Notes under the pieces: model-generated | The model's database searches: none | Seen by the model: only the letters and a program-made list of their open reading frames with translations | What the model was told of the DNA's origin: nothing | Assembly (NCBI GenBank): GCA_964643675.1 | Contig: CAZXTO010000001.1 | Coordinates: 1 to 37,439, forward strand | Source of the DNA: an uncultured Planctomycetales bacterium | GTDB taxonomy: Bacteria; Planctomycetota; UBA1135 | Direction: 5' to 3' | Length of the DNA stretch: 37,439 nt | Shown: positions 1-37,439 of the stretch, one piece after another | Position numbering within the stretch: position 1 is the first letter of the stretch | Layout: each line of letters begins with the position of its first letter | Position numbers and translations under genes: made by a program

Positions 1-24
1 CCGAAATGGATGTCTGACCCCGAA

Positions 25-3000
25 TTAATCGACGTCTGACCCCGAAATGGCGGCTTGGACCAGGGCCTCCTGCTCGGCTTGGTGGCGGCGGTAGGAGCCG
101 GTGGCCGGGCTGGCGGCGGCGGGGCGACCGAGATAGCGGACGCGCCGATCGAGCTCGAGCAGGCGGGCCTGGACGTGGCACCAGGCGCCCATGTTCTTGG
201 GCTCCTCCTGCAGCCAGACCAGCTCGGCGCCGGGGTAGCGGGCCAGCTCCTCCTCCAGCGCCTTGCGCGGGAAGGGGTAGAGCTGCTCCACCCGCACCAG
301 GGCGACCTGCTCGGCGCCGGCCTCGCGGCGCGCCTCGACCAGGTCGTGGTAGACCTTGCCGGTGCACAGGACCACTCGCTTCACGGCCGCAGCCTCGACC
401 CGGTCGTCGCCGATCAGCTCGCGGAAGCGGCCCCCCGCCAGCTCCCCCACCGGACTGGCCGCGCGCGGGTCGCGCAGCAGGCTCTTGGGCGTGAACACCA
501 CCATCGGGCGCCGGGCGGAGTCCGCGCCCTGCCGCCGCAGCAGGTGGAAGTACTGCGCCGCGGTCGAGCAGTTGGCGACCACGAAGTTGCCCTCGGCGCA
601 GAGCTGCAAGAAGCGCTCCGGCCGCGCGCTGGAGTGCTCCGGCCCCTGGCCGTCGTAGCCGTGCGGCAGCAGTAGGCTCAGCCCGACGCGCTGGCCCCAC
701 TTCGATTCGCCGGCCGACAGGAACTGGTCGATTGGGATCTGGGCGCCGTTCACGAAGTCGCCGAACTGCGCCTCCCACAACACCATCGAAGCCGGCTTGG
801 CGGCGGCGTAACCGTACTCGAAGGCCAGCCCGGCCTCCTCCGACAGCAGCGAGTCCCAGGCCTCGAAGCCGGCGTCGGCCGACAGGTGCGCCAGCGGCAC
901 GTGATCGGCCGCCGTCACCTGGTCGCGGATCACCGCGTGGCGGTGGCTGAAGGTGCCGCGGCCGCTGTCCTGCCCGGCCAGCCGGATCGGCACGCCGTCC
1001 TCAACCAGCGACCCGAAGGCCAAGGCCTCGGCGCAGCCCCAGTCCAGGTCGCGGCCGCCGCGCACCATGTCCTCCCGCCGGCGCAGCTGGCGCAGCAGGT
1101 TGGGGTGCACGACGTGCCCCTCCGGCATGCTGTTACAGCGGTCGATCAGCGCCACCAGGCGCTCCTCCTCGACCGCGGTCTCGGGCGAGGCCGCGTCGCA
1201 CCAGTCGCCGGGGTGCTCCGTGCGCAGCTCGAAGGCGGCCGCATCCTCCCCCGCTGCCTCCGGCGCCTCCTGCTCGCGCGACTTCTCCAGCGCCGCGCGC
1301 AGCTCCTCGTCGTACTGCTCGGAGACCGCCTCGCACTCCTCCAGCGTCATGGCGCCGCGCCGCACCAGCAGGTCGATGTAGTTCTCGCGCACCGTCGGGT
1401 GCTTGGCGATCTTCTGGTAGAGCAGCGGCTGGGTGTAGGCCGGCTCGTCGCCCTCGTTGTGGCCGCGCCGGCGATAGCAGACCATGTCCACCACCACGTC
1501 GGCGCCGAACTCCTGGTGGTAGTCGACCGCGACGTGCGCAGCGCGCAGCGCCGACTCCGGGTAGTCGCCGTTGGCGTGCAGCACCGGCGCCTGGATCATC
1601 TTGGCGATGTCGGTGCAGTAGTAGGTCGAGTGCAGGTCGCGCGGGCTGGCGGTGAAGCCGATCTGGTTGTTCACCACCACGTGGATCGTGCCGCCGGTGC
1701 CGTAGGCGCGCAGGCCGCTCATCTGCAGCGTCTCGGCCACCACGCCCTGCCCGGTGAAGGCGGCGTCGCCGTGGATCAGCACGCCGACCGTCTTCTTGCG
1801 CTCGACGTCGCCGTCGCGGTCCTGGAAGCCGCGCACCATGCCGCAGACCACCGGGTCGACCGCCTCGAGGTGGCTCGGGTTCGCCGACAGCACCACCTCG
1901 ACCTCGCGGCCGTCGGGGGTGGTGTAGGTGCCGCGCTGCCCCTGGTGGTACTTGACGTCCCCCGAGCCCTCGACCGAGCTCGGCAGCATCACGGCCTCGA
2001 ACTCGCCGAAGATGCGCTCGTAGCTCTTGTTCATGAGGTTGGCGAGCACGTTCAGCCGGCCCCGGTGAGCCATGCCGATCACCACCCGCTCGACGCCGTT
2101 GCCGGCCAGCCGGTCGAGCATCTCCCCCAGCACCGGCACCAGGGTGTCGGCGCCCTCGAGCGAGAAGCGCTTGTTGCCCGGGTAGCGGGTGTGCAGGAAG
2201 CGCTCGAAGTTCTCGGCCTTCACCAGCCGGCGCAGCAGCCGCTTGCGGTCGTGCTGGTCGAACACCTCCTCGTTGCGGCGCGGCTCGACCCGCTCGCGGA
2301 TCCAGTGCTTGCGCTGCCGGTTGACCACGTGCATGTACTCGATGCCCCAGCGCCGGCAGTAGGTCTCGCGCAGCACCTCGAGGATCTCGCGCAGCGTCAT
2401 CACCGGCTTGCCGCACATGCCGTCGGTCAGGAACTCGCGGTCGAGGTCCCAGATCGTGAAGCCGTACCAGGCCGGGTCGAGCGAGGGCAGCGGGTCGGGC
2501 CGGTACTCGAGCGGGTCGAGGTCGGCGAGGCGGCAGCCGCGCACGCGGTAGGCGTTGATCAGCAGCCAGACCTTGGCCTGCTTCTCGGCGTCGGTCAGGC
2601 CCTCGTGGGCGGTGTCGGTGTCGGTCACCGCGACGATCGGCGTCCACGGCACCCGCATGTCGCGGAAGATGTCCTGCCAGAAGCCGTCGGCGCCCTCGAG
2701 CAGCTCCTCGACCCGCTTCAGCAACAGGCCGGACTCGGCGCCCTGCACGGTGCGGTGGTCGTAGGTGCTGGTGACGGTCATCACCGGCGAGATCGCCATC
2801 TCGGCCTGGTGCGCCTTCGAGATGTAGCGCACCTCGGTCGGCACGCCGATGCCGCCGGTGGCGACGATCAGGCCCTGGCCCTTCATCAGCCGCGGCACCG
2901 ACAGCTGGGTGCCGAAGCCGCCGGGGTTGGTCAGCGACACGGTGGTGCCGGCGAAGTCGGCCGCCGCCAGCTTGCCCTCGCGGCCGCGCGCGACCACGTC

Positions 3001-3570
3001 CTGGTAGGTGTCGTAGAACTGCTTGAAGCTCATCGCCTCGCAGCCCTTCAGCGAAGGCACGACCAGGCTGCGCTTGCCGCCGGCGCCGGGCACGTCGATC
3101 GCGATGCCGAGGTTCACGTGCTTCGGCGTGACCTTGTATGCCTTGCCGTCGCGGTGCTCGCAGCGCGACTGCACGTTGGGCATCTCGGCGATCGCGCGCA
3201 CGATCGCGTAGGCCACCAGGTGGGTGTAGCTGGCCTTGCCGAGCGCCCGCACCCGCATGTGCTGGTTGAGCACGCGGCGGTTCTCGTCGAGCACCTTGAC
3301 CGGCAGGGTGCGGACCGTGGTCGCGGTCGGCACCTCCAGGCTGGCCTCCATGTTCGAGGCGATCTTGGCGGCGACGCCGCGCAGCGGCTCGGCCAGCTCC
3401 TCGTCGGTCTCGACCGGGCCCTTCGCTCCAGGCTCCACCGCCGGGGCGCTGCGCTCGAACCAGCGCGCCCACTCGGGGTCGACGGTGGTGGCGTCGGTGC
3501 GCCACTGGTCGAACAGGGTCTCGACGTAGCCGGCGTTGACGCCGAACTGCTCCTTGAAGTCGATGGGCAT
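25..3570 (-). CDS. sucA: 2-oxoglutarate dehydrogenase E1 component with an N-terminally fused E2-like acyltransferase catalytic domain (Kgd/OdhA-type multifunctional enzyme)
   Basis: 1181-aa ORF with ATG at 3568-3570. The N-terminus MPIDFKEQFGVNAGYVETLFDQW is SucA-like. Residues about 60-300 carry the 2-oxoacid acyltransferase catalytic motif (DHRTVQGAESG). The remainder has TPP-dependent E1 motifs (GMAHRGRLNVL, HGDAAFTGQGVV, WEAQFGDFVNGAQ, LLLPHGYDGQGPEHSS). Confidence 0.95.
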   Translation of the reverse strand: MPIDFKEQFGVNAGYVETLFDQWRTDATTVDPEWARWFERSAPAVEPGAKGPVETDEELAEPLRGVAAKIASNMEASLEVPTATTVRTLPVKVLDENRRVLNQHMRVRALGKASYTHLVAYAIVRAIAEMPNVQSRCEHRDGKAYKVTPKHVNLGIAIDVPGAGGKRSLVVPSLKGCEAMSFKQFYDTYQDVVARGREGKLAAADFAGTTVSLTNPGGFGTQLSVPRLMKGQGLIVATGGIGVPTEVRYISKAHQAEMAISPVMTVTSTYDHRTVQGAESGLLLKRVEELLEGADGFWQDIFRDMRVPWTPIVAVTDTDTAHEGLTDAEKQAKVWLLINAYRVRGCRLADLDPLEYRPDPLPSLDPAWYGFTIWDLDREFLTDGMCGKPVMTLREILEVLRETYCRRWGIEYMHVVNRQRKHWIRERVEPRRNEEVFDQHDRKRLLRRLVKAENFERFLHTRYPGNKRFSLEGADTLVPVLGEMLDRLAGNGVERVVIGMAHRGRLNVLANLMNKSYERIFGEFEAVMLPSSVEGSGDVKYHQGQRGTYTTPDGREVEVVLSANPSHLEAVDPVVCGMVRGFQDRDGDVERKKTVGVLIHGDAAFTGQGVVAETLQMSGLRAYGTGGTIHVVVNNQIGFTASPRDLHSTYYCTDIAKMIQAPVLHANGDYPESALRAAHVAVDYHQEFGADVVVDMVCYRRRGHNEGDEPAYTQPLLYQKIAKHPTVRENYIDLLVRRGAMTLEECEAVSEQYDEELRAALEKSREQEAPEAAGEDAAAFELRTEHPGDWCDAASPETAVEEERLVALIDRCNSMPEGHVVHPNLLRQLRRREDMVRGGRDLDWGCAEALAFGSLVEDGVPIRLAGQDSGRGTFSHRHAVIRDQVTAADHVPLAHLSADAGFEAWDSLLSEEAGLAFEYGYAAAKPASMVLWEAQFGDFVNGAQIPIDQFLSAGESKWGQRVGLSLLLPHGYDGQGPEHSSARPERFLQLCAEGNFVVANCSTAAQYFHLLRRQGADSARRPMVVFTPKSLLRDPRAASPVGELAGGRFRELIGDDRVEAAAVKRVVLCTGKVYHDLVEARREAGAEQVALVRVEQLYPFPRKALEEELARYPGAELVWLQEEPKNMGAWCHVQARLLELDRRVRYLGRPAAASPATGSYRRHQAEQEALVQAAISGSDVD

Positions 3571-3775
3571 GGTGGTGGTGGCGAGGCCGAGGCCAGGGCC
3601 TTTGGGACGAAATCCGAGCGATTTCGACCGCGACTCGGGGGGAAGGCCGTGGCCCGGGGACCTTGTAGTTTCCCCCCGATTCCCGGAGGGGTCAACCGGC
3701 GGCTCCCCCGGGGCCCGAGGCCGAGCCGGGCCCTGCCGCGCCGGGCCGCCAGGGCTCCGCTCCGCTGCCCTCGCG

Positions 3776-4930
3776 CTAGGGCAGGATCACCACTTCCTGA
3801 GAGACCGAACTGAGGTAGCCGTGTCCGAGTGCCGAGTGGTAGCTGACGGCGGCGAACCAGACCGTGGTGCCGACATAGGCCGCCAGACCCGGTGCCGGAA
3901 CCAGCCTCGCTTCCGCTCGGCCGCTGGCATCCAGGACCCCCACCCCGCCCTCCAAGGGAAGGATGTTCCAGCCACCGGCGAGGCTCCAGAACAAGGAATC
4001 CTTCGTCAGGGGAATCCAGATCCCGCCGCTCTTGGTCGGGCCCGTGCCCGTGAAGCTGCCTAGCACGGCGAAATGCCTCCCGGCGAGGATGTCGGGGAAA
4101 TCGATCTCGAGGACGACCGGGCTCCCGCTCGCCAGGCTGAGCTCCGCGCTGGAGGCTCGCAAGCACGGGTGATAGACCGTCGCCACGACCGCGACCTCAT
4201 CCACCGTGTAGATCAACCCCGCCTCTTGGTCGCCGAGATCGAAAGACGTCGCCAGGGCAGTCCCGACCGGCTCATTCACATTGCCCCGCTGGGCCCAGAT
4301 CTCCCTCCCGTTCAAGCCGGAAAGGGCGACGAGCTTGCCGGGCCGACTTCCGCCGTAAGCCAAAGCGTCCTTGCTAACCGCGATTACGTCGGGTACTCCA
4401 TCCAGGTTCCAATCACCCAGGCCTTCGACGACGCTTCCGAGCCGGTCATATTCGGATGCCCCCAAGGTACGCCAGATCTCCTGACCAGTGCCTGAGAAGG
4501 TCGAGACCATGCCCCGCTGCTGGTACGACGACTGGGTGAAGTCCTTCGCTCCCGCTGCAAAATCTGGCACACCGTCGGAATCAAGGTCTCCGATGAAGGC
4601 GACGCTCGAGCCGAGGTGGGACTGGGAATAGGGTCCCAAGACCTCGAGGACCTGAGCGCCGGTCGCGCTCGAATACACCCGGACGGCGCCACAGTTCGCC
4701 AGGATTCCGGAGTTGTAGAACGGCAGGCCCACCAGGATGTCATCCTTGCCATCCCCGTCGAGATCGGGGATCGCAGCAACGGAATCGCCGAGCCCGACAC
4801 CGACCTGGGAGATCGTGAGCAGCACGGACTGGGTCGAGCCCGAGATCAGGTCGACCTGGCCAGCGCTCCCGATCAGGATGTCATCGATCCCATCACCGTC
4901 CACATCCGTGACCGCGCTCAGGGATTGCAC
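3776..4930 (-). CDS. FG-GAP repeat (integrin-alpha-like beta-propeller) secreted protein, C-terminal fragment of a frameshifted gene (paralogue 1)
   Basis: Repeated DxDGDGxxD Ca-binding/FG-GAP motifs (DVDGDGIDDILIGS, DLDGDGKDDILVG, DLDSDGVPDFAAGA, DWNLDGVPDVI). The C-terminal roughly 130 aa are collinear with the two downstream paralogues and end in VVILP. The 'start' in the ORF track is an internal GTG, and the reading frame continues from ORF 4918..5397 after a 1-nt shift. Confidence 0.85.
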   Translation of the reverse strand: MQSLSAVTDVDGDGIDDILIGSAGQVDLISGSTQSVLLTISQVGVGLGDSVAAIPDLDGDGKDDILVGLPFYNSGILANCGAVRVYSSATGAQVLEVLGPYSQSHLGSSVAFIGDLDSDGVPDFAAGAKDFTQSSYQQRGMVSTFSGTGQEIWRTLGASEYDRLGSVVEGLGDWNLDGVPDVIAVSKDALAYGGSRPGKLVALSGLNGREIWAQRGNVNEPVGTALATSFDLGDQEAGLIYTVDEVAVVATVYHPCLRASSAELSLASGSPVVLEIDFPDILAGRHFAVLGSFTGTGPTKSGGIWIPLTKDSLFWSLAGGWNILPLEGGVGVLDASGRAEARLVPAPGLAAYVGTTVWFAAVSYHSALGHGYLSSVSQEVVILP

Positions 4931-5397
4931 CCCCCAGCGAGATTGGGAATCGATCCGGACAGGGGCTGGCCGGTGGCGCCGGAGAAGGCGGCGATGGACC
5001 GGTGATCCCCCGGAGGATTCCCGGTGAATCGGGCCAGGATGTCCTCGACGCCATCGCCGTCGAGATCGCCGCCCGCAGCGACCAGTTGGCCGAGGCGCTG
5101 ACCGCTCCGCCCGAAGATCGAGCGGATCAACCCGCCCGTCGCGCCACAGACAAGATCGACCTGGCCGGTGAGGGAGAAGAAGTAACGGTCAGGAATCCCG
5201 ACGATGGCATCCGGAACACCGTCGCCGTTCAGGTCAGAGATGAGATCGAGAGACGCACCGAAGGAATTGTTCGGTCCCGCGCTGCCGAAGTACCACCAGG
5301 CTTCCTGATCATCGCCGAAGGACTGAGCGGGGGTGGCTGACGCGAGGGTGCCGACGCCGAGCAAGGCGAGCGCCAAGGATTGCAATTTCCAGACCAT
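4918..5397 (-). CDS. FG-GAP repeat secreted protein, N-terminal fragment (signal peptide plus first repeats) of the same frameshifted gene
   Basis: ATG at 5395-5397 gives MVWKLQSLALALLGVGTLASATPAQS, a Sec signal peptide, followed by DLNGDGVPDAIVG and DLDGDGVEDIL repeats. The ORF stops at 4918-4920, 13 nt inside the next ORF. The TTG at 5460 in the ORF track is an unlikely start. Confidence 0.8.
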   Translation of the reverse strand: MVWKLQSLALALLGVGTLASATPAQSFGDDQEAWWYFGSAGPNNSFGASLDLISDLNGDGVPDAIVGIPDRYFFSLTGQVDLVCGATGGLIRSIFGRSGQRLGQLVAAGGDLDGDGVEDILARFTGNPPGDHRSIAAFSGATGQPLSGSIPNLAGGCNP

Positions 5398-5400
5398 GTC

Positions 5401-5452
5401 GAGCGAGGAGCGAGGAGTGAGGAGAGGAGGAGAGGAAGAAAGTAAAGGAGAG
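5401..5452. repeat. Homopurine/homopyrimidine (GA-rich on the plus strand, CU-rich leader on the minus-strand mRNA) tract between FG-GAP paralogues 2 and 1
   Basis: 48 of 52 positions are purines on the plus strand, with a pure 24-nt purine run at 5419-5442 (gaggagaggaggagaggaagaaag). It lies directly upstream of the ATG at 5397. Confidence 0.8.
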
Positions 5453-5464
5453 CGGGCCAACCGG

Positions 5465-7129
5465 TCAGGGCACGATCGTCACCCCGTGCGGGACCGAACT
5501 GCGGATTCCCACCCCGGTGGCTCGATCGTAACAGACCGCCGCGAGCCAGATCCTGCTGCCGAGGTAGGCGGCCAGACCCGGTGCCCCGACCATCTCCGCC
5601 ACCGCTTCGCCGTGCACGTTCAGCGTTCCGCGACCCCGCAATAAGGCGACCGGGGTCCACCCGCTCACGAACTGCTGGAGCATCGGACCGTCGGTCAGCG
5701 GAACCTCGATTCCGCCGAGGGTGGTGGGCCCGGTCCCACCGGCGCTGGCCAGCACGGCGTAGGCCTTGTCTCGAAGCGTGTTCGGGAAGTCCAGCTTGAG
5801 CCGCACCGAGACGCCACTCGAGACGCTTAGCTCCAGCGCCTCCACGTAGAGATGCGGCTCGTAAGCCAGGGTCCGGATCTGTTGATCTTCGACGGCGTAG
5901 GAGAACTGGCAGGGCACCAGGCCCTGATCTCCGGCGGCAACGAGCAGCGCGCCGATGTTCCGGGAGCTCGTCCCTTCATCCCGCCAGAACTCGCGCCCGT
6001 CGACTCCGGAGTAGAAGCTGATCCGGCCCACGAGGGTTCCTGCGGCGTTGTCCACGCGCGGCGCGCCGCCCGACACGTCCGGAACGCCGTCGCCGTCGGC
6101 ATCGCCGAGAACCTCGACGTTCTCGCCGAGGTATCCCCAACCTTGATCGCCTTCGACCTCCCACAGGACGGCGCCGGTGGCGCCGGAACAGAGCTGAACG
6201 ATGCCAGCCATTTGCAGGTTGCCAACCTTGGTCCCGTAGCCGCCGGCGACGAAGTCCTCGAAGCCGTCGCCGTCCATGTCGCCGGCCGCCGCCACGCTGC
6301 AGCCGAAACTGGCGCCACTATTTCGTCCGCTGACCTCGAGCAGAATGGCGCCGGTGGCGCTCGAGTAGATCCTGACCGCGCCGCTGTTCTGCATCCCCGC
6401 AGAGGCCCTCGGGGCGCCGGCGAGGATGTCCGGCTTGCCGTCGCCGTCCTGGTCACCGATCCCGCGGACGGCGAAGCCAAGATCCACGTTGATCTCATAG
6501 ATGCGGAGGAGACTCGCCTGGGTGGCGCCAGAGAAGAGCTCGATGACGTTGGTGGCGCCGACCAGCAAGTCGTCGACGCCGTCACCGTCCACGTCGCCGG
6601 CGGGTGCCAGCGAGCGGCAGTCGCCATGCGAGAGCAAGGGGAGGCGGAACAGCTCCTGGTGGGTGGCTCCCGACATGCCGTAGACGATCGGGCCAAAGGT
6701 GAGCGCATCACGATGGACCAGATAGAGGTAGTCCTCGACCCCGTCCGCGTCCAGGTGGCCGGCGGCGGAGACGACCTGCCCGAGCCGCTCGCTCGCCGCT
6801 CCGTGGTGACGGTGGAGGATGCTCCCGTTGCTGCCCGAGAGAATCGTGGCGGCGCCGCCGTGGTGCACCTGGTAGGTCGCGAAGGGCTCCCCGACCAGCA
6901 GCTCCGGGACGCCGTCGCCGTTCAGGTCGGAGATGGTGTCCATGGTCCGGGCGAAGTCGTAGCCCGAGGAACTGCTGGCATAGAAGGTCCACCGGTTGTC
7001 CGCGCTCCCCCCAGCGGTCTGGGCAGAGACTGCAGTCGCGAGGGTGAGCAGGGTGGCGGGAACGAGCGTGCGGGTGGGGAGCATGGGAGGAAGGGCCGAG
7101 GAGGAGACGGAGGGCCCCCTACTCGACAT
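5465..7129 (-). CDS. FG-GAP repeat secreted protein (paralogue 2)
   Basis: 554-aa ORF with multiple DxDGDG motifs (DLNGDGVPELLVGE, DADGVEDY, DVDGDGVDDLLVGA, DQDGDGKPDILAGA, DMDGDGFEDFVAGG, DADGDGVPDVSGGA). The signal peptide is LLTLATAVSAQ. An alternative ATG at 7084 (MLPTRTLVPATLL...) is equally plausible. The C-terminal module ends in VTIVP. Confidence 0.9.
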   Translation of the reverse strand: MSSRGPSVSSSALPPMLPTRTLVPATLLTLATAVSAQTAGGSADNRWTFYASSSSGYDFARTMDTISDLNGDGVPELLVGEPFATYQVHHGGAATILSGSNGSILHRHHGAASERLGQVVSAAGHLDADGVEDYLYLVHRDALTFGPIVYGMSGATHQELFRLPLLSHGDCRSLAPAGDVDGDGVDDLLVGATNVIELFSGATQASLLRIYEINVDLGFAVRGIGDQDGDGKPDILAGAPRASAGMQNSGAVRIYSSATGAILLEVSGRNSGASFGCSVAAAGDMDGDGFEDFVAGGYGTKVGNLQMAGIVQLCSGATGAVLWEVEGDQGWGYLGENVEVLGDADGDGVPDVSGGAPRVDNAAGTLVGRISFYSGVDGREFWRDEGTSSRNIGALLVAAGDQGLVPCQFSYAVEDQQIRTLAYEPHLYVEALELSVSSGVSVRLKLDFPNTLRDKAYAVLASAGGTGPTTLGGIEVPLTDGPMLQQFVSGWTPVALLRGRGTLNVHGEAVAEMVGAPGLAAYLGSRIWLAAVCYDRATGVGIRSSVPHGVTIVP

Positions 7130-7184
7130 GCCGCGAGGATGGATTCCTGCCCAAAAATCTCCCGGCAGGTCCGCCAGTCCCCCG

Positions 7185-8834
7185 TCAGGGCAGGATCGTC
7201 ACGAAGCGCGCGATCGAGCTGAGCCGCCCCTCGCCGCTGTGCCGGTCGTAGCTGATCGCGGCAAAGGCCAGGGTCTGGCCGGCGAAGCCAGACAGGCTCG
7301 GGTGGGCGAGCAGCGCAGCGCGGGCGTCGCCCTGGCGGCTCAACCGCCCGTGGCCGTGCTGGAGCACCGCGCCGCCGCCGCCGGCCTTCAGGCGGTGATA
7401 GAGCGTGTCGGCGGTCAGCGGGATCTCGAGCCTGCCCTCCAGCGTCGGGCCGGTGCCGGCAGCGCTGGCCAGCACCAGGTAGGAGTGGCCGCCCTCGCTG
7501 GCCGGGAAGTCGATGCCGAACTCCACCGGCGCGCCGGCCGACAGGCTGAGCCTCCCCGCCGAGGGGTGCAGGTAGGGATCGAGGCCGATGCCCGCCAGGA
7601 CACCGCCGGAGGACGCCGGGTAGGGACTGGAAGCCACCAGGTCGTCCAGGCCATCGCGGTCGAGGTCGCCGGCGGCGATCAGGCCATGGCCGAGGTGATC
7701 GCCCTGCGCGCCCGGGGTCCGGCTCAAGACCCGGCCGTCACTCCCGCGCAGCACGTAGACCGCGCCCTTGGCCCAGAAGCTCTCGAGCTGGAAGTTCGGC
7801 GCGCCGGCCGCGAGGTCCTCCTCGCCGTCGCCGTCGAAGTCACCGACGCTGATCACGGTCCGGCCGAGGTGATGGCTGCTCCCTTCGCCGTCGCGCCGCC
7901 AGACCACCCGGCCGTCCGCGCCGGAGATCAGATAGGCCGAGCCATGCCAACCCATCGCGAAGCTGGAGGTGCCGGTCGCGCCGACCAGGAGGTCGGGCAC
8001 ACCGTCGCCATCCAGGTCGCCGGTGCCGGCGACCGAGGTCCCGAACTTGTCGTGGCTGCCCTCGCCGTGGACGAAGAGCAGGGCCGAACCATCGGCGCCC
8101 GAATGGACCGTGACCTGGCCGACGTTCGTGTACAGCGCCGTGTCCGCGTAGCGGTCGCCGACCGCGAAGTCGCGGTGGCCGTCGCCGTCCAGGTCGCCGA
8201 CCCGGAAGACCTCGAAGGAATTGGCGCCATAGGTCTGGAGGACCTCCTCGAACAACAGGGCTCCGGTCCGGCCGGAGAGCACTCCCCAGCGGCAGCTGAG
8301 GGTGTCGCTGGCGCTGAACAGGAGGTCGTCGGCGCCGTCGCCGTCGAAGTCGCCGGCGGCGGCGAGGGAATCGCAGGCCTCGCCGGGGCGCAGGGAGTGG
8401 CGGCTGAGCGCGGCGCCGGTCCGGGCGCGATAGGTGTAGATCGTGCTGGGATGGGTGTCGGTCACCTGAGTGGCGATGGCCAGATCGGGGCCGCCGTCAC
8501 CGTCCAGGTCACCGGCGTAGGCCAGGACCTCGCCGAAGTGCTGATCGGCTCCGCCCTCGGAGAAGGCGCGCAGCACGGATCCGGAGCCGGGCGAGACCAG
8601 GAAGGCCTGGCCGGGCCGGGCGGTGGAGACCGTACCCGGAGCCCCGACCAGGATCTCGCGGCGGCCGTCGTGGTCGAGGTCGGGAAGCGCCGCCAGGGAG
8701 GCGCCGAGCGCCTGGTCCGGCTGGCCGTAGACCTTCTTCAGGACGACGGTCTCGCCGCCGACGATCTGGGCGGGCAGAGGGAGCGGGAGGGCGCAGAGAG
8801 CGACCGTGGATAGGAGGAGGGACGGGAAGCGCAT
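7185..8834 (-). CDS. FG-GAP repeat secreted protein (paralogue 3)
   Basis: I take the internal ATG at 8832-8834 (MRFPSLLLSTVALCALPLPLPAQ, a signal peptide) as the start. The 129-codon upstream extension in the ORF track is Arg/Gly/Ala-rich and looks non-coding. Repeats include DLDHDGRREILVGA, DLDGDGGPDLAI, DFDGDGADDLLF, DLDGDGHRDFAVG, DLDGDGVPDLLVGA, DFDGDGEEDLAAGA and DLDRDGLDDLV. The C-terminal module ends in VTILP. Confidence 0.9.
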   Translation of the reverse strand: MRFPSLLLSTVALCALPLPLPAQIVGGETVVLKKVYGQPDQALGASLAALPDLDHDGRREILVGAPGTVSTARPGQAFLVSPGSGSVLRAFSEGGADQHFGEVLAYAGDLDGDGGPDLAIATQVTDTHPSTIYTYRARTGAALSRHSLRPGEACDSLAAAGDFDGDGADDLLFSASDTLSCRWGVLSGRTGALLFEEVLQTYGANSFEVFRVGDLDGDGHRDFAVGDRYADTALYTNVGQVTVHSGADGSALLFVHGEGSHDKFGTSVAGTGDLDGDGVPDLLVGATGTSSFAMGWHGSAYLISGADGRVVWRRDGEGSSHHLGRTVISVGDFDGDGEEDLAAGAPNFQLESFWAKGAVYVLRGSDGRVLSRTPGAQGDHLGHGLIAAGDLDRDGLDDLVASSPYPASSGGVLAGIGLDPYLHPSAGRLSLSAGAPVEFGIDFPASEGGHSYLVLASAAGTGPTLEGRLEIPLTADTLYHRLKAGGGGAVLQHGHGRLSRQGDARAALLAHPSLSGFAGQTLAFAAISYDRHSGEGRLSSIARFVTILP

Positions 8835-8971
8835 GTGGGAATGAGATGAGAGCGCCCTTCCCGGGGATGGTCCCGGGGGTTGGACGCTCCATCTTCTGAT
8901 TGCCGCCGGACGCACGACTTGCCCCCTTTCTTCTCGAAGTTGACGCCGGCCATCGCCACGCGGCGCCGCCT

Positions 8972-10129
8972 TCATTCCGGGAGCTCGAGCCCCGTGAGCG
9001 CGAGCAGCGGCAAGGCCTCGATCTGCTCCCCCATCGCGAATCGCGTCTCCCCGGCGTGGACCACGAACAGCTTCCGGAGACCGAGCGCCTCGATCGCCGA
9101 GTGCATGCTGCGTGTCCGCCGCGGCGCGCTCGTGAACTTGAACTCGAAGCCCCAGCGGCGTCCGCCCCGTTGCACCAGCAGGTCGAGCTCGGCACCGCTG
9201 TGCAGGGCCCAGAAGGAGCACTCCTCACGCCGGAGGCTGAGCGAGGCGACCACCTGTTCGATGGCGAAACCTTCCCACGAGGCCCCCACCTTCGGGTGGC
9301 CGAGCAATTGGCTCCGGTCTTCGATCCCGAGGAGAGCGTGGAGCAGCCCGCTGTCGCTGAGGTAGATCTTCGGCGACTTCACCTGTCGCTTGGCCAGGTT
9401 CTCATGCCAGGGCTCGAGACGGCGCACCATGAAGGTCGAGACCAGCGCGTCCAGGTACCGGCGCACCGTGCGTTCGGCCATGCCGAAGGCCCGCGCCAAC
9501 TCGGCGCCGTTCCAGGTCTGCCCGTGGTAGTGGGCCAGCATGGACCAGAAGCGGCGCATGGCCTCCGGAGGCATGCCGAAGCCCAGCAGGGAGAGGTCGC
9601 GCTCGAGGTAGGTCCGAATGAATTCTCGCCGCCACTCCAGGCTCGCGGACTCCTCGCGGGCGAGCAGGGACCGCGGGAAACCGCCGCGCACCCAGAGAGC
9701 CTCGCCCTCGGCCGGCTCGAGCTCGGGCATCCGGAAGCCCTCCATCTCCCAGTGGGCGATTCGTCCGGCGAGGCTCTCCGAACTCTGACGCAGGAGCTCG
9801 GGCGATGCGCTGCCGAGGACCAAGAAGCGGGCGGGCAGCCCCGGTCGGTCCGCCAGGACGCGCAGGATCGGGAACAGCTCGGGCACCCGTTGGACCTCGT
9901 CCAGGACCACGAGGCCGCGCAGAGGCTCCAAGGCCAGCATGGGGTCGGCGAGCCGGGCGAGGTGCCGCGGATCCTCGAGGTCGAAGAAGGTGGCCTCACC
10001 CGGCCAGGACTCCGTGAATTGGCGCGCCAGGGTGGTCTTCCCGACCTGCCTCGCTCCGAGCAGAGCGACGACCGGGAAGGCCTCCAGGCGCTGCTGAAGC
10101 GTGGACAGGAGAGCCGAGCGAGCGAGCAC
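8972..10129 (-). CDS. AAA+ ATPase of the DUF4143-containing (COG1373-like) family
   Basis: 385-aa ORF with a GTG start. Walker A is LLGARQVGKTTLARQ and Walker B-like is LVVLDEVQ. The C-terminal region is typical of DUF4143 ATPases (KSPKIYLSDSGLLHALLG, GASWEGFAIEQV). Confidence 0.85.
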   Translation of the reverse strand: MLARSALLSTLQQRLEAFPVVALLGARQVGKTTLARQFTESWPGEATFFDLEDPRHLARLADPMLALEPLRGLVVLDEVQRVPELFPILRVLADRPGLPARFLVLGSASPELLRQSSESLAGRIAHWEMEGFRMPELEPAEGEALWVRGGFPRSLLAREESASLEWRREFIRTYLERDLSLLGFGMPPEAMRRFWSMLAHYHGQTWNGAELARAFGMAERTVRRYLDALVSTFMVRRLEPWHENLAKRQVKSPKIYLSDSGLLHALLGIEDRSQLLGHPKVGASWEGFAIEQVVASLSLRREECSFWALHSGAELDLLVQRGGRRWGFEFKFTSAPRRTRSMHSAIEALGLRKLFVVHAGETRFAMGEQIEALPLLALTGLELPE

Positions 10130-10188
10130 GATGGGATCTTACCTCGAAATTCCGGCGCGTGGCGCCTGATTTTCAAGATAGACCTAGC

Positions 10189-10214
10189 TCCTCCGGGCGG
10201 ATACGCCCGGAGGA
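10189..10214 (-). terminator. Stem-loop immediately downstream of the M28 peptidase stop codon (putative intrinsic terminator without a U-tract)
   Basis: Perfect 11-bp inverted repeat tcctccgggcg / cgcccggagga with a 4-nt loop (gata), 8 nt from the stop at 10222. No T-run follows, as is common in high-GC genomes. Confidence 0.5.
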
Positions 10215-10221
10215 TCCCAAC

Positions 10222-11712
10222 CTACTCGAACACCGCCTCGTCCGCGTTCGCCAGCACGCCCAGCCAGAAGGCCATCACCACCGCGCCCATCTCGATCTCG
10301 CGCGGGCTGACCTGGTCGATGGTGTCGTTGTCGCTGTGGTGCAGGTCGAAGTAGCGCGAGTCCTCGACCCGCAGCGCGCCCATCTTGCAGCCGTGCTCGC
10401 GCAGCGGGCCGATGTCGGCGCCGCCGCCGCCCTGCATCACCCGCTCCGCCCCCACCGCGCTCAGCGCCATGCCGAGCGGACGCAGCCGCTTGAGGGCCTT
10501 GGGGTCGAGGTTCAGCGCGATCCCGCGCGGGTAGAAGCTGCCGCCGTCGCTCTCGATCGCGATCAGGTGGCGCTCGGTCGGGCCGTGCTGCTTGGCGTAG
10601 CCGCGGCCGCCGCCGAGGCCGTTCTCCTCGTTGGCGAACATCACCGCGCGGACGGTGCGCTTCGGCTGCCAGCCGACCTCGAGCAGCAGGCGCAGGGCCT
10701 CGATCGAGGCCGCGCAGCCGCCGCCGTCGTCGTGCGCGCCCTGCCCCTTGTCCCAGGAGTCGAGGTGGCCGCCGACGACCAGCACTTCCTCCGGCCGCTC
10801 GCTGCCGACGATCTCGCCGACCACGTTGTAGCTCCGCTTCGGCGGCAGCTGCTTGCAGTTCGCGACGATCGTGACCGACTCGACCGTGCCGGCCTTCAGG
10901 CCGGCGCTGAGCGACTCGGCGCTGAGGATGCCGAGCGCCAGGCCGGGCACCTGGGGCAGGCCCTCCTCGTAGCGCAGCGCGCCGGTGTGCGGCGCGTCGT
11001 CCCACTTGGTGCTCATCGAGCGCACCAGCGCGGCGACGCCGCCGACGCGGGCGGCCTCGATCGCGCCGACCGAGCGCTGCTTGACCGCGCGGCCGTAGGC
11101 GCGGAAGGTCGAGCGCACGGTCGGGTCCATCGGCTCATTGAAGAACACGATCTTGCCCTCGAAGCTCTCGCCGCGGGCGGCGCGCTCCTGCAGGTCCTCG
11201 ACCCCATCCACCTCGACCACCGGCGCGGTGATGCCGCCGGGCGGGGTGCCGATCGAGCGGCCGAGCGCGGCGGCGGCGAGCGGCTGGTCGCCGAGCAGGC
11301 CGCTGTTCATGGTCACGACCTCGGGTTCGCCGCGCACCCAGTGCTCGGCCAGCACGCCCTCGCGGCGCACGTTGGAGAGGCCGGCCGCCTTCATGGTCTC
11401 CTCGGCCCAGACCACCGCCTCGGAGTAGCCCTTCGAGCCCGCCAGCCGGTGCGGCGCGCGCTCGCACAGGTCACGCAGGGTGGCGTAGGCGCGGTGGTCG
11501 GCCAGGCCGGTGTCGAGCAGCGCGTCGGCCAGCTCCTGCGCCTTGATGTTGGTCAGCAGCGCGAAGCCGGCGGCGGACTCGAGCGTCGGTGCGGCGGCGC
11601 CTTCCCCTGCCGGGTCGGGCCCGCCGGCGCCTCCCGGCGCGTCGGTGCTGTAGACGGTCTGGGCGCAAGCCGCGAGCGGAATCAGGAGCAGCGGAGCGAG
11701 CAGTCGCACCAT
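10222..11712 (-). CDS. M28-family zinc metallopeptidase (aminopeptidase/carboxypeptidase Q-like), predicted lipoprotein
   Basis: 496-aa ORF with ATG at 11710-11712. The signal ends in a lipobox (LLLIPLAAC). M28 metal-ligand context is present (VVGGHLDSWDKGQGAHDDGGGCAASIEALR; FANEENGLGG; DLHHSDNDT). Confidence 0.85.
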   Translation of the reverse strand: MVRLLAPLLLIPLAACAQTVYSTDAPGGAGGPDPAGEGAAAPTLESAAGFALLTNIKAQELADALLDTGLADHRAYATLRDLCERAPHRLAGSKGYSEAVVWAEETMKAAGLSNVRREGVLAEHWVRGEPEVVTMNSGLLGDQPLAAAALGRSIGTPPGGITAPVVEVDGVEDLQERAARGESFEGKIVFFNEPMDPTVRSTFRAYGRAVKQRSVGAIEAARVGGVAALVRSMSTKWDDAPHTGALRYEEGLPQVPGLALGILSAESLSAGLKAGTVESVTIVANCKQLPPKRSYNVVGEIVGSERPEEVLVVGGHLDSWDKGQGAHDDGGGCAASIEALRLLLEVGWQPKRTVRAVMFANEENGLGGGRGYAKQHGPTERHLIAIESDGGSFYPRGIALNLDPKALKRLRPLGMALSAVGAERVMQGGGGADIGPLREHGCKMGALRVEDSRYFDLHHSDNDTIDQVSPREIEMGAVVMAFWLGVLANADEAVFE

Positions 11713-11829
11713 GCGAGTTTAGCGGCCGGCCGGGCGACCGACTCAAGCCCCGAACCGGCTCCGGCCGCTCCACGCCGGGGCGCCCCCCTCGCTGGGGCGA
11801 TTCTGGGCCAGGGGCGGCTCTCCGGCCGC

Positions 11830-12300
11830 TCAGTCGCGGCAGCGCAGCTGGGCGGCGATCTGCTCGGCCTCGGCGAGGCTGAACTCCGCGGCGCCGCCCG
11901 ACAGCACCGCCCAGCCCCGGAGGGGGCTCATGATGATCGGGGCCGTCACGACCTCGCCGTGGTGCACCCAGGCCATCCGGCGCTGGACGTTGGCGCCGGT
12001 CCAGGCCTCGAAGGCCTCGGCGTCGTCCTCGAGCAGCTCGATCAGCACGTTGGCGTGCTCGGGGGAGCCGCTGGCGGTGTCGGCGGTGTGGGCGCGCAGC
12101 AGCCCGAAGCGGCGCGCGGGGCCGAGGCGGAGCCGCTCGTCGCGGTAGGGCAGCTCGTCGGGATAGGCGGCCGGGTCGTCGCCAGGCTGCATCACCATGC
12201 GGAATTCGACGGTGGCGCCGGGCTCGGCCGCGCCCTGCACCTGGCAGGCGGCGAGGGGCAGGAGCAGCAGCAGCAGGAAGGCGAGGCGAGATAAGCGCAT
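11830..12300 (-). CDS. Hypothetical lipoprotein with a SecD P1-head-like C-terminal motif
   Basis: 156-aa ORF with signal plus lipobox MRLSRLAFLLLLLLPLAAC. The C-terminal segment (RRMAWVHHGEVVTAPIIMSPLRGWAVLSGG...LAEAEQIAAQL) resembles the SecD periplasmic head pattern (lAivlDg.v.sAP.i...i.gG.a.I.G....eA..LA..L). Confidence 0.65.
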   Translation of the reverse strand: MRLSRLAFLLLLLLPLAACQVQGAAEPGATVEFRMVMQPGDDPAAYPDELPYRDERLRLGPARRFGLLRAHTADTASGSPEHANVLIELLEDDAEAFEAWTGANVQRRMAWVHHGEVVTAPIIMSPLRGWAVLSGGAAEFSLAEAEQIAAQLRCRD

Positions 12301-12346
12301 GCGGCTTGTTGGGATTGGGCGGGGCGGGCTTGCGGGGCGGGCCCGC

Positions 12347-12766
12347 TCAAGCCCGGTCCGGCGTCAATTGGATGCTGACCTCGGTCAGGTCGAGCGATTC
12401 CTCGTCCTGCGGCGGCAGCGGCTGGGCCGCGGCGGCGTTGGGGCGATAGCCCTCGGCCTGGGCGCGGAACAGCAGCGCCTCAGCCGGCAGGTTGTGGAGG
12501 GTGGCGCGCCCGCTGGAGTCGGTCACCCCGGCGGCCACGGTCTCGGCCGCCTCACCGGCCTCGAGATCGGCCATGCGCTGGGCCTCGAGCACCGCCCCCG
12601 AGAGCGGCGCGCCCGACGAGGCGTCGACCACCTCGACCATCGCCACCCAGGTGCCCTCGGCGGTGGGCGGCGGCGGCAGCAGGAGCGGGGCCGGTTCCTC
12701 GGCGCCCGAGCCGCAGGCGCAGAGCAGCAGGAAGGGAAGGGCGAGGAGGTGGATCCGGCCGCGCAT
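12347..12766 (-). CDS. Small lipoprotein with a carboxypeptidase-regulatory-like (prealbumin-fold) domain
   Basis: I take the ATG at 12764-12766 (MRGRIHLLALPFLLLCAC, a lipobox) as the start. The longer ORF-track version overlaps the upstream NTase gene. The domain pattern is VEVVDASSGAPLSGAVLEA...VTDSSGRATLHNLPAEALLFRAQAEGY. Confidence 0.7.
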   Translation of the reverse strand: MRGRIHLLALPFLLLCACGSGAEEPAPLLLPPPPTAEGTWVAMVEVVDASSGAPLSGAVLEAQRMADLEAGEAAETVAAGVTDSSGRATLHNLPAEALLFRAQAEGYRPNAAAAQPLPPQDEESLDLTEVSIQLTPDRA

Positions 12767-12819
12767 GGTGGTGAAGTCTAACGGCCACCCTGCCGCTCCA
12801 CCCCTGACCATCGCCGAGG

Positions 12820-13578
12820 CTACCCGCCCCCGTATCGCTTCCGGATTCCGCTGATCACGGATTCGAGCGATAGCCCGTCCAGCCCGAGACGCGGAAGATC
12901 CACCTCCCCTCCTCGAACCTGTTCGATGAAGCGGTCCACTGCGGCTCGAATCGAAGCCGGAGGGGGCGACCGGTACTCCGGGTCTGCGATCGCATACAAC
13001 CGGAACACATCGTTCTTGTGCTTCCTCAGGTCCCTGCTGTCCACGCGGCCTCCTTGTGCCTTGCGCGAATCCAAGTCGAGCCATGCCATCGCCTTGAGCG
13101 GGATCAGGTGTTCCGCTCGAACGACGGGGAGTCCTGCGACCAGGGTCCTCCCGGCGTGCGCCCACGCGTAGGAATCCCCGTCCATGAGGATGGCGGACAA
13201 GCTGGAGACCGGGTCGCTGACCGGAATCGGCGTGAGATGCCCCTGGATCGACGGCCCGAGGAGGTCGGGGACCCGAGAGAAGAGCTCCAACATGAACGGG
13301 TAGCCCGCTGAGCCAGGCTTCCGGAATCGGTGGAACCTCCGATCACGGCCGTCGGTTTCCCGGGTCGAATATCGCCCGCCTGAGATGAAGCGCCAGAACG
13401 CAGCCGCGAACTCGGCGTCGAAGGCTTCGAGGCAGAGCACGATGTCGATGTCCTTGGTGGCCCGGAAGGGCTGACCGACCTCGGCCATCAGGAGATCGCA
13501 TGCCGTGCCGCCGATGATCACGAAGCGGTCGACGAACTCCGCGAAGTGCTCGCGGAAGCCGTCCAGCCCCCTCACCAC
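12820..13578 (-). CDS. Pol-beta-superfamily nucleotidyltransferase, AbiEii/AbiGii-toxin-like
   Basis: 252-aa ORF (GTG start, overlapping the upstream stop within GTGGTGA). NTase signature is IIGGTACDLLMAEVGQPFRATKDIDIV (G[GS]-x9-13-DxD). The C-terminal helical part (IPLKAMAWLDL...RDLRKHKNDVFRL) resembles AbiEii family tails. Confidence 0.7.
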   Translation of the reverse strand: MVRGLDGFREHFAEFVDRFVIIGGTACDLLMAEVGQPFRATKDIDIVLCLEAFDAEFAAAFWRFISGGRYSTRETDGRDRRFHRFRKPGSAGYPFMLELFSRVPDLLGPSIQGHLTPIPVSDPVSSLSAILMDGDSYAWAHAGRTLVAGLPVVRAEHLIPLKAMAWLDLDSRKAQGGRVDSRDLRKHKNDVFRLYAIADPEYRSPPPASIRAAVDRFIEQVRGGEVDLPRLGLDGLSLESVISGIRKRYGGG

Positions 13579-14555
13579 GGCAGTTGATCCAGCAACTCGT
13601 CCAGGGCTCGCTCGACCCGCTCGTCATACGAACCCTGAAGCGAGAGAGAGAGGGAGAGGGGGTCGACGACTCCTTTCTTCCGGAATTCCCTCGGCTGGTA
13701 CTTCCATACCTCGATCTCCACGCTCGCCGGGTCTCCCTCCGCCACGAGATCCCCCGCGTAGTCCTCGCTGCTCCCTAGCCAGTCCTGGTGGCCCAAGGCG
13801 ATGACCGGGAGCGCTGGCGAGCTGATCCTGGTGTAACGGGCGAGAGCCTCCTGGCCAGCGAGGAGTCCCTCCGGTCCAGGGCGGTCCCCTTCGACGAAAT
13901 GCCGCGATCGGACCGGATCGCCCATGCGGGTGATCGCCGCCTGCCAGCACTGCCGCGGGGGATCGCCAAAGCGGAGGGTGCGTTGCCGCCCGACGAGCTG
14001 CGATTCCGCGAGACCGGCGGCCTCGATCTCGTCGAAGGCCCGGCTCAGGGTCATGGCGGAATACCCGAGAGCGGGCGCCAGGTCGGCCGCCGAGACGGGC
14101 TGGTCCGGGTGATGCAGCAGCGCGTGGATCAGGATGGCCTGGGTCGCGGGCCGGAACTGCTCCGGAGCGGAGCGGGCAGCCCGAAAATACTCCCGCAGAG
14201 CGACGCCGAGGTCCGGGATGTAGAGCTGGTTGCCGGGGACGAGGAAGGGGACCTGCCGATCGATCAGCCGCTGTCGGTGATAGGAGGTGATCTGCTCCCG
14301 CACGTACACGATCACGGCCGGGCACTTGGCCTGGATGAGATCGACGTGCTTGCCGATCACCGACGGCGGCTCCGGCGACTCGGCCTCATCCAGGACAAAG
14401 AGCAAGTCGTGCCCCATCAGCTTGCCCTGGGCGAATCGGTACCGCGCCGCCAGGAAGGCGGGGAGCTTCCTCACCCCCTTCCAGGCCCGCAGGTGATCCG
14501 TCACTCCCAAGGTCTGGCGGAGGTAGGTCCGGGTTTCTTGCTCGAGACTCGCCAT
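13572..14555 (-). CDS. Winged-HTH DNA-binding protein, putative cognate antitoxin/regulator of the downstream nucleotidyltransferase (AbiEi-like role, atypical architecture)
   Basis: 327-aa ORF with ATG at 14553-14555. A central wHTH-like segment (VSAADLAPALGYSAMTLSRAFDEIEAAGLAESQLVGRQRTLRF) lies at residues about 155-200, flanked by unassigned domains of about 140 aa (N-terminal) and about 120 aa (C-terminal). The gene overlaps the NTase gene by 7 nt. Confidence 0.65.
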   Translation of the reverse strand: MASLEQETRTYLRQTLGVTDHLRAWKGVRKLPAFLAARYRFAQGKLMGHDLLFVLDEAESPEPPSVIGKHVDLIQAKCPAVIVYVREQITSYHRQRLIDRQVPFLVPGNQLYIPDLGVALREYFRAARSAPEQFRPATQAILIHALLHHPDQPVSAADLAPALGYSAMTLSRAFDEIEAAGLAESQLVGRQRTLRFGDPPRQCWQAAITRMGDPVRSRHFVEGDRPGPEGLLAGQEALARYTRISSPALPVIALGHQDWLGSSEDYAGDLVAEGDPASVEIEVWKYQPREFRKKGVVDPLSLSLSLQGSYDERVERALDELLDQLPW

Positions 14556-14811
14556 GGGCTGGATACCCTGCTTCTGAACTTTACCATATCAAGAGTTATT
14601 GTGCATTTCAATGTAAGTCGATTCCAATGTTCGTGCCATTCCGGGCTCTCGCTCGAGAACTGGGCAGACACATTCGAATATTCCTATTCCCAGACATGGA
14701 CCCTGAACGCCTGGACCTCGGATGGGGCCTGGCGGGGCAAGAGCAACCGCCTTCATGCGAGCCCCGTCCTCGTGACGCCGCCATGAAGCGAAGCCGCAGA
14801 GGCCTCCTGCT

Positions 14812-17800
14812 TCAGCGGACCTGGACGATGGCGGGGCCAGTCGCCAGCATGGCAAGCACCTCGTCAAGGACCAGTTCGCCGCGGCCATTCCATCCGCGCA
14901 AGCGATACTCCCCTTCCGGGAAGGAACGGATCAGCCAAGAGTCCTCCTCCTCGGCCCGAACAGCCGACAGGTCCATCGGCGTCCCAACCGAGAATCCGGC
15001 TTCGACCTGGAGACGCTCGATTGCTAATCCCTCAGGAAGCCGCAGCTCAACCAGATCAACGCGTCGACGAAGAATGGCGCTCACGGATGTCTCGAAAGTC
15101 GTGACCAGGGGCCAGTAGCCGAACTTCTCGATGCGCAGGCCCCCTTCACCTGGCGGCCCGTGAATGCGTCCAACTCCGCCGCGATCCGTAATGGCTCGAA
15201 GCCCAGCATCTTGGTTCCAAAGCGTGACCCCTGCCACGGGGATGCCATCCAGACCCTCGCAATGAACCTCGCACTGGAGAGTCTGCATCCCAAGCATGAG
15301 ATCCCCGGCCATCGGGAGTTCGGCGACCGAATAGACTTCGACACCACCACCAGGGAGTTGAAAGAGCGCCTCCAATGGCAAGGCGGGCGAGCTGTCTATT
15401 CTGAGGACTCCCTCTGCATCAGCTGAAGCACCACCAGGGAACGATGCGCCATCACGAAGTCGGAAGGTCACAAAGGCGGATGGAAGGGCCTGCCCCGCCT
15501 GATCCACGAGCCGGACTTCGCGTTCGACTGTGTTGAACGCATCAACCTCATATTGCTCCTGACCGGACTCCACATCGGCTCCATAGATCCGCACCAGAGA
15601 ATCGGACAAACAGAATGCACCGACATAATCCTGGTCACTGGGAGGGCTAAGGGAAAATGTGTGATCGCCTTTGACGGGAGATGTCTCCAGCCACCCTTTG
15701 ACCGCATGGAAACCACGCAATGGATGTTGGGGTGCACCCATTAGCTTGCCCCAGACTGGAGGCATGCCCGATAGTTCAAAGTCAACATTCCGTACCCACT
15801 CTCCAGAGTGGACACCGACCTCTTGGATTTGATTCGGCTGGAACAGCAGATGTGAGCTGCTTGGTTTAAGAAACAACTTGTATGCTCCAGGAGAAATCCC
15901 AGAGAATTGGAATCTGCCTAGCTCGTCTGAAGTAACTTCACCGCCGTACCAGCCGTCGGAACGGTGTAGTTCGATCTGGATCCCTGACCAAGGAGTTGCA
16001 TTGTGATCTCGAATGGCGCCCTCTATCCCACCACCTTCGAGTTGGAGCAATCCAAGATCCAGCCCACCGCTCGGGACATCAAAAGGGCCGATGCAATACC
16101 CTCGAGGCGAGCCGTCAGCAACAACAAGTGCGTGACGCCCTACTGATATAGGGATCTCGGCACCACCTCCATGAATGGCAATCGGGTCGCTGCGATATCC
16201 CCGAGAATTCAATAGCCGCACCTCCCAAGGACCGTCTTCCGGCTCAGGAAGCTCGAAGCGCAATGTGTCAGTTAACACTTGAGGCAGGGTGAGTAAGCCA
16301 TTGTCGCCCTCACCTATCACAACATCCCAATCCCAACGCATCCCATCCTTGCTCACCAAAGAAACCGTGCACGGCCCAGTCGGAATCCAAGGGCTCCTAG
16401 CCCGCTGATCAATCCATGTCGCATATGAATTATCCCAGTTTGACCTTGGGTGAAACTCAACCTCGAACGACTCAAGGCCTACTGGGAGATTCTGATGCAG
16501 GTTAAGCCTGGAGAATGAACCCATTGGCGGCAGAACAACATCAACTACCTCTCCTGCGGTGGGGACCAGGACTGTCATCTCCGGCCCTCTCCAATAGTCA
16601 GACCACCATTGCAATAGACAGACCTCTCCAGGAACAAAGGCATCATCGGTGCTAACAAGTCCATTCTGATCAGATGTGTACATCCCGGGTACCCAGTCAT
16701 AACCATCCCTGGAGGCCATCACATCGATGCCGTGGAGCGGTACTCCACTGGGAGTCACAAACCTCATCTGAAAAGCGATGGCCGGATTCAACACAAAGTT
16801 AAGTTCGACATTATCACCAGTTCGCGGCCGCTGGATGAGGTGGTGGTCCACGGCGAAGCCATCTTTGAAGGCCACAGCCAAGATCGCAGGATGCTCAGCT
16901 GAAACATCCGTACAAACATAGGTGCCATCCTCCTTCACCTTCGTACTCCCCGCATCCTCCGTGCGCCCATTACCCATGTATAGGAAACCGACAAATCCAC
17001 CCGCAACAGGACTCTGTTCCCCATCAACTACCTTGCCGTACACAGAGAATCCTCGCGTCGCCATTAGGACAATGTGATCTCCATCACTTGCCTCATACTC
17101 CACCTCGAAATTTAACCCGTCAATATGCTCGCAAGCGACGGTCATTGGCATAGAGAGCGGCTGGCCAAGAAGGACTTCACCTGCAGCGTTCGTTTTCTCC
17201 TCCCAGAAGAAGAACTTCCGCTGTAATTTCTCCCTCCAGGAATACCCTAAGTATTTGGTATCCGCGACTGAATAGAAAACCCGAACGGCGATGCCCTCGA
17301 CCGGGCTCCTGTTTGCATCCTCCACTCGGACCCGCAACCCATCGGCACTGCTCAGCCTCCAAGTGACTTCCTCGCCCTGGAAGCTCAAATAACGAGCCGA
17401 CACTTCGTGCTTTTGGATGTCTGGCCATACTAAATACTCCATCCCACTGAAGACATCAGGACACTCAGCAACCCCATCGATAACAGGCACTGTCGAGTGC
17501 TCCTCAAGCCTGAGAAGGTCGTCCCCATTAAAGCCGATGTCTCCGTCCACGAATTCCTGAATCCTGGGCGAAACCTGTAGCAAGTGGAGCACTCCATCAA
17601 GTTCCCTCTCGTCTCCACTACCCATAAATCGCACAACCTGACGGGGACTGGGCTGCCCCCCGGTCCAAGACCTGGCTTCCTCATTTCTTGCGGGAGTTCC
17701 TGGAGCTTCACCGCCAGGGGTCACCTGTAGCGTTTGGTTTCTTCCGTCATGATCGGCGGAGATTGAGGACTGGCTAGAATCTCCGGTAATTGGGCGGGAA

Positions 17801-17907
17801 GCATCCGAGATAGCTGGATCGTACTCCTCGCTCCTATCGAGGAGCACGAGGGCAGTGATGACCCCGAAGCCAACAAATGCCAAGTACCAATGCTTCGAGA
17901 TTCTCAC
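14812..17907 (-). CDS. Large N-terminally membrane-anchored surface protein composed of multiple carboxypeptidase-regulatory-like/prealbumin-fold beta-sandwich repeats
   Basis: 1031-aa ORF with a GTG start. It has a single N-terminal TM/signal-anchor (WYLAFVGFGVITALVLL). At least five segments show the pattern 'V.V.D..g.Pv.G..V.l.....g....tD..G.f.f..l.pG.Y.l', for example VRVEDANRSPVEGIAVRVFY, GKVVDGEQSPVAGGFVGFLY...DGTYVCTDV, GAIRDHNATPWSGIQIELH...SDELGRFQFSGISPGAYKLFL, VRLVDQAGQALPSAFVTFRL...ADAEGVLRI and GLDGIPVAGVTLWNQDAGLRAITDRGGVGRI. Confidence 0.8.
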   Translation of the reverse strand: MRISKHWYLAFVGFGVITALVLLDRSEEYDPAISDASRPITGDSSQSSISADHDGRNQTLQVTPGGEAPGTPARNEEARSWTGGQPSPRQVVRFMGSGDERELDGVLHLLQVSPRIQEFVDGDIGFNGDDLLRLEEHSTVPVIDGVAECPDVFSGMEYLVWPDIQKHEVSARYLSFQGEEVTWRLSSADGLRVRVEDANRSPVEGIAVRVFYSVADTKYLGYSWREKLQRKFFFWEEKTNAAGEVLLGQPLSMPMTVACEHIDGLNFEVEYEASDGDHIVLMATRGFSVYGKVVDGEQSPVAGGFVGFLYMGNGRTEDAGSTKVKEDGTYVCTDVSAEHPAILAVAFKDGFAVDHHLIQRPRTGDNVELNFVLNPAIAFQMRFVTPSGVPLHGIDVMASRDGYDWVPGMYTSDQNGLVSTDDAFVPGEVCLLQWWSDYWRGPEMTVLVPTAGEVVDVVLPPMGSFSRLNLHQNLPVGLESFEVEFHPRSNWDNSYATWIDQRARSPWIPTGPCTVSLVSKDGMRWDWDVVIGEGDNGLLTLPQVLTDTLRFELPEPEDGPWEVRLLNSRGYRSDPIAIHGGGAEIPISVGRHALVVADGSPRGYCIGPFDVPSGGLDLGLLQLEGGGIEGAIRDHNATPWSGIQIELHRSDGWYGGEVTSDELGRFQFSGISPGAYKLFLKPSSSHLLFQPNQIQEVGVHSGEWVRNVDFELSGMPPVWGKLMGAPQHPLRGFHAVKGWLETSPVKGDHTFSLSPPSDQDYVGAFCLSDSLVRIYGADVESGQEQYEVDAFNTVEREVRLVDQAGQALPSAFVTFRLRDGASFPGGASADAEGVLRIDSSPALPLEALFQLPGGGVEVYSVAELPMAGDLMLGMQTLQCEVHCEGLDGIPVAGVTLWNQDAGLRAITDRGGVGRIHGPPGEGGLRIEKFGYWPLVTTFETSVSAILRRRVDLVELRLPEGLAIERLQVEAGFSVGTPMDLSAVRAEEEDSWLIRSFPEGEYRLRGWNGRGELVLDEVLAMLATGPAIVQVR

Positions 17908-18131
17908 CGTCTACCAGGGCCTTGCCGACTCCTCTCCTTCACTCCTCCGATGTGGCCCGTAACGGGGTCCGTTCCACCACCAGGATCTCCATTGGAGGGA
18001 GACGCAGCTCGGCCCTCGTGCTGCCCACCACCTGCACGCAATGGTTGGGAGCCCAGTAGGGCCAACCAACAAAGACAAAGGAGGGCGGCCTTAGCTACCT
18101 GGCTCCAATGGGACCGGTTGTTTCGCGTCAT
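17904..18131 (-). CDS. Small hypothetical exported/membrane protein (75 aa), possibly translationally coupled to the large surface protein
   Basis: ATG at 18129-18131 is preceded by GAGG 6 nt upstream. A hydrophobic segment (AKAALLCLCWLALLGS) is followed by a Gly/Pro-rich tail. The stop overlaps the GTG start of the downstream gene (GTGA). There are no recognisable motifs, so coding status is uncertain. Confidence 0.35.
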   Translation of the reverse strand: MTRNNRSHWSQVAKAALLCLCWLALLGSQPLRAGGGQHEGRAASPSNGDPGGGTDPVTGHIGGVKERSRQGPGRR

Positions 18132-18177
18132 CGCAGCCTCAGGTTCCTGTCACGCGGCAGCTCCCCAAGCGACTCCA

Positions 18178-18792
18178 TCATGCTGCCGAACCGAACTTCC
18201 ACCCGTAGGCAAAAAAGTCTACTCTCGCTAGGGTGCACGTCGGGTCAGCTTCCGCGGCAAGCCTAGACAATTCGACTGCGCGAGGAAGGTCCCCTCTCTT
18301 TTCCTCAAGTCCAGCCATATTTCGGAGTGCCCGAGATCTAATGGAGTGTGAGAGCCCCGGCCGGCCAATGAGTGCGGCTAATGCAGGTTCAGCAATTTGG
18401 AGGGATCCTACTCTCATTCCATTCGCCGCAAGAGTGATGAGCGCAAGAGGATCAAAAGCCCGAAGAGAGGCGGCAACCGTCGCCAAGGCCAAGGGGTCGT
18501 TCCAGTTGTCGGTTTCGGCCATCTGCTCTAGGCGGATCTCCATCTGGTGGCGGTCCTCGAGGTAGGAGACAAGGTTGCTGCCGAGGCTGTGGTATTCACG
18601 CCATGCGCTTCGGAGGCTGGCGAACAACCGTTGAGGGTCCTTGGGGATCAGCCTGGAGTCTGGAGCGTACTTGTTCCCGTCCTGGATCCGGAGTCCAGCG
18701 AGCACCGACGCCTTCAAGGTGAGCAGCCCGAGGTGCCGAGCGACCTCATCGGCGTAGGCGCCCGCAGCACGGAGGAGCAAGGCCTGGGTCAT
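18178..18792 (-). CDS. Hypothetical all-helical soluble protein with a TPR-like C-terminus; candidate partner (anti-sigma-like or adaptor) of the upstream sigma factor
   Basis: I take the ATG at 18790-18792 (MTQALLLRAAGAY...) as the start, which overlaps the sigma gene stop as ATGA. There is no TM segment. The C-terminus (RALRNMAGLEEKRGDLPRAVELSRLAAEADPT) is TPR-like. Confidence 0.6.
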   Translation of the reverse strand: MTQALLLRAAGAYADEVARHLGLLTLKASVLAGLRIQDGNKYAPDSRLIPKDPQRLFASLRSAWREYHSLGSNLVSYLEDRHQMEIRLEQMAETDNWNDPLALATVAASLRAFDPLALITLAANGMRVGSLQIAEPALAALIGRPGLSHSIRSRALRNMAGLEEKRGDLPRAVELSRLAAEADPTCTLARVDFFAYGWKFGSAA

Positions 18793-19424
18793 TCCTGCTC
18801 GTGGTCGGCCTGCTCTTGGACTGCCGACTCGGCCAGGAATTCGGGAGCTCGCCAACCCTTAGGCAGGTGAAGCTCATCGATTCCGCGGGTGAGTACCTGC
18901 CAGATCCTGAGCAGGCTGGCGCGGATCTCAGCCGGAAGGATGCCAGTGGCTCGAGCGACCTGTGCTGGGTTCCTCTTCTCGATCAAGTAGAGAAACAAGA
19001 TCGCGCGATCGGCGGTCGGCAGCTGGTTGAAGCGCCCCTGGAGTTCCGCGCTCGGCTCTCCGGAGGCGCCGTTCACGACGCCGAGCTGATCCTCAGGGTC
19101 AGCGAGGTCGCGCAAGATGCGCGATTCGATCCAGAGTCCGAACGCCTCATGAGTGTCATGCAATGCGTCTCGCTTGGCGGCCTTGGCGAACAAACGGGCA
19201 AGGAGGAATTCTTCCGGAAGAACGAGGAAGTGCCGAACGACAGCGACGCGGATCCCACGTTTGATCCAGGGCTCAACGCGCTCGAACAACTTGCCGAGGT
19301 GCGAGTAACGCTCCGTCTCGGGCAGGTTCTGGAAGGCTTGAAAGGCTCGCTTCGTGAGCAGCCACTCCCTGACCAAGGTGGGAGTGTTCGCCGGAGCAAT
19401 CCGGATGTGGTGGCTTCGATCCAT
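18789..19424 (-). CDS. Divergent ECF-type sigma-70 family RNA polymerase sigma factor
   Basis: I take the ATG at 19422-19424 (MDRSHHIRIAP...) as the start. The region 4 HTH is clear (LPTADRAILFLYLIEKRNPAQVARATGILPAEIRASLLRIWQVL). The region-2-like segment is weak (EEFLLARLFAKAAKRD...FGLWIESRILRDLAD). The longer ORF-track start at 19646 adds 74 non-descript residues. Confidence 0.7.
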   Translation of the reverse strand: MDRSHHIRIAPANTPTLVREWLLTKRAFQAFQNLPETERYSHLGKLFERVEPWIKRGIRVAVVRHFLVLPEEFLLARLFAKAAKRDALHDTHEAFGLWIESRILRDLADPEDQLGVVNGASGEPSAELQGRFNQLPTADRAILFLYLIEKRNPAQVARATGILPAEIRASLLRIWQVLTRGIDELHLPKGWRAPEFLAESAVQEQADHEQE

Positions 19425-19855
19425 GGGGGGCAGAGATCTGGCAATAAGAGGTCGCCCGAAGGGAGCGGGCTCGAACCTCGAAGAGAGGCTTCCTTCACTC
19501 TCCAATCTCGGAGAGCCTGCGGGGCCAAAAATTTGGCCCAAAATGCCCCATTCCCAGGTGGAAGACCTGCGCCGAGGATCTCGGCCTTCGCCGAGGATTC
19601 TCGAAACCTCGCCTTGAGGAGGGCGTAAGTCTGCCTGATAACCCATGCAGCGTCTGCCTGTTGCCGAACGGGCGGATGCGGGAAGGCGTCCCGGGGAGGG
19701 GCGCCGACCTCCCTTGCTAATCGGTAGGCCGACTGTGCGACTTTTTGGGGGGAGCGCAGTCGGCCGCTTTTCTACCCTCCGAGGGAGACCCGGCGTTGAG
19801 CCCCGGTAGGAACTTGGTTTCCTGCCGCGGGGCTCCCCGGGATCGTGGATGAGCG

Positions 19856-20112
19856 TGTGGATAACTAGTGGAAAGTGCTCCCGCGGGCCGAATTCGGAGG
19901 GCCTTTCTCAGGAGTCTCAGGGATTCCCCACAATTGTGGAGAACACCGATCCCTGGCCTCGAGAGTCGGCACAAATCCTGAAGAAAAAGGGACTCCCGGA
20001 GACCTGCGATTTCCACCCGATTGTGGAGAAGCTGGGGAAAGCGCTCCGAAGTGGTCTTTCAGACTTCGTATGAGTGGCCCTTTGAGGCAATTGTGGATAA
20101 GTCTGTGGAAGA
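19856..20112 (+). promoter_or_regulatory. Cluster of same-orientation DnaA-box-like 9-mers (candidate oriC-type or DnaA-titrating/regulatory element)
   Basis: TGTGGATAA occurs as a perfect consensus at 19856-19864 and 20092-20100. TGTGGAGAA (1 mismatch) occurs at 19935-19943 and 20022-20030. TGTGGAAGA (2 mismatches) occurs at 20104-20112. Weaker sites are CGTGGATGA (19844-19852) and TAGTGGAAA (19866-19874). Three boxes share the extended motif ATTGTGGA[G/T]AA. Confidence 0.5.
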
Positions 20113-20907
20113 CTCGCCGGCCGGGGCCCCGCCCGAGGGGCCGAAACCCAGCACGAGCACCGTCCTGGGGCAGGCCTCGGCGCAGTCCCCGCAGCGGCTG
20201 CAATCCGGGTCGGTCACGGCCGCGGCGCCGGCCTGGACGTGTTCCTCCATGACCGGGATGCCGAGCGGGCAGGCGCGGCTGCAGCGGCGACAGCCGGGGC
20301 GGCCGGCGGCCTCCCCCACCAGGATCCGGAAGCGGGACCAGCGGCCGAGCAGGGCGTGGACCGCCCCCACCGGGCACAAGGAGGCGCAGAAGGCCCTCCG
20401 GAAGGCCCATTCCAGGGCCAGGACCCCCGCCACCAGCAGCCACTCCAGGCCGGCGCCGGCCCCGGCCCCCCAAACGAGCCAGTTGATCGGCGACACCGAC
20501 TGGAACAGCGGGAAGCCGGCGGCGGCGCTGCCGGCCACGCAGGCGAGCGCCAAGCCGTATTTCCAGCTTCGTGGCAAGCTGCGCTCAGGAAGCCACTTGC
20601 GGAAGCGTTCGCGGAGGGGGTCTTGGAGTTCCAGGACCAGGCCCAGGGGGCACAGCCAGCCGCAGAAGACCCGGCCCAGGATCAGCGCCGGCAGGGCCAC
20701 GAGCAGGCCGCCGAGCAGCAGCTCCGGCTCGAGCCGGCGGCTGGCGGCGGCGGTCTCGAGCACCGCCAGGGGGTCGGCCAGGGTCAATCCCCACCAGTCG
20801 ACCGAGGGGAAGGCCCCCTGCACCCCCGGCAGCCAGCCGCGGCCAATGGCGATCAGGGCGGCGAAGAAGGCCGCGGCGCTGAGGCGGCGCGCGAGGCGGA
20901 GGCTCAT
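20059..20907 (-). CDS. napH: NapH, membrane-bound iron-sulfur quinol dehydrogenase subunit
   Basis: I take the ATG at 20905-20907 (MSLRLARRLSAAAFFAALIAIG) as the start, overlapping the napG stop as ATGA. It has four hydrophobic segments. The two CX3CP motifs are CGWLCP and CASLCP. The C-terminal ferredoxin cysteines are CRRCSRACP and CSRCGDCAEACP. The longer ORF-track version runs through napG in another frame. Confidence 0.9.
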   Translation of the reverse strand: MSLRLARRLSAAAFFAALIAIGRGWLPGVQGAFPSVDWWGLTLADPLAVLETAAASRRLEPELLLGGLLVALPALILGRVFCGWLCPLGLVLELQDPLRERFRKWLPERSLPRSWKYGLALACVAGSAAAGFPLFQSVSPINWLVWGAGAGAGLEWLLVAGVLALEWAFRRAFCASLCPVGAVHALLGRWSRFRILVGEAAGRPGCRRCSRACPLGIPVMEEHVQAGAAAVTDPDCSRCGDCAEACPRTVLVLGFGPSGGAPAGESSTDLSTIASKGHSYEV

Positions 20908-21542
20908 CGCGGCTCCGTCGGCTCCGCGGCCAGGTCCCGCCGCTCCCCGGCCGGCCGGGCCGCCTCGGGGATCATCCGGATCGCGCTGGGTTCGGTCGGG
21001 CAGGCCCAGTCGCACAGGCCGCAGCCGATGCAGGCCTCGGCCACGATCTCGACCCGGCCGAGGGGGTCGAAGCGGATCGCCTCGTCGGGCAGCGGGCAGG
21101 CGCGCCAGCAGACGCGGCAGATCTGGCGGTTCCAGGCCAGGCACTGCTCGAGGTCGAGCTCGGCCACGCCCATCCGGATCGCGCGGGTGCCCGCGACCGG
21201 GGCCAGCGCGCCGCTCGGGCAGGCGTCGATGCAGAGCAGCGAGTCCTCGCCCTTGCAGAGGTGGCAGGGCACGGCCCGGGCGTCCAGCCAGGGGGTTCCA
21301 GCGCTGGCGCCGGCGCCGATCCCGGCCAGGGCCAGGGTGTCGAAGGGGCAGGCCTGTACGCAACGGCCGCAGCGGATGCAGGCGGCCAGGAAGTCGGCCT
21401 CGGAACCGGAGACGCCCGGCGGCCTCAACCAGGCCGCCGGGCGCGCTTGGGTCCCGCGGAGCAGTCCGCCGCCGATCGCGGCGCCGACCAGCCAGCCGGC
21501 CGAGGCCAGCCACTGGCGGCGGGTGCTCCGCTCACCCTCCAT
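20904..21542 (-). CDS. napG: NapG, Tat-exported poly-ferredoxin subunit
   Basis: 212 aa with a Tat-like STRRQWL signal. It has four Fe-S cysteine groups (CIRCGRCVQACP, CHLCKG..CIDACP, CRVCWRACP, CIGCGLCDWACP). Confidence 0.9.
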   Translation of the reverse strand: MEGERSTRRQWLASAGWLVGAAIGGGLLRGTQARPAAWLRPPGVSGSEADFLAACIRCGRCVQACPFDTLALAGIGAGASAGTPWLDARAVPCHLCKGEDSLLCIDACPSGALAPVAGTRAIRMGVAELDLEQCLAWNRQICRVCWRACPLPDEAIRFDPLGRVEIVAEACIGCGLCDWACPTEPSAIRMIPEAARPAGERRDLAAEPTEPR

Positions 21543-21570
21543 CCGGGTCAGGGGTCGGGAAAGCTCGGGT

Positions 21571-21900
21571 TCAGTTGACGGTGTGACAGGTCCGGCACTT
21601 CACCTTGAGCTGAAGCTCCGGCATGCCGTCGTGCACGATCAGCGGCGCGTCGTTGTCGCCGTTCTCGTGGCAGCTCATGCAGGTCTCCTTCAGCCAGGAG
21701 TCGCGCCAGCTCGGTTCGTGGTCGTCGTCGGCGGGCATCGGCGGCGGGAAGGCCCCGCCGGCGAACTGCACCTCGAAGGCGGTCGGGTCGTTGCTCGCCG
21801 GCTGGACCGGCGCCCCGGCGCTTTGGGTGGATTCCTCCTTGGTGCAACCGCCGGCGAACAGGGCCGCCAGCAGCAGCGCGGGAAGCAGGTAGCGTTTCAT
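21571..21900 (-). CDS. napB: Small dihaem cytochrome c, NapB-like, predicted lipoprotein
   Basis: I take the ATG at 21898-21900 as the start. The product is 109 aa with signal plus lipobox (LLLAALFAGGC) and two CXXCH motifs (CMSCH, CRTCH). It sits immediately downstream of napA. It is only the tail of the long ORF 21571..22977. Confidence 0.7.
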   Translation of the reverse strand: MKRYLLPALLLAALFAGGCTKEESTQSAGAPVQPASNDPTAFEVQFAGGAFPPPMPADDDHEPSWRDSWLKETCMSCHENGDNDAPLIVHDGMPELQLKVKCRTCHTVN

Positions 21901-21914
21901 CGTTCGTTCCTCCT

Positions 21915-24224
21915 TCAGGCCTTGGCCAGCTGGACAGCGCAGATCTTGAACTCGGGCTGCTTCGAGCCCGGGTCGTAGGCGTCGATGGTCACGAGGTTGA
22001 CGAGGGCGTCTTCCCAGTGCATCGGGATGAAGCAGGTGCCAGGCTGCGGGTGCGGCACCACGCGGGTCTCGACCGTGAGCGAGCCGCGCCGGGAAGTGAC
22101 CTTCACCGGGTCGCCGCTCTTCACGCCGAGCTTGGCCGCGTCGTCCGGGTGGATCTCGCAGTAGCACTTCTTGTAGGTGCGCTCGAGCTCCTTGCAGCGC
22201 ATGGTCATGGTGCCGGTGTGCCAGTGCTCGACCACGCGGCCCGTCGACAGGCTGTAGGGGTACTCGTCGTCGCAGGGCTCGGCCGGACCCTTGATCGGGC
22301 GCAGCCAGACGATCGCCTTCTGGTCGGCGGCGGCGTAGAACTTGGTCTCGCCGTCCTGGCGGCTGGAGTCGCCGTCGAGCAGCGGGTCGTCGCCCTTGAC
22401 GAAGCGGCGCGCGGTGCCCGGGTGGGTCTCGTCGGGGCACGGCCAGCGCAGGCCGCGCTCCTTCTTGAGCCGCTCGCGGGTCATGCCGGCGAAGTCGTAG
22501 GGCGTGCCCTTGCCGGCCAGCAGGATCTCCTCCCACATGTCGTCGGTGCTGTTGAACTTGCCGCCGATGTAGCCCTTCGGCACGACGCCGCGCTCCTCCA
22601 GGCCCTTGGCCAGGTCGAGCAGGATGTCGAAGTCCGAGCGGGCCTCGCCGGGGGCGTCGGTCACCTTCGGGTGGAGCTGGTAGCGGCGCTCGGACATGCC
22701 GAAGACGCCGGTCTTCTCGGCCCACATCGCCGCCGGCAGCACGACGTCGGCCAGCTTGGTGGTCTCGGTGTCGAAGATGTCCGCCACCACGATGAAGGGC
22801 TTGTTCGGCCGCGGCTTGCCCATCGCGTCGCGGTAGGCGCCGGCGTTCGGCAGCGACTGCGCGGGGTTGGTGGTGGTGACGAACATGGCCTGGATCTCGT
22901 CGCGGCCCAGCGCCTTGAACATCTCGATGGTGTTGAGGCCAGGCTTGTCCTGGATCGTGCCGGGGGCGCAGCCCCACAGCTTCTCGATCACCTCGCGGTG
23001 CTCGGCCTTCTTGACCACCCGGCCGTAGGGCAGGATGTGCGACAGGCTGCCGGTGTCGCGCACGCCGCCGCAGGCGTTGGGCTGGCCGGTCAGCGAGAAG
23101 GGCGTCGACCCCGGCTTGCCGATCAGGCCGGTGATCAGGTGCAGGTTGTGCATCAGGTTGTTGGCCCAGACGCCGGTGATGCGCTGGTTCAGGCCCATGG
23201 TCCAGAAGGACATGCTCGGGCCCTGGGCGAACATGCGCGCCGCCTTACGGATGTCGGCCGCCGGCACGCCGCAGATGGCCTCGGCCTTGTCGGGCGTGAA
23301 GTCCTCGAGGAACTTCTTGTAGCCCTCGAAGTCGGTGCCGCCGTCGGCGCCCTTGAACTGCACGTTGGCGTCGATGAACTCGGGGTCGTAGAGCCCCTCG
23401 GCGATGATCACCTGCGCCATGGCGTGGAATACCGCCAGGTCGTAGCCGGGCTTCGGCTGCAGGTAGAGGTCGGACATGCCCTGCAGCGGCGACTTGCGCG
23501 GGTCGAGCGTGATCACCTTCACCGCCGGCCGGTCGGCCTTGGTGGCCAGGATCCGGTCGAGGATGATCGGGTGGCACTCGGCCGTGTTCGACCCGACCAG
23601 GAAGAAGACCTCGGCGTCGTCGATGTCGTCGTAGCACCCCATCGGCTCGTCCTTGCCGTAGGTGCTGACGTAGCCGCCCACCGCGCTGGCCATGCAGAGC
23701 CGCGGGTTGCCCTCGACGTTGTTGGTGCCGATGCCGCCCTTGAACAGCCGGTTGGCGAGGTAGCTCTCCTCGGTCATGCACTGGCCGGAGCCGTAGTAGG
23801 CGACCGAGTTGGGGCCGTTGGCCTTGATGGTGTCGGCGAACTTGTCGCACACCAGGGTCATGGCCTCCTCCCAGCTCGCGTCGACCAGCTCGCCGCCCTT
23901 GCGGATCTGCGGCGTGGTCAGGCGGTCGGGGTGGTTGACGACCTTGGGCAGGAACAGGGACTTCATGCACACCAGTCCCTTGGTGCTCGGGTGCTCGACG
24001 TCGCCGCGCAAGGAGACGAGCTTGCCGCCCTTCACCCCGAGCACGACGCCGCAGCCGGTGCCGCAATAACGACAGACCGACTTCACCCACTGGTCGGGTT
24101 CGACCTTGGCGGGCGCGGCGGCCGTGGTGGCGGCCCCCTCCTTCTTGGTGCACGCGGCGCCGGTCGCGCCGACCACGGCGGCGACTGCGCTGGTGCGTAT
24201 GAAATCACGACGGCTGGCTTTCAT
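21915..24224 (-). CDS. napA: Periplasmic nitrate reductase catalytic subunit NapA (Mo-bisMGD, 4Fe-4S)
   Basis: 769 aa with the Tat signal SRRDFIR and the N-terminal 4Fe-4S motif CRYCGTGCG. Molybdopterin oxidoreductase architecture runs throughout. AGGAGA lies 9-14 nt upstream of the ATG. Confidence 0.95.
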   Translation of the reverse strand: MKASRRDFIRTSAVAAVVGATGAACTKKEGAATTAAAPAKVEPDQWVKSVCRYCGTGCGVVLGVKGGKLVSLRGDVEHPSTKGLVCMKSLFLPKVVNHPDRLTTPQIRKGGELVDASWEEAMTLVCDKFADTIKANGPNSVAYYGSGQCMTEESYLANRLFKGGIGTNNVEGNPRLCMASAVGGYVSTYGKDEPMGCYDDIDDAEVFFLVGSNTAECHPIILDRILATKADRPAVKVITLDPRKSPLQGMSDLYLQPKPGYDLAVFHAMAQVIIAEGLYDPEFIDANVQFKGADGGTDFEGYKKFLEDFTPDKAEAICGVPAADIRKAARMFAQGPSMSFWTMGLNQRITGVWANNLMHNLHLITGLIGKPGSTPFSLTGQPNACGGVRDTGSLSHILPYGRVVKKAEHREVIEKLWGCAPGTIQDKPGLNTIEMFKALGRDEIQAMFVTTTNPAQSLPNAGAYRDAMGKPRPNKPFIVVADIFDTETTKLADVVLPAAMWAEKTGVFGMSERRYQLHPKVTDAPGEARSDFDILLDLAKGLEERGVVPKGYIGGKFNSTDDMWEEILLAGKGTPYDFAGMTRERLKKERGLRWPCPDETHPGTARRFVKGDDPLLDGDSSRQDGETKFYAAADQKAIVWLRPIKGPAEPCDDEYPYSLSTGRVVEHWHTGTMTMRCKELERTYKKCYCEIHPDDAAKLGVKSGDPVKVTSRRGSLTVETRVVPHPQPGTCFIPMHWEDALVNLVTIDAYDPGSKQPEFKICAVQLAKA

Positions 24225-24483
24225 CGTTGGTTGTCTCCTGAGGATCGAACTCGTCCTCCGCGTTCACGTAGACCGGCCACACGGCGAGCACGCCGTCGGT
24301 GGCCTGCACGCTCCCCTCGAGCAAGTCGCGCGCGGCGCGCAGGCTCGGCGCCTCGACCACCATGCCGACCTTGTCCAGGTCCTCGGCGGGCACGACCTCG
24401 ACCTCCGGCAGGGCGGCGAGGCTGCGGGCCACCGCCTCCCGGTCCGCCGGGCGGACGGTGGCGTAGGCGCCGATGATGGGCAT
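24205..24483 (-). CDS. napD: NapD, NapA Tat-signal-binding chaperone
   Basis: ATG at 24481-24483. The product is 92 aa (MPIIGAYATVRPADREAVARSLAALPEVEVV...GVLAVWPVYVN), matching the ferredoxin-like NapD pattern. It overlaps the napA start by 20 nt. It is only the tail of the spurious 696-aa ORF 24205..26295. Confidence 0.8.
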   Translation of the reverse strand: MPIIGAYATVRPADREAVARSLAALPEVEVVPAEDLDKVGMVVEAPSLRAARDLLEGSVQATDGVLAVWPVYVNAEDEFDPQETTNDESQPS

Positions 24484-24521
24484 GTCGCGGGGAGGCTCGG
24501 GGGGAGCGTGTCGGGGGGTGG

Positions 24522-26225
24522 TTACTTGTAGTGGTCGAAGCCCTCGGCGGCGGACTTCTCGGCGTCGAACCACTCGTGCTCCGGCCGCGCGAGGATCTCC
24601 TCGATCAGGGCCAGGACCTTCTCGGCGCCGGCGGCGTTGCCGTGCGCGCTGGCCTCCTCGCAGGCGTGGCGGGCCTGCGGCAGCAGCTCCATGTAGAAGC
24701 GCTCGGCGACCTCGTACATGCCGTGCCAGTGGGCGTAGTCCGGCGCCATCATCGAGGCGCCGTGGCGGCCGCGGCGGCCCTCGTGGTGCCAGAGGTAGAA
24801 CCACGTCCACTCGATCTCGTCGTCGAACTGCGGCTTGGTGATCACGCCCTCGGCCCACAGCGCCTTCATGATCTTCAGCCCCGGCTTGGCGAACTTCTCG
24901 TTGTAGAGCACGATGTAGTCGTCGTACTGCTCGTAGAAGCTGTCGACGTAGCCCGGCGCGTGGCAGTTGAGGCACACCTGGGTCATGCGCTCGCGCTTGG
25001 CGGCGGCGCTGTCGAAGCTGCCCTCGGCCTTGGCGGCCTGGATCAGCTTGCGGCGCTTCAGCGGGTCGGTCTCCTTGACCACCGAGCCGTTGATGGTGTC
25101 CATCGCCGCCGACACCGGCGGGCGGTTGGTCCAGGAGATGCGCTCGCCCGGGTCGTGGGTGATGGTGCCGTCGTTGCGGGCGTTGCCCGACATGTGGCAG
25201 GTGGCGCAGGTCGGGGCGGCGTCGTAGTCGACGCCGAGCACCCACTCCTCGCCGTCGAGGGCGAGCTTGTCCTTCAGGTCGCGGTAGGCGATGCCGTGCT
25301 TGGACTCCTCGTAGACCTCCTTCTGCGGGTGGTCCGGGCCGAGGTGGCACTTGCCGCAGTTCTCGGGCTGGCGCGCGCGGCGCGAGCTGAAGTCGTGGCG
25401 GCTGTGGCAGGCGGTGCAGGAGCCGGCCGAGCCGTCGAGGTTGAAGCGGCCGATGCCGGTGTTCGGCCAGTCGCCGCTGATCAGCACCGGCTTGCCGTTC
25501 TGGTCGCGCTTGATCTTGGCCGCGACCTCGAGGTTGGTCGGCATGCCGTCCTCGTCGGGCGCGAGCTCGTCGACGGTGATGCGGCTGCCGTCGGTGCCCT
25601 CGAGCGCGATCTTCGAGCCGTGGCACTGCTTGCAGCCCGAGTTGGCGCTGGCGAAGCCGTTGGCCATGTCGATGCCCGGCCGGCCCGGCGTCGGGCTGTG
25701 CGGGTTGAACTCGCCGCGGTAGCCCTCGGTGACCTCGGCCAGGCGGTTGTCGAGCGAGTGGAGGATCTCGCCGGCGCGAGAGTGGTGGCTGGCGGCGAAT
25801 TCCTCCTGCTCGGTCTCGTGGCACTCGGCGCAATCGAGCGGCGTGACGATGGTGGCGATCACCACCCCCTCGTGCTTCCAGGCGTCGGGCTCGCCCTCCT
25901 CGGCCTGGTGACAATCCAGGCAGGCCACGTCCATGGCCGCGTGGGCGGAGTCGCGCCAGTGGCTGACGATGCCCGGGCTCTCCTTGGTGTGGCACTCGAC
26001 GCAACGCTTCGACTCCTCGGGCACCGTGATCTCCGGCTCCTGGGCCGAGGCGACGACGGGCCCGGCCGCGGGCGGCGACGGGCCGGCTGCGAGCTCGGCG
26101 GTCGGCGCGGCGGCCGAGTCCGAGGGCTCCGGCGGAGCGACCGGGTCGTCGCACTGCGCACACAGGAGGAGGCAGGCGCTGGCCGCAAGGAGGGTGATGG
26201 CGGATGCGGGCGAGGGCTGGTTCAT
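24522..26225 (-). CDS. hao: Octahaem c-type cytochrome of the hydroxylamine oxidoreductase (HAO) family
   Basis: There are eight CXXCH motifs (CVECH, CLDCH, CAECH, CKQCH, CTACH, CGKCH, CATCH, CLNCH). An HAO-family signature block is present (WPNTGIGRFNLDGSAGSCTACHSRHDFS...PENCGKCHLGPDHPQKEVYEESKHG; WHHEGRRGRHGASMMAPDYAHWHG). The likely start is the ATG at 26223-26225 (MNQPSPASAITLLAASAC...); an alternative upstream start is at 26279. Confidence 0.9.
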   Translation of the reverse strand: MNQPSPASAITLLAASACLLLCAQCDDPVAPPEPSDSAAAPTAELAAGPSPPAAGPVVASAQEPEITVPEESKRCVECHTKESPGIVSHWRDSAHAAMDVACLDCHQAEEGEPDAWKHEGVVIATIVTPLDCAECHETEQEEFAASHHSRAGEILHSLDNRLAEVTEGYRGEFNPHSPTPGRPGIDMANGFASANSGCKQCHGSKIALEGTDGSRITVDELAPDEDGMPTNLEVAAKIKRDQNGKPVLISGDWPNTGIGRFNLDGSAGSCTACHSRHDFSSRRARQPENCGKCHLGPDHPQKEVYEESKHGIAYRDLKDKLALDGEEWVLGVDYDAAPTCATCHMSGNARNDGTITHDPGERISWTNRPPVSAAMDTINGSVVKETDPLKRRKLIQAAKAEGSFDSAAAKRERMTQVCLNCHAPGYVDSFYEQYDDYIVLYNEKFAKPGLKIMKALWAEGVITKPQFDDEIEWTWFYLWHHEGRRGRHGASMMAPDYAHWHGMYEVAERFYMELLPQARHACEEASAHGNAAGAEKVLALIEEILARPEHEWFDAEKSAAEGFDHYK

Positions 26226-26379
26226 GAGAGCGCGGCGCCTCGTTCCCCCGGACGCGGACTGCCCGCGGAGCCGGTTCAAGGCAACCGCCCAGCACTTAAA
26301 CCCGGGCCCCGCCCAGGCAAGCCCTAATCCGACACGAAAACAGTGCTATTAAGCCTCGGGGACTGCACTCTCTCCTTCT

Positions 26380-26400
26380 GCCGCCCTGACTTAGGGCGGC
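26380..26400 (-). terminator. Stem-loop downstream of the sulfatase gene (possible terminator separating it from the hao-nap operon)
   Basis: An 8-bp inverted repeat gccgccct / agggcggc with a 5-nt loop, 25 nt from the sulfatase stop at 26425. No U-tract follows. Confidence 0.4.
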
Positions 26401-26424
26401 TGTCGCGCCTAGGTCCGCACCGAC

Positions 26425-27891
26425 TTACTCGTCTTCGTCGCCCTCGGCGTAGCCGAGCTCGCTGAGGTCGGCGGCGACCTCCTCGGACAGCTCCCCCTCG
26501 ATGATCTGGCCGACGAAGCGGGCGTCGTCCTCGCGGTGCACCTTGAGCCAGTCCTGGAAGCGCGGCACCAGGTCCTGGATCACCGCCTGGGCCTCGTCGA
26601 TGCGATTGGGGTCGGCGACCAGGCTCTTCTGCTCCCACGGGTCGGCGACCATGTCGAACAGCTTGATCTTGCCGGTGTTGCCCTCGGTCTCGCGCACGTG
26701 GACCTTCCAGCGCTCGTCGAAGCGGAAGGTCAGGCGGTCGTTGAACTGGGCGATGCGCAAGCGCTCATCGTTGTACGAGCGGGCGGACTCGAGCAGGGGC
26801 ATCAGGCTGTCGCCCTGGATGCCCTCGGGCTGGTCCACGCCGGCGTAATCGAGCACGGTCGGCAGCAGGTCGATCAGCATGGTCGGCTCGTCGCTGACCG
26901 TGCCGGCGAACCGGCCGCCCGGGAAGCGGACGATCAGGGGGACCTGCAACTGCTCTTCCCACAGGTGGTTGTGCCCGATGTAGGGGCGCAGCCGACCGAG
27001 GCTCTCGCCGTGGTCGCTGGTCACGATCAGCAGGCTGCGGTCGAGGGTGCCGTCGGCCCGGAGCTTCTCGAGGAAGCGCCCGAAGTGCTCGTCGGTCATC
27101 CGGATGCCGCCGTCGTACATGTCCCGCAGGTGGTCCATGTTGGCCTGGTGCTGCTCGACCGGCAGCTCGTGGCGATCCGCCTTCATGTACTGGTCGAACT
27201 CCTCGCGGCCGCACAGGGCGAGGATGTCGAACTCCGGGTTGTCGAAGTCGCCGCGGAAGCGCGAGCGGATCGGCTCCTCGGGGTAATAGGGGCAGTGGAT
27301 GTCGTAGGTGTGCAAGAACAAGAAGAAGGGCTTGTTCTTGTCGCCCCGGGCGTCGTACCAGGCCTCGGTCTGGGGCAGGATGGTCTTGAAGCCGCGCCGG
27401 TAGGCCTTGGTGCGGTTCTCGTCCTTGCTGACGTAGGTCTGGAAGCCGTCCTCGAAGCCCAGGCCCTCGCCCAGGAAGCCGCCGCCGGTGAAGGCCGCAG
27501 TCTCGTACCCGGCCTCGGCCATCAGCCCGGCCCACGAATACGGAGAGCGCATGTACTGGCCCGGCAGGTGCTTGTGACGGTGAACGAATTGCCCGGTGAA
27601 GAGGCTGCGGTGCGCCGGACCGGTATTGCTGCTCTGGGAGATGCAGTTGGTGAAGGTGACCGACTCCTTCGCCAGCGCCTCGAGGTAGGGCGAGTTGCGG
27701 CTGGGGGCGCCGTAGGGGGTCAGTCGGTCGGGCCGGCAGGTGTCCAGGCTGACCAGGATCACCGGCATCGGGCCGTCCGGCCGGCCGGCGGCCGAGGGGG
27801 CGCCGTTGGTGCCGGGGGCCGGGGCGGGATCCTCGCCGCCACAGGAGGCCAGAACGAAGCCCAGAACGAGGGTAAGCGCGCTCTTCCGCAT
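26425..27891 (-). CDS. Sulfatase-family (formylglycine-dependent) hydrolase, predicted lipoprotein
   Basis: 488 aa with signal plus lipobox (LVLGFVLASC). The active-site context is ILVSLDTCRPDRL (CxPxR). Sulfatase motifs include LIVTSDHGE and HNHLWEEQLQVPLIV. Confidence 0.9.
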   Translation of the reverse strand: MRKSALTLVLGFVLASCGGEDPAPAPGTNGAPSAAGRPDGPMPVILVSLDTCRPDRLTPYGAPSRNSPYLEALAKESVTFTNCISQSSNTGPAHRSLFTGQFVHRHKHLPGQYMRSPYSWAGLMAEAGYETAAFTGGGFLGEGLGFEDGFQTYVSKDENRTKAYRRGFKTILPQTEAWYDARGDKNKPFFLFLHTYDIHCPYYPEEPIRSRFRGDFDNPEFDILALCGREEFDQYMKADRHELPVEQHQANMDHLRDMYDGGIRMTDEHFGRFLEKLRADGTLDRSLLIVTSDHGESLGRLRPYIGHNHLWEEQLQVPLIVRFPGGRFAGTVSDEPTMLIDLLPTVLDYAGVDQPEGIQGDSLMPLLESARSYNDERLRIAQFNDRLTFRFDERWKVHVRETEGNTGKIKLFDMVADPWEQKSLVADPNRIDEAQAVIQDLVPRFQDWLKVHREDDARFVGQIIEGELSEEVAADLSELGYAEGDEDE

Positions 27892-27928
27892 CCCGGGATT
27901 CTACCCCGCCCCGGGCTAGACTGCGGCC

Positions 27929-28198
27929 ATGAGCGACTCCGACCGAGACCAGATTCCGGCCAAAAATGACCCGCCGGCGCGAGGAGCGGACGGCCCCGTG
28001 GTCGAGCGCTGCGAGCCCGGCCGCTACGCCTGGTGCAGCTGCGGCCTGGCCGCCACCCACCCGCGCTGCGACGGCAGCCACCGGGGGACCGAGCACAAGC
28101 CGGTGAAGGTGGAGATCACCGAGGCCAAGCAGGTGGCCTGGTGCGCCTGCGGCAAGACCGCCAAGGCGCCGTGGTGCGACGGCAGCCACGCGCGCTGA
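27929..28198 (+). CDS. CDGSH-type iron-sulfur domain protein (two CDGSH motifs)
   Basis: 89 aa. The two motifs are CSCGLAATHPRCDGSH and CACGKTAKAPWCDGSH (C-x-C-x2-[ST]-x3-P-x-C-D-G-[SA]-H). Confidence 0.95.
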   Translation: MSDSDRDQIPAKNDPPARGADGPVVERCEPGRYAWCSCGLAATHPRCDGSHRGTEHKPVKVEITEAKQVAWCACGKTAKAPWCDGSHAR

Positions 28199-28220
28199 GC
28201 GGGAGCGAGCGGGCTGAGCC

Positions 28221-28238
28221 GCGCCGCCCGAGCGGCGC
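28221..28238. terminator. GC-rich hairpin between convergent genes (possible bidirectional terminator)
   Basis: A 7-bp inverted repeat gcgccgc / gcggcgc with a 4-nt loop (ccga), lying between the CDGSH stop (28198) and the LamG-protein stop (28239). Confidence 0.45.
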
Positions 28239-30626
28239 TCACTGCACGATCACTTCGATCGCGTTGCTCTTCTGGTAGTTCTGCAGCGCCTGCAGCCAGA
28301 GGTGCCAGCCGGCGATGTTGCGCGGGATCGGCAGCGCCCAGGTGGTCGCCCCGGCGGCGTCGGTCTTGCGCGCGTTGCCGGCCAGGACCGGATCCAGCAG
28401 ATCGCTGACCAGGTGCAGCTGCGGCACCGGGGTGCTGCCCAGGCCGCCGAGGCCGTAGGTCAGGTAGGTCCAGCGATCGGCCGCCGCTCCGGTGACGGTG
28501 AAGCTCGCCACGCTGTCGTGCACCACCGCCGAGGCCGACAGGTCGAAGCTGCCGTTGAGGTCCTTCTTCAGGACGCCGTGCCAGGCCGCGGCCATCAGCT
28601 CGTCCCCCACCTGGCTGGTGTGGGCGAAGTCGACGTCGTAGGCCTCGGGGTACTGATCCCAGTGCAGCTTGTGCTGCTCGGGACCGGGCCGCACGAAGGC
28701 GCGGCCGATGGCCTCGGCGTCGGCCATGACCTCGGCCACCGCCAGGTTCTCGTACCAGCAGGGCATGAGGTTGGCCGGCTTCATGCGGTGGGCGGAGAAG
28801 TAGACCGCCTGCACCCCGGCGCCGCCGGCGTAGAGGTGGTCGGCGAGCTGGCCGCACTCGTTGACGAAGCGGGCGTAGTTGGGGTCGGCCAGGTCCGGCG
28901 CGCCGATCGGGTGGGTGGCGTTGTTGCTCACCAGCAGCAGCGCGACGGTCGGCCCCTGCAGGTTGGCCAACAGGTTGTCGATCGCCTGGTAGCCCGGGGT
29001 GCCGGGGGTGACCCACTGCCACAGCTCGTGGCCGGCGATCCAGTGGTTGCTGACTACGTACTGCAAGCCGTTCGGCGCGTCGGCGTCGAGCAGCGCCTGC
29101 AGCTCGTCGGCGTAGCCGCGGTTCTCGCTGTGGCCGAAGATCTCGACGTAGACCGTGCCGGCGGCGCCGAAGTCCAGCCGCGGCGGCGCGAGGGCGTTGC
29201 CGCCGGCCACCGGGGAGCCGGGCACCAGGTCGTGCGCGGTCGGCGGCGGCGGCGACTCGGGGTTGGCGATCACGTGGGAGGTGGTCTCGACCCAGCCGCC
29301 CTGGCCGTCGTCGGCGCGGGCGGTGATCTGGTGGTGGCTGTGGCTCAGGGTGGAGGCGTCGAAGTCGAAGCTCCAGAAGCCGAGGCCGGTCGCCGGCAGG
29401 AAGGGGCCGCCGTCGACCGAGACCGACACCGCGCTGGCGTGGACCGAGTTGCCCGAGACGGTGGTCGGGCCCCAGACCACGTCGCCGTCGGCCGGCGAGC
29501 TGATCTCGACCAGGGTGCCGACGCCGGTGTTGTCGACGTAGACCTCGGCCGAGGTGAACACCGCCGGGTCGTTCATGCTCGAGACCGCGCGCACCCGGAT
29601 GTGGCGCCAGCCGTCCGCCAGGCCGCTGGTGTCCCAGCTGTAACTCCACGGGCTCACGCCGGTCGCCGGCAGGAAGTCGCCGCCGTCGATCGACACGTCG
29701 ACCGCGCCCCCGGCCGGGTCGATGCGGGTCGAGACGCCGTCGATCGAGACCACGCCGGAGACCGCGTCGCCGTGCGCCGGGGCGGTGATCTCGACGTCGA
29801 AGGTCGGGCCCATCACCGACTCGTAGTAGTCGCGGACCTCCTGCGCGCTCAGCGGCCGGTCCCAGATCATGAGCTCGTCGATCGCGCCGTCGTACCACTG
29901 CTCGCGCGGCACCGAATAGAGGAAGCCGCGGCCGAGCCACATCACCGCCTTGTTGACGATGTCGTCGAAGAAGTAGTCGTCCTCCGCCGTGCCGAAGTTG
30001 TAGAAGCGGTTGACCAGCTCGACGCCGTTGATGTAACCGGTGTTGTAGCCCGGGCCGGTGACCGCCACGAAGTGGTGCCACTCGTCCTGCCGCAGGTTGA
30101 TCATGCTGTCGAAGCACTGCGGGATGAAGGCGTTGTCGGTGACGACCGTGTAGTAGGCCTGGGTGTCGTAGCTGAAGTGGCCGACCTCGAGGATCAGGCT
30201 CGAGTTGGTCGCGCCGCCGACGCCGTCGCCCAGGTAGGCCATCGGGTGGATCTGGTTCGGCCCCGGCGTGTTGTCGAAGCGGAACCAGACCGAGATCGTG
30301 CCCTGGGTGAGGTCGCCGATCGGATCCGGGTAGCCGTTGCCGTCGGTGATCTCGACGTAGTCGCTCGTGCCGTTGAACTCGAGCGCGCCGCCGATGGCGC
30401 CGGTGGTCCAGGCGGCGCCGTAGATGTCGCCGTGGAAGCCGTGGGGGCCCGAGTCGTTCAGGACCGCGCCCTGGCCCTCGTCGAAGGTCCAGGCGCAGAC
30501 GTAGTCGTTCGGCGGGCCGCCCTGGGCCGGCAGCAGCGGCGACAGGAGGAGGGCGGCGACGAGCGCGCGCGCGGCCGGGGAGGCAGGGGGGGGAGGTCGG
30601 GCGCCAGGACATGACGGTGCCGGCAA
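28239..30626 (-). CDS. Secreted multidomain protein: LamG/concanavalin-A-like lectin domain, three Ig-like repeats, SGNH/GDSL-like hydrolase-like region and a C-terminal beta module
   Basis: 795 aa. The start is uncertain (TTG at 30626); the signal peptide is ALVAALLLSPLLPAQG. The LamG pattern is FDEGQGAVLNDSGPHGFHGDIYGAAWTTGAIGGALEFNGTSDYVEI...ISVWFRF...LSAQEV. Three repeats follow the pattern 'V.V.vDGG.FLPATG...WS...D.S'. The SGNH-like blocks are VEIFGHSEN, LLLVSNN and VDFAHTS. Confidence 0.8.
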   Translation of the reverse strand: MPAPSCPGARPPPPASPAARALVAALLLSPLLPAQGGPPNDYVCAWTFDEGQGAVLNDSGPHGFHGDIYGAAWTTGAIGGALEFNGTSDYVEITDGNGYPDPIGDLTQGTISVWFRFDNTPGPNQIHPMAYLGDGVGGATNSSLILEVGHFSYDTQAYYTVVTDNAFIPQCFDSMINLRQDEWHHFVAVTGPGYNTGYINGVELVNRFYNFGTAEDDYFFDDIVNKAVMWLGRGFLYSVPREQWYDGAIDELMIWDRPLSAQEVRDYYESVMGPTFDVEITAPAHGDAVSGVVSIDGVSTRIDPAGGAVDVSIDGGDFLPATGVSPWSYSWDTSGLADGWRHIRVRAVSSMNDPAVFTSAEVYVDNTGVGTLVEISSPADGDVVWGPTTVSGNSVHASAVSVSVDGGPFLPATGLGFWSFDFDASTLSHSHHQITARADDGQGGWVETTSHVIANPESPPPPTAHDLVPGSPVAGGNALAPPRLDFGAAGTVYVEIFGHSENRGYADELQALLDADAPNGLQYVVSNHWIAGHELWQWVTPGTPGYQAIDNLLANLQGPTVALLLVSNNATHPIGAPDLADPNYARFVNECGQLADHLYAGGAGVQAVYFSAHRMKPANLMPCWYENLAVAEVMADAEAIGRAFVRPGPEQHKLHWDQYPEAYDVDFAHTSQVGDELMAAAWHGVLKKDLNGSFDLSASAVVHDSVASFTVTGAAADRWTYLTYGLGGLGSTPVPQLHLVSDLLDPVLAGNARKTDAAGATTWALPIPRNIAGWHLWLQALQNYQKSNAIEVIVQ

Positions 30627-30894
30627 GGGAGCCGGGAGGATGGACCGTTCAGGGTGGGGGCGCCCTGCGTCGGACCCTTGATCCTACCCCAGGATCGCGG
30701 ATCTCGTCGGGAGGAGGAGGGAATGGAGGCCTCCTGGGCGGTCCTGAGGCAGAATTCAGAGGCCGGACGCCCCGCCGGTACCCCCACTCCCGGCCGCAGC
30801 GCCGGCGGAGGAGCTCGGCGAGTTCCGGTGAACCAGTCATGGTCTGCCCTCCTCCGCGCTGGCATCTGCCCCCAGGCCGCGCCTCTCGGCCGCG

Positions 30895-33800
30895 GTGGAG
30901 CCGGCCGACCCTCGCCGGAACGGAGCGAGTCAGGCCGTGAGTCACGAGCTGGAGCGCTCGACGGACCCCTACCGGGCCACCTTCGAAGCCGCTCCCGTCG
31001 GGATCTGCCATGTCGGCGCGGGCGGTCGGTTCCTGCGCGTCAACCCGGCCTTCTGCCAGATCGTCGGCCGCCCCGAGGAGGAGGTCCTCCAGCTCGGGGT
31101 GCCCGACATCACCTTCCCCGGCGACCCCGACACCAACTCGCCGGTCATCCAGGAGCTGATGAGCGGCGAGCGTGATCGGGTGTCGCTGCGCAAGCGCTTG
31201 GTGCGCCCGGACGGCGAACCCCGGTGGGTCGAGCTCACCGCCTCCTCGGTGCGGTCCGAGGCCGGTGAGCCGAAGTTCCTGATCGCGGTCCTCGACGACA
31301 TCCAGGCCCAGGTCGAGGCCGAGGAGGTCCAGGCGGCGGCGGCGGCGGCCTTGCGTCAGCGGGAGCGCGAGCTGGACCTAGCCCAGCAGGTCGCCAACAT
31401 GGGGAGCTGGGTCCTCGACCTGGAGCAGGACTCGCTGAGCTGGTCGGATCAGACCTACCGGCTGTTCGGCGTCGCCCCCGGCCAGCCCCTGAGCTACGCC
31501 GACTTCCTCGACCGGGTCCACCCCGAGGACCGGAGCATGGTCGACGAGGCCTGGAGCAAGGCCCTGCGCGGCGAGCGCTACGACATCGAGCATCGGGTCG
31601 TCGTCGACGGCGAGACGCTCTGGGTCCACGAGCGCGCCGAGCTCGAGACCGACGCCGACGGCCAGCCGGTCCGCGGCATCGGCACCGTGCTCGACATCAC
31701 CGAGCGCAAGCAAGCGGGGCTGGCCTTGGAGAGCAGCGAGGCCAGGCTGCGCTCGATCGGCGAGGCGATCCCCGACCTGATCTTCGTGCTCGACGAGGAT
31801 GGTCGGTACGTCGAGATCCTGACCGCCGACGAGCAGCTCCTGGTCCGGGGGGCGGAGGAGCTGCGCGGCAGGAACCTGACCGAGGTGTTCGAGCCGCCGC
31901 AGGCCGAGCGCTTCCTGAGCCTGATCCGCCGCACGGTCGAGTCCGGCGAGAGCCAGGTCCTCGAGTACACCATCGAGGTCCCCGCCGGCAGGATGGACTT
32001 CGAGGGGCGGACCTCCCCGCTGCGCGGCGAGATCGACGGCAAGCGGGCGGTGGTGATGGTGGCGCGGGACATCAGCGAGCGCAAGCGCTCCGAGGAGCAG
32101 TACCGCTCCATCGTCGAGACCTCGATCGACGGCTTCTGGATCGTCGATCGACGAGGCCAGATCATCGACGTCAACCCGGCCTACGCCGAGATGATCGGCT
32201 ACTCGGAGGCGGAGCTGCTGAAGATGGGCGTGCCGGACATCGAGGCGGTCGAGTCGGACGACGAGGTCGCCGACCGCATCCGCCGGATCGAGCGCGACGG
32301 CTACGACCGCTTCGAGACCCGCCACCAGCACAAGGACGGCCACCTGGTCGACGTCGAGGTCAGCGTGCAGTTCTCGGACATCCGCGGCGGCTGCTTCCTG
32401 GTGTTCCTGCGCGACGCCAGCAACCGCAAGCGGATCGAGGCCGAGCTGAAGCAGCACCAGGAGAACCTCCAGGAGCTGGTGGAGGAGCGCACCGAGGGGC
32501 TGGAGCGGATCAACCTCGCCCTGTCATCGAGCGAGCGGGAGTTCCGGCAGCTGCTCGAGAACCTGGAGGCCGGCGTGGTGGTGCACGCGCCGGACACGAG
32601 CATCCAGCTCTTCAACCGCCGCGCCACCGAGATCCTGGGGCTGAGCCCCGACGAGATGATCGGCAAGAAGGCGGTCGACCCCACCTGGTGCTTCCAGCGC
32701 GAGGACGGCGAGCGGATGCCGCTGGAGGAGTACCCGGTCAACCTGGTCCTGAGCCGCCGCGAGGTCCTGCGCGGCCAGATCGTGGGCGTTCGCCACCCCG
32801 GCGACCGCCCGGTGACCTGGGTCTACGTGAACGCCTTCCCCGAGTTCAGCGAGCACGGCGAGCTCCGGCGCGTCGCGGTGACCTTCATCGACATCACCGC
32901 GCGCAAGAACTCGGAGATCGAGCACGGCAGGGACGAGGAGCGGCTGACCTCGCTGCTCTACCTGGCGGAGCAGGAGTCGGCCGGGGCCGACGACCTGGAG
33001 CGGATCGCGGTCGAGGAGGTGCTCAAGCTCACCGGCAGCGAGATCGGCTACCTGCACTACTTCGACCAGGATGGCCAGTTCATCCGCCTGAACTGCTGGT
33101 CCCAGCAGGCGCTCCGTTATTGCACCGCGCCCCAGGACATGCACTACCCCCTGGAACAGGCCGGAGTCTGGGCCGACAGCGTGCGCACCGGCGAGCCGGC
33201 GGTCCACAACGACTTCGGCGAGGCCATCGGCAACGGCAACATGCCGGAGGGGCACGTCGAGGTCCGGCGGCACATGAGCGTGCCGATCCTCGACGGCAAC
33301 CGGGCGGTCGGCGTGCTCGGGGTCGGCAACAAGGAGGAGCCCTACGACCAGAGCGACATCCGGCAGCTGCAGCTGTTCCTGAACAGCATGTGGCCGCAGG
33401 TGCGCAAGTGGGAATTCGAGGACGCGCTGCGCCGCTCCGAGGACAAGTACCGCCGGCTGGTCACCGAGATCAACGACGGCTTCTTCGTGACCGACGAGGA
33501 GGGCCGGCTCAGCTTCCTGAACGCCGAGATGGCGCGCATCCTGGGCGGGACGGTCGAGGGCCTGGGCGGGGTGCTGCTGTTCGACCGGCTCCGCTTCGGC
33601 GGCGACCACGGTGACCAGGCCGCGATCCTCGCCCAGCTGAGCCGCGGGGAGACTCCCGATGAACTCGAGGCGGTGGTGCGCAACGGCAGTGACCATCCCA
33701 CGCAGGTCTCGTTGAAGTCCGTGCCGGTGATGGAGGACGGCCGGATGACCGGTCTGCGCGGCGTCGTGCGCGACATCACCCAGCGCAAGCGCCAGGAGGT

Positions 33801-35592
33801 GGAGCTGCGCAAGCTGTTCGAGGCAACCGAGCAGAGTCCGGCCAGCGTCATCATCACCGACCCGAACGGGGTCATCGAGTACGTCAACTCGAAGTTCGTC
33901 GAGGTCACGGGCTATTCCCTGGAGGAGGCGATCGGGCGGACGCCGCGGATCCTGAAGTCGGGCCGCATGCCGGACAGCGTCTACCACGACCTGTGGTCGA
34001 CGATCCAGGCCGGCGAGGCCTGGCACGGCGAGCTCCTCAACCGGCGCAAGGACGGCAGCACCTACTGGGAGCGGGCCTCGATCTCGCCGATCCGGGACGA
34101 GCAGGGCCAGGTCACCCACTTCCTGGCGGTGAAGGAGGACATCACCGAGCTGAAGGAGTGGGAGCAGGAGCTGCAGCGCGCCAAGGAGCGGGCCGAGCAG
34201 GCCAGCGTGGCCAAGAGCGTCTTCCTCGCCAACATGAGCCACGAGATCCGCACGCCGATGAACGCGATCATCGGCTACACCCAGCTGCTGCACCGCAGCC
34301 AGGGACTCAACCAGACCCAGGTCGACTACCTGGACACGATCAACCGCAGCGGCGAACACCTGCTGGCGCTGATCAACGACATCCTCGAGATGTCCAAGAT
34401 CGAGGCCGGCCGGACCCGGCTCGAGGTCGCGCCCTTCGACCTCCACGGCGTGGTCGAGGACCTGCAGCGGATGTTCCGCCTGCGGGCCGAGGAGAAGGGC
34501 CTGGAGCTCGACGTCCGCCTGGCGGACGGCCTGCCGCGGTTCGTGAACGGCGACGCCAACAAGGTCCGCCAGGTGTTGATCAACATCCTCGGCAACGCGG
34601 TCAAGTTCACCGAGGACGGCGGCATCAGCGTGCGGGGACGCGTCAGCGACCAGAGCGGGGGGCGCCTCCTCCAGTTCGACGTCGAGGACTCCGGCTGCGG
34701 CATCGCCCCGGCCGACCTGCCCAACGTGTTCAACGTCTTCGAGCGCGCCGCCGCCGGCCGCACCGAGAGCGGCACCGGCCTCGGCATGCCGATCAGCCGT
34801 AAGTTCGCGCGCATGATGGGCGGCGACGTGACCGTCATCAGCCTGCTGGGCAAGGGCAGCCGCTTCCGCTTCGAATTCGCGGCCGAGGCCTGCGAGGAGG
34901 AGCAGGTCCCCGACCGCCGGCCGCGCCGCGTCGTCGCCGGCCTGGAGCCGGGACAGGCGCCGCCGCGGGTGCTGGTGGTGGACGACAACGCCGACAACCG
35001 CGCGGTGCTGCACGACATGCTGATGCGGGTCGGTTTCTCGGTCCACGAGGCGGTCGATGGCGTCGACGCGCTGGTGCAATTCCAGGCCTGGGAGCCGGAC
35101 ATCATCCTGATGGACCTGAAGATGCCCGGCATGAACGGCTTCGAGACCACGCGCCGCATCCGCGCCGGCGGCTCGCGCTCCGAGACGCCGATCCTGGCCG
35201 TGACCGCCAGCGCCCTGGAGGCCAGCCAGGAGCGAGCGGCCGAGGCGGGAGTCGACGGCTTCCTCGCCAAGCCCTTCTCCGAGGACACCTTGCTGGAGGA
35301 GATCCACCGTCTCACCGGCGTGCGCTACCTCTACCAGGAGGAGTCCGGGGCCGCATCCGAGGCCATGGACCCCTTCCCCGCCGAGGCGGTGTCCTTGCGC
35401 GGCCTCCCGGCCGAGATGCGCCGGTCCATCCGGGTGGCGGTGGAGGGCGGCTACCTGGACGAGCTCCACGCCCTGGTGAGGCGGGTGGCCGACACCGACG
35501 AACACCTGGCCCGCGTGCTGCGCAGCCTGGTCGATGACTTCCGCTACGACGACCTGCTTCGGCTGACCGAAGAGGAGGACCGCCACGAATGA
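30895..35592 (+). CDS. Multi-sensor hybrid histidine kinase (about 7 PAS/PAC, 1 GAF, HisKA, HATPase_c, REC, C-terminal helical Hpt-like tail)
   Basis: 1565 aa with an uncertain GTG start at 30895. PAS/PAC ends recur as 'DIT.RK' (DITERK, DISERK, DASNRK, DITARK, DITQRK, DITELK). The H-box is FLANMSHEIRTPMNAIIGY. The N/G boxes are ILGNAVKFT and DSGCGI...GTGLGM. The REC domain is VLVVDDNADNR...IILMDLKMPGMNGFE...LAKP. Confidence 0.9.
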   Translation: MEPADPRRNGASQAVSHELERSTDPYRATFEAAPVGICHVGAGGRFLRVNPAFCQIVGRPEEEVLQLGVPDITFPGDPDTNSPVIQELMSGERDRVSLRKRLVRPDGEPRWVELTASSVRSEAGEPKFLIAVLDDIQAQVEAEEVQAAAAAALRQRERELDLAQQVANMGSWVLDLEQDSLSWSDQTYRLFGVAPGQPLSYADFLDRVHPEDRSMVDEAWSKALRGERYDIEHRVVVDGETLWVHERAELETDADGQPVRGIGTVLDITERKQAGLALESSEARLRSIGEAIPDLIFVLDEDGRYVEILTADEQLLVRGAEELRGRNLTEVFEPPQAERFLSLIRRTVESGESQVLEYTIEVPAGRMDFEGRTSPLRGEIDGKRAVVMVARDISERKRSEEQYRSIVETSIDGFWIVDRRGQIIDVNPAYAEMIGYSEAELLKMGVPDIEAVESDDEVADRIRRIERDGYDRFETRHQHKDGHLVDVEVSVQFSDIRGGCFLVFLRDASNRKRIEAELKQHQENLQELVEERTEGLERINLALSSSEREFRQLLENLEAGVVVHAPDTSIQLFNRRATEILGLSPDEMIGKKAVDPTWCFQREDGERMPLEEYPVNLVLSRREVLRGQIVGVRHPGDRPVTWVYVNAFPEFSEHGELRRVAVTFIDITARKNSEIEHGRDEERLTSLLYLAEQESAGADDLERIAVEEVLKLTGSEIGYLHYFDQDGQFIRLNCWSQQALRYCTAPQDMHYPLEQAGVWADSVRTGEPAVHNDFGEAIGNGNMPEGHVEVRRHMSVPILDGNRAVGVLGVGNKEEPYDQSDIRQLQLFLNSMWPQVRKWEFEDALRRSEDKYRRLVTEINDGFFVTDEEGRLSFLNAEMARILGGTVEGLGGVLLFDRLRFGGDHGDQAAILAQLSRGETPDELEAVVRNGSDHPTQVSLKSVPVMEDGRMTGLRGVVRDITQRKRQEVELRKLFEATEQSPASVIITDPNGVIEYVNSKFVEVTGYSLEEAIGRTPRILKSGRMPDSVYHDLWSTIQAGEAWHGELLNRRKDGSTYWERASISPIRDEQGQVTHFLAVKEDITELKEWEQELQRAKERAEQASVAKSVFLANMSHEIRTPMNAIIGYTQLLHRSQGLNQTQVDYLDTINRSGEHLLALINDILEMSKIEAGRTRLEVAPFDLHGVVEDLQRMFRLRAEEKGLELDVRLADGLPRFVNGDANKVRQVLINILGNAVKFTEDGGISVRGRVSDQSGGRLLQFDVEDSGCGIAPADLPNVFNVFERAAAGRTESGTGLGMPISRKFARMMGGDVTVISLLGKGSRFRFEFAAEACEEEQVPDRRPRRVVAGLEPGQAPPRVLVVDDNADNRAVLHDMLMRVGFSVHEAVDGVDALVQFQAWEPDIILMDLKMPGMNGFETTRRIRAGGSRSETPILAVTASALEASQERAAEAGVDGFLAKPFSEDTLLEEIHRLTGVRYLYQEESGAASEAMDPFPAEAVSLRGLPAEMRRSIRVAVEGGYLDELHALVRRVADTDEHLARVLRSLVDDFRYDDLLRLTEEEDRHE

Positions 35593-36737
35593 AGGACTCC
35601 CCCTGCATCATGGTCATCGACGACCTGCCGCAGAACCTGCGGCTGCTGGCCGAGATGCTGCAGGGGGCGGACTACCGCGTGCGCCCCTTCCTCGGCGGGC
35701 CGCAGGCGCTGAAGTCGGCCGAGGAGGACCCGCCGGACCTGGTGCTGCTCGACATCGACATGCCCGGGATGAACGGCTTCGAGGTCTGCGCGGCGATGAA
35801 GGGATCGACCCGGCTGTGCGAGGTCCCGATCGTCTTCATCAGCGCCCTGCACCACACCGAGGCCAAGCTCGAGGCCTTCCAGCACGGCGGCGTCGACTAC
35901 ATCACCAAGCCCTTCCACCTGGCCGAGGTCGAGGTGAGGGTGGAGAACCAACTCGCGCTGAAGCGGGCCCAGTCCGAGCTCCAGCGCAGCAACCAGCGCC
36001 TCCGGGAGCTGGAGCAGCTCCGCGACGACCTGACCCACATGGTCGTGCACGACATGCGCTCGCCCCTGGCGGCGATCCTGACCTCGCTGCCTCTCCTGGA
36101 GAAGGCGCTGACCGGTTCCGCCGACGAGATGGCGCGGCTGGCGCTGGACGCGGCCGCGAGCGGCGGTCAGCGGCTGCTGCAGATGGTCGACGACCTGCTC
36201 GACGTGGGCCGCCTGGAGGCGGGCGAGATGCCGGTGCGGCGAGCGGAGTGCGACCTCGGCCGGCTCGCCCGCGATGCGGTGGCGGCGGTGGCCGGCCTGG
36301 CCTCCGACCGCGAGGTGCGGATCCTGGCCGCCGAAGACTGCGTCCTGAGCGGCGACCCCGAGCTGGTGCGCCGCGTGATCGAGAACCTGGTCACGAACGG
36401 CCTCAAGCACACCTCGCCGGACGGGGAGCTGCGGGTGATGGTGGGTTGGGAAGGGGATACGGCCTCGCTGCGGGTGACCGACCGCGGCCCGGGCGTACCG
36501 GCCCACCTGCGGGAGCGGATCTTCGACAAATTCGGGCGCCTGGAGGAAGCCGACGGCAAGACCCACGGGACCGGCCTCGGCCTCGCCTTCTGCCGGCTGG
36601 CGGTGGAGGCCCACGGCGGCAGCATCCGGGTCGAGGACAACCCGGGCGGCGGCTCCACCTTCATCGTCGACCTGCCGCGCAACCCCGTCGGAGCGCCCGC
36701 GCCCGAGGATGCGGCGGCGGCCCGGAGCGAACCTTAG
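35589..36737 (+). CDS. Response-regulator receiver domain fused to a histidine kinase (REC-HisKA-HATPase_c)
   Basis: 382 aa. The ATG at 35589 overlaps the upstream stop as ATGA. The REC domain is IMVIDDLPQNL...LVLLDIDMPGMNGFE...ITKP. The H-box is LTHMVVHDMRSPLAAI. The ATPase boxes are ENLVTNGLKHT, DRGPGVP and GTGLGLAFC. Confidence 0.9.
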   Translation: MKDSPCIMVIDDLPQNLRLLAEMLQGADYRVRPFLGGPQALKSAEEDPPDLVLLDIDMPGMNGFEVCAAMKGSTRLCEVPIVFISALHHTEAKLEAFQHGGVDYITKPFHLAEVEVRVENQLALKRAQSELQRSNQRLRELEQLRDDLTHMVVHDMRSPLAAILTSLPLLEKALTGSADEMARLALDAAASGGQRLLQMVDDLLDVGRLEAGEMPVRRAECDLGRLARDAVAAVAGLASDREVRILAAEDCVLSGDPELVRRVIENLVTNGLKHTSPDGELRVMVGWEGDTASLRVTDRGPGVPAHLRERIFDKFGRLEEADGKTHGTGLGLAFCRLAVEAHGGSIRVEDNPGGGSTFIVDLPRNPVGAPAPEDAAAARSEP

Positions 36738-36750
36738 CGAGCGAGGCGGC

Positions 36751-37296
36751 TCAATCCGTGGGCGGATCCGGAGGGAGCGCCCCGGCGTCGCGCGACCACC
36801 AGTTGGCCAGGCCGCGGCTGCCGAGCAGCAGGATCAGGCCGAAGGCCAGGCGAAGGGAGTGCGGAAGGACTGACTGCTGGGCGAAGTAGGACGCGCTCAG
36901 ACTGGCGGTGTTCGCGCCCACGATCTGGGTGACTAGCTCGGGCAAGGCCGTGACCGCCAGCCACAGGCCGAGCACGGCCAGCGCGGCGGCCATCCATCCG
37001 GACGGGGGGTTGGCCGGGCTCCGCGCGGGAGCCTGGGCCTCGGCGCCAAGCGCTCCCTGCGGCTCGCGAGCCGGGTAGTAGCGCTCCGCCAGCTCCTGGG
37101 CCCGCTGCAGCAGGAACCAGCCGCCGAAGAAGGTCACGCCGGTCCCGGCGATCGCCCCGGCGAGGTAGGGCCGCACCGTCATATCCTGCTCCAACAGGAG
37201 CCAGGCCAGGACCTGGGCAGCGTGTTGCAGGCTGAGGAACAGGAACCAGATCCCCATCAGGCGGAAGGCGAGCGATGCGGCGTCGGTGCGGTTCAT
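36751..37296 (-). CDS. Hypothetical integral membrane protein
   Basis: I take the ATG at 37294-37296 (MNRTDAASLAFRLMGIWFLFLSL...) as the start. It has about four hydrophobic segments and no recognisable family motif. The ORF-track start at 37356 is 20 codons longer. Confidence 0.6.
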   Translation of the reverse strand: MNRTDAASLAFRLMGIWFLFLSLQHAAQVLAWLLLEQDMTVRPYLAGAIAGTGVTFFGGWFLLQRAQELAERYYPAREPQGALGAEAQAPARSPANPPSGWMAAALAVLGLWLAVTALPELVTQIVGANTASLSASYFAQQSVLPHSLRLAFGLILLLGSRGLANWWSRDAGALPPDPPTD

Positions 37297-37297
37297 C

Positions 37298-37439
37298 TCA
37301 CTCCGGAGCCGGCGCGCCGGCCTTGCGGTGCCAGGCGGCCGCGAGCCGGCGGCCACCGAAGTAGAGGAGCAGGCCGAGGACCGCCTGGACCCCGGCCAGG
37401 AGCGGCCCGGAGCTGAGCAGGCTGGGCGCGGCCGAGGCC
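37298..37439 (-). CDS. 3' end of a hypothetical membrane-protein gene running off the window edge (partial)
   Basis: An open frame on the minus strand reads ...SLLSSGPLLAGVQAVLGLLLYFGGRRLAAAWHRKAGAPAPE* with its stop at 37298-37300, 1 nt before the next ATG. It is too short for any family call. Confidence 0.3.
   Translation of the reverse strand, partial: ASAAPSLLSSGPLLAGVQAVLGLLLYFGGRRLAAAWHRKAGAPAPE

Follow-up and report, generated by a model that had tools for sequence, protein, structure and literature searches.

Six tightly packed genes lie on the minus strand of the window, i.e. the whole 37-kb (37,439-nt) stretch of DNA that was analysed, between positions 20059 and 26225: hao, napD, napA, a gene for a dihaem c-type lipoprotein, napG and napH. 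The first of these, hao (24522-26225), encodes from its ATG a protein of 567 aa with eight CXXCH motifs, which matches the Pfam family PF13447 (Multi-haem_cyto) above the cut-off (1.4e-20); an in-frame TTG at 26279 is an alternative start that would add 18 aa. A C-rich spacer of 38 nt (24484-24521) separates it from napD (24205-24483), the gene for the 92-aa NapA chaperone (PF03927, NapD; 2.2e-09, scoring 37.7 bits where the cut-off is 28). The napD gene overlaps napA (21915-24224) by 20 nt, the dihaem gene (21571-21900) follows after 14 nt and napG (20904-21542) after a further 28 nt, while the start of napH (20059-20907) lies over the napG stop in a 4-nt overlap. The initial annotation, which had placed an eight-CXXCH HAO-family gene at the head of a napD-A-B-G-H set with these boundaries and junctions, is confirmed by the open reading frames and by Pfam, NCBIfam and PDB searches.

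We infer that the six genes from hao to napH are co-transcribed. A promoter or terminator between hao and napD would have spoken against the initial annotation, but a scan of the 38-nt spacer revealed no promoter-like or terminator-like site and no hairpin with a U-tract (fold z-score -1.9). In relatives, the gap between the called hao and napD genes measures 2-53 nt. The 199-nt intergenic region 5' of hao (26226-26424) is presumed, solely on account of its size, to hold the operon promoter; a sigma-70 consensus scan of this region gave no match. Right behind the stop codon of the sulfatase gene that lies upstream, this region has a GC hairpin (26380-26400, gccgccct-aagtc-agggcggc).

NapA (769 aa) is predicted to be a Tat-exported molybdopterin nitrate reductase, with the Tat motif RRDFIR and the Pfam domains Fe4S4, Molybdopterin and Molydop_binding next to a TAT signal. 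Its top NCBIfam match is NapA, at 650 bits and below the equivalog cut-off of 904. In the PDB, the monomeric NapA of Desulfovibrio desulfuricans ATCC 27774 (2jio/2nap) matches over the full length with an E-value of 9e-243, far ahead of NapA from the heterodimeric NapAB type (about 1e-158), which puts the protein in the D. desulfuricans class. NapG would be a 212-aa Tat-exported periplasmic poly-[4Fe-4S] ferredoxin (STRRQWL motif, multiple Fer4 domains in Pfam), with NapG as top NCBIfam match (6e-47, below the equivalog cut-off). The 282-aa NapH has the features of a membrane-bound quinol dehydrogenase subunit, with CX3CP motifs, two [4Fe-4S] motifs and the Pfam domain Fer4_5; its NCBIfam matches, NapH/MauN (8.5e-41) and NapH (1e-40), both stay below their cut-offs.

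The small protein encoded behind napA (109 aa) has two haem-binding motifs, CMSCH and CRTCH, and a near-canonical lipobox, AGGC. Its alignment shows four invariant histidines (H61, H78, H90 and H106), two of them beyond those of the CXXCH motifs, and hhalign connects it to tandem NapB-like tetrahaem proteins, namely to their first module (probability 96%, E 2e-9). No match was obtained to Pfam NapB or to the solved structures searched, including the NapAB entries that matched NapA. The earlier term 'napB-like' can thus be retained for the motif pattern and this indirect profile link, but it has no counterpart in a direct family or structure match. In relatives the gene always comes after napA, whether hao or napGH are there or not, and the lipoprotein is probably a NapB-like electron donor to NapA.

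The octahaem protein, Hao, has its CXXCH motifs at C75, C102, C132, C198, C270, C290, C340 and C418. Among solved structures it matches IhOCC (4qo5, 1e-41) better than Kustc0458 (6h5l, 1e-23) and NeHAO (1.6e-16), and with a profile of the Hao family the match to 4qo5 reaches 1.6e-54. Foldseek, applied to a poor model (pLDDT 54), agrees with this order, with IhOCC and Kustc0458 ahead of the oxidative HAOs. The tyrosine that forms the cross-link in NeHAO, Y467, aligns with H499 of Hao, next to which stands W500, and the cross-link position of KsHOX also falls on His499 (or on Trp500 in Haase's register). A histidine at this key site occurs in reductive HAOs (PMC12758564). The hallmark of epsilon-Hao as quoted in PMC8940962 from Haase 2017, a tryptophan with a methionine eight residues before it, is present as Met492 and Trp500. 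HAOs devoid of the tyrosine are reductases in vitro (PMC8042395). As in the initial annotation, an assignment of Hao as a tyrosine-less, reductive-type octahaem cytochrome of the HAO family is therefore supported, both by its nearest structures and by the residues at the site.

It is very improbable that Hao works oxidatively, as a hydroxylamine or hydrazine dehydrogenase of the kind known from nitrifiers and anammox bacteria, even though relatives are publicly annotated as 'hydroxylamine dehydrogenase/oxidoreductase' and an invariant tyrosine, Tyr497, precedes the cross-link position by two to three residues. Besides the His (or Trp) at the position itself, Tyr497 aligns with Trp465 of NeHAO and with a tryptophan of IhOCC, an enzyme without P460 haem (PMC9250108). 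The cross-link segment is predicted, in the same model with pLDDT 54, to lie within a helix instead of the Gly-rich loop of NeHAO. Furthermore, the genomic context is one of nitrate reduction, and amo, hzs and haoB genes are absent from the window.

In a collection with one genome per species, there were at least 583 matches to close relatives of Hao, and gene neighbourhoods of relatives place the locus in perspective. In 64 of the 70 informative relatives, a membrane-anchored Hao is encoded directly behind Rieske/cytochrome b genes, often with nap genes next. Anchor and upstream Rieske/cytochrome b genes occur together in these 64 loci and are both missing in the remaining 6, without a single discordant case. 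Judged by this comparison, the window is one of a minority that has lost both the Rieske/cytochrome b genes and the anchor. Where relatives have a transmembrane anchor, its Hao starts with a hydrophobic segment, a candidate signal peptide or lipid tether, followed by a conserved 'QCDDPV' and a Pro/Ala-rich linker of about 40 aa. Within the window, no Rieske/cytochrome b gene was found in the roughly 20 kb downstream of napH or the roughly 11 kb upstream of hao, nor on the examined parts of the contigs of an 89%-identical relative. With these genes gone, NapGH is the only quinol dehydrogenase left in the locus. Pfam scans of the other large open reading frames of the window found no NrfA, NirS/K, NapC/NrfH or Hcp, and no convincing haem c motif occurs in any other open reading frame, which bears out the initial statement that NapC/NrfH-type, NrfA and NirS/K genes are missing nearby.

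Syntenic loci swap the two quinol modules: one has Rieske-cytb-hao-napDA-dihaem without napGH (L168), another napDA-dihaem-napGH without Rieske-cytb-hao (L167), and two contain both modules (L169 and L172). This suggests that Rieske/cytochrome b and NapGH may be alternative modules serving the same periplasmic reductases. It could also be imagined that Hao is mainly a multihaem electron conduit for NapA, not converting N-oxides but replacing NapC and NapM, which are both absent from the locus; in relatives it occupies the place between Rieske/cytochrome b and nap in which one would look for an acceptor like cytochrome c1. Such a role is nevertheless improbable, since hao is missing from some napDA-dihaem-GH operons (L167, L170 and L171), nap genes are missing from the surroundings of Rieske-cytb-hao in many relatives, and the catalytic haem-4 motif is invariant in the family together with the distal Asp-His pair (D298/H299, aligned with D267/H268 of NeHAO).

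Taken together, we regard it as fairly probable that the six genes form a periplasmic nitrate- and nitrite-reducing operon with a Nap branch for nitrate and a reductive Hao branch for nitrite, in what is probably a member of the Planctomycetota. Menaquinol would be oxidised by NapH in the membrane and the Tat-exported Fe-S protein NapG, and electrons would then reach NapA, most likely via the dihaem lipoprotein. NapA, chaperoned by NapD, would convert nitrate into nitrite. The Sec-exported Hao would in turn reduce this nitrite, most probably to ammonium, possibly with release of hydroxylamine or NO; we infer both its substrate and its product. While in most relatives the anchored Hao appears to be fed by Rieske/cytochrome b, the loss of these genes and of the anchor in the lineage of the window makes the NapGH (+ dihaem) module its most likely supply. 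An input common to NapA and Hao is plausible from comparative genomics, but as a step by itself the path from NapGH to Hao is tentative and has, in our view, somewhat less than an even chance of being correct. We know of no case in which an HAO has been shown to receive electrons from NapG or a NapB-like cytochrome.

The same enzymes could also operate with Hao receiving its electrons from a quinol dehydrogenase whose genes lie elsewhere in the genome, for example a relocated Rieske/cytochrome b, an alternative complex III, an NrfH-type cytochrome or soluble cytochromes, the linkage with nap then reflecting co-regulation only. We consider this doubtful, though of some weight: a dedicated Rieske/cytochrome b adjoins hao in the great majority of relatives, one MAG has an orphan hao (L006) on another contig than its napDA-dihaem-GH operon (L167), and the window covers 37 kb of a genome, so that a donor could sit outside it. 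Against this, the perfect tracking of anchor loss with Rieske/cytochrome b loss suggests that the original docking mode of Hao was abandoned and that the genes were not merely moved, and the contigs of the 89%-identical relative are, as far as examined, equally devoid of them.

The preferred reading, in which Hao ammonifies nitrite, is also to be weighed against one in which it makes NO from nitrite or detoxifies NO or hydroxylamine, and would protect or extend Nap respiration instead of completing DNRA. Its second-closest solved relative, Kustc0458, turns nitrite into NO and not into ammonium (PMC8042395), and Tyr334 of NeHAO is replaced by Arg368 in the clade of the window's Hao, so that the distal pocket differs from those of characterised enzymes. 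Furthermore, a nap-hao cluster is no guarantee of ammonification, since in Deferribacter desulfuricans, which has NapMADGH-Hao, reduction stops at nitrite, which accumulates (PMC6896113). On the other hand, cultured NrfA-less nitrate ammonifiers with nap-hao clusters produce ammonium (PMC5317091, PMC6896113), four epsilon-Hao enzymes act in vitro as reductases of nitrite and hydroxylamine according to Haase 2017 (quoted in PMC8042395), and the window contains no nor or nos genes. A non-ammonifying Hao is unlikely, but to be taken seriously.

The initial annotation did not recognise the hao-nap arrangement as a described one, and this view does not hold. That nap and hao lie together has been published for Caldithrix abyssi (PMC5317091), where earlier cases in several epsilon-proteobacteria and in Denitrovibrio are cited, and a 'nap-hao gene cluster', NapMADGH+Hao, has been described in Deferribacter (PMC6896113). 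The neighbourhood survey likewise found hao directly 5' of napD to be frequent in public MAGs of Planctomycetota and Chloroflexota. The same gene order recurs in the 89%-identical relative and other Planctomycetales MAGs, and hao-napD-napA is conserved in this relative and in several MAGs of Planctomycetales, Pirellulaceae and Chloroflexota. The hao-led nap operon is a variant of a published theme, not unprecedented; what is added is the context of a Rieske/cytochrome b-Hao majority form and a minority form with NapGH as the sole quinol dehydrogenase of the locus.

Among the closest known systems, judged by cluster composition, is Cabys_2564-2556 of Caldithrix abyssi (PMC5317091). As in the window, a D. 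desulfuricans-like Nap, NapGH and a Tyr-less octahaem Hao are found in one cluster with neither NrfA nor NapC, and the organism ammonifies nitrate. Its combination of Rieske/cytochrome b, Hao and Nap corresponds to the majority form of the family; in the window, however, Rieske/cytochrome b is missing, the dihaem lipoprotein replaces the tetrahaem NapM, and hao comes first instead of last. Deferribacter autotrophicus and Deferribacter desulfuricans share with the window a single cluster of NapA, NapD, NapG, NapH and Hao in which no obvious quinol dehydrogenase other than NapGH is found, and an NrfA-independent reduction of nitrite has been proposed for them (PMC6896113). They belong to another phylum and differ in gene order, in having NapM and a small membrane protein and, for D. 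autotrophicus, in Hcp and a decahaem cytochrome. The nap cluster of Desulfovibrio desulfuricans ATCC 27774 lacks napB and has the tetrahaem NapM and, unlike Caldithrix, also NapC (PMC5317091), where the window has the dihaem lipoprotein and neither NapC nor NapM.

For Hao itself, the epsilon-Hao enzymes of the reverse-HURM pathway in Nautilia and Campylobacter, octahaem HAO homologues, equally lack the cross-linking tyrosine; in Nautilia the proposed partner is CycB, a NapC/NrfH-type tetrahaem cytochrome of a kind missing in the window, and hao does not adjoin nap (PMC3701875). IhOCC of Ignicoccus hospitalis, the best solved match, aligns as far as the C-terminal helices and shares a long insert separating haem 4 from haem 5, which is longer in Hao; it is archaeal, its HMMER alignment falls into four pieces and Foldseek gives 24% identity with the poor model. 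The anammox proteins Kustc0458/0457 and Kuste4574 are likewise Tyr-less (PMC8042395, PMC12485887). Kustc0458 has a dihaem cytochrome as its partner and supplies the hydrazine synthesis of the anammoxosome with NO, whereas in the window it is napA and not hao that the gene of the dihaem protein accompanies. Finally, Kuste4574 is a subunit of the Rieske/cytochrome b complex R/b-3 and in this respect resembles the majority form of the Hao family, from which the window departs.

The operon under study lies on the minus strand (20059-26225) and starts with hao (24522-26225), which encodes an octahaem cytochrome c of 567 amino acids from its ATG, or 18 more if translation begins at the in-frame TTG at 26279. 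Next come napD (24205-24483; PF03927 above cut-off), napA (21915-24224; Fe4S4, molybdopterin and Molydop_binding domains and a Tat signal), a dihaem gene (21571-21900; 109 amino acids, two CXXCH), napG (20904-21542; Tat motif) and napH (20059-20907; CX3CP and Fe-S motifs). For the last two products, NapG (6e-47) and NapH (1e-40) are the top NCBIfam matches, both under the equivalog cut-off. hao and napD are 38 nt apart, napD overlaps napA by 20 nt, gaps of 14 and 28 nt precede and follow the dihaem gene, and napG overlaps napH by 4 nt. Because of the high G+C content of the window (~70%), its ORF lists contain many antisense artefacts, but the minus-strand reading of 20059-26225 is still unambiguous, and ORF reading, Pfam and NCBIfam give the same six genes and junctions as the initial annotation. 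This annotation also viewed the genes as one transcription unit, a view that a promoter or terminator between hao and napD would contradict. Consensus scans of the 38-nt spacer detected no promoter-like or terminator-like motif and RNA folding no hairpin or U-tract. Furthermore, the hao-napD gap is short in all relatives. We infer that hao and the nap genes are co-transcribed.

Apart from Hao and the dihaem protein, no convincing c-type cytochrome is found in the six frames of the 37-kb window. A haem-motif scan located no tetrahaem (NapC/NrfH-type) ORF anywhere in these 37 kb, in agreement with the earlier statement that a tetrahaem quinol dehydrogenase of this type is missing. The other genes encode a sulfatase, a LamG/Ig protein, PAS-rich histidine kinases, FG-GAP proteins, a fused 2-oxoglutarate dehydrogenase and an AbiEii toxin with a MarR-family gene; none of the remaining genes in the 37 kb has a nitrogen-cycle function.

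Directly downstream of napH lies a low-GC island (14800-20000; 54-62% versus ~70% elsewhere) holding the gene for a 1031-aa CarboxypepD_reg/Big_1 protein (14812-17907, minus strand). CarboxypepD_reg genes are similarly placed behind napH in the 89%-identical relative; the layout is thus conserved at least in part and is no artefact of assembly. A 285-aa ORF (18789-19646, minus strand) that separates napH from the low-GC gene has no Pfam match; on visual inspection, its C-terminal part looks like a sigma-70 region-4 HTH (…NPAQVARATGILPAEIRASLLRIW…), and it could be a local regulator. On the plus strand, the region 30832-36737 holds a 1586-aa hybrid sensor kinase with about seven PAS stretches and GAF, HisKA, HATPase and receiver domains, overlapped and followed by a receiver-histidine kinase (35538-36737). 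This kinase pair was not found beside the operon in the 89% relative and is therefore probably unrelated to nap-hao regulation. At 25-3786 (minus strand), 2-oxoglutarate dehydrogenase E1 and 2-oxoacid acyltransferase (E2 catalytic) domains are joined in one polypeptide of 1253 amino acids, which we take to be the actinobacterial KGD-type architecture. Three consecutive FG-GAP repeat proteins (~470, 577 and 679 aa) are encoded at 3776-9224 (minus strand); a possible overlap of the last gene with a DUF4143 AAA ATPase gene (8972-10138) leaves the gene boundaries there uncertain. Finally, at 12820-14588 (minus strand) an AbiEii-type nucleotidyltransferase toxin gene adjoins a gene with a MarR-family HTH match, a probable type IV toxin-antitoxin pair.

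The eight CXXCH motifs of Hao (C75, C102, C132, C198, C270, C290, C340 and C418) are invariant across 20 homologues, and the protein matches PF13447 of Pfam with 74 bits (cut-off 21.9). Its PDB matches are 4qo5, 6h5l, 4fas, 6hif and 4n4j. The closest solved structures are, in this order, the Ignicoccus octahaem cytochrome IhOCC (4qo5; E 1e-41, or 1.6e-54 using the family profile), the anammox reductive HAO Kustc0458 (6h5l), Nitrosomonas HAO, hydrazine dehydrogenase and KsHOX. HAO-family proteins form homotrimers through C-terminal helices. An alignment of 20 sequences served as input for AlphaFold2; the resulting model predicts long helices at the C-terminus with high confidence, and with an overall pLDDT of 54 it is too poor for residue-level claims. 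Used in Foldseek, this poor model ranks IhOCC before Kustc0458 and Nitrosomonas-type HAO (NeHAO), with TM-scores of ~0.25.

An oxidative HAO is a very unlikely reading of Hao. Members of the family routinely bear the database name 'hydroxylamine dehydrogenase' and so hint at nitrification, whereas their context indicates nitrate/nitrite reduction. The family aligns with the HAO of AOB with a probability of 99.9% by hhalign, and part of the catalytic centre is retained: C198-H202 is aligned with the haem-4 motif of NeHAO (C229-H233), a correspondence from which haem coordination is not readable. In an L-INS-i alignment of 41 sequences, comprising the Hao of the window, near and distant relatives and eight AOB HAOs, the distal pair Asp267/His268 of NeHAO is likewise kept as Asp298/His299. 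In the same alignment, the columns of NeHAO Tyr334 and Trp465 hold Arg368 and Tyr497, and His499 takes the column of the cross-linking Tyr467. The reference NeHAO-type HAO is a full-length sequence from metagenome contig L086, with Tyr467 (mature numbering) in NPGGWTY467TEGWGP; a 104-aa NeHAO fragment used as homologue query had returned only seven short fragments, and full-length NeHAO-type genes were taken from a metagenome scan instead. Chained HMMER alignments through KsHOX (…YNQTYGNG…), Kustc0458 and IhOCC give the same register at the Tyr site. A forced global hhalign against AOB HAOs paired Tyr467 with Val506; its register is of low confidence near this site, and the L-INS-i and chained PDB alignments are preferred.

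Reductive HAOs are known to carry His at the cross-link site (PMC12758564). For epsilon-Hao, the part of Haase 2017 quoted in PMC8940962 gives Trp at the Tyr position and a conserved Met eight residues earlier. M492 and W500 of Hao are exactly eight apart and both invariant in the family, so the epsilon-Hao hallmark is present. The alignment of His499, the chained register and the published His or Trp of reductive forms together show that the P460 cross-linking tyrosine (NeHAO Tyr467; QTY motif of KsHOX) is absent from Hao, as would befit the reductive type assumed in the initial annotation. Those Tyr-less HAOs that have been assayed act as reductases (PMC8042395), which speaks for a reductive rather than an oxidative Hao. 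Arg368 (codon ~25122-25124, minus strand) does not vary within the close family, and 14 of 33 aligned non-AOB sequences have an Arg there. It may be speculated that this residue, in place of the active-site Tyr334 of NeHAO, might help nitrite to bind as an anion.

Hao belongs to a large family, which has ~7,900 clusters at 90% identity (E ≤ 1e-5) and matches in at least 583 stretches of a one-genome-per-species collection, and which occurs in Planctomycetota, Gemmatimonadota, Acidobacteriota, Chloroflexota, Krumholzibacteriota and other phyla. The names of the closest Hao and NapA homologues indicate a probable Planctomycetota origin of the window. On clustering at 50%, the entire close family is a single representative among 1,821 HAO-superfamily clusters; the nearest clusters at this identity include Desulfobacterota MAGs. 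Neighbourhoods were surveyed by targeted tblastn in 80 species loci (L005-L084), since greedy ORF clustering was contaminated by antisense ORFs of high-GC DNA and was dropped. The usual context is Rieske - cytochrome b - Hao, to which ~33 loci add downstream another NapA (~40% identical to that of the window) and a tandem-NapB-like tetrahaem lipoprotein. This second cluster type (e.g. L009:8219-14540, L010, L012 and L031) reads Rieske - cyt b - TM-anchored Hao - NapA-like - tetrahaem lipoprotein, with a NapA-like protein of ~795 aa and no napD between it and Hao. The lipoprotein is made up of two NapB-like modules (APPxIPH…CxxCH…CRQCHV, twice), and the cluster is found in Gemmatimonadota, Acidobacteriota, Planctomycetota and others.

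The locus of the window departs from this usual context. The gene upstream of hao is a sulfatase gene, both here and in the 89% relative, and no Rieske/cyt b genes are present in the window (tblastn) or in the visible DNA of that relative. The N-terminus of Hao differs as well. Its relatives have a conserved TM anchor (M.L..K..II..LG..FL.SL..VQ.ME), while in the window protein a hydrophobic segment is followed by a conserved QCDDPV and then by a Pro/Ala linker of ~40 residues; this protein lacks the anchor motif and has its N-terminus type in common only with the 89% relative (L001). Among the 70 of the 80 species loci that have enough upstream sequence, anchor and upstream Rieske/cyt b are both present in 64 and both missing in 6, with no discordant case. 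This correlation, combined with the lack of both elements in the window, indicates that its Hao belongs to a minority form predicted to be uncoupled from the usual membrane partner. Within this minority, the window falls in a small Planctomycetales group in which a nap operon with NapGH directly follows hao.

The adjacency of hao and nap recurs in other loci. Window-type nap genes follow hao in the 89% relative (L001-4) and in L005, L017, L044 and L072, with napD, NapA (65-95% identical) and then, where the contig reaches, the dihaem gene and napGH. Further relatives are arranged differently: L169 (Planctomycetota) and L172 (Chloroflexota) have Rieske-cytb-hao-napD-A-dihaem-G-H, L168 has the same order up to the dihaem gene without napGH, L167, a syntenic locus of a related MAG, has napD-A-dihaem-G-H without Rieske-cytb-hao, and L170 and L171 have nap only. 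These different arrangements among NapA-centred loci show a modular system: the NapDA-dihaem core is constant, Hao is optional, and Rieske/cyt b and NapGH behave as quinol-oxidising cassettes that replace or supplement each other. L167 and L168 are both Planctomycetales-type, are both flanked by OPT/VWA and acyl-CoA dehydrogenase/LpoB/DUF1425 genes and represent a cassette swap between two related loci; a different contig (L006) of the MAG with L167 bears an orphan hao of the signal-peptide type.

NapA scores 650 in NCBIfam, below the equivalog cut-off of 904, although its closest relatives are still NapA. It matches 2jio/2nap from Desulfovibrio desulfuricans over its full length (E 9e-243; NapAB-type enzymes ~1e-158) and is assigned by sequence to the short, monomeric D. 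desulfuricans class, for which a score below the cut-off is expected. The 109-aa dihaem protein has a near-canonical lipobox (LSAC or LSGC in orthologues) and, beside the two CXXCH, two more invariant histidines, enough for two bis-His haems as judged from its sequence. It matches neither Pfam NapB (PF03892) nor, alone or as a profile, any PDB entry, NapB included. By hhalign it is related (96%, E 2e-9) to the first module of the tandem NapB-like tetrahaem lipoproteins that sit after the second NapA type in related loci, one of which is a sub-threshold PF03892 match. Directly behind napA, the NapA-centred loci carry a small gene (93-115 aa), whether hao and napGH are present or not, the exception being L171 with a 217-aa gene in its place; the small gene was sequence-checked as a dihaem orthologue in L001, L017 and L072. 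This constant position argues that the dihaem lipoprotein is a partner of NapA. 'NapB-like' is reasonable as a functional label and putative as a family assignment.

The best-supported model is that of a co-expressed periplasmic module for nitrate plus nitrite reduction. NapGH would oxidise quinol; NapA, matured by NapD and served by the dihaem lipoprotein, would make nitrite; and this nitrite would be consumed by a reductive Hao. Whether NapGH would also feed Hao, as the initial annotation suggested, is a tentative matter to which we give somewhat less than an even chance. The indications are indirect, namely the loss of Rieske/cyt b and of the anchor, and the cassette swapping. Rival readings are an unlinked electron donor of Hao, an NO-forming or detoxifying role, a pure electron conduit and an oxidative HAO. 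As to the product, nitrite and hydroxylamine are both reduced by epsilon-Hao enzymes in vitro (PMC8042395), and Nautilia appears to release hydroxylamine (PMC3701875). Kustc0458 makes NO (PMC8042395), a precedent for an NO-forming Hao. Deferribacter desulfuricans possesses NapMADGH-Hao, yet its reduction stops at nitrite (PMC6896113). Starting from the preferred model of a nitrate-plus-nitrite module, it could be imagined that in this Planctomycetota lineage NapGH has become a quinol dehydrogenase shared by NapA and a de-anchored Hao with a lipid or linker tether, the electrons passing through NapG, the mini dihaem lipoprotein or both. The six genes would then form a self-contained respiratory nitrate-to-ammonium module without NapC/NrfH, NapM or a bc-type partner, with Rieske/cyt b and NapGH as interchangeable cassettes of a widespread Hao-Nap supermodule. 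This full scheme is rather unlikely to hold in all its parts. If true, such a supermodule in Planctomycetota, Gemmatimonadota, Acidobacteriota, Chloroflexota and other phyla could explain much of the environmental NrfA-independent nitrite reduction. Within the nitrogen cycle, Tyr-less HAO homologues are a recognised route of nitrite reduction without NrfA, but one whose extent is poorly quantified. The window, with Hao, NapDA-dihaem-GH and no further cytochrome, is a clean minimal case in which it could be tested whether NapGH can drive an HAO-type nitrite reductase.

The linkage itself, put forward as undescribed in the initial annotation, has been published. In Caldithrix abyssi, epsilon-Hao adjoins a nap cluster that also holds Rieske/cyt b genes, and the same co-localisation was noted for several epsilon-proteobacteria and Denitrovibrio (PMC5317091); in Deferribacter species, NapMADGH and Hao make up a 'nap-hao gene cluster' (PMC6896113). 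It is thus largely common and characterised already, and the arrangement overturns nothing. What appears to be undescribed in the literature searched is how very widely the Rieske-cytb-Hao(-Nap) module is spread beyond anammox bacteria and thermophiles, how strictly N-terminal anchor and Rieske/cyt b are coupled, and the minority form with a de-anchored Hao, a mini dihaem lipoprotein and NapGH only. In anammox bacteria, the HAO-like protein Kuste4574 is part of the Rieske/cyt b complex R/b-3 (PMC12485887); it is linked to Rieske/cyt b like the majority of the Hao family, whereas the window locus is without Rieske/cyt b. The epsilon-Hao of the reverse HURM has a NapC/NrfH-type tetrahaem cytochrome as its proposed partner, whereas the window is without any tetrahaem ORF.

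Follow-up and report, generated by a model that had tools for sequence, protein, structure and literature searches.

A conserved cluster of predicted DnaA boxes outside the replication origin adjoins a small-RNA terminator in planctomycetes

The locus and its box cluster

We analyzed a stretch of 37,439 nucleotides (the window, 68% GC) that constitutes the entire contig C1 of G000, an assembly of an uncultured Planctomycetales bacterium (483 contigs, 3.6 Mb, 71% GC, 81% complete). It was compared with four planctomycete MAGs of the same genus (G001–G004), with G009, G010, G012, G021 and G064, which lie outside that genus and carry the small RNA described below, and with a family set of 49 genomes from 22 genera; the genomes are MAGs of uncultured planctomycetes that are related by descent, and so they are not independent samples.

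An intergenic stretch of 634 bp (19425–20058, 61% GC) lies between a gene for an ECF-like sigma factor and napH. It holds a small RNA (sRNA) gene and most of a cluster of DnaA-box-like 9-mers, the cluster itself having a GC content of 55%. A previous reading of this DNA, made from the sequence only, had described a low-GC, non-coding stretch of about 630 bp; the length and the low GC content were confirmed, but the stretch is not wholly non-coding since it contains the sRNA gene. The features of the locus are as follows.

14812–17907 and 18178–18855, minus strand: partners of the sigma gene in an operon in which the sigma gene comes first, namely a 225-aa protein (18178–18855), a mini-ORF, and a surface protein of 1031 aa carrying CarboxypepD_reg repeats (14812–17907)
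18789–19424, minus strand: ECF-like sigma gene, divergent from the sRNA; the long ORF spans 18789–19646, and homologues place the true start at the ATG at 19424 (MDRSHHIRIAP)
19603–19627, plus strand: ECF-type promoter of the sRNA, GAAAC-N16-CGTA, the sole match in the window
19623–19773, plus strand: structured sRNA, about 140 nt long with its start near 19634, with three hairpins and then an intrinsic terminator (stem 19727–19765, tail GCTTTTCT)
19844–19875, plus strand: box unit 1, with a weak CGTGGATGA (19844), a strong TGTGGATAA (19856–19864) and a weak AGTGGAAAG (19867) at a period of 11–12 bp
19902–19912, plus strand: spacer block CCTTTCTCAGG between units 1 and 2, of which CCyTTyTCAG is kept in G000, G002, G004 and G003
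19924–19943, plus strand: box unit 2, with a strong TGTGGAGAA (19935–19943) and, overlapping it, a weak site in inverted orientation (19932 to 19924); together they create the palindrome CCACAATTGTGG
20009–20041, plus strand: box unit 3, with an inverted weak ATTTCCACC (20017 to 20009), a strong TGTGGAGAA (20022–20030) and a weak TGGGGAAAG (20033)
20056–20071, plus strand: spacer block TCTTTCAGACTTCGTA, overlapping the napH stop codon, kept in G000, G002 and G004 and partly in G003
20059–20931, minus strand: napH, with a NapH profile match over residues 13–260 of 290 and the stop codon at 20059–20061
20092–20112, plus strand: box unit 4, with a strong TGTGGATAA (20092–20100) and a one-mismatch TGTGGAAGA (20104–20112) at a period of 12 bp, in the napH tail

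The four strong boxes are exact copies of TGTGGA[T/G]AA, two of TGTGGATAA and two of TGTGGAGAA, and all are on the plus strand at intervals of 79, 87 and 70 bp, in agreement with the sequence-only reading of two pairs of co-oriented boxes some 70–90 bp apart. Four exact boxes in the window compare with 0.17 expected, a number reached in 0/100 shuffles. Within 19780–20160, we counted four exact matches to TGTGGANAA, six sites at up to one mismatch and 11 at up to two mismatches; composition-matched shuffles of the same interval gave means of 0.004, 0.2 and 2.1, respectively, and the observed counts were reached in none of 1000. Several two-mismatch sites had been noted before and are indeed present; nine of the 11 sites are on the plus strand. 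Weaker partner boxes begin 11–12 bp 3' of strong ones, at 19867, 20033 and 20104. The extended motif ATTGTGGAKAA, previously noted in three boxes, was found at 19933, 20020 and 20090, with one further copy in the whole G000 assembly. A genome-wide count, which the sequence-only reading had suggested as a check, returned 18 occurrences of TGTGGAKAA in 3.6 Mb, four of them at the cluster. In a sliding 300-bp box score, the cluster reached 10 versus 4 for the runner-up, and is hence the strongest cluster of the assembly. Lastly, the paired-box pattern TGTGGANAA-N55-100-TGTGGANAA gave 30 matches in the 49 family genomes versus one for a reversed control; those within the genus of G000 all lie at this locus.

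Two other sites in G000 are unrelated to this locus: three tandem boxes upstream of a MaoC-type gene on contig C121, and, on contig C129, a single ATTGTGGATAAG in the gap next to ruvX and fdhD.

On the left of the cluster, the ECF-like protein gave only weak matches to sigma region-4 profiles. Its gene is present in 37/49 family genomes, and synteny of the sigma operon was found by tblastn in G001–G004, G010 and G021, and it extends to family members of 48–50% GC. An alignment-based scan of public genomes returned five MAG loci; a locus scan with the sigma-like ORF as a single-protein query found no match. The sigma operon has a low GC3 in G000. We considered the low-GC block at 14.8–20.1 kb as a recent foreign insertion and rejected this, as the operon, the sRNA and the boxes are syntenic across genera. 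On the right of the cluster are napH, napG and napA, all on the minus strand. The NapH profile match stops 30 residues before the stop codon, and unit 4, the last two boxes, lies in the non-conserved C-terminal tail, as the sequence-only reading had placed it. The nap operon adjoins the cluster only in G000 and G002, a sulfatase homologue being found instead in G001, G003 and G004, so that nap has been gained, or else lost, at the border of a cluster that was already there. The spacer block TCTTTCAGACTTCGTA is kept also in genomes that have no napH at the locus.

The small RNA and the conservation of the locus

The sRNA promoter GAAAC-N16-CGTA, which we take to be of the sigma-W/ECF type, was found with equal spacing in 6/7 relatives, G010 having GATAC. 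A DNA search of 40 relatives recovered 19602–19795 at 84–91% identity within the genus, and the core 19714–19771 also in other genera. Against shuffled sequences, the folding z-score was –3.5 for the plus strand versus –0.2 for the minus strand, and several G·U pairs of the structure are possible on the plus strand only. An alignment of eight sequences supports 36 pairs, with 93.8% of cells paired versus at most 51% when the partners were slid; compensatory changes were seen in 10 pairs, a count reached by 1/500 shuffles. A covariance model (R1) detected a single copy in each of 10/49 family genomes, from 5/22 genera. We found no Rfam family for the sRNA or the cluster, either at the gathering threshold over the whole window or at E values up to 10 over 19000–20300, nor any tRNA or tmRNA; the sRNA gene is previously uncatalogued. 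Its terminator tails are short or interrupted (GCTTTTCT, GCATTCTTT), and the terminator is rather weak.

All 10 genomes with the sRNA (five genera) carry two to five boxes in the 330 bp that follow the terminator, and almost all of these point the same way as the RNA. The interval from the sigma gene to the sRNA is free of boxes. In those family genomes that were checked and that possess the sigma gene without the sRNA, no box cluster was seen upstream of the sigma gene. In the genus alignments, the strong 9-mers of units 1 and 2 are invariant in five members and the spacers have diverged. Four genomes of the genus have recognisable units 3 and 4; ATTTCCA-N-ATTGTGGAsAAGCTGkkGAAA is common to unit 3 of G000, G002 and G004, and ATTGTGGAkAAsyCTGTGGArrAC to unit 4 of these three and G003. 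The 79/87/70-bp spacing of G000 is identical in G002. Outside the genus, the cluster consists of one to three exact boxes together with one-mismatch sites. In G021, G064 and G009, the terminator T-run coincides in part with an inverted box, TTTTCCACA, and in G012 the T-run continues into a forward box. Synteny and position of the box locus are maintained across five genera, among them genomes with 48–50% GC. Collectively, our results show a cluster in direct physical linkage with the terminator of a conserved sRNA that has an ECF-type promoter, in a syntenic position in five genera.

Both the syntenic conservation and the tie to the sRNA terminator had escaped the sequence-only reading. The palindrome CCACAATTGTGG (19928–19939) was also considered as a conserved element and was rejected, its left (inverted) arm not being kept in relatives.

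What follows the boxes differs between genomes: napH, a sulfatase gene, a napA-like gene, a gene for a 348-aa protein, or a gene for a Zn-ribbon membrane protein. The downstream gene is convergent, and presents its 3' end, in the genus of G000, in G009 and in G010; in G021, G064 and G012, the next gene is a Zn-ribbon membrane gene in co-directional orientation. Given that the neighbour varies and is a convergent 3' end in the genus, a promoter role for the downstream gene is not the conserved feature. We rejected the boxes as the promoter of the Zn-ribbon membrane gene, since the G000 copy (contig C122) has no boxes in the approximately 1.2 kb scanned upstream. No sigma-70-like promoter was found on either strand at 19300–20300, no ECF-like promoter motif on the sigma-gene strand, and no sigma operon promoter was recognised between 19425 and 19600. 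With no sigma-70-like or ECF-like promoter found in or beside the cluster and with 3' ends on both flanks in the genus, the earlier suggestion of a DnaA-regulated promoter is weakened.

Box identity and the replication origin

The 9-mers are very probably the DnaA boxes of this lineage, a view that we hold because they match the consensus, recur at the inferred origin, leave a phylogenetic footprint, and are accompanied by a DnaA with a normal domain IV. Two of the cluster sites are perfect complements of TTATCCACA, and the boxes vary at one position, TTnTCCACA. In high-GC bacteria the third position of the box is relaxed, as in TTGTCCACA of Streptomyces and Mycobacterium. When the local DnaA was aligned with domain IV of the E. 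coli protein (1J1V), the equivalents of R399, D433 and H434 were found to be kept, alongside the changes P423G, T435S and H439Y, at positions that we take to contact bases.

In G000, dnaA is on contig C12 and dnaN on contig C7, hence neither is on C1, consistent with the lack of a nearby dnaA or dnaN in the sequence-only reading. The dnaA-dnaN gap contains an array of nGTGGAnAA boxes whose relative spacing of 76/93/48 bp is kept in G001, G002 and G010; the gap of G000 and of G021 has equivalent boxes, including tandem degenerate ones at a 12-bp period. On the 184-kb contig C3 of G010, the skew, clearly V-shaped, goes from roughly –0.05 to +0.05 at 40 kb, and the cumulative G–C minimum (40,692) falls approximately 100 bp outside the dnaA-dnaN box array (40.8–41.2 kb). 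An array of the motif between dnaA and dnaN, where the skew reaches its minimum, suggests that the motif is the origin box of the lineage. By contrast, the sRNA-box locus of G010, at 134.4 kb, has a skew of +0.03 and +0.06 on its two sides without an inflection. Contig C33 of G021 has a weak skew, and its sign change, together with a minus-strand gene bias up to 180 kb, fits an origin at dnaA (186–188 kb) but not at the sRNA-box locus (83.6 kb). The distance from the locus to dnaA on the same contig was obtained for two relatives only, and is 93 kb in G010 and 103 kb in G021; an oncoming fork would meet the locus in the same orientation in both, reaching the boxes first. By box density, the dnaA-dnaN gap ranks first on both contigs, and the sRNA locus is second in G021 and joint second in G010. 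No skew inflection was seen at the locus on G012 contig C1, in G021 or in G001; the skew of the G001 contigs C15 and C2 is too noisy to place the origin in the high-GC genus. Within the window, the GC skew is about 0 to the left of the cluster and +0.046 to the right, and is not V-shaped.

No conserved AT-rich unwinding element was found. At only 57% AT, the AT-richest intergenic 30-mer (19527) falls outside the cluster, and the GAAGAAAAAG tract (19978–19987) is not conserved in the genus alignment, in keeping with the previous remark that no obvious unwinding element is present. The cluster is not oriC, because the skew minimum and a conserved box array are at the dnaA-dnaN gap and a conserved AT-rich element is lacking; the earlier leaning against a classical origin is borne out by the relatives, with that gap 93–103 kb away.

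Possible roles of the cluster

Among known systems, the DnaA-box clusters (DBCs) of B. subtilis are likewise intergenic multi-box clusters outside oriC (Ishikawa 2007, PMC2533591; Okumura 2012, PMC3245932). They are near the origin, and the locus here lies 93–103 kb from dnaA in two relatives (G010 and G021); they occur in a host without Hda, no homologue of which was found in the five genomes searched here. They have a proposed negative effect on initiation via DnaA binding, which we infer for the present cluster too; joint deletion of the oriC-proximal DBCs leads to early initiation, and Okumura et al. argued that origin-proximal clusters matter most in bacteria without Hda (PMC3245932). Unlike the cluster described here, which lies between two 3' ends at an sRNA terminator and is the one such cluster evident per genome, the B. 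subtilis DBCs are several, are mostly in promoter regions and regulate their neighbours.

The datA locus of E. coli also has high-affinity boxes (an affinity that is predicted here) away from oriC, and lies downstream of the glyVXY terminator, with modulation by read-through (Kasho 2024, PMC10950094). The present cluster likewise follows directly after the terminator of a stable-RNA gene and, judged by its position, would be open to read-through; however, the upstream RNA is an ECF-promoter sRNA rather than a tRNA operon, and the number, orientation and spacing of the boxes differ. In addition, datA needs an IHF site between essential boxes. HU/IHF-family genes are present in the genome, but we found no IHF consensus WATCAANNNNTTR in 19774–20130, even with one mismatch, so the datA mechanism proper is not supported.

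E. coli DARS1 and DARS2 are, like the present cluster, short non-coding box clusters outside oriC. The DARS core is a compact set of three boxes, of which II and III share one orientation and I has the other. There is a loose likeness in G021, G064 and G009, where one inverted box precedes co-oriented ones. G000 lacks such a core, its strong boxes being co-oriented and 70–87 bp apart and its inverted weak sites not being conserved, and neither IHF nor Fis sites were recognised in the cluster. Hence, the datA- or DARS-like role that the sequence-only reading had offered stands in part: we infer that a datA/DBC-like site fits best, and the three-box core of DARS is absent. Streptomyces coelicolor, a high-GC organism with TTGTCCACA-type boxes, also has a separate cluster outside the origin, which is said to restrain replication; it belongs to another phylum, and linkage of that cluster to an sRNA is not reported.

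Our preferred reading, to which we assign a probability of roughly 0.5, is that this conserved extra-origin cluster acts as a datA/DBC-like DnaA sink or regulator coupled to transcription of the sRNA. We observed that the boxes exist, are conserved, are linked to the sRNA and lie outside oriC; DnaA binding is predicted from these, and a role in titration or inactivation of DnaA is the more conjectural part. The four predicted high-affinity, co-oriented boxes each might, by means of a weaker box one helical turn on, allow DnaA at the strong site to recruit more DnaA. The cluster would then hold a sizeable amount of DnaA, such that the availability of the initiator may be buffered or down-modulated. 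Since the cluster abuts a rather weak terminator, read-through from the sRNA and occupancy by DnaA probably affect each other. In favour of this reading are the enrichment and footprint of the boxes, their recurrence in the dnaA-dnaN gap, their co-occurrence with the sRNA, the varying downstream neighbour (a convergent 3' end in the genus), the 93–103 kb to dnaA in two relatives, the lack of an Hda homologue in the five genomes searched, and the precedent of datA. Against it, the one to three exact boxes outside the genus would offer little for titration and look more like a local regulatory site, no IHF consensus lies in the cluster, and a promoter role is possible in G021, G064 and G012, where the gene after the boxes is co-directional.

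As the main rival we consider a local device, in which DnaA bound after the sRNA terminator would be a roadblock or modulator of termination and read-through, or would control an unrecognised minus-strand promoter whose long leader would pass antisense through the sRNA into the sigma operon, the ECF module thus being tied to the replication state. We regard this as possible but somewhat doubtful. It is kept alive by the few exact boxes outside the genus and by the strict linkage, boxes being found at the sRNA 3' end in 10/10 genomes, which suggests an RNA-tied function rather than global buffering of DnaA. The short or interrupted terminator tails, the box on or running out of the T-run in G021, G064, G009 and G012, and the lack of a recognised sigma operon promoter in 19425–19600 are also in its favour. 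Against it, neither a sigma-70-like promoter (either strand, 19300–20300) nor an ECF-like promoter on the gene-sense strand was found, and four to five strong units over 260 bp exceed the needs of a roadblock or an operator. A further step, and a rather improbable one in our estimate, would be that the sRNA and boxes form one functional unit, in which activation of the sigma factor, for example by envelope stress, causes read-through that strips DnaA, or DnaA occupancy sets termination of the sRNA. If true, stress signalling would be directly coupled to replication initiation, and the logic of glyVXY-datA would have been invented independently in Planctomycetota.

The remaining alternatives concern what the boxes are. 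Binding of the 9-mers by another protein, such as a nucleoid protein or a response regulator that binds origins, with a coincidental or shared likeness to DnaA boxes, is unlikely. Tandem direct repeats at 11–12 bp are also typical of winged-helix regulators, and the three changes in domain IV would suit this explanation if they affect base contacts as we assume; the perfect complements of TTATCCACA, the fit of the variable position to the high-GC consensus, the kept R399, D433 and H434 equivalents, and the array of this motif between dnaA and dnaN, where the skew is lowest, all argue for DnaA. That the cluster is oriC, or a second or relocated origin in the genus, is very unlikely. Such an origin would account for the strongest box cluster of the assembly, for the genes to its left being all on the minus strand, for the change in window skew, and for the gene orientation in G001, which diverges one gene from the cluster. 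It is contradicted by the skew of G010 and the skew and gene-strand bias of G021, by the absence of an inflection in G012 and, within a noisy skew, in G001, by the low AT content and the unconserved GAAGAAAAAG tract, and by the dnaA-dnaN gap, which keeps its own conserved box array in the genus too. Finally, 7/11 perfect copies of TGTGGATAA in the assembly sit in a MITE/IS-like repeat, GGTGTCAGGCTCATTCGTAAGATnnTGTGGAkAAC, often at contig ends, which raised the idea that the boxes are decayed ends of this repeat. The rest of the repeat (GGTGTCAGGCTCATTCGTAAGAT) is absent at the locus, and the idea is effectively refuted by the conservation of the cluster in position and synteny across five genera, among them genomes of 48–50% GC.

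For annotation, our results imply that oriC may lie elsewhere than at the DnaA-box cluster that scores highest in a draft genome. To our knowledge, almost nothing has been reported on how Planctomycetota control replication initiation. The conserved extra-origin cluster would be the first candidate for a datA/DBC-type regulatory site in this phylum, and constitutes a ready probe of about 350 bp for biochemistry with recombinant DnaA. Moreover, the constancy with which it follows an sRNA with an ECF-type promoter points to a testable connection of a stress sigma factor with the initiator of replication.

Composition and start of the sigma operon

Within one genus, the composition of the conserved operon encoding the ECF-like sigma factor, its partner and the surface protein diverges sharply, with a GC3 of 0.57-0.69 in the genome under study (G000, window 14812-19424) versus 0.85-0.95 in G001 (locus L011). 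In two other same-genus assemblies, G002 and G004, the locus has ~64% GC. The sigma gene start lacks a Shine-Dalgarno sequence in this genus, and is instead directly preceded by CCCCCC (window 19425-19433). Since the invariant terminator loop of the sRNA (window 19744-19756) includes GGGGGGAG, it is conceivable from the sequences that this loop pairs with the C-run. The C-run is, however, absent in G010 and G021, family relatives from other genera.

A Zn-ribbon membrane protein

In two genera (G021 and G012), the DnaA-type box cluster is followed by a gene for a conserved membrane protein (~330 aa) whose middle part is coiled-coil-like and whose C-terminus bears a double Zn-ribbon (CPxC...CxxCG). 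In G000 this gene lies elsewhere, away from the cluster.

Zn-ribbon membrane protein genes
L097:1951-2949, G021
L098:2095-3090, G012
C122:5679-6581, G000

DnaA-type boxes elsewhere in G000

Seven of the 11 perfect TGTGGATAA words in the assembly fall inside a MITE/IS-like repeat, and hence a word resembling the DnaA box is part of the element ends. The repeat, whose end sequence is GGTGTCAGGCTCATTCGTAAGATnnTGTGGAkAAC, is present in at least nine copies. Many lie within 70 bp of contig ends, and further copies are probably missing, unassembled. On C94, two inverted copies enclose a hairpin, making a 100-bp mini-element.

Repeat copies
C94:2503-2593
C94:1-42
C213:1-68
C356:1-47
C356:3715
C460:1-79
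C460:2680
C280:4812
C84:3230

Two further sites carry tandem boxes.

C12:21600-21826 and C7:1-146, dnaA-dnaN gap, divided between two contigs
C121:3321-3353 (L043), - strand, three DnaA-type boxes (TGTGGACAA, TGTGGAAAG, TGTGGAAAC)

Within the gap, the boxes are degenerate (TGTGGGAAA-acc-GGTGGAGAA-cag-GGGGGAAAG), and a TATACT immediately 5' of dnaN is conserved. C12 ends in ~180 bp that find no match in the corresponding gap of G002, which suggests an insertion or assembly join at this contig end.

The L043 boxes, with a period of exactly 12 bp, are found where a MaoC-dehydratase gene begins, ~70 bp from a near-palindrome (TTTTGAAAACAACATAATATATATTATCAGA) that is strikingly AT-rich for a genome of 71% GC. 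They could be a DnaA-regulated divergent promoter.
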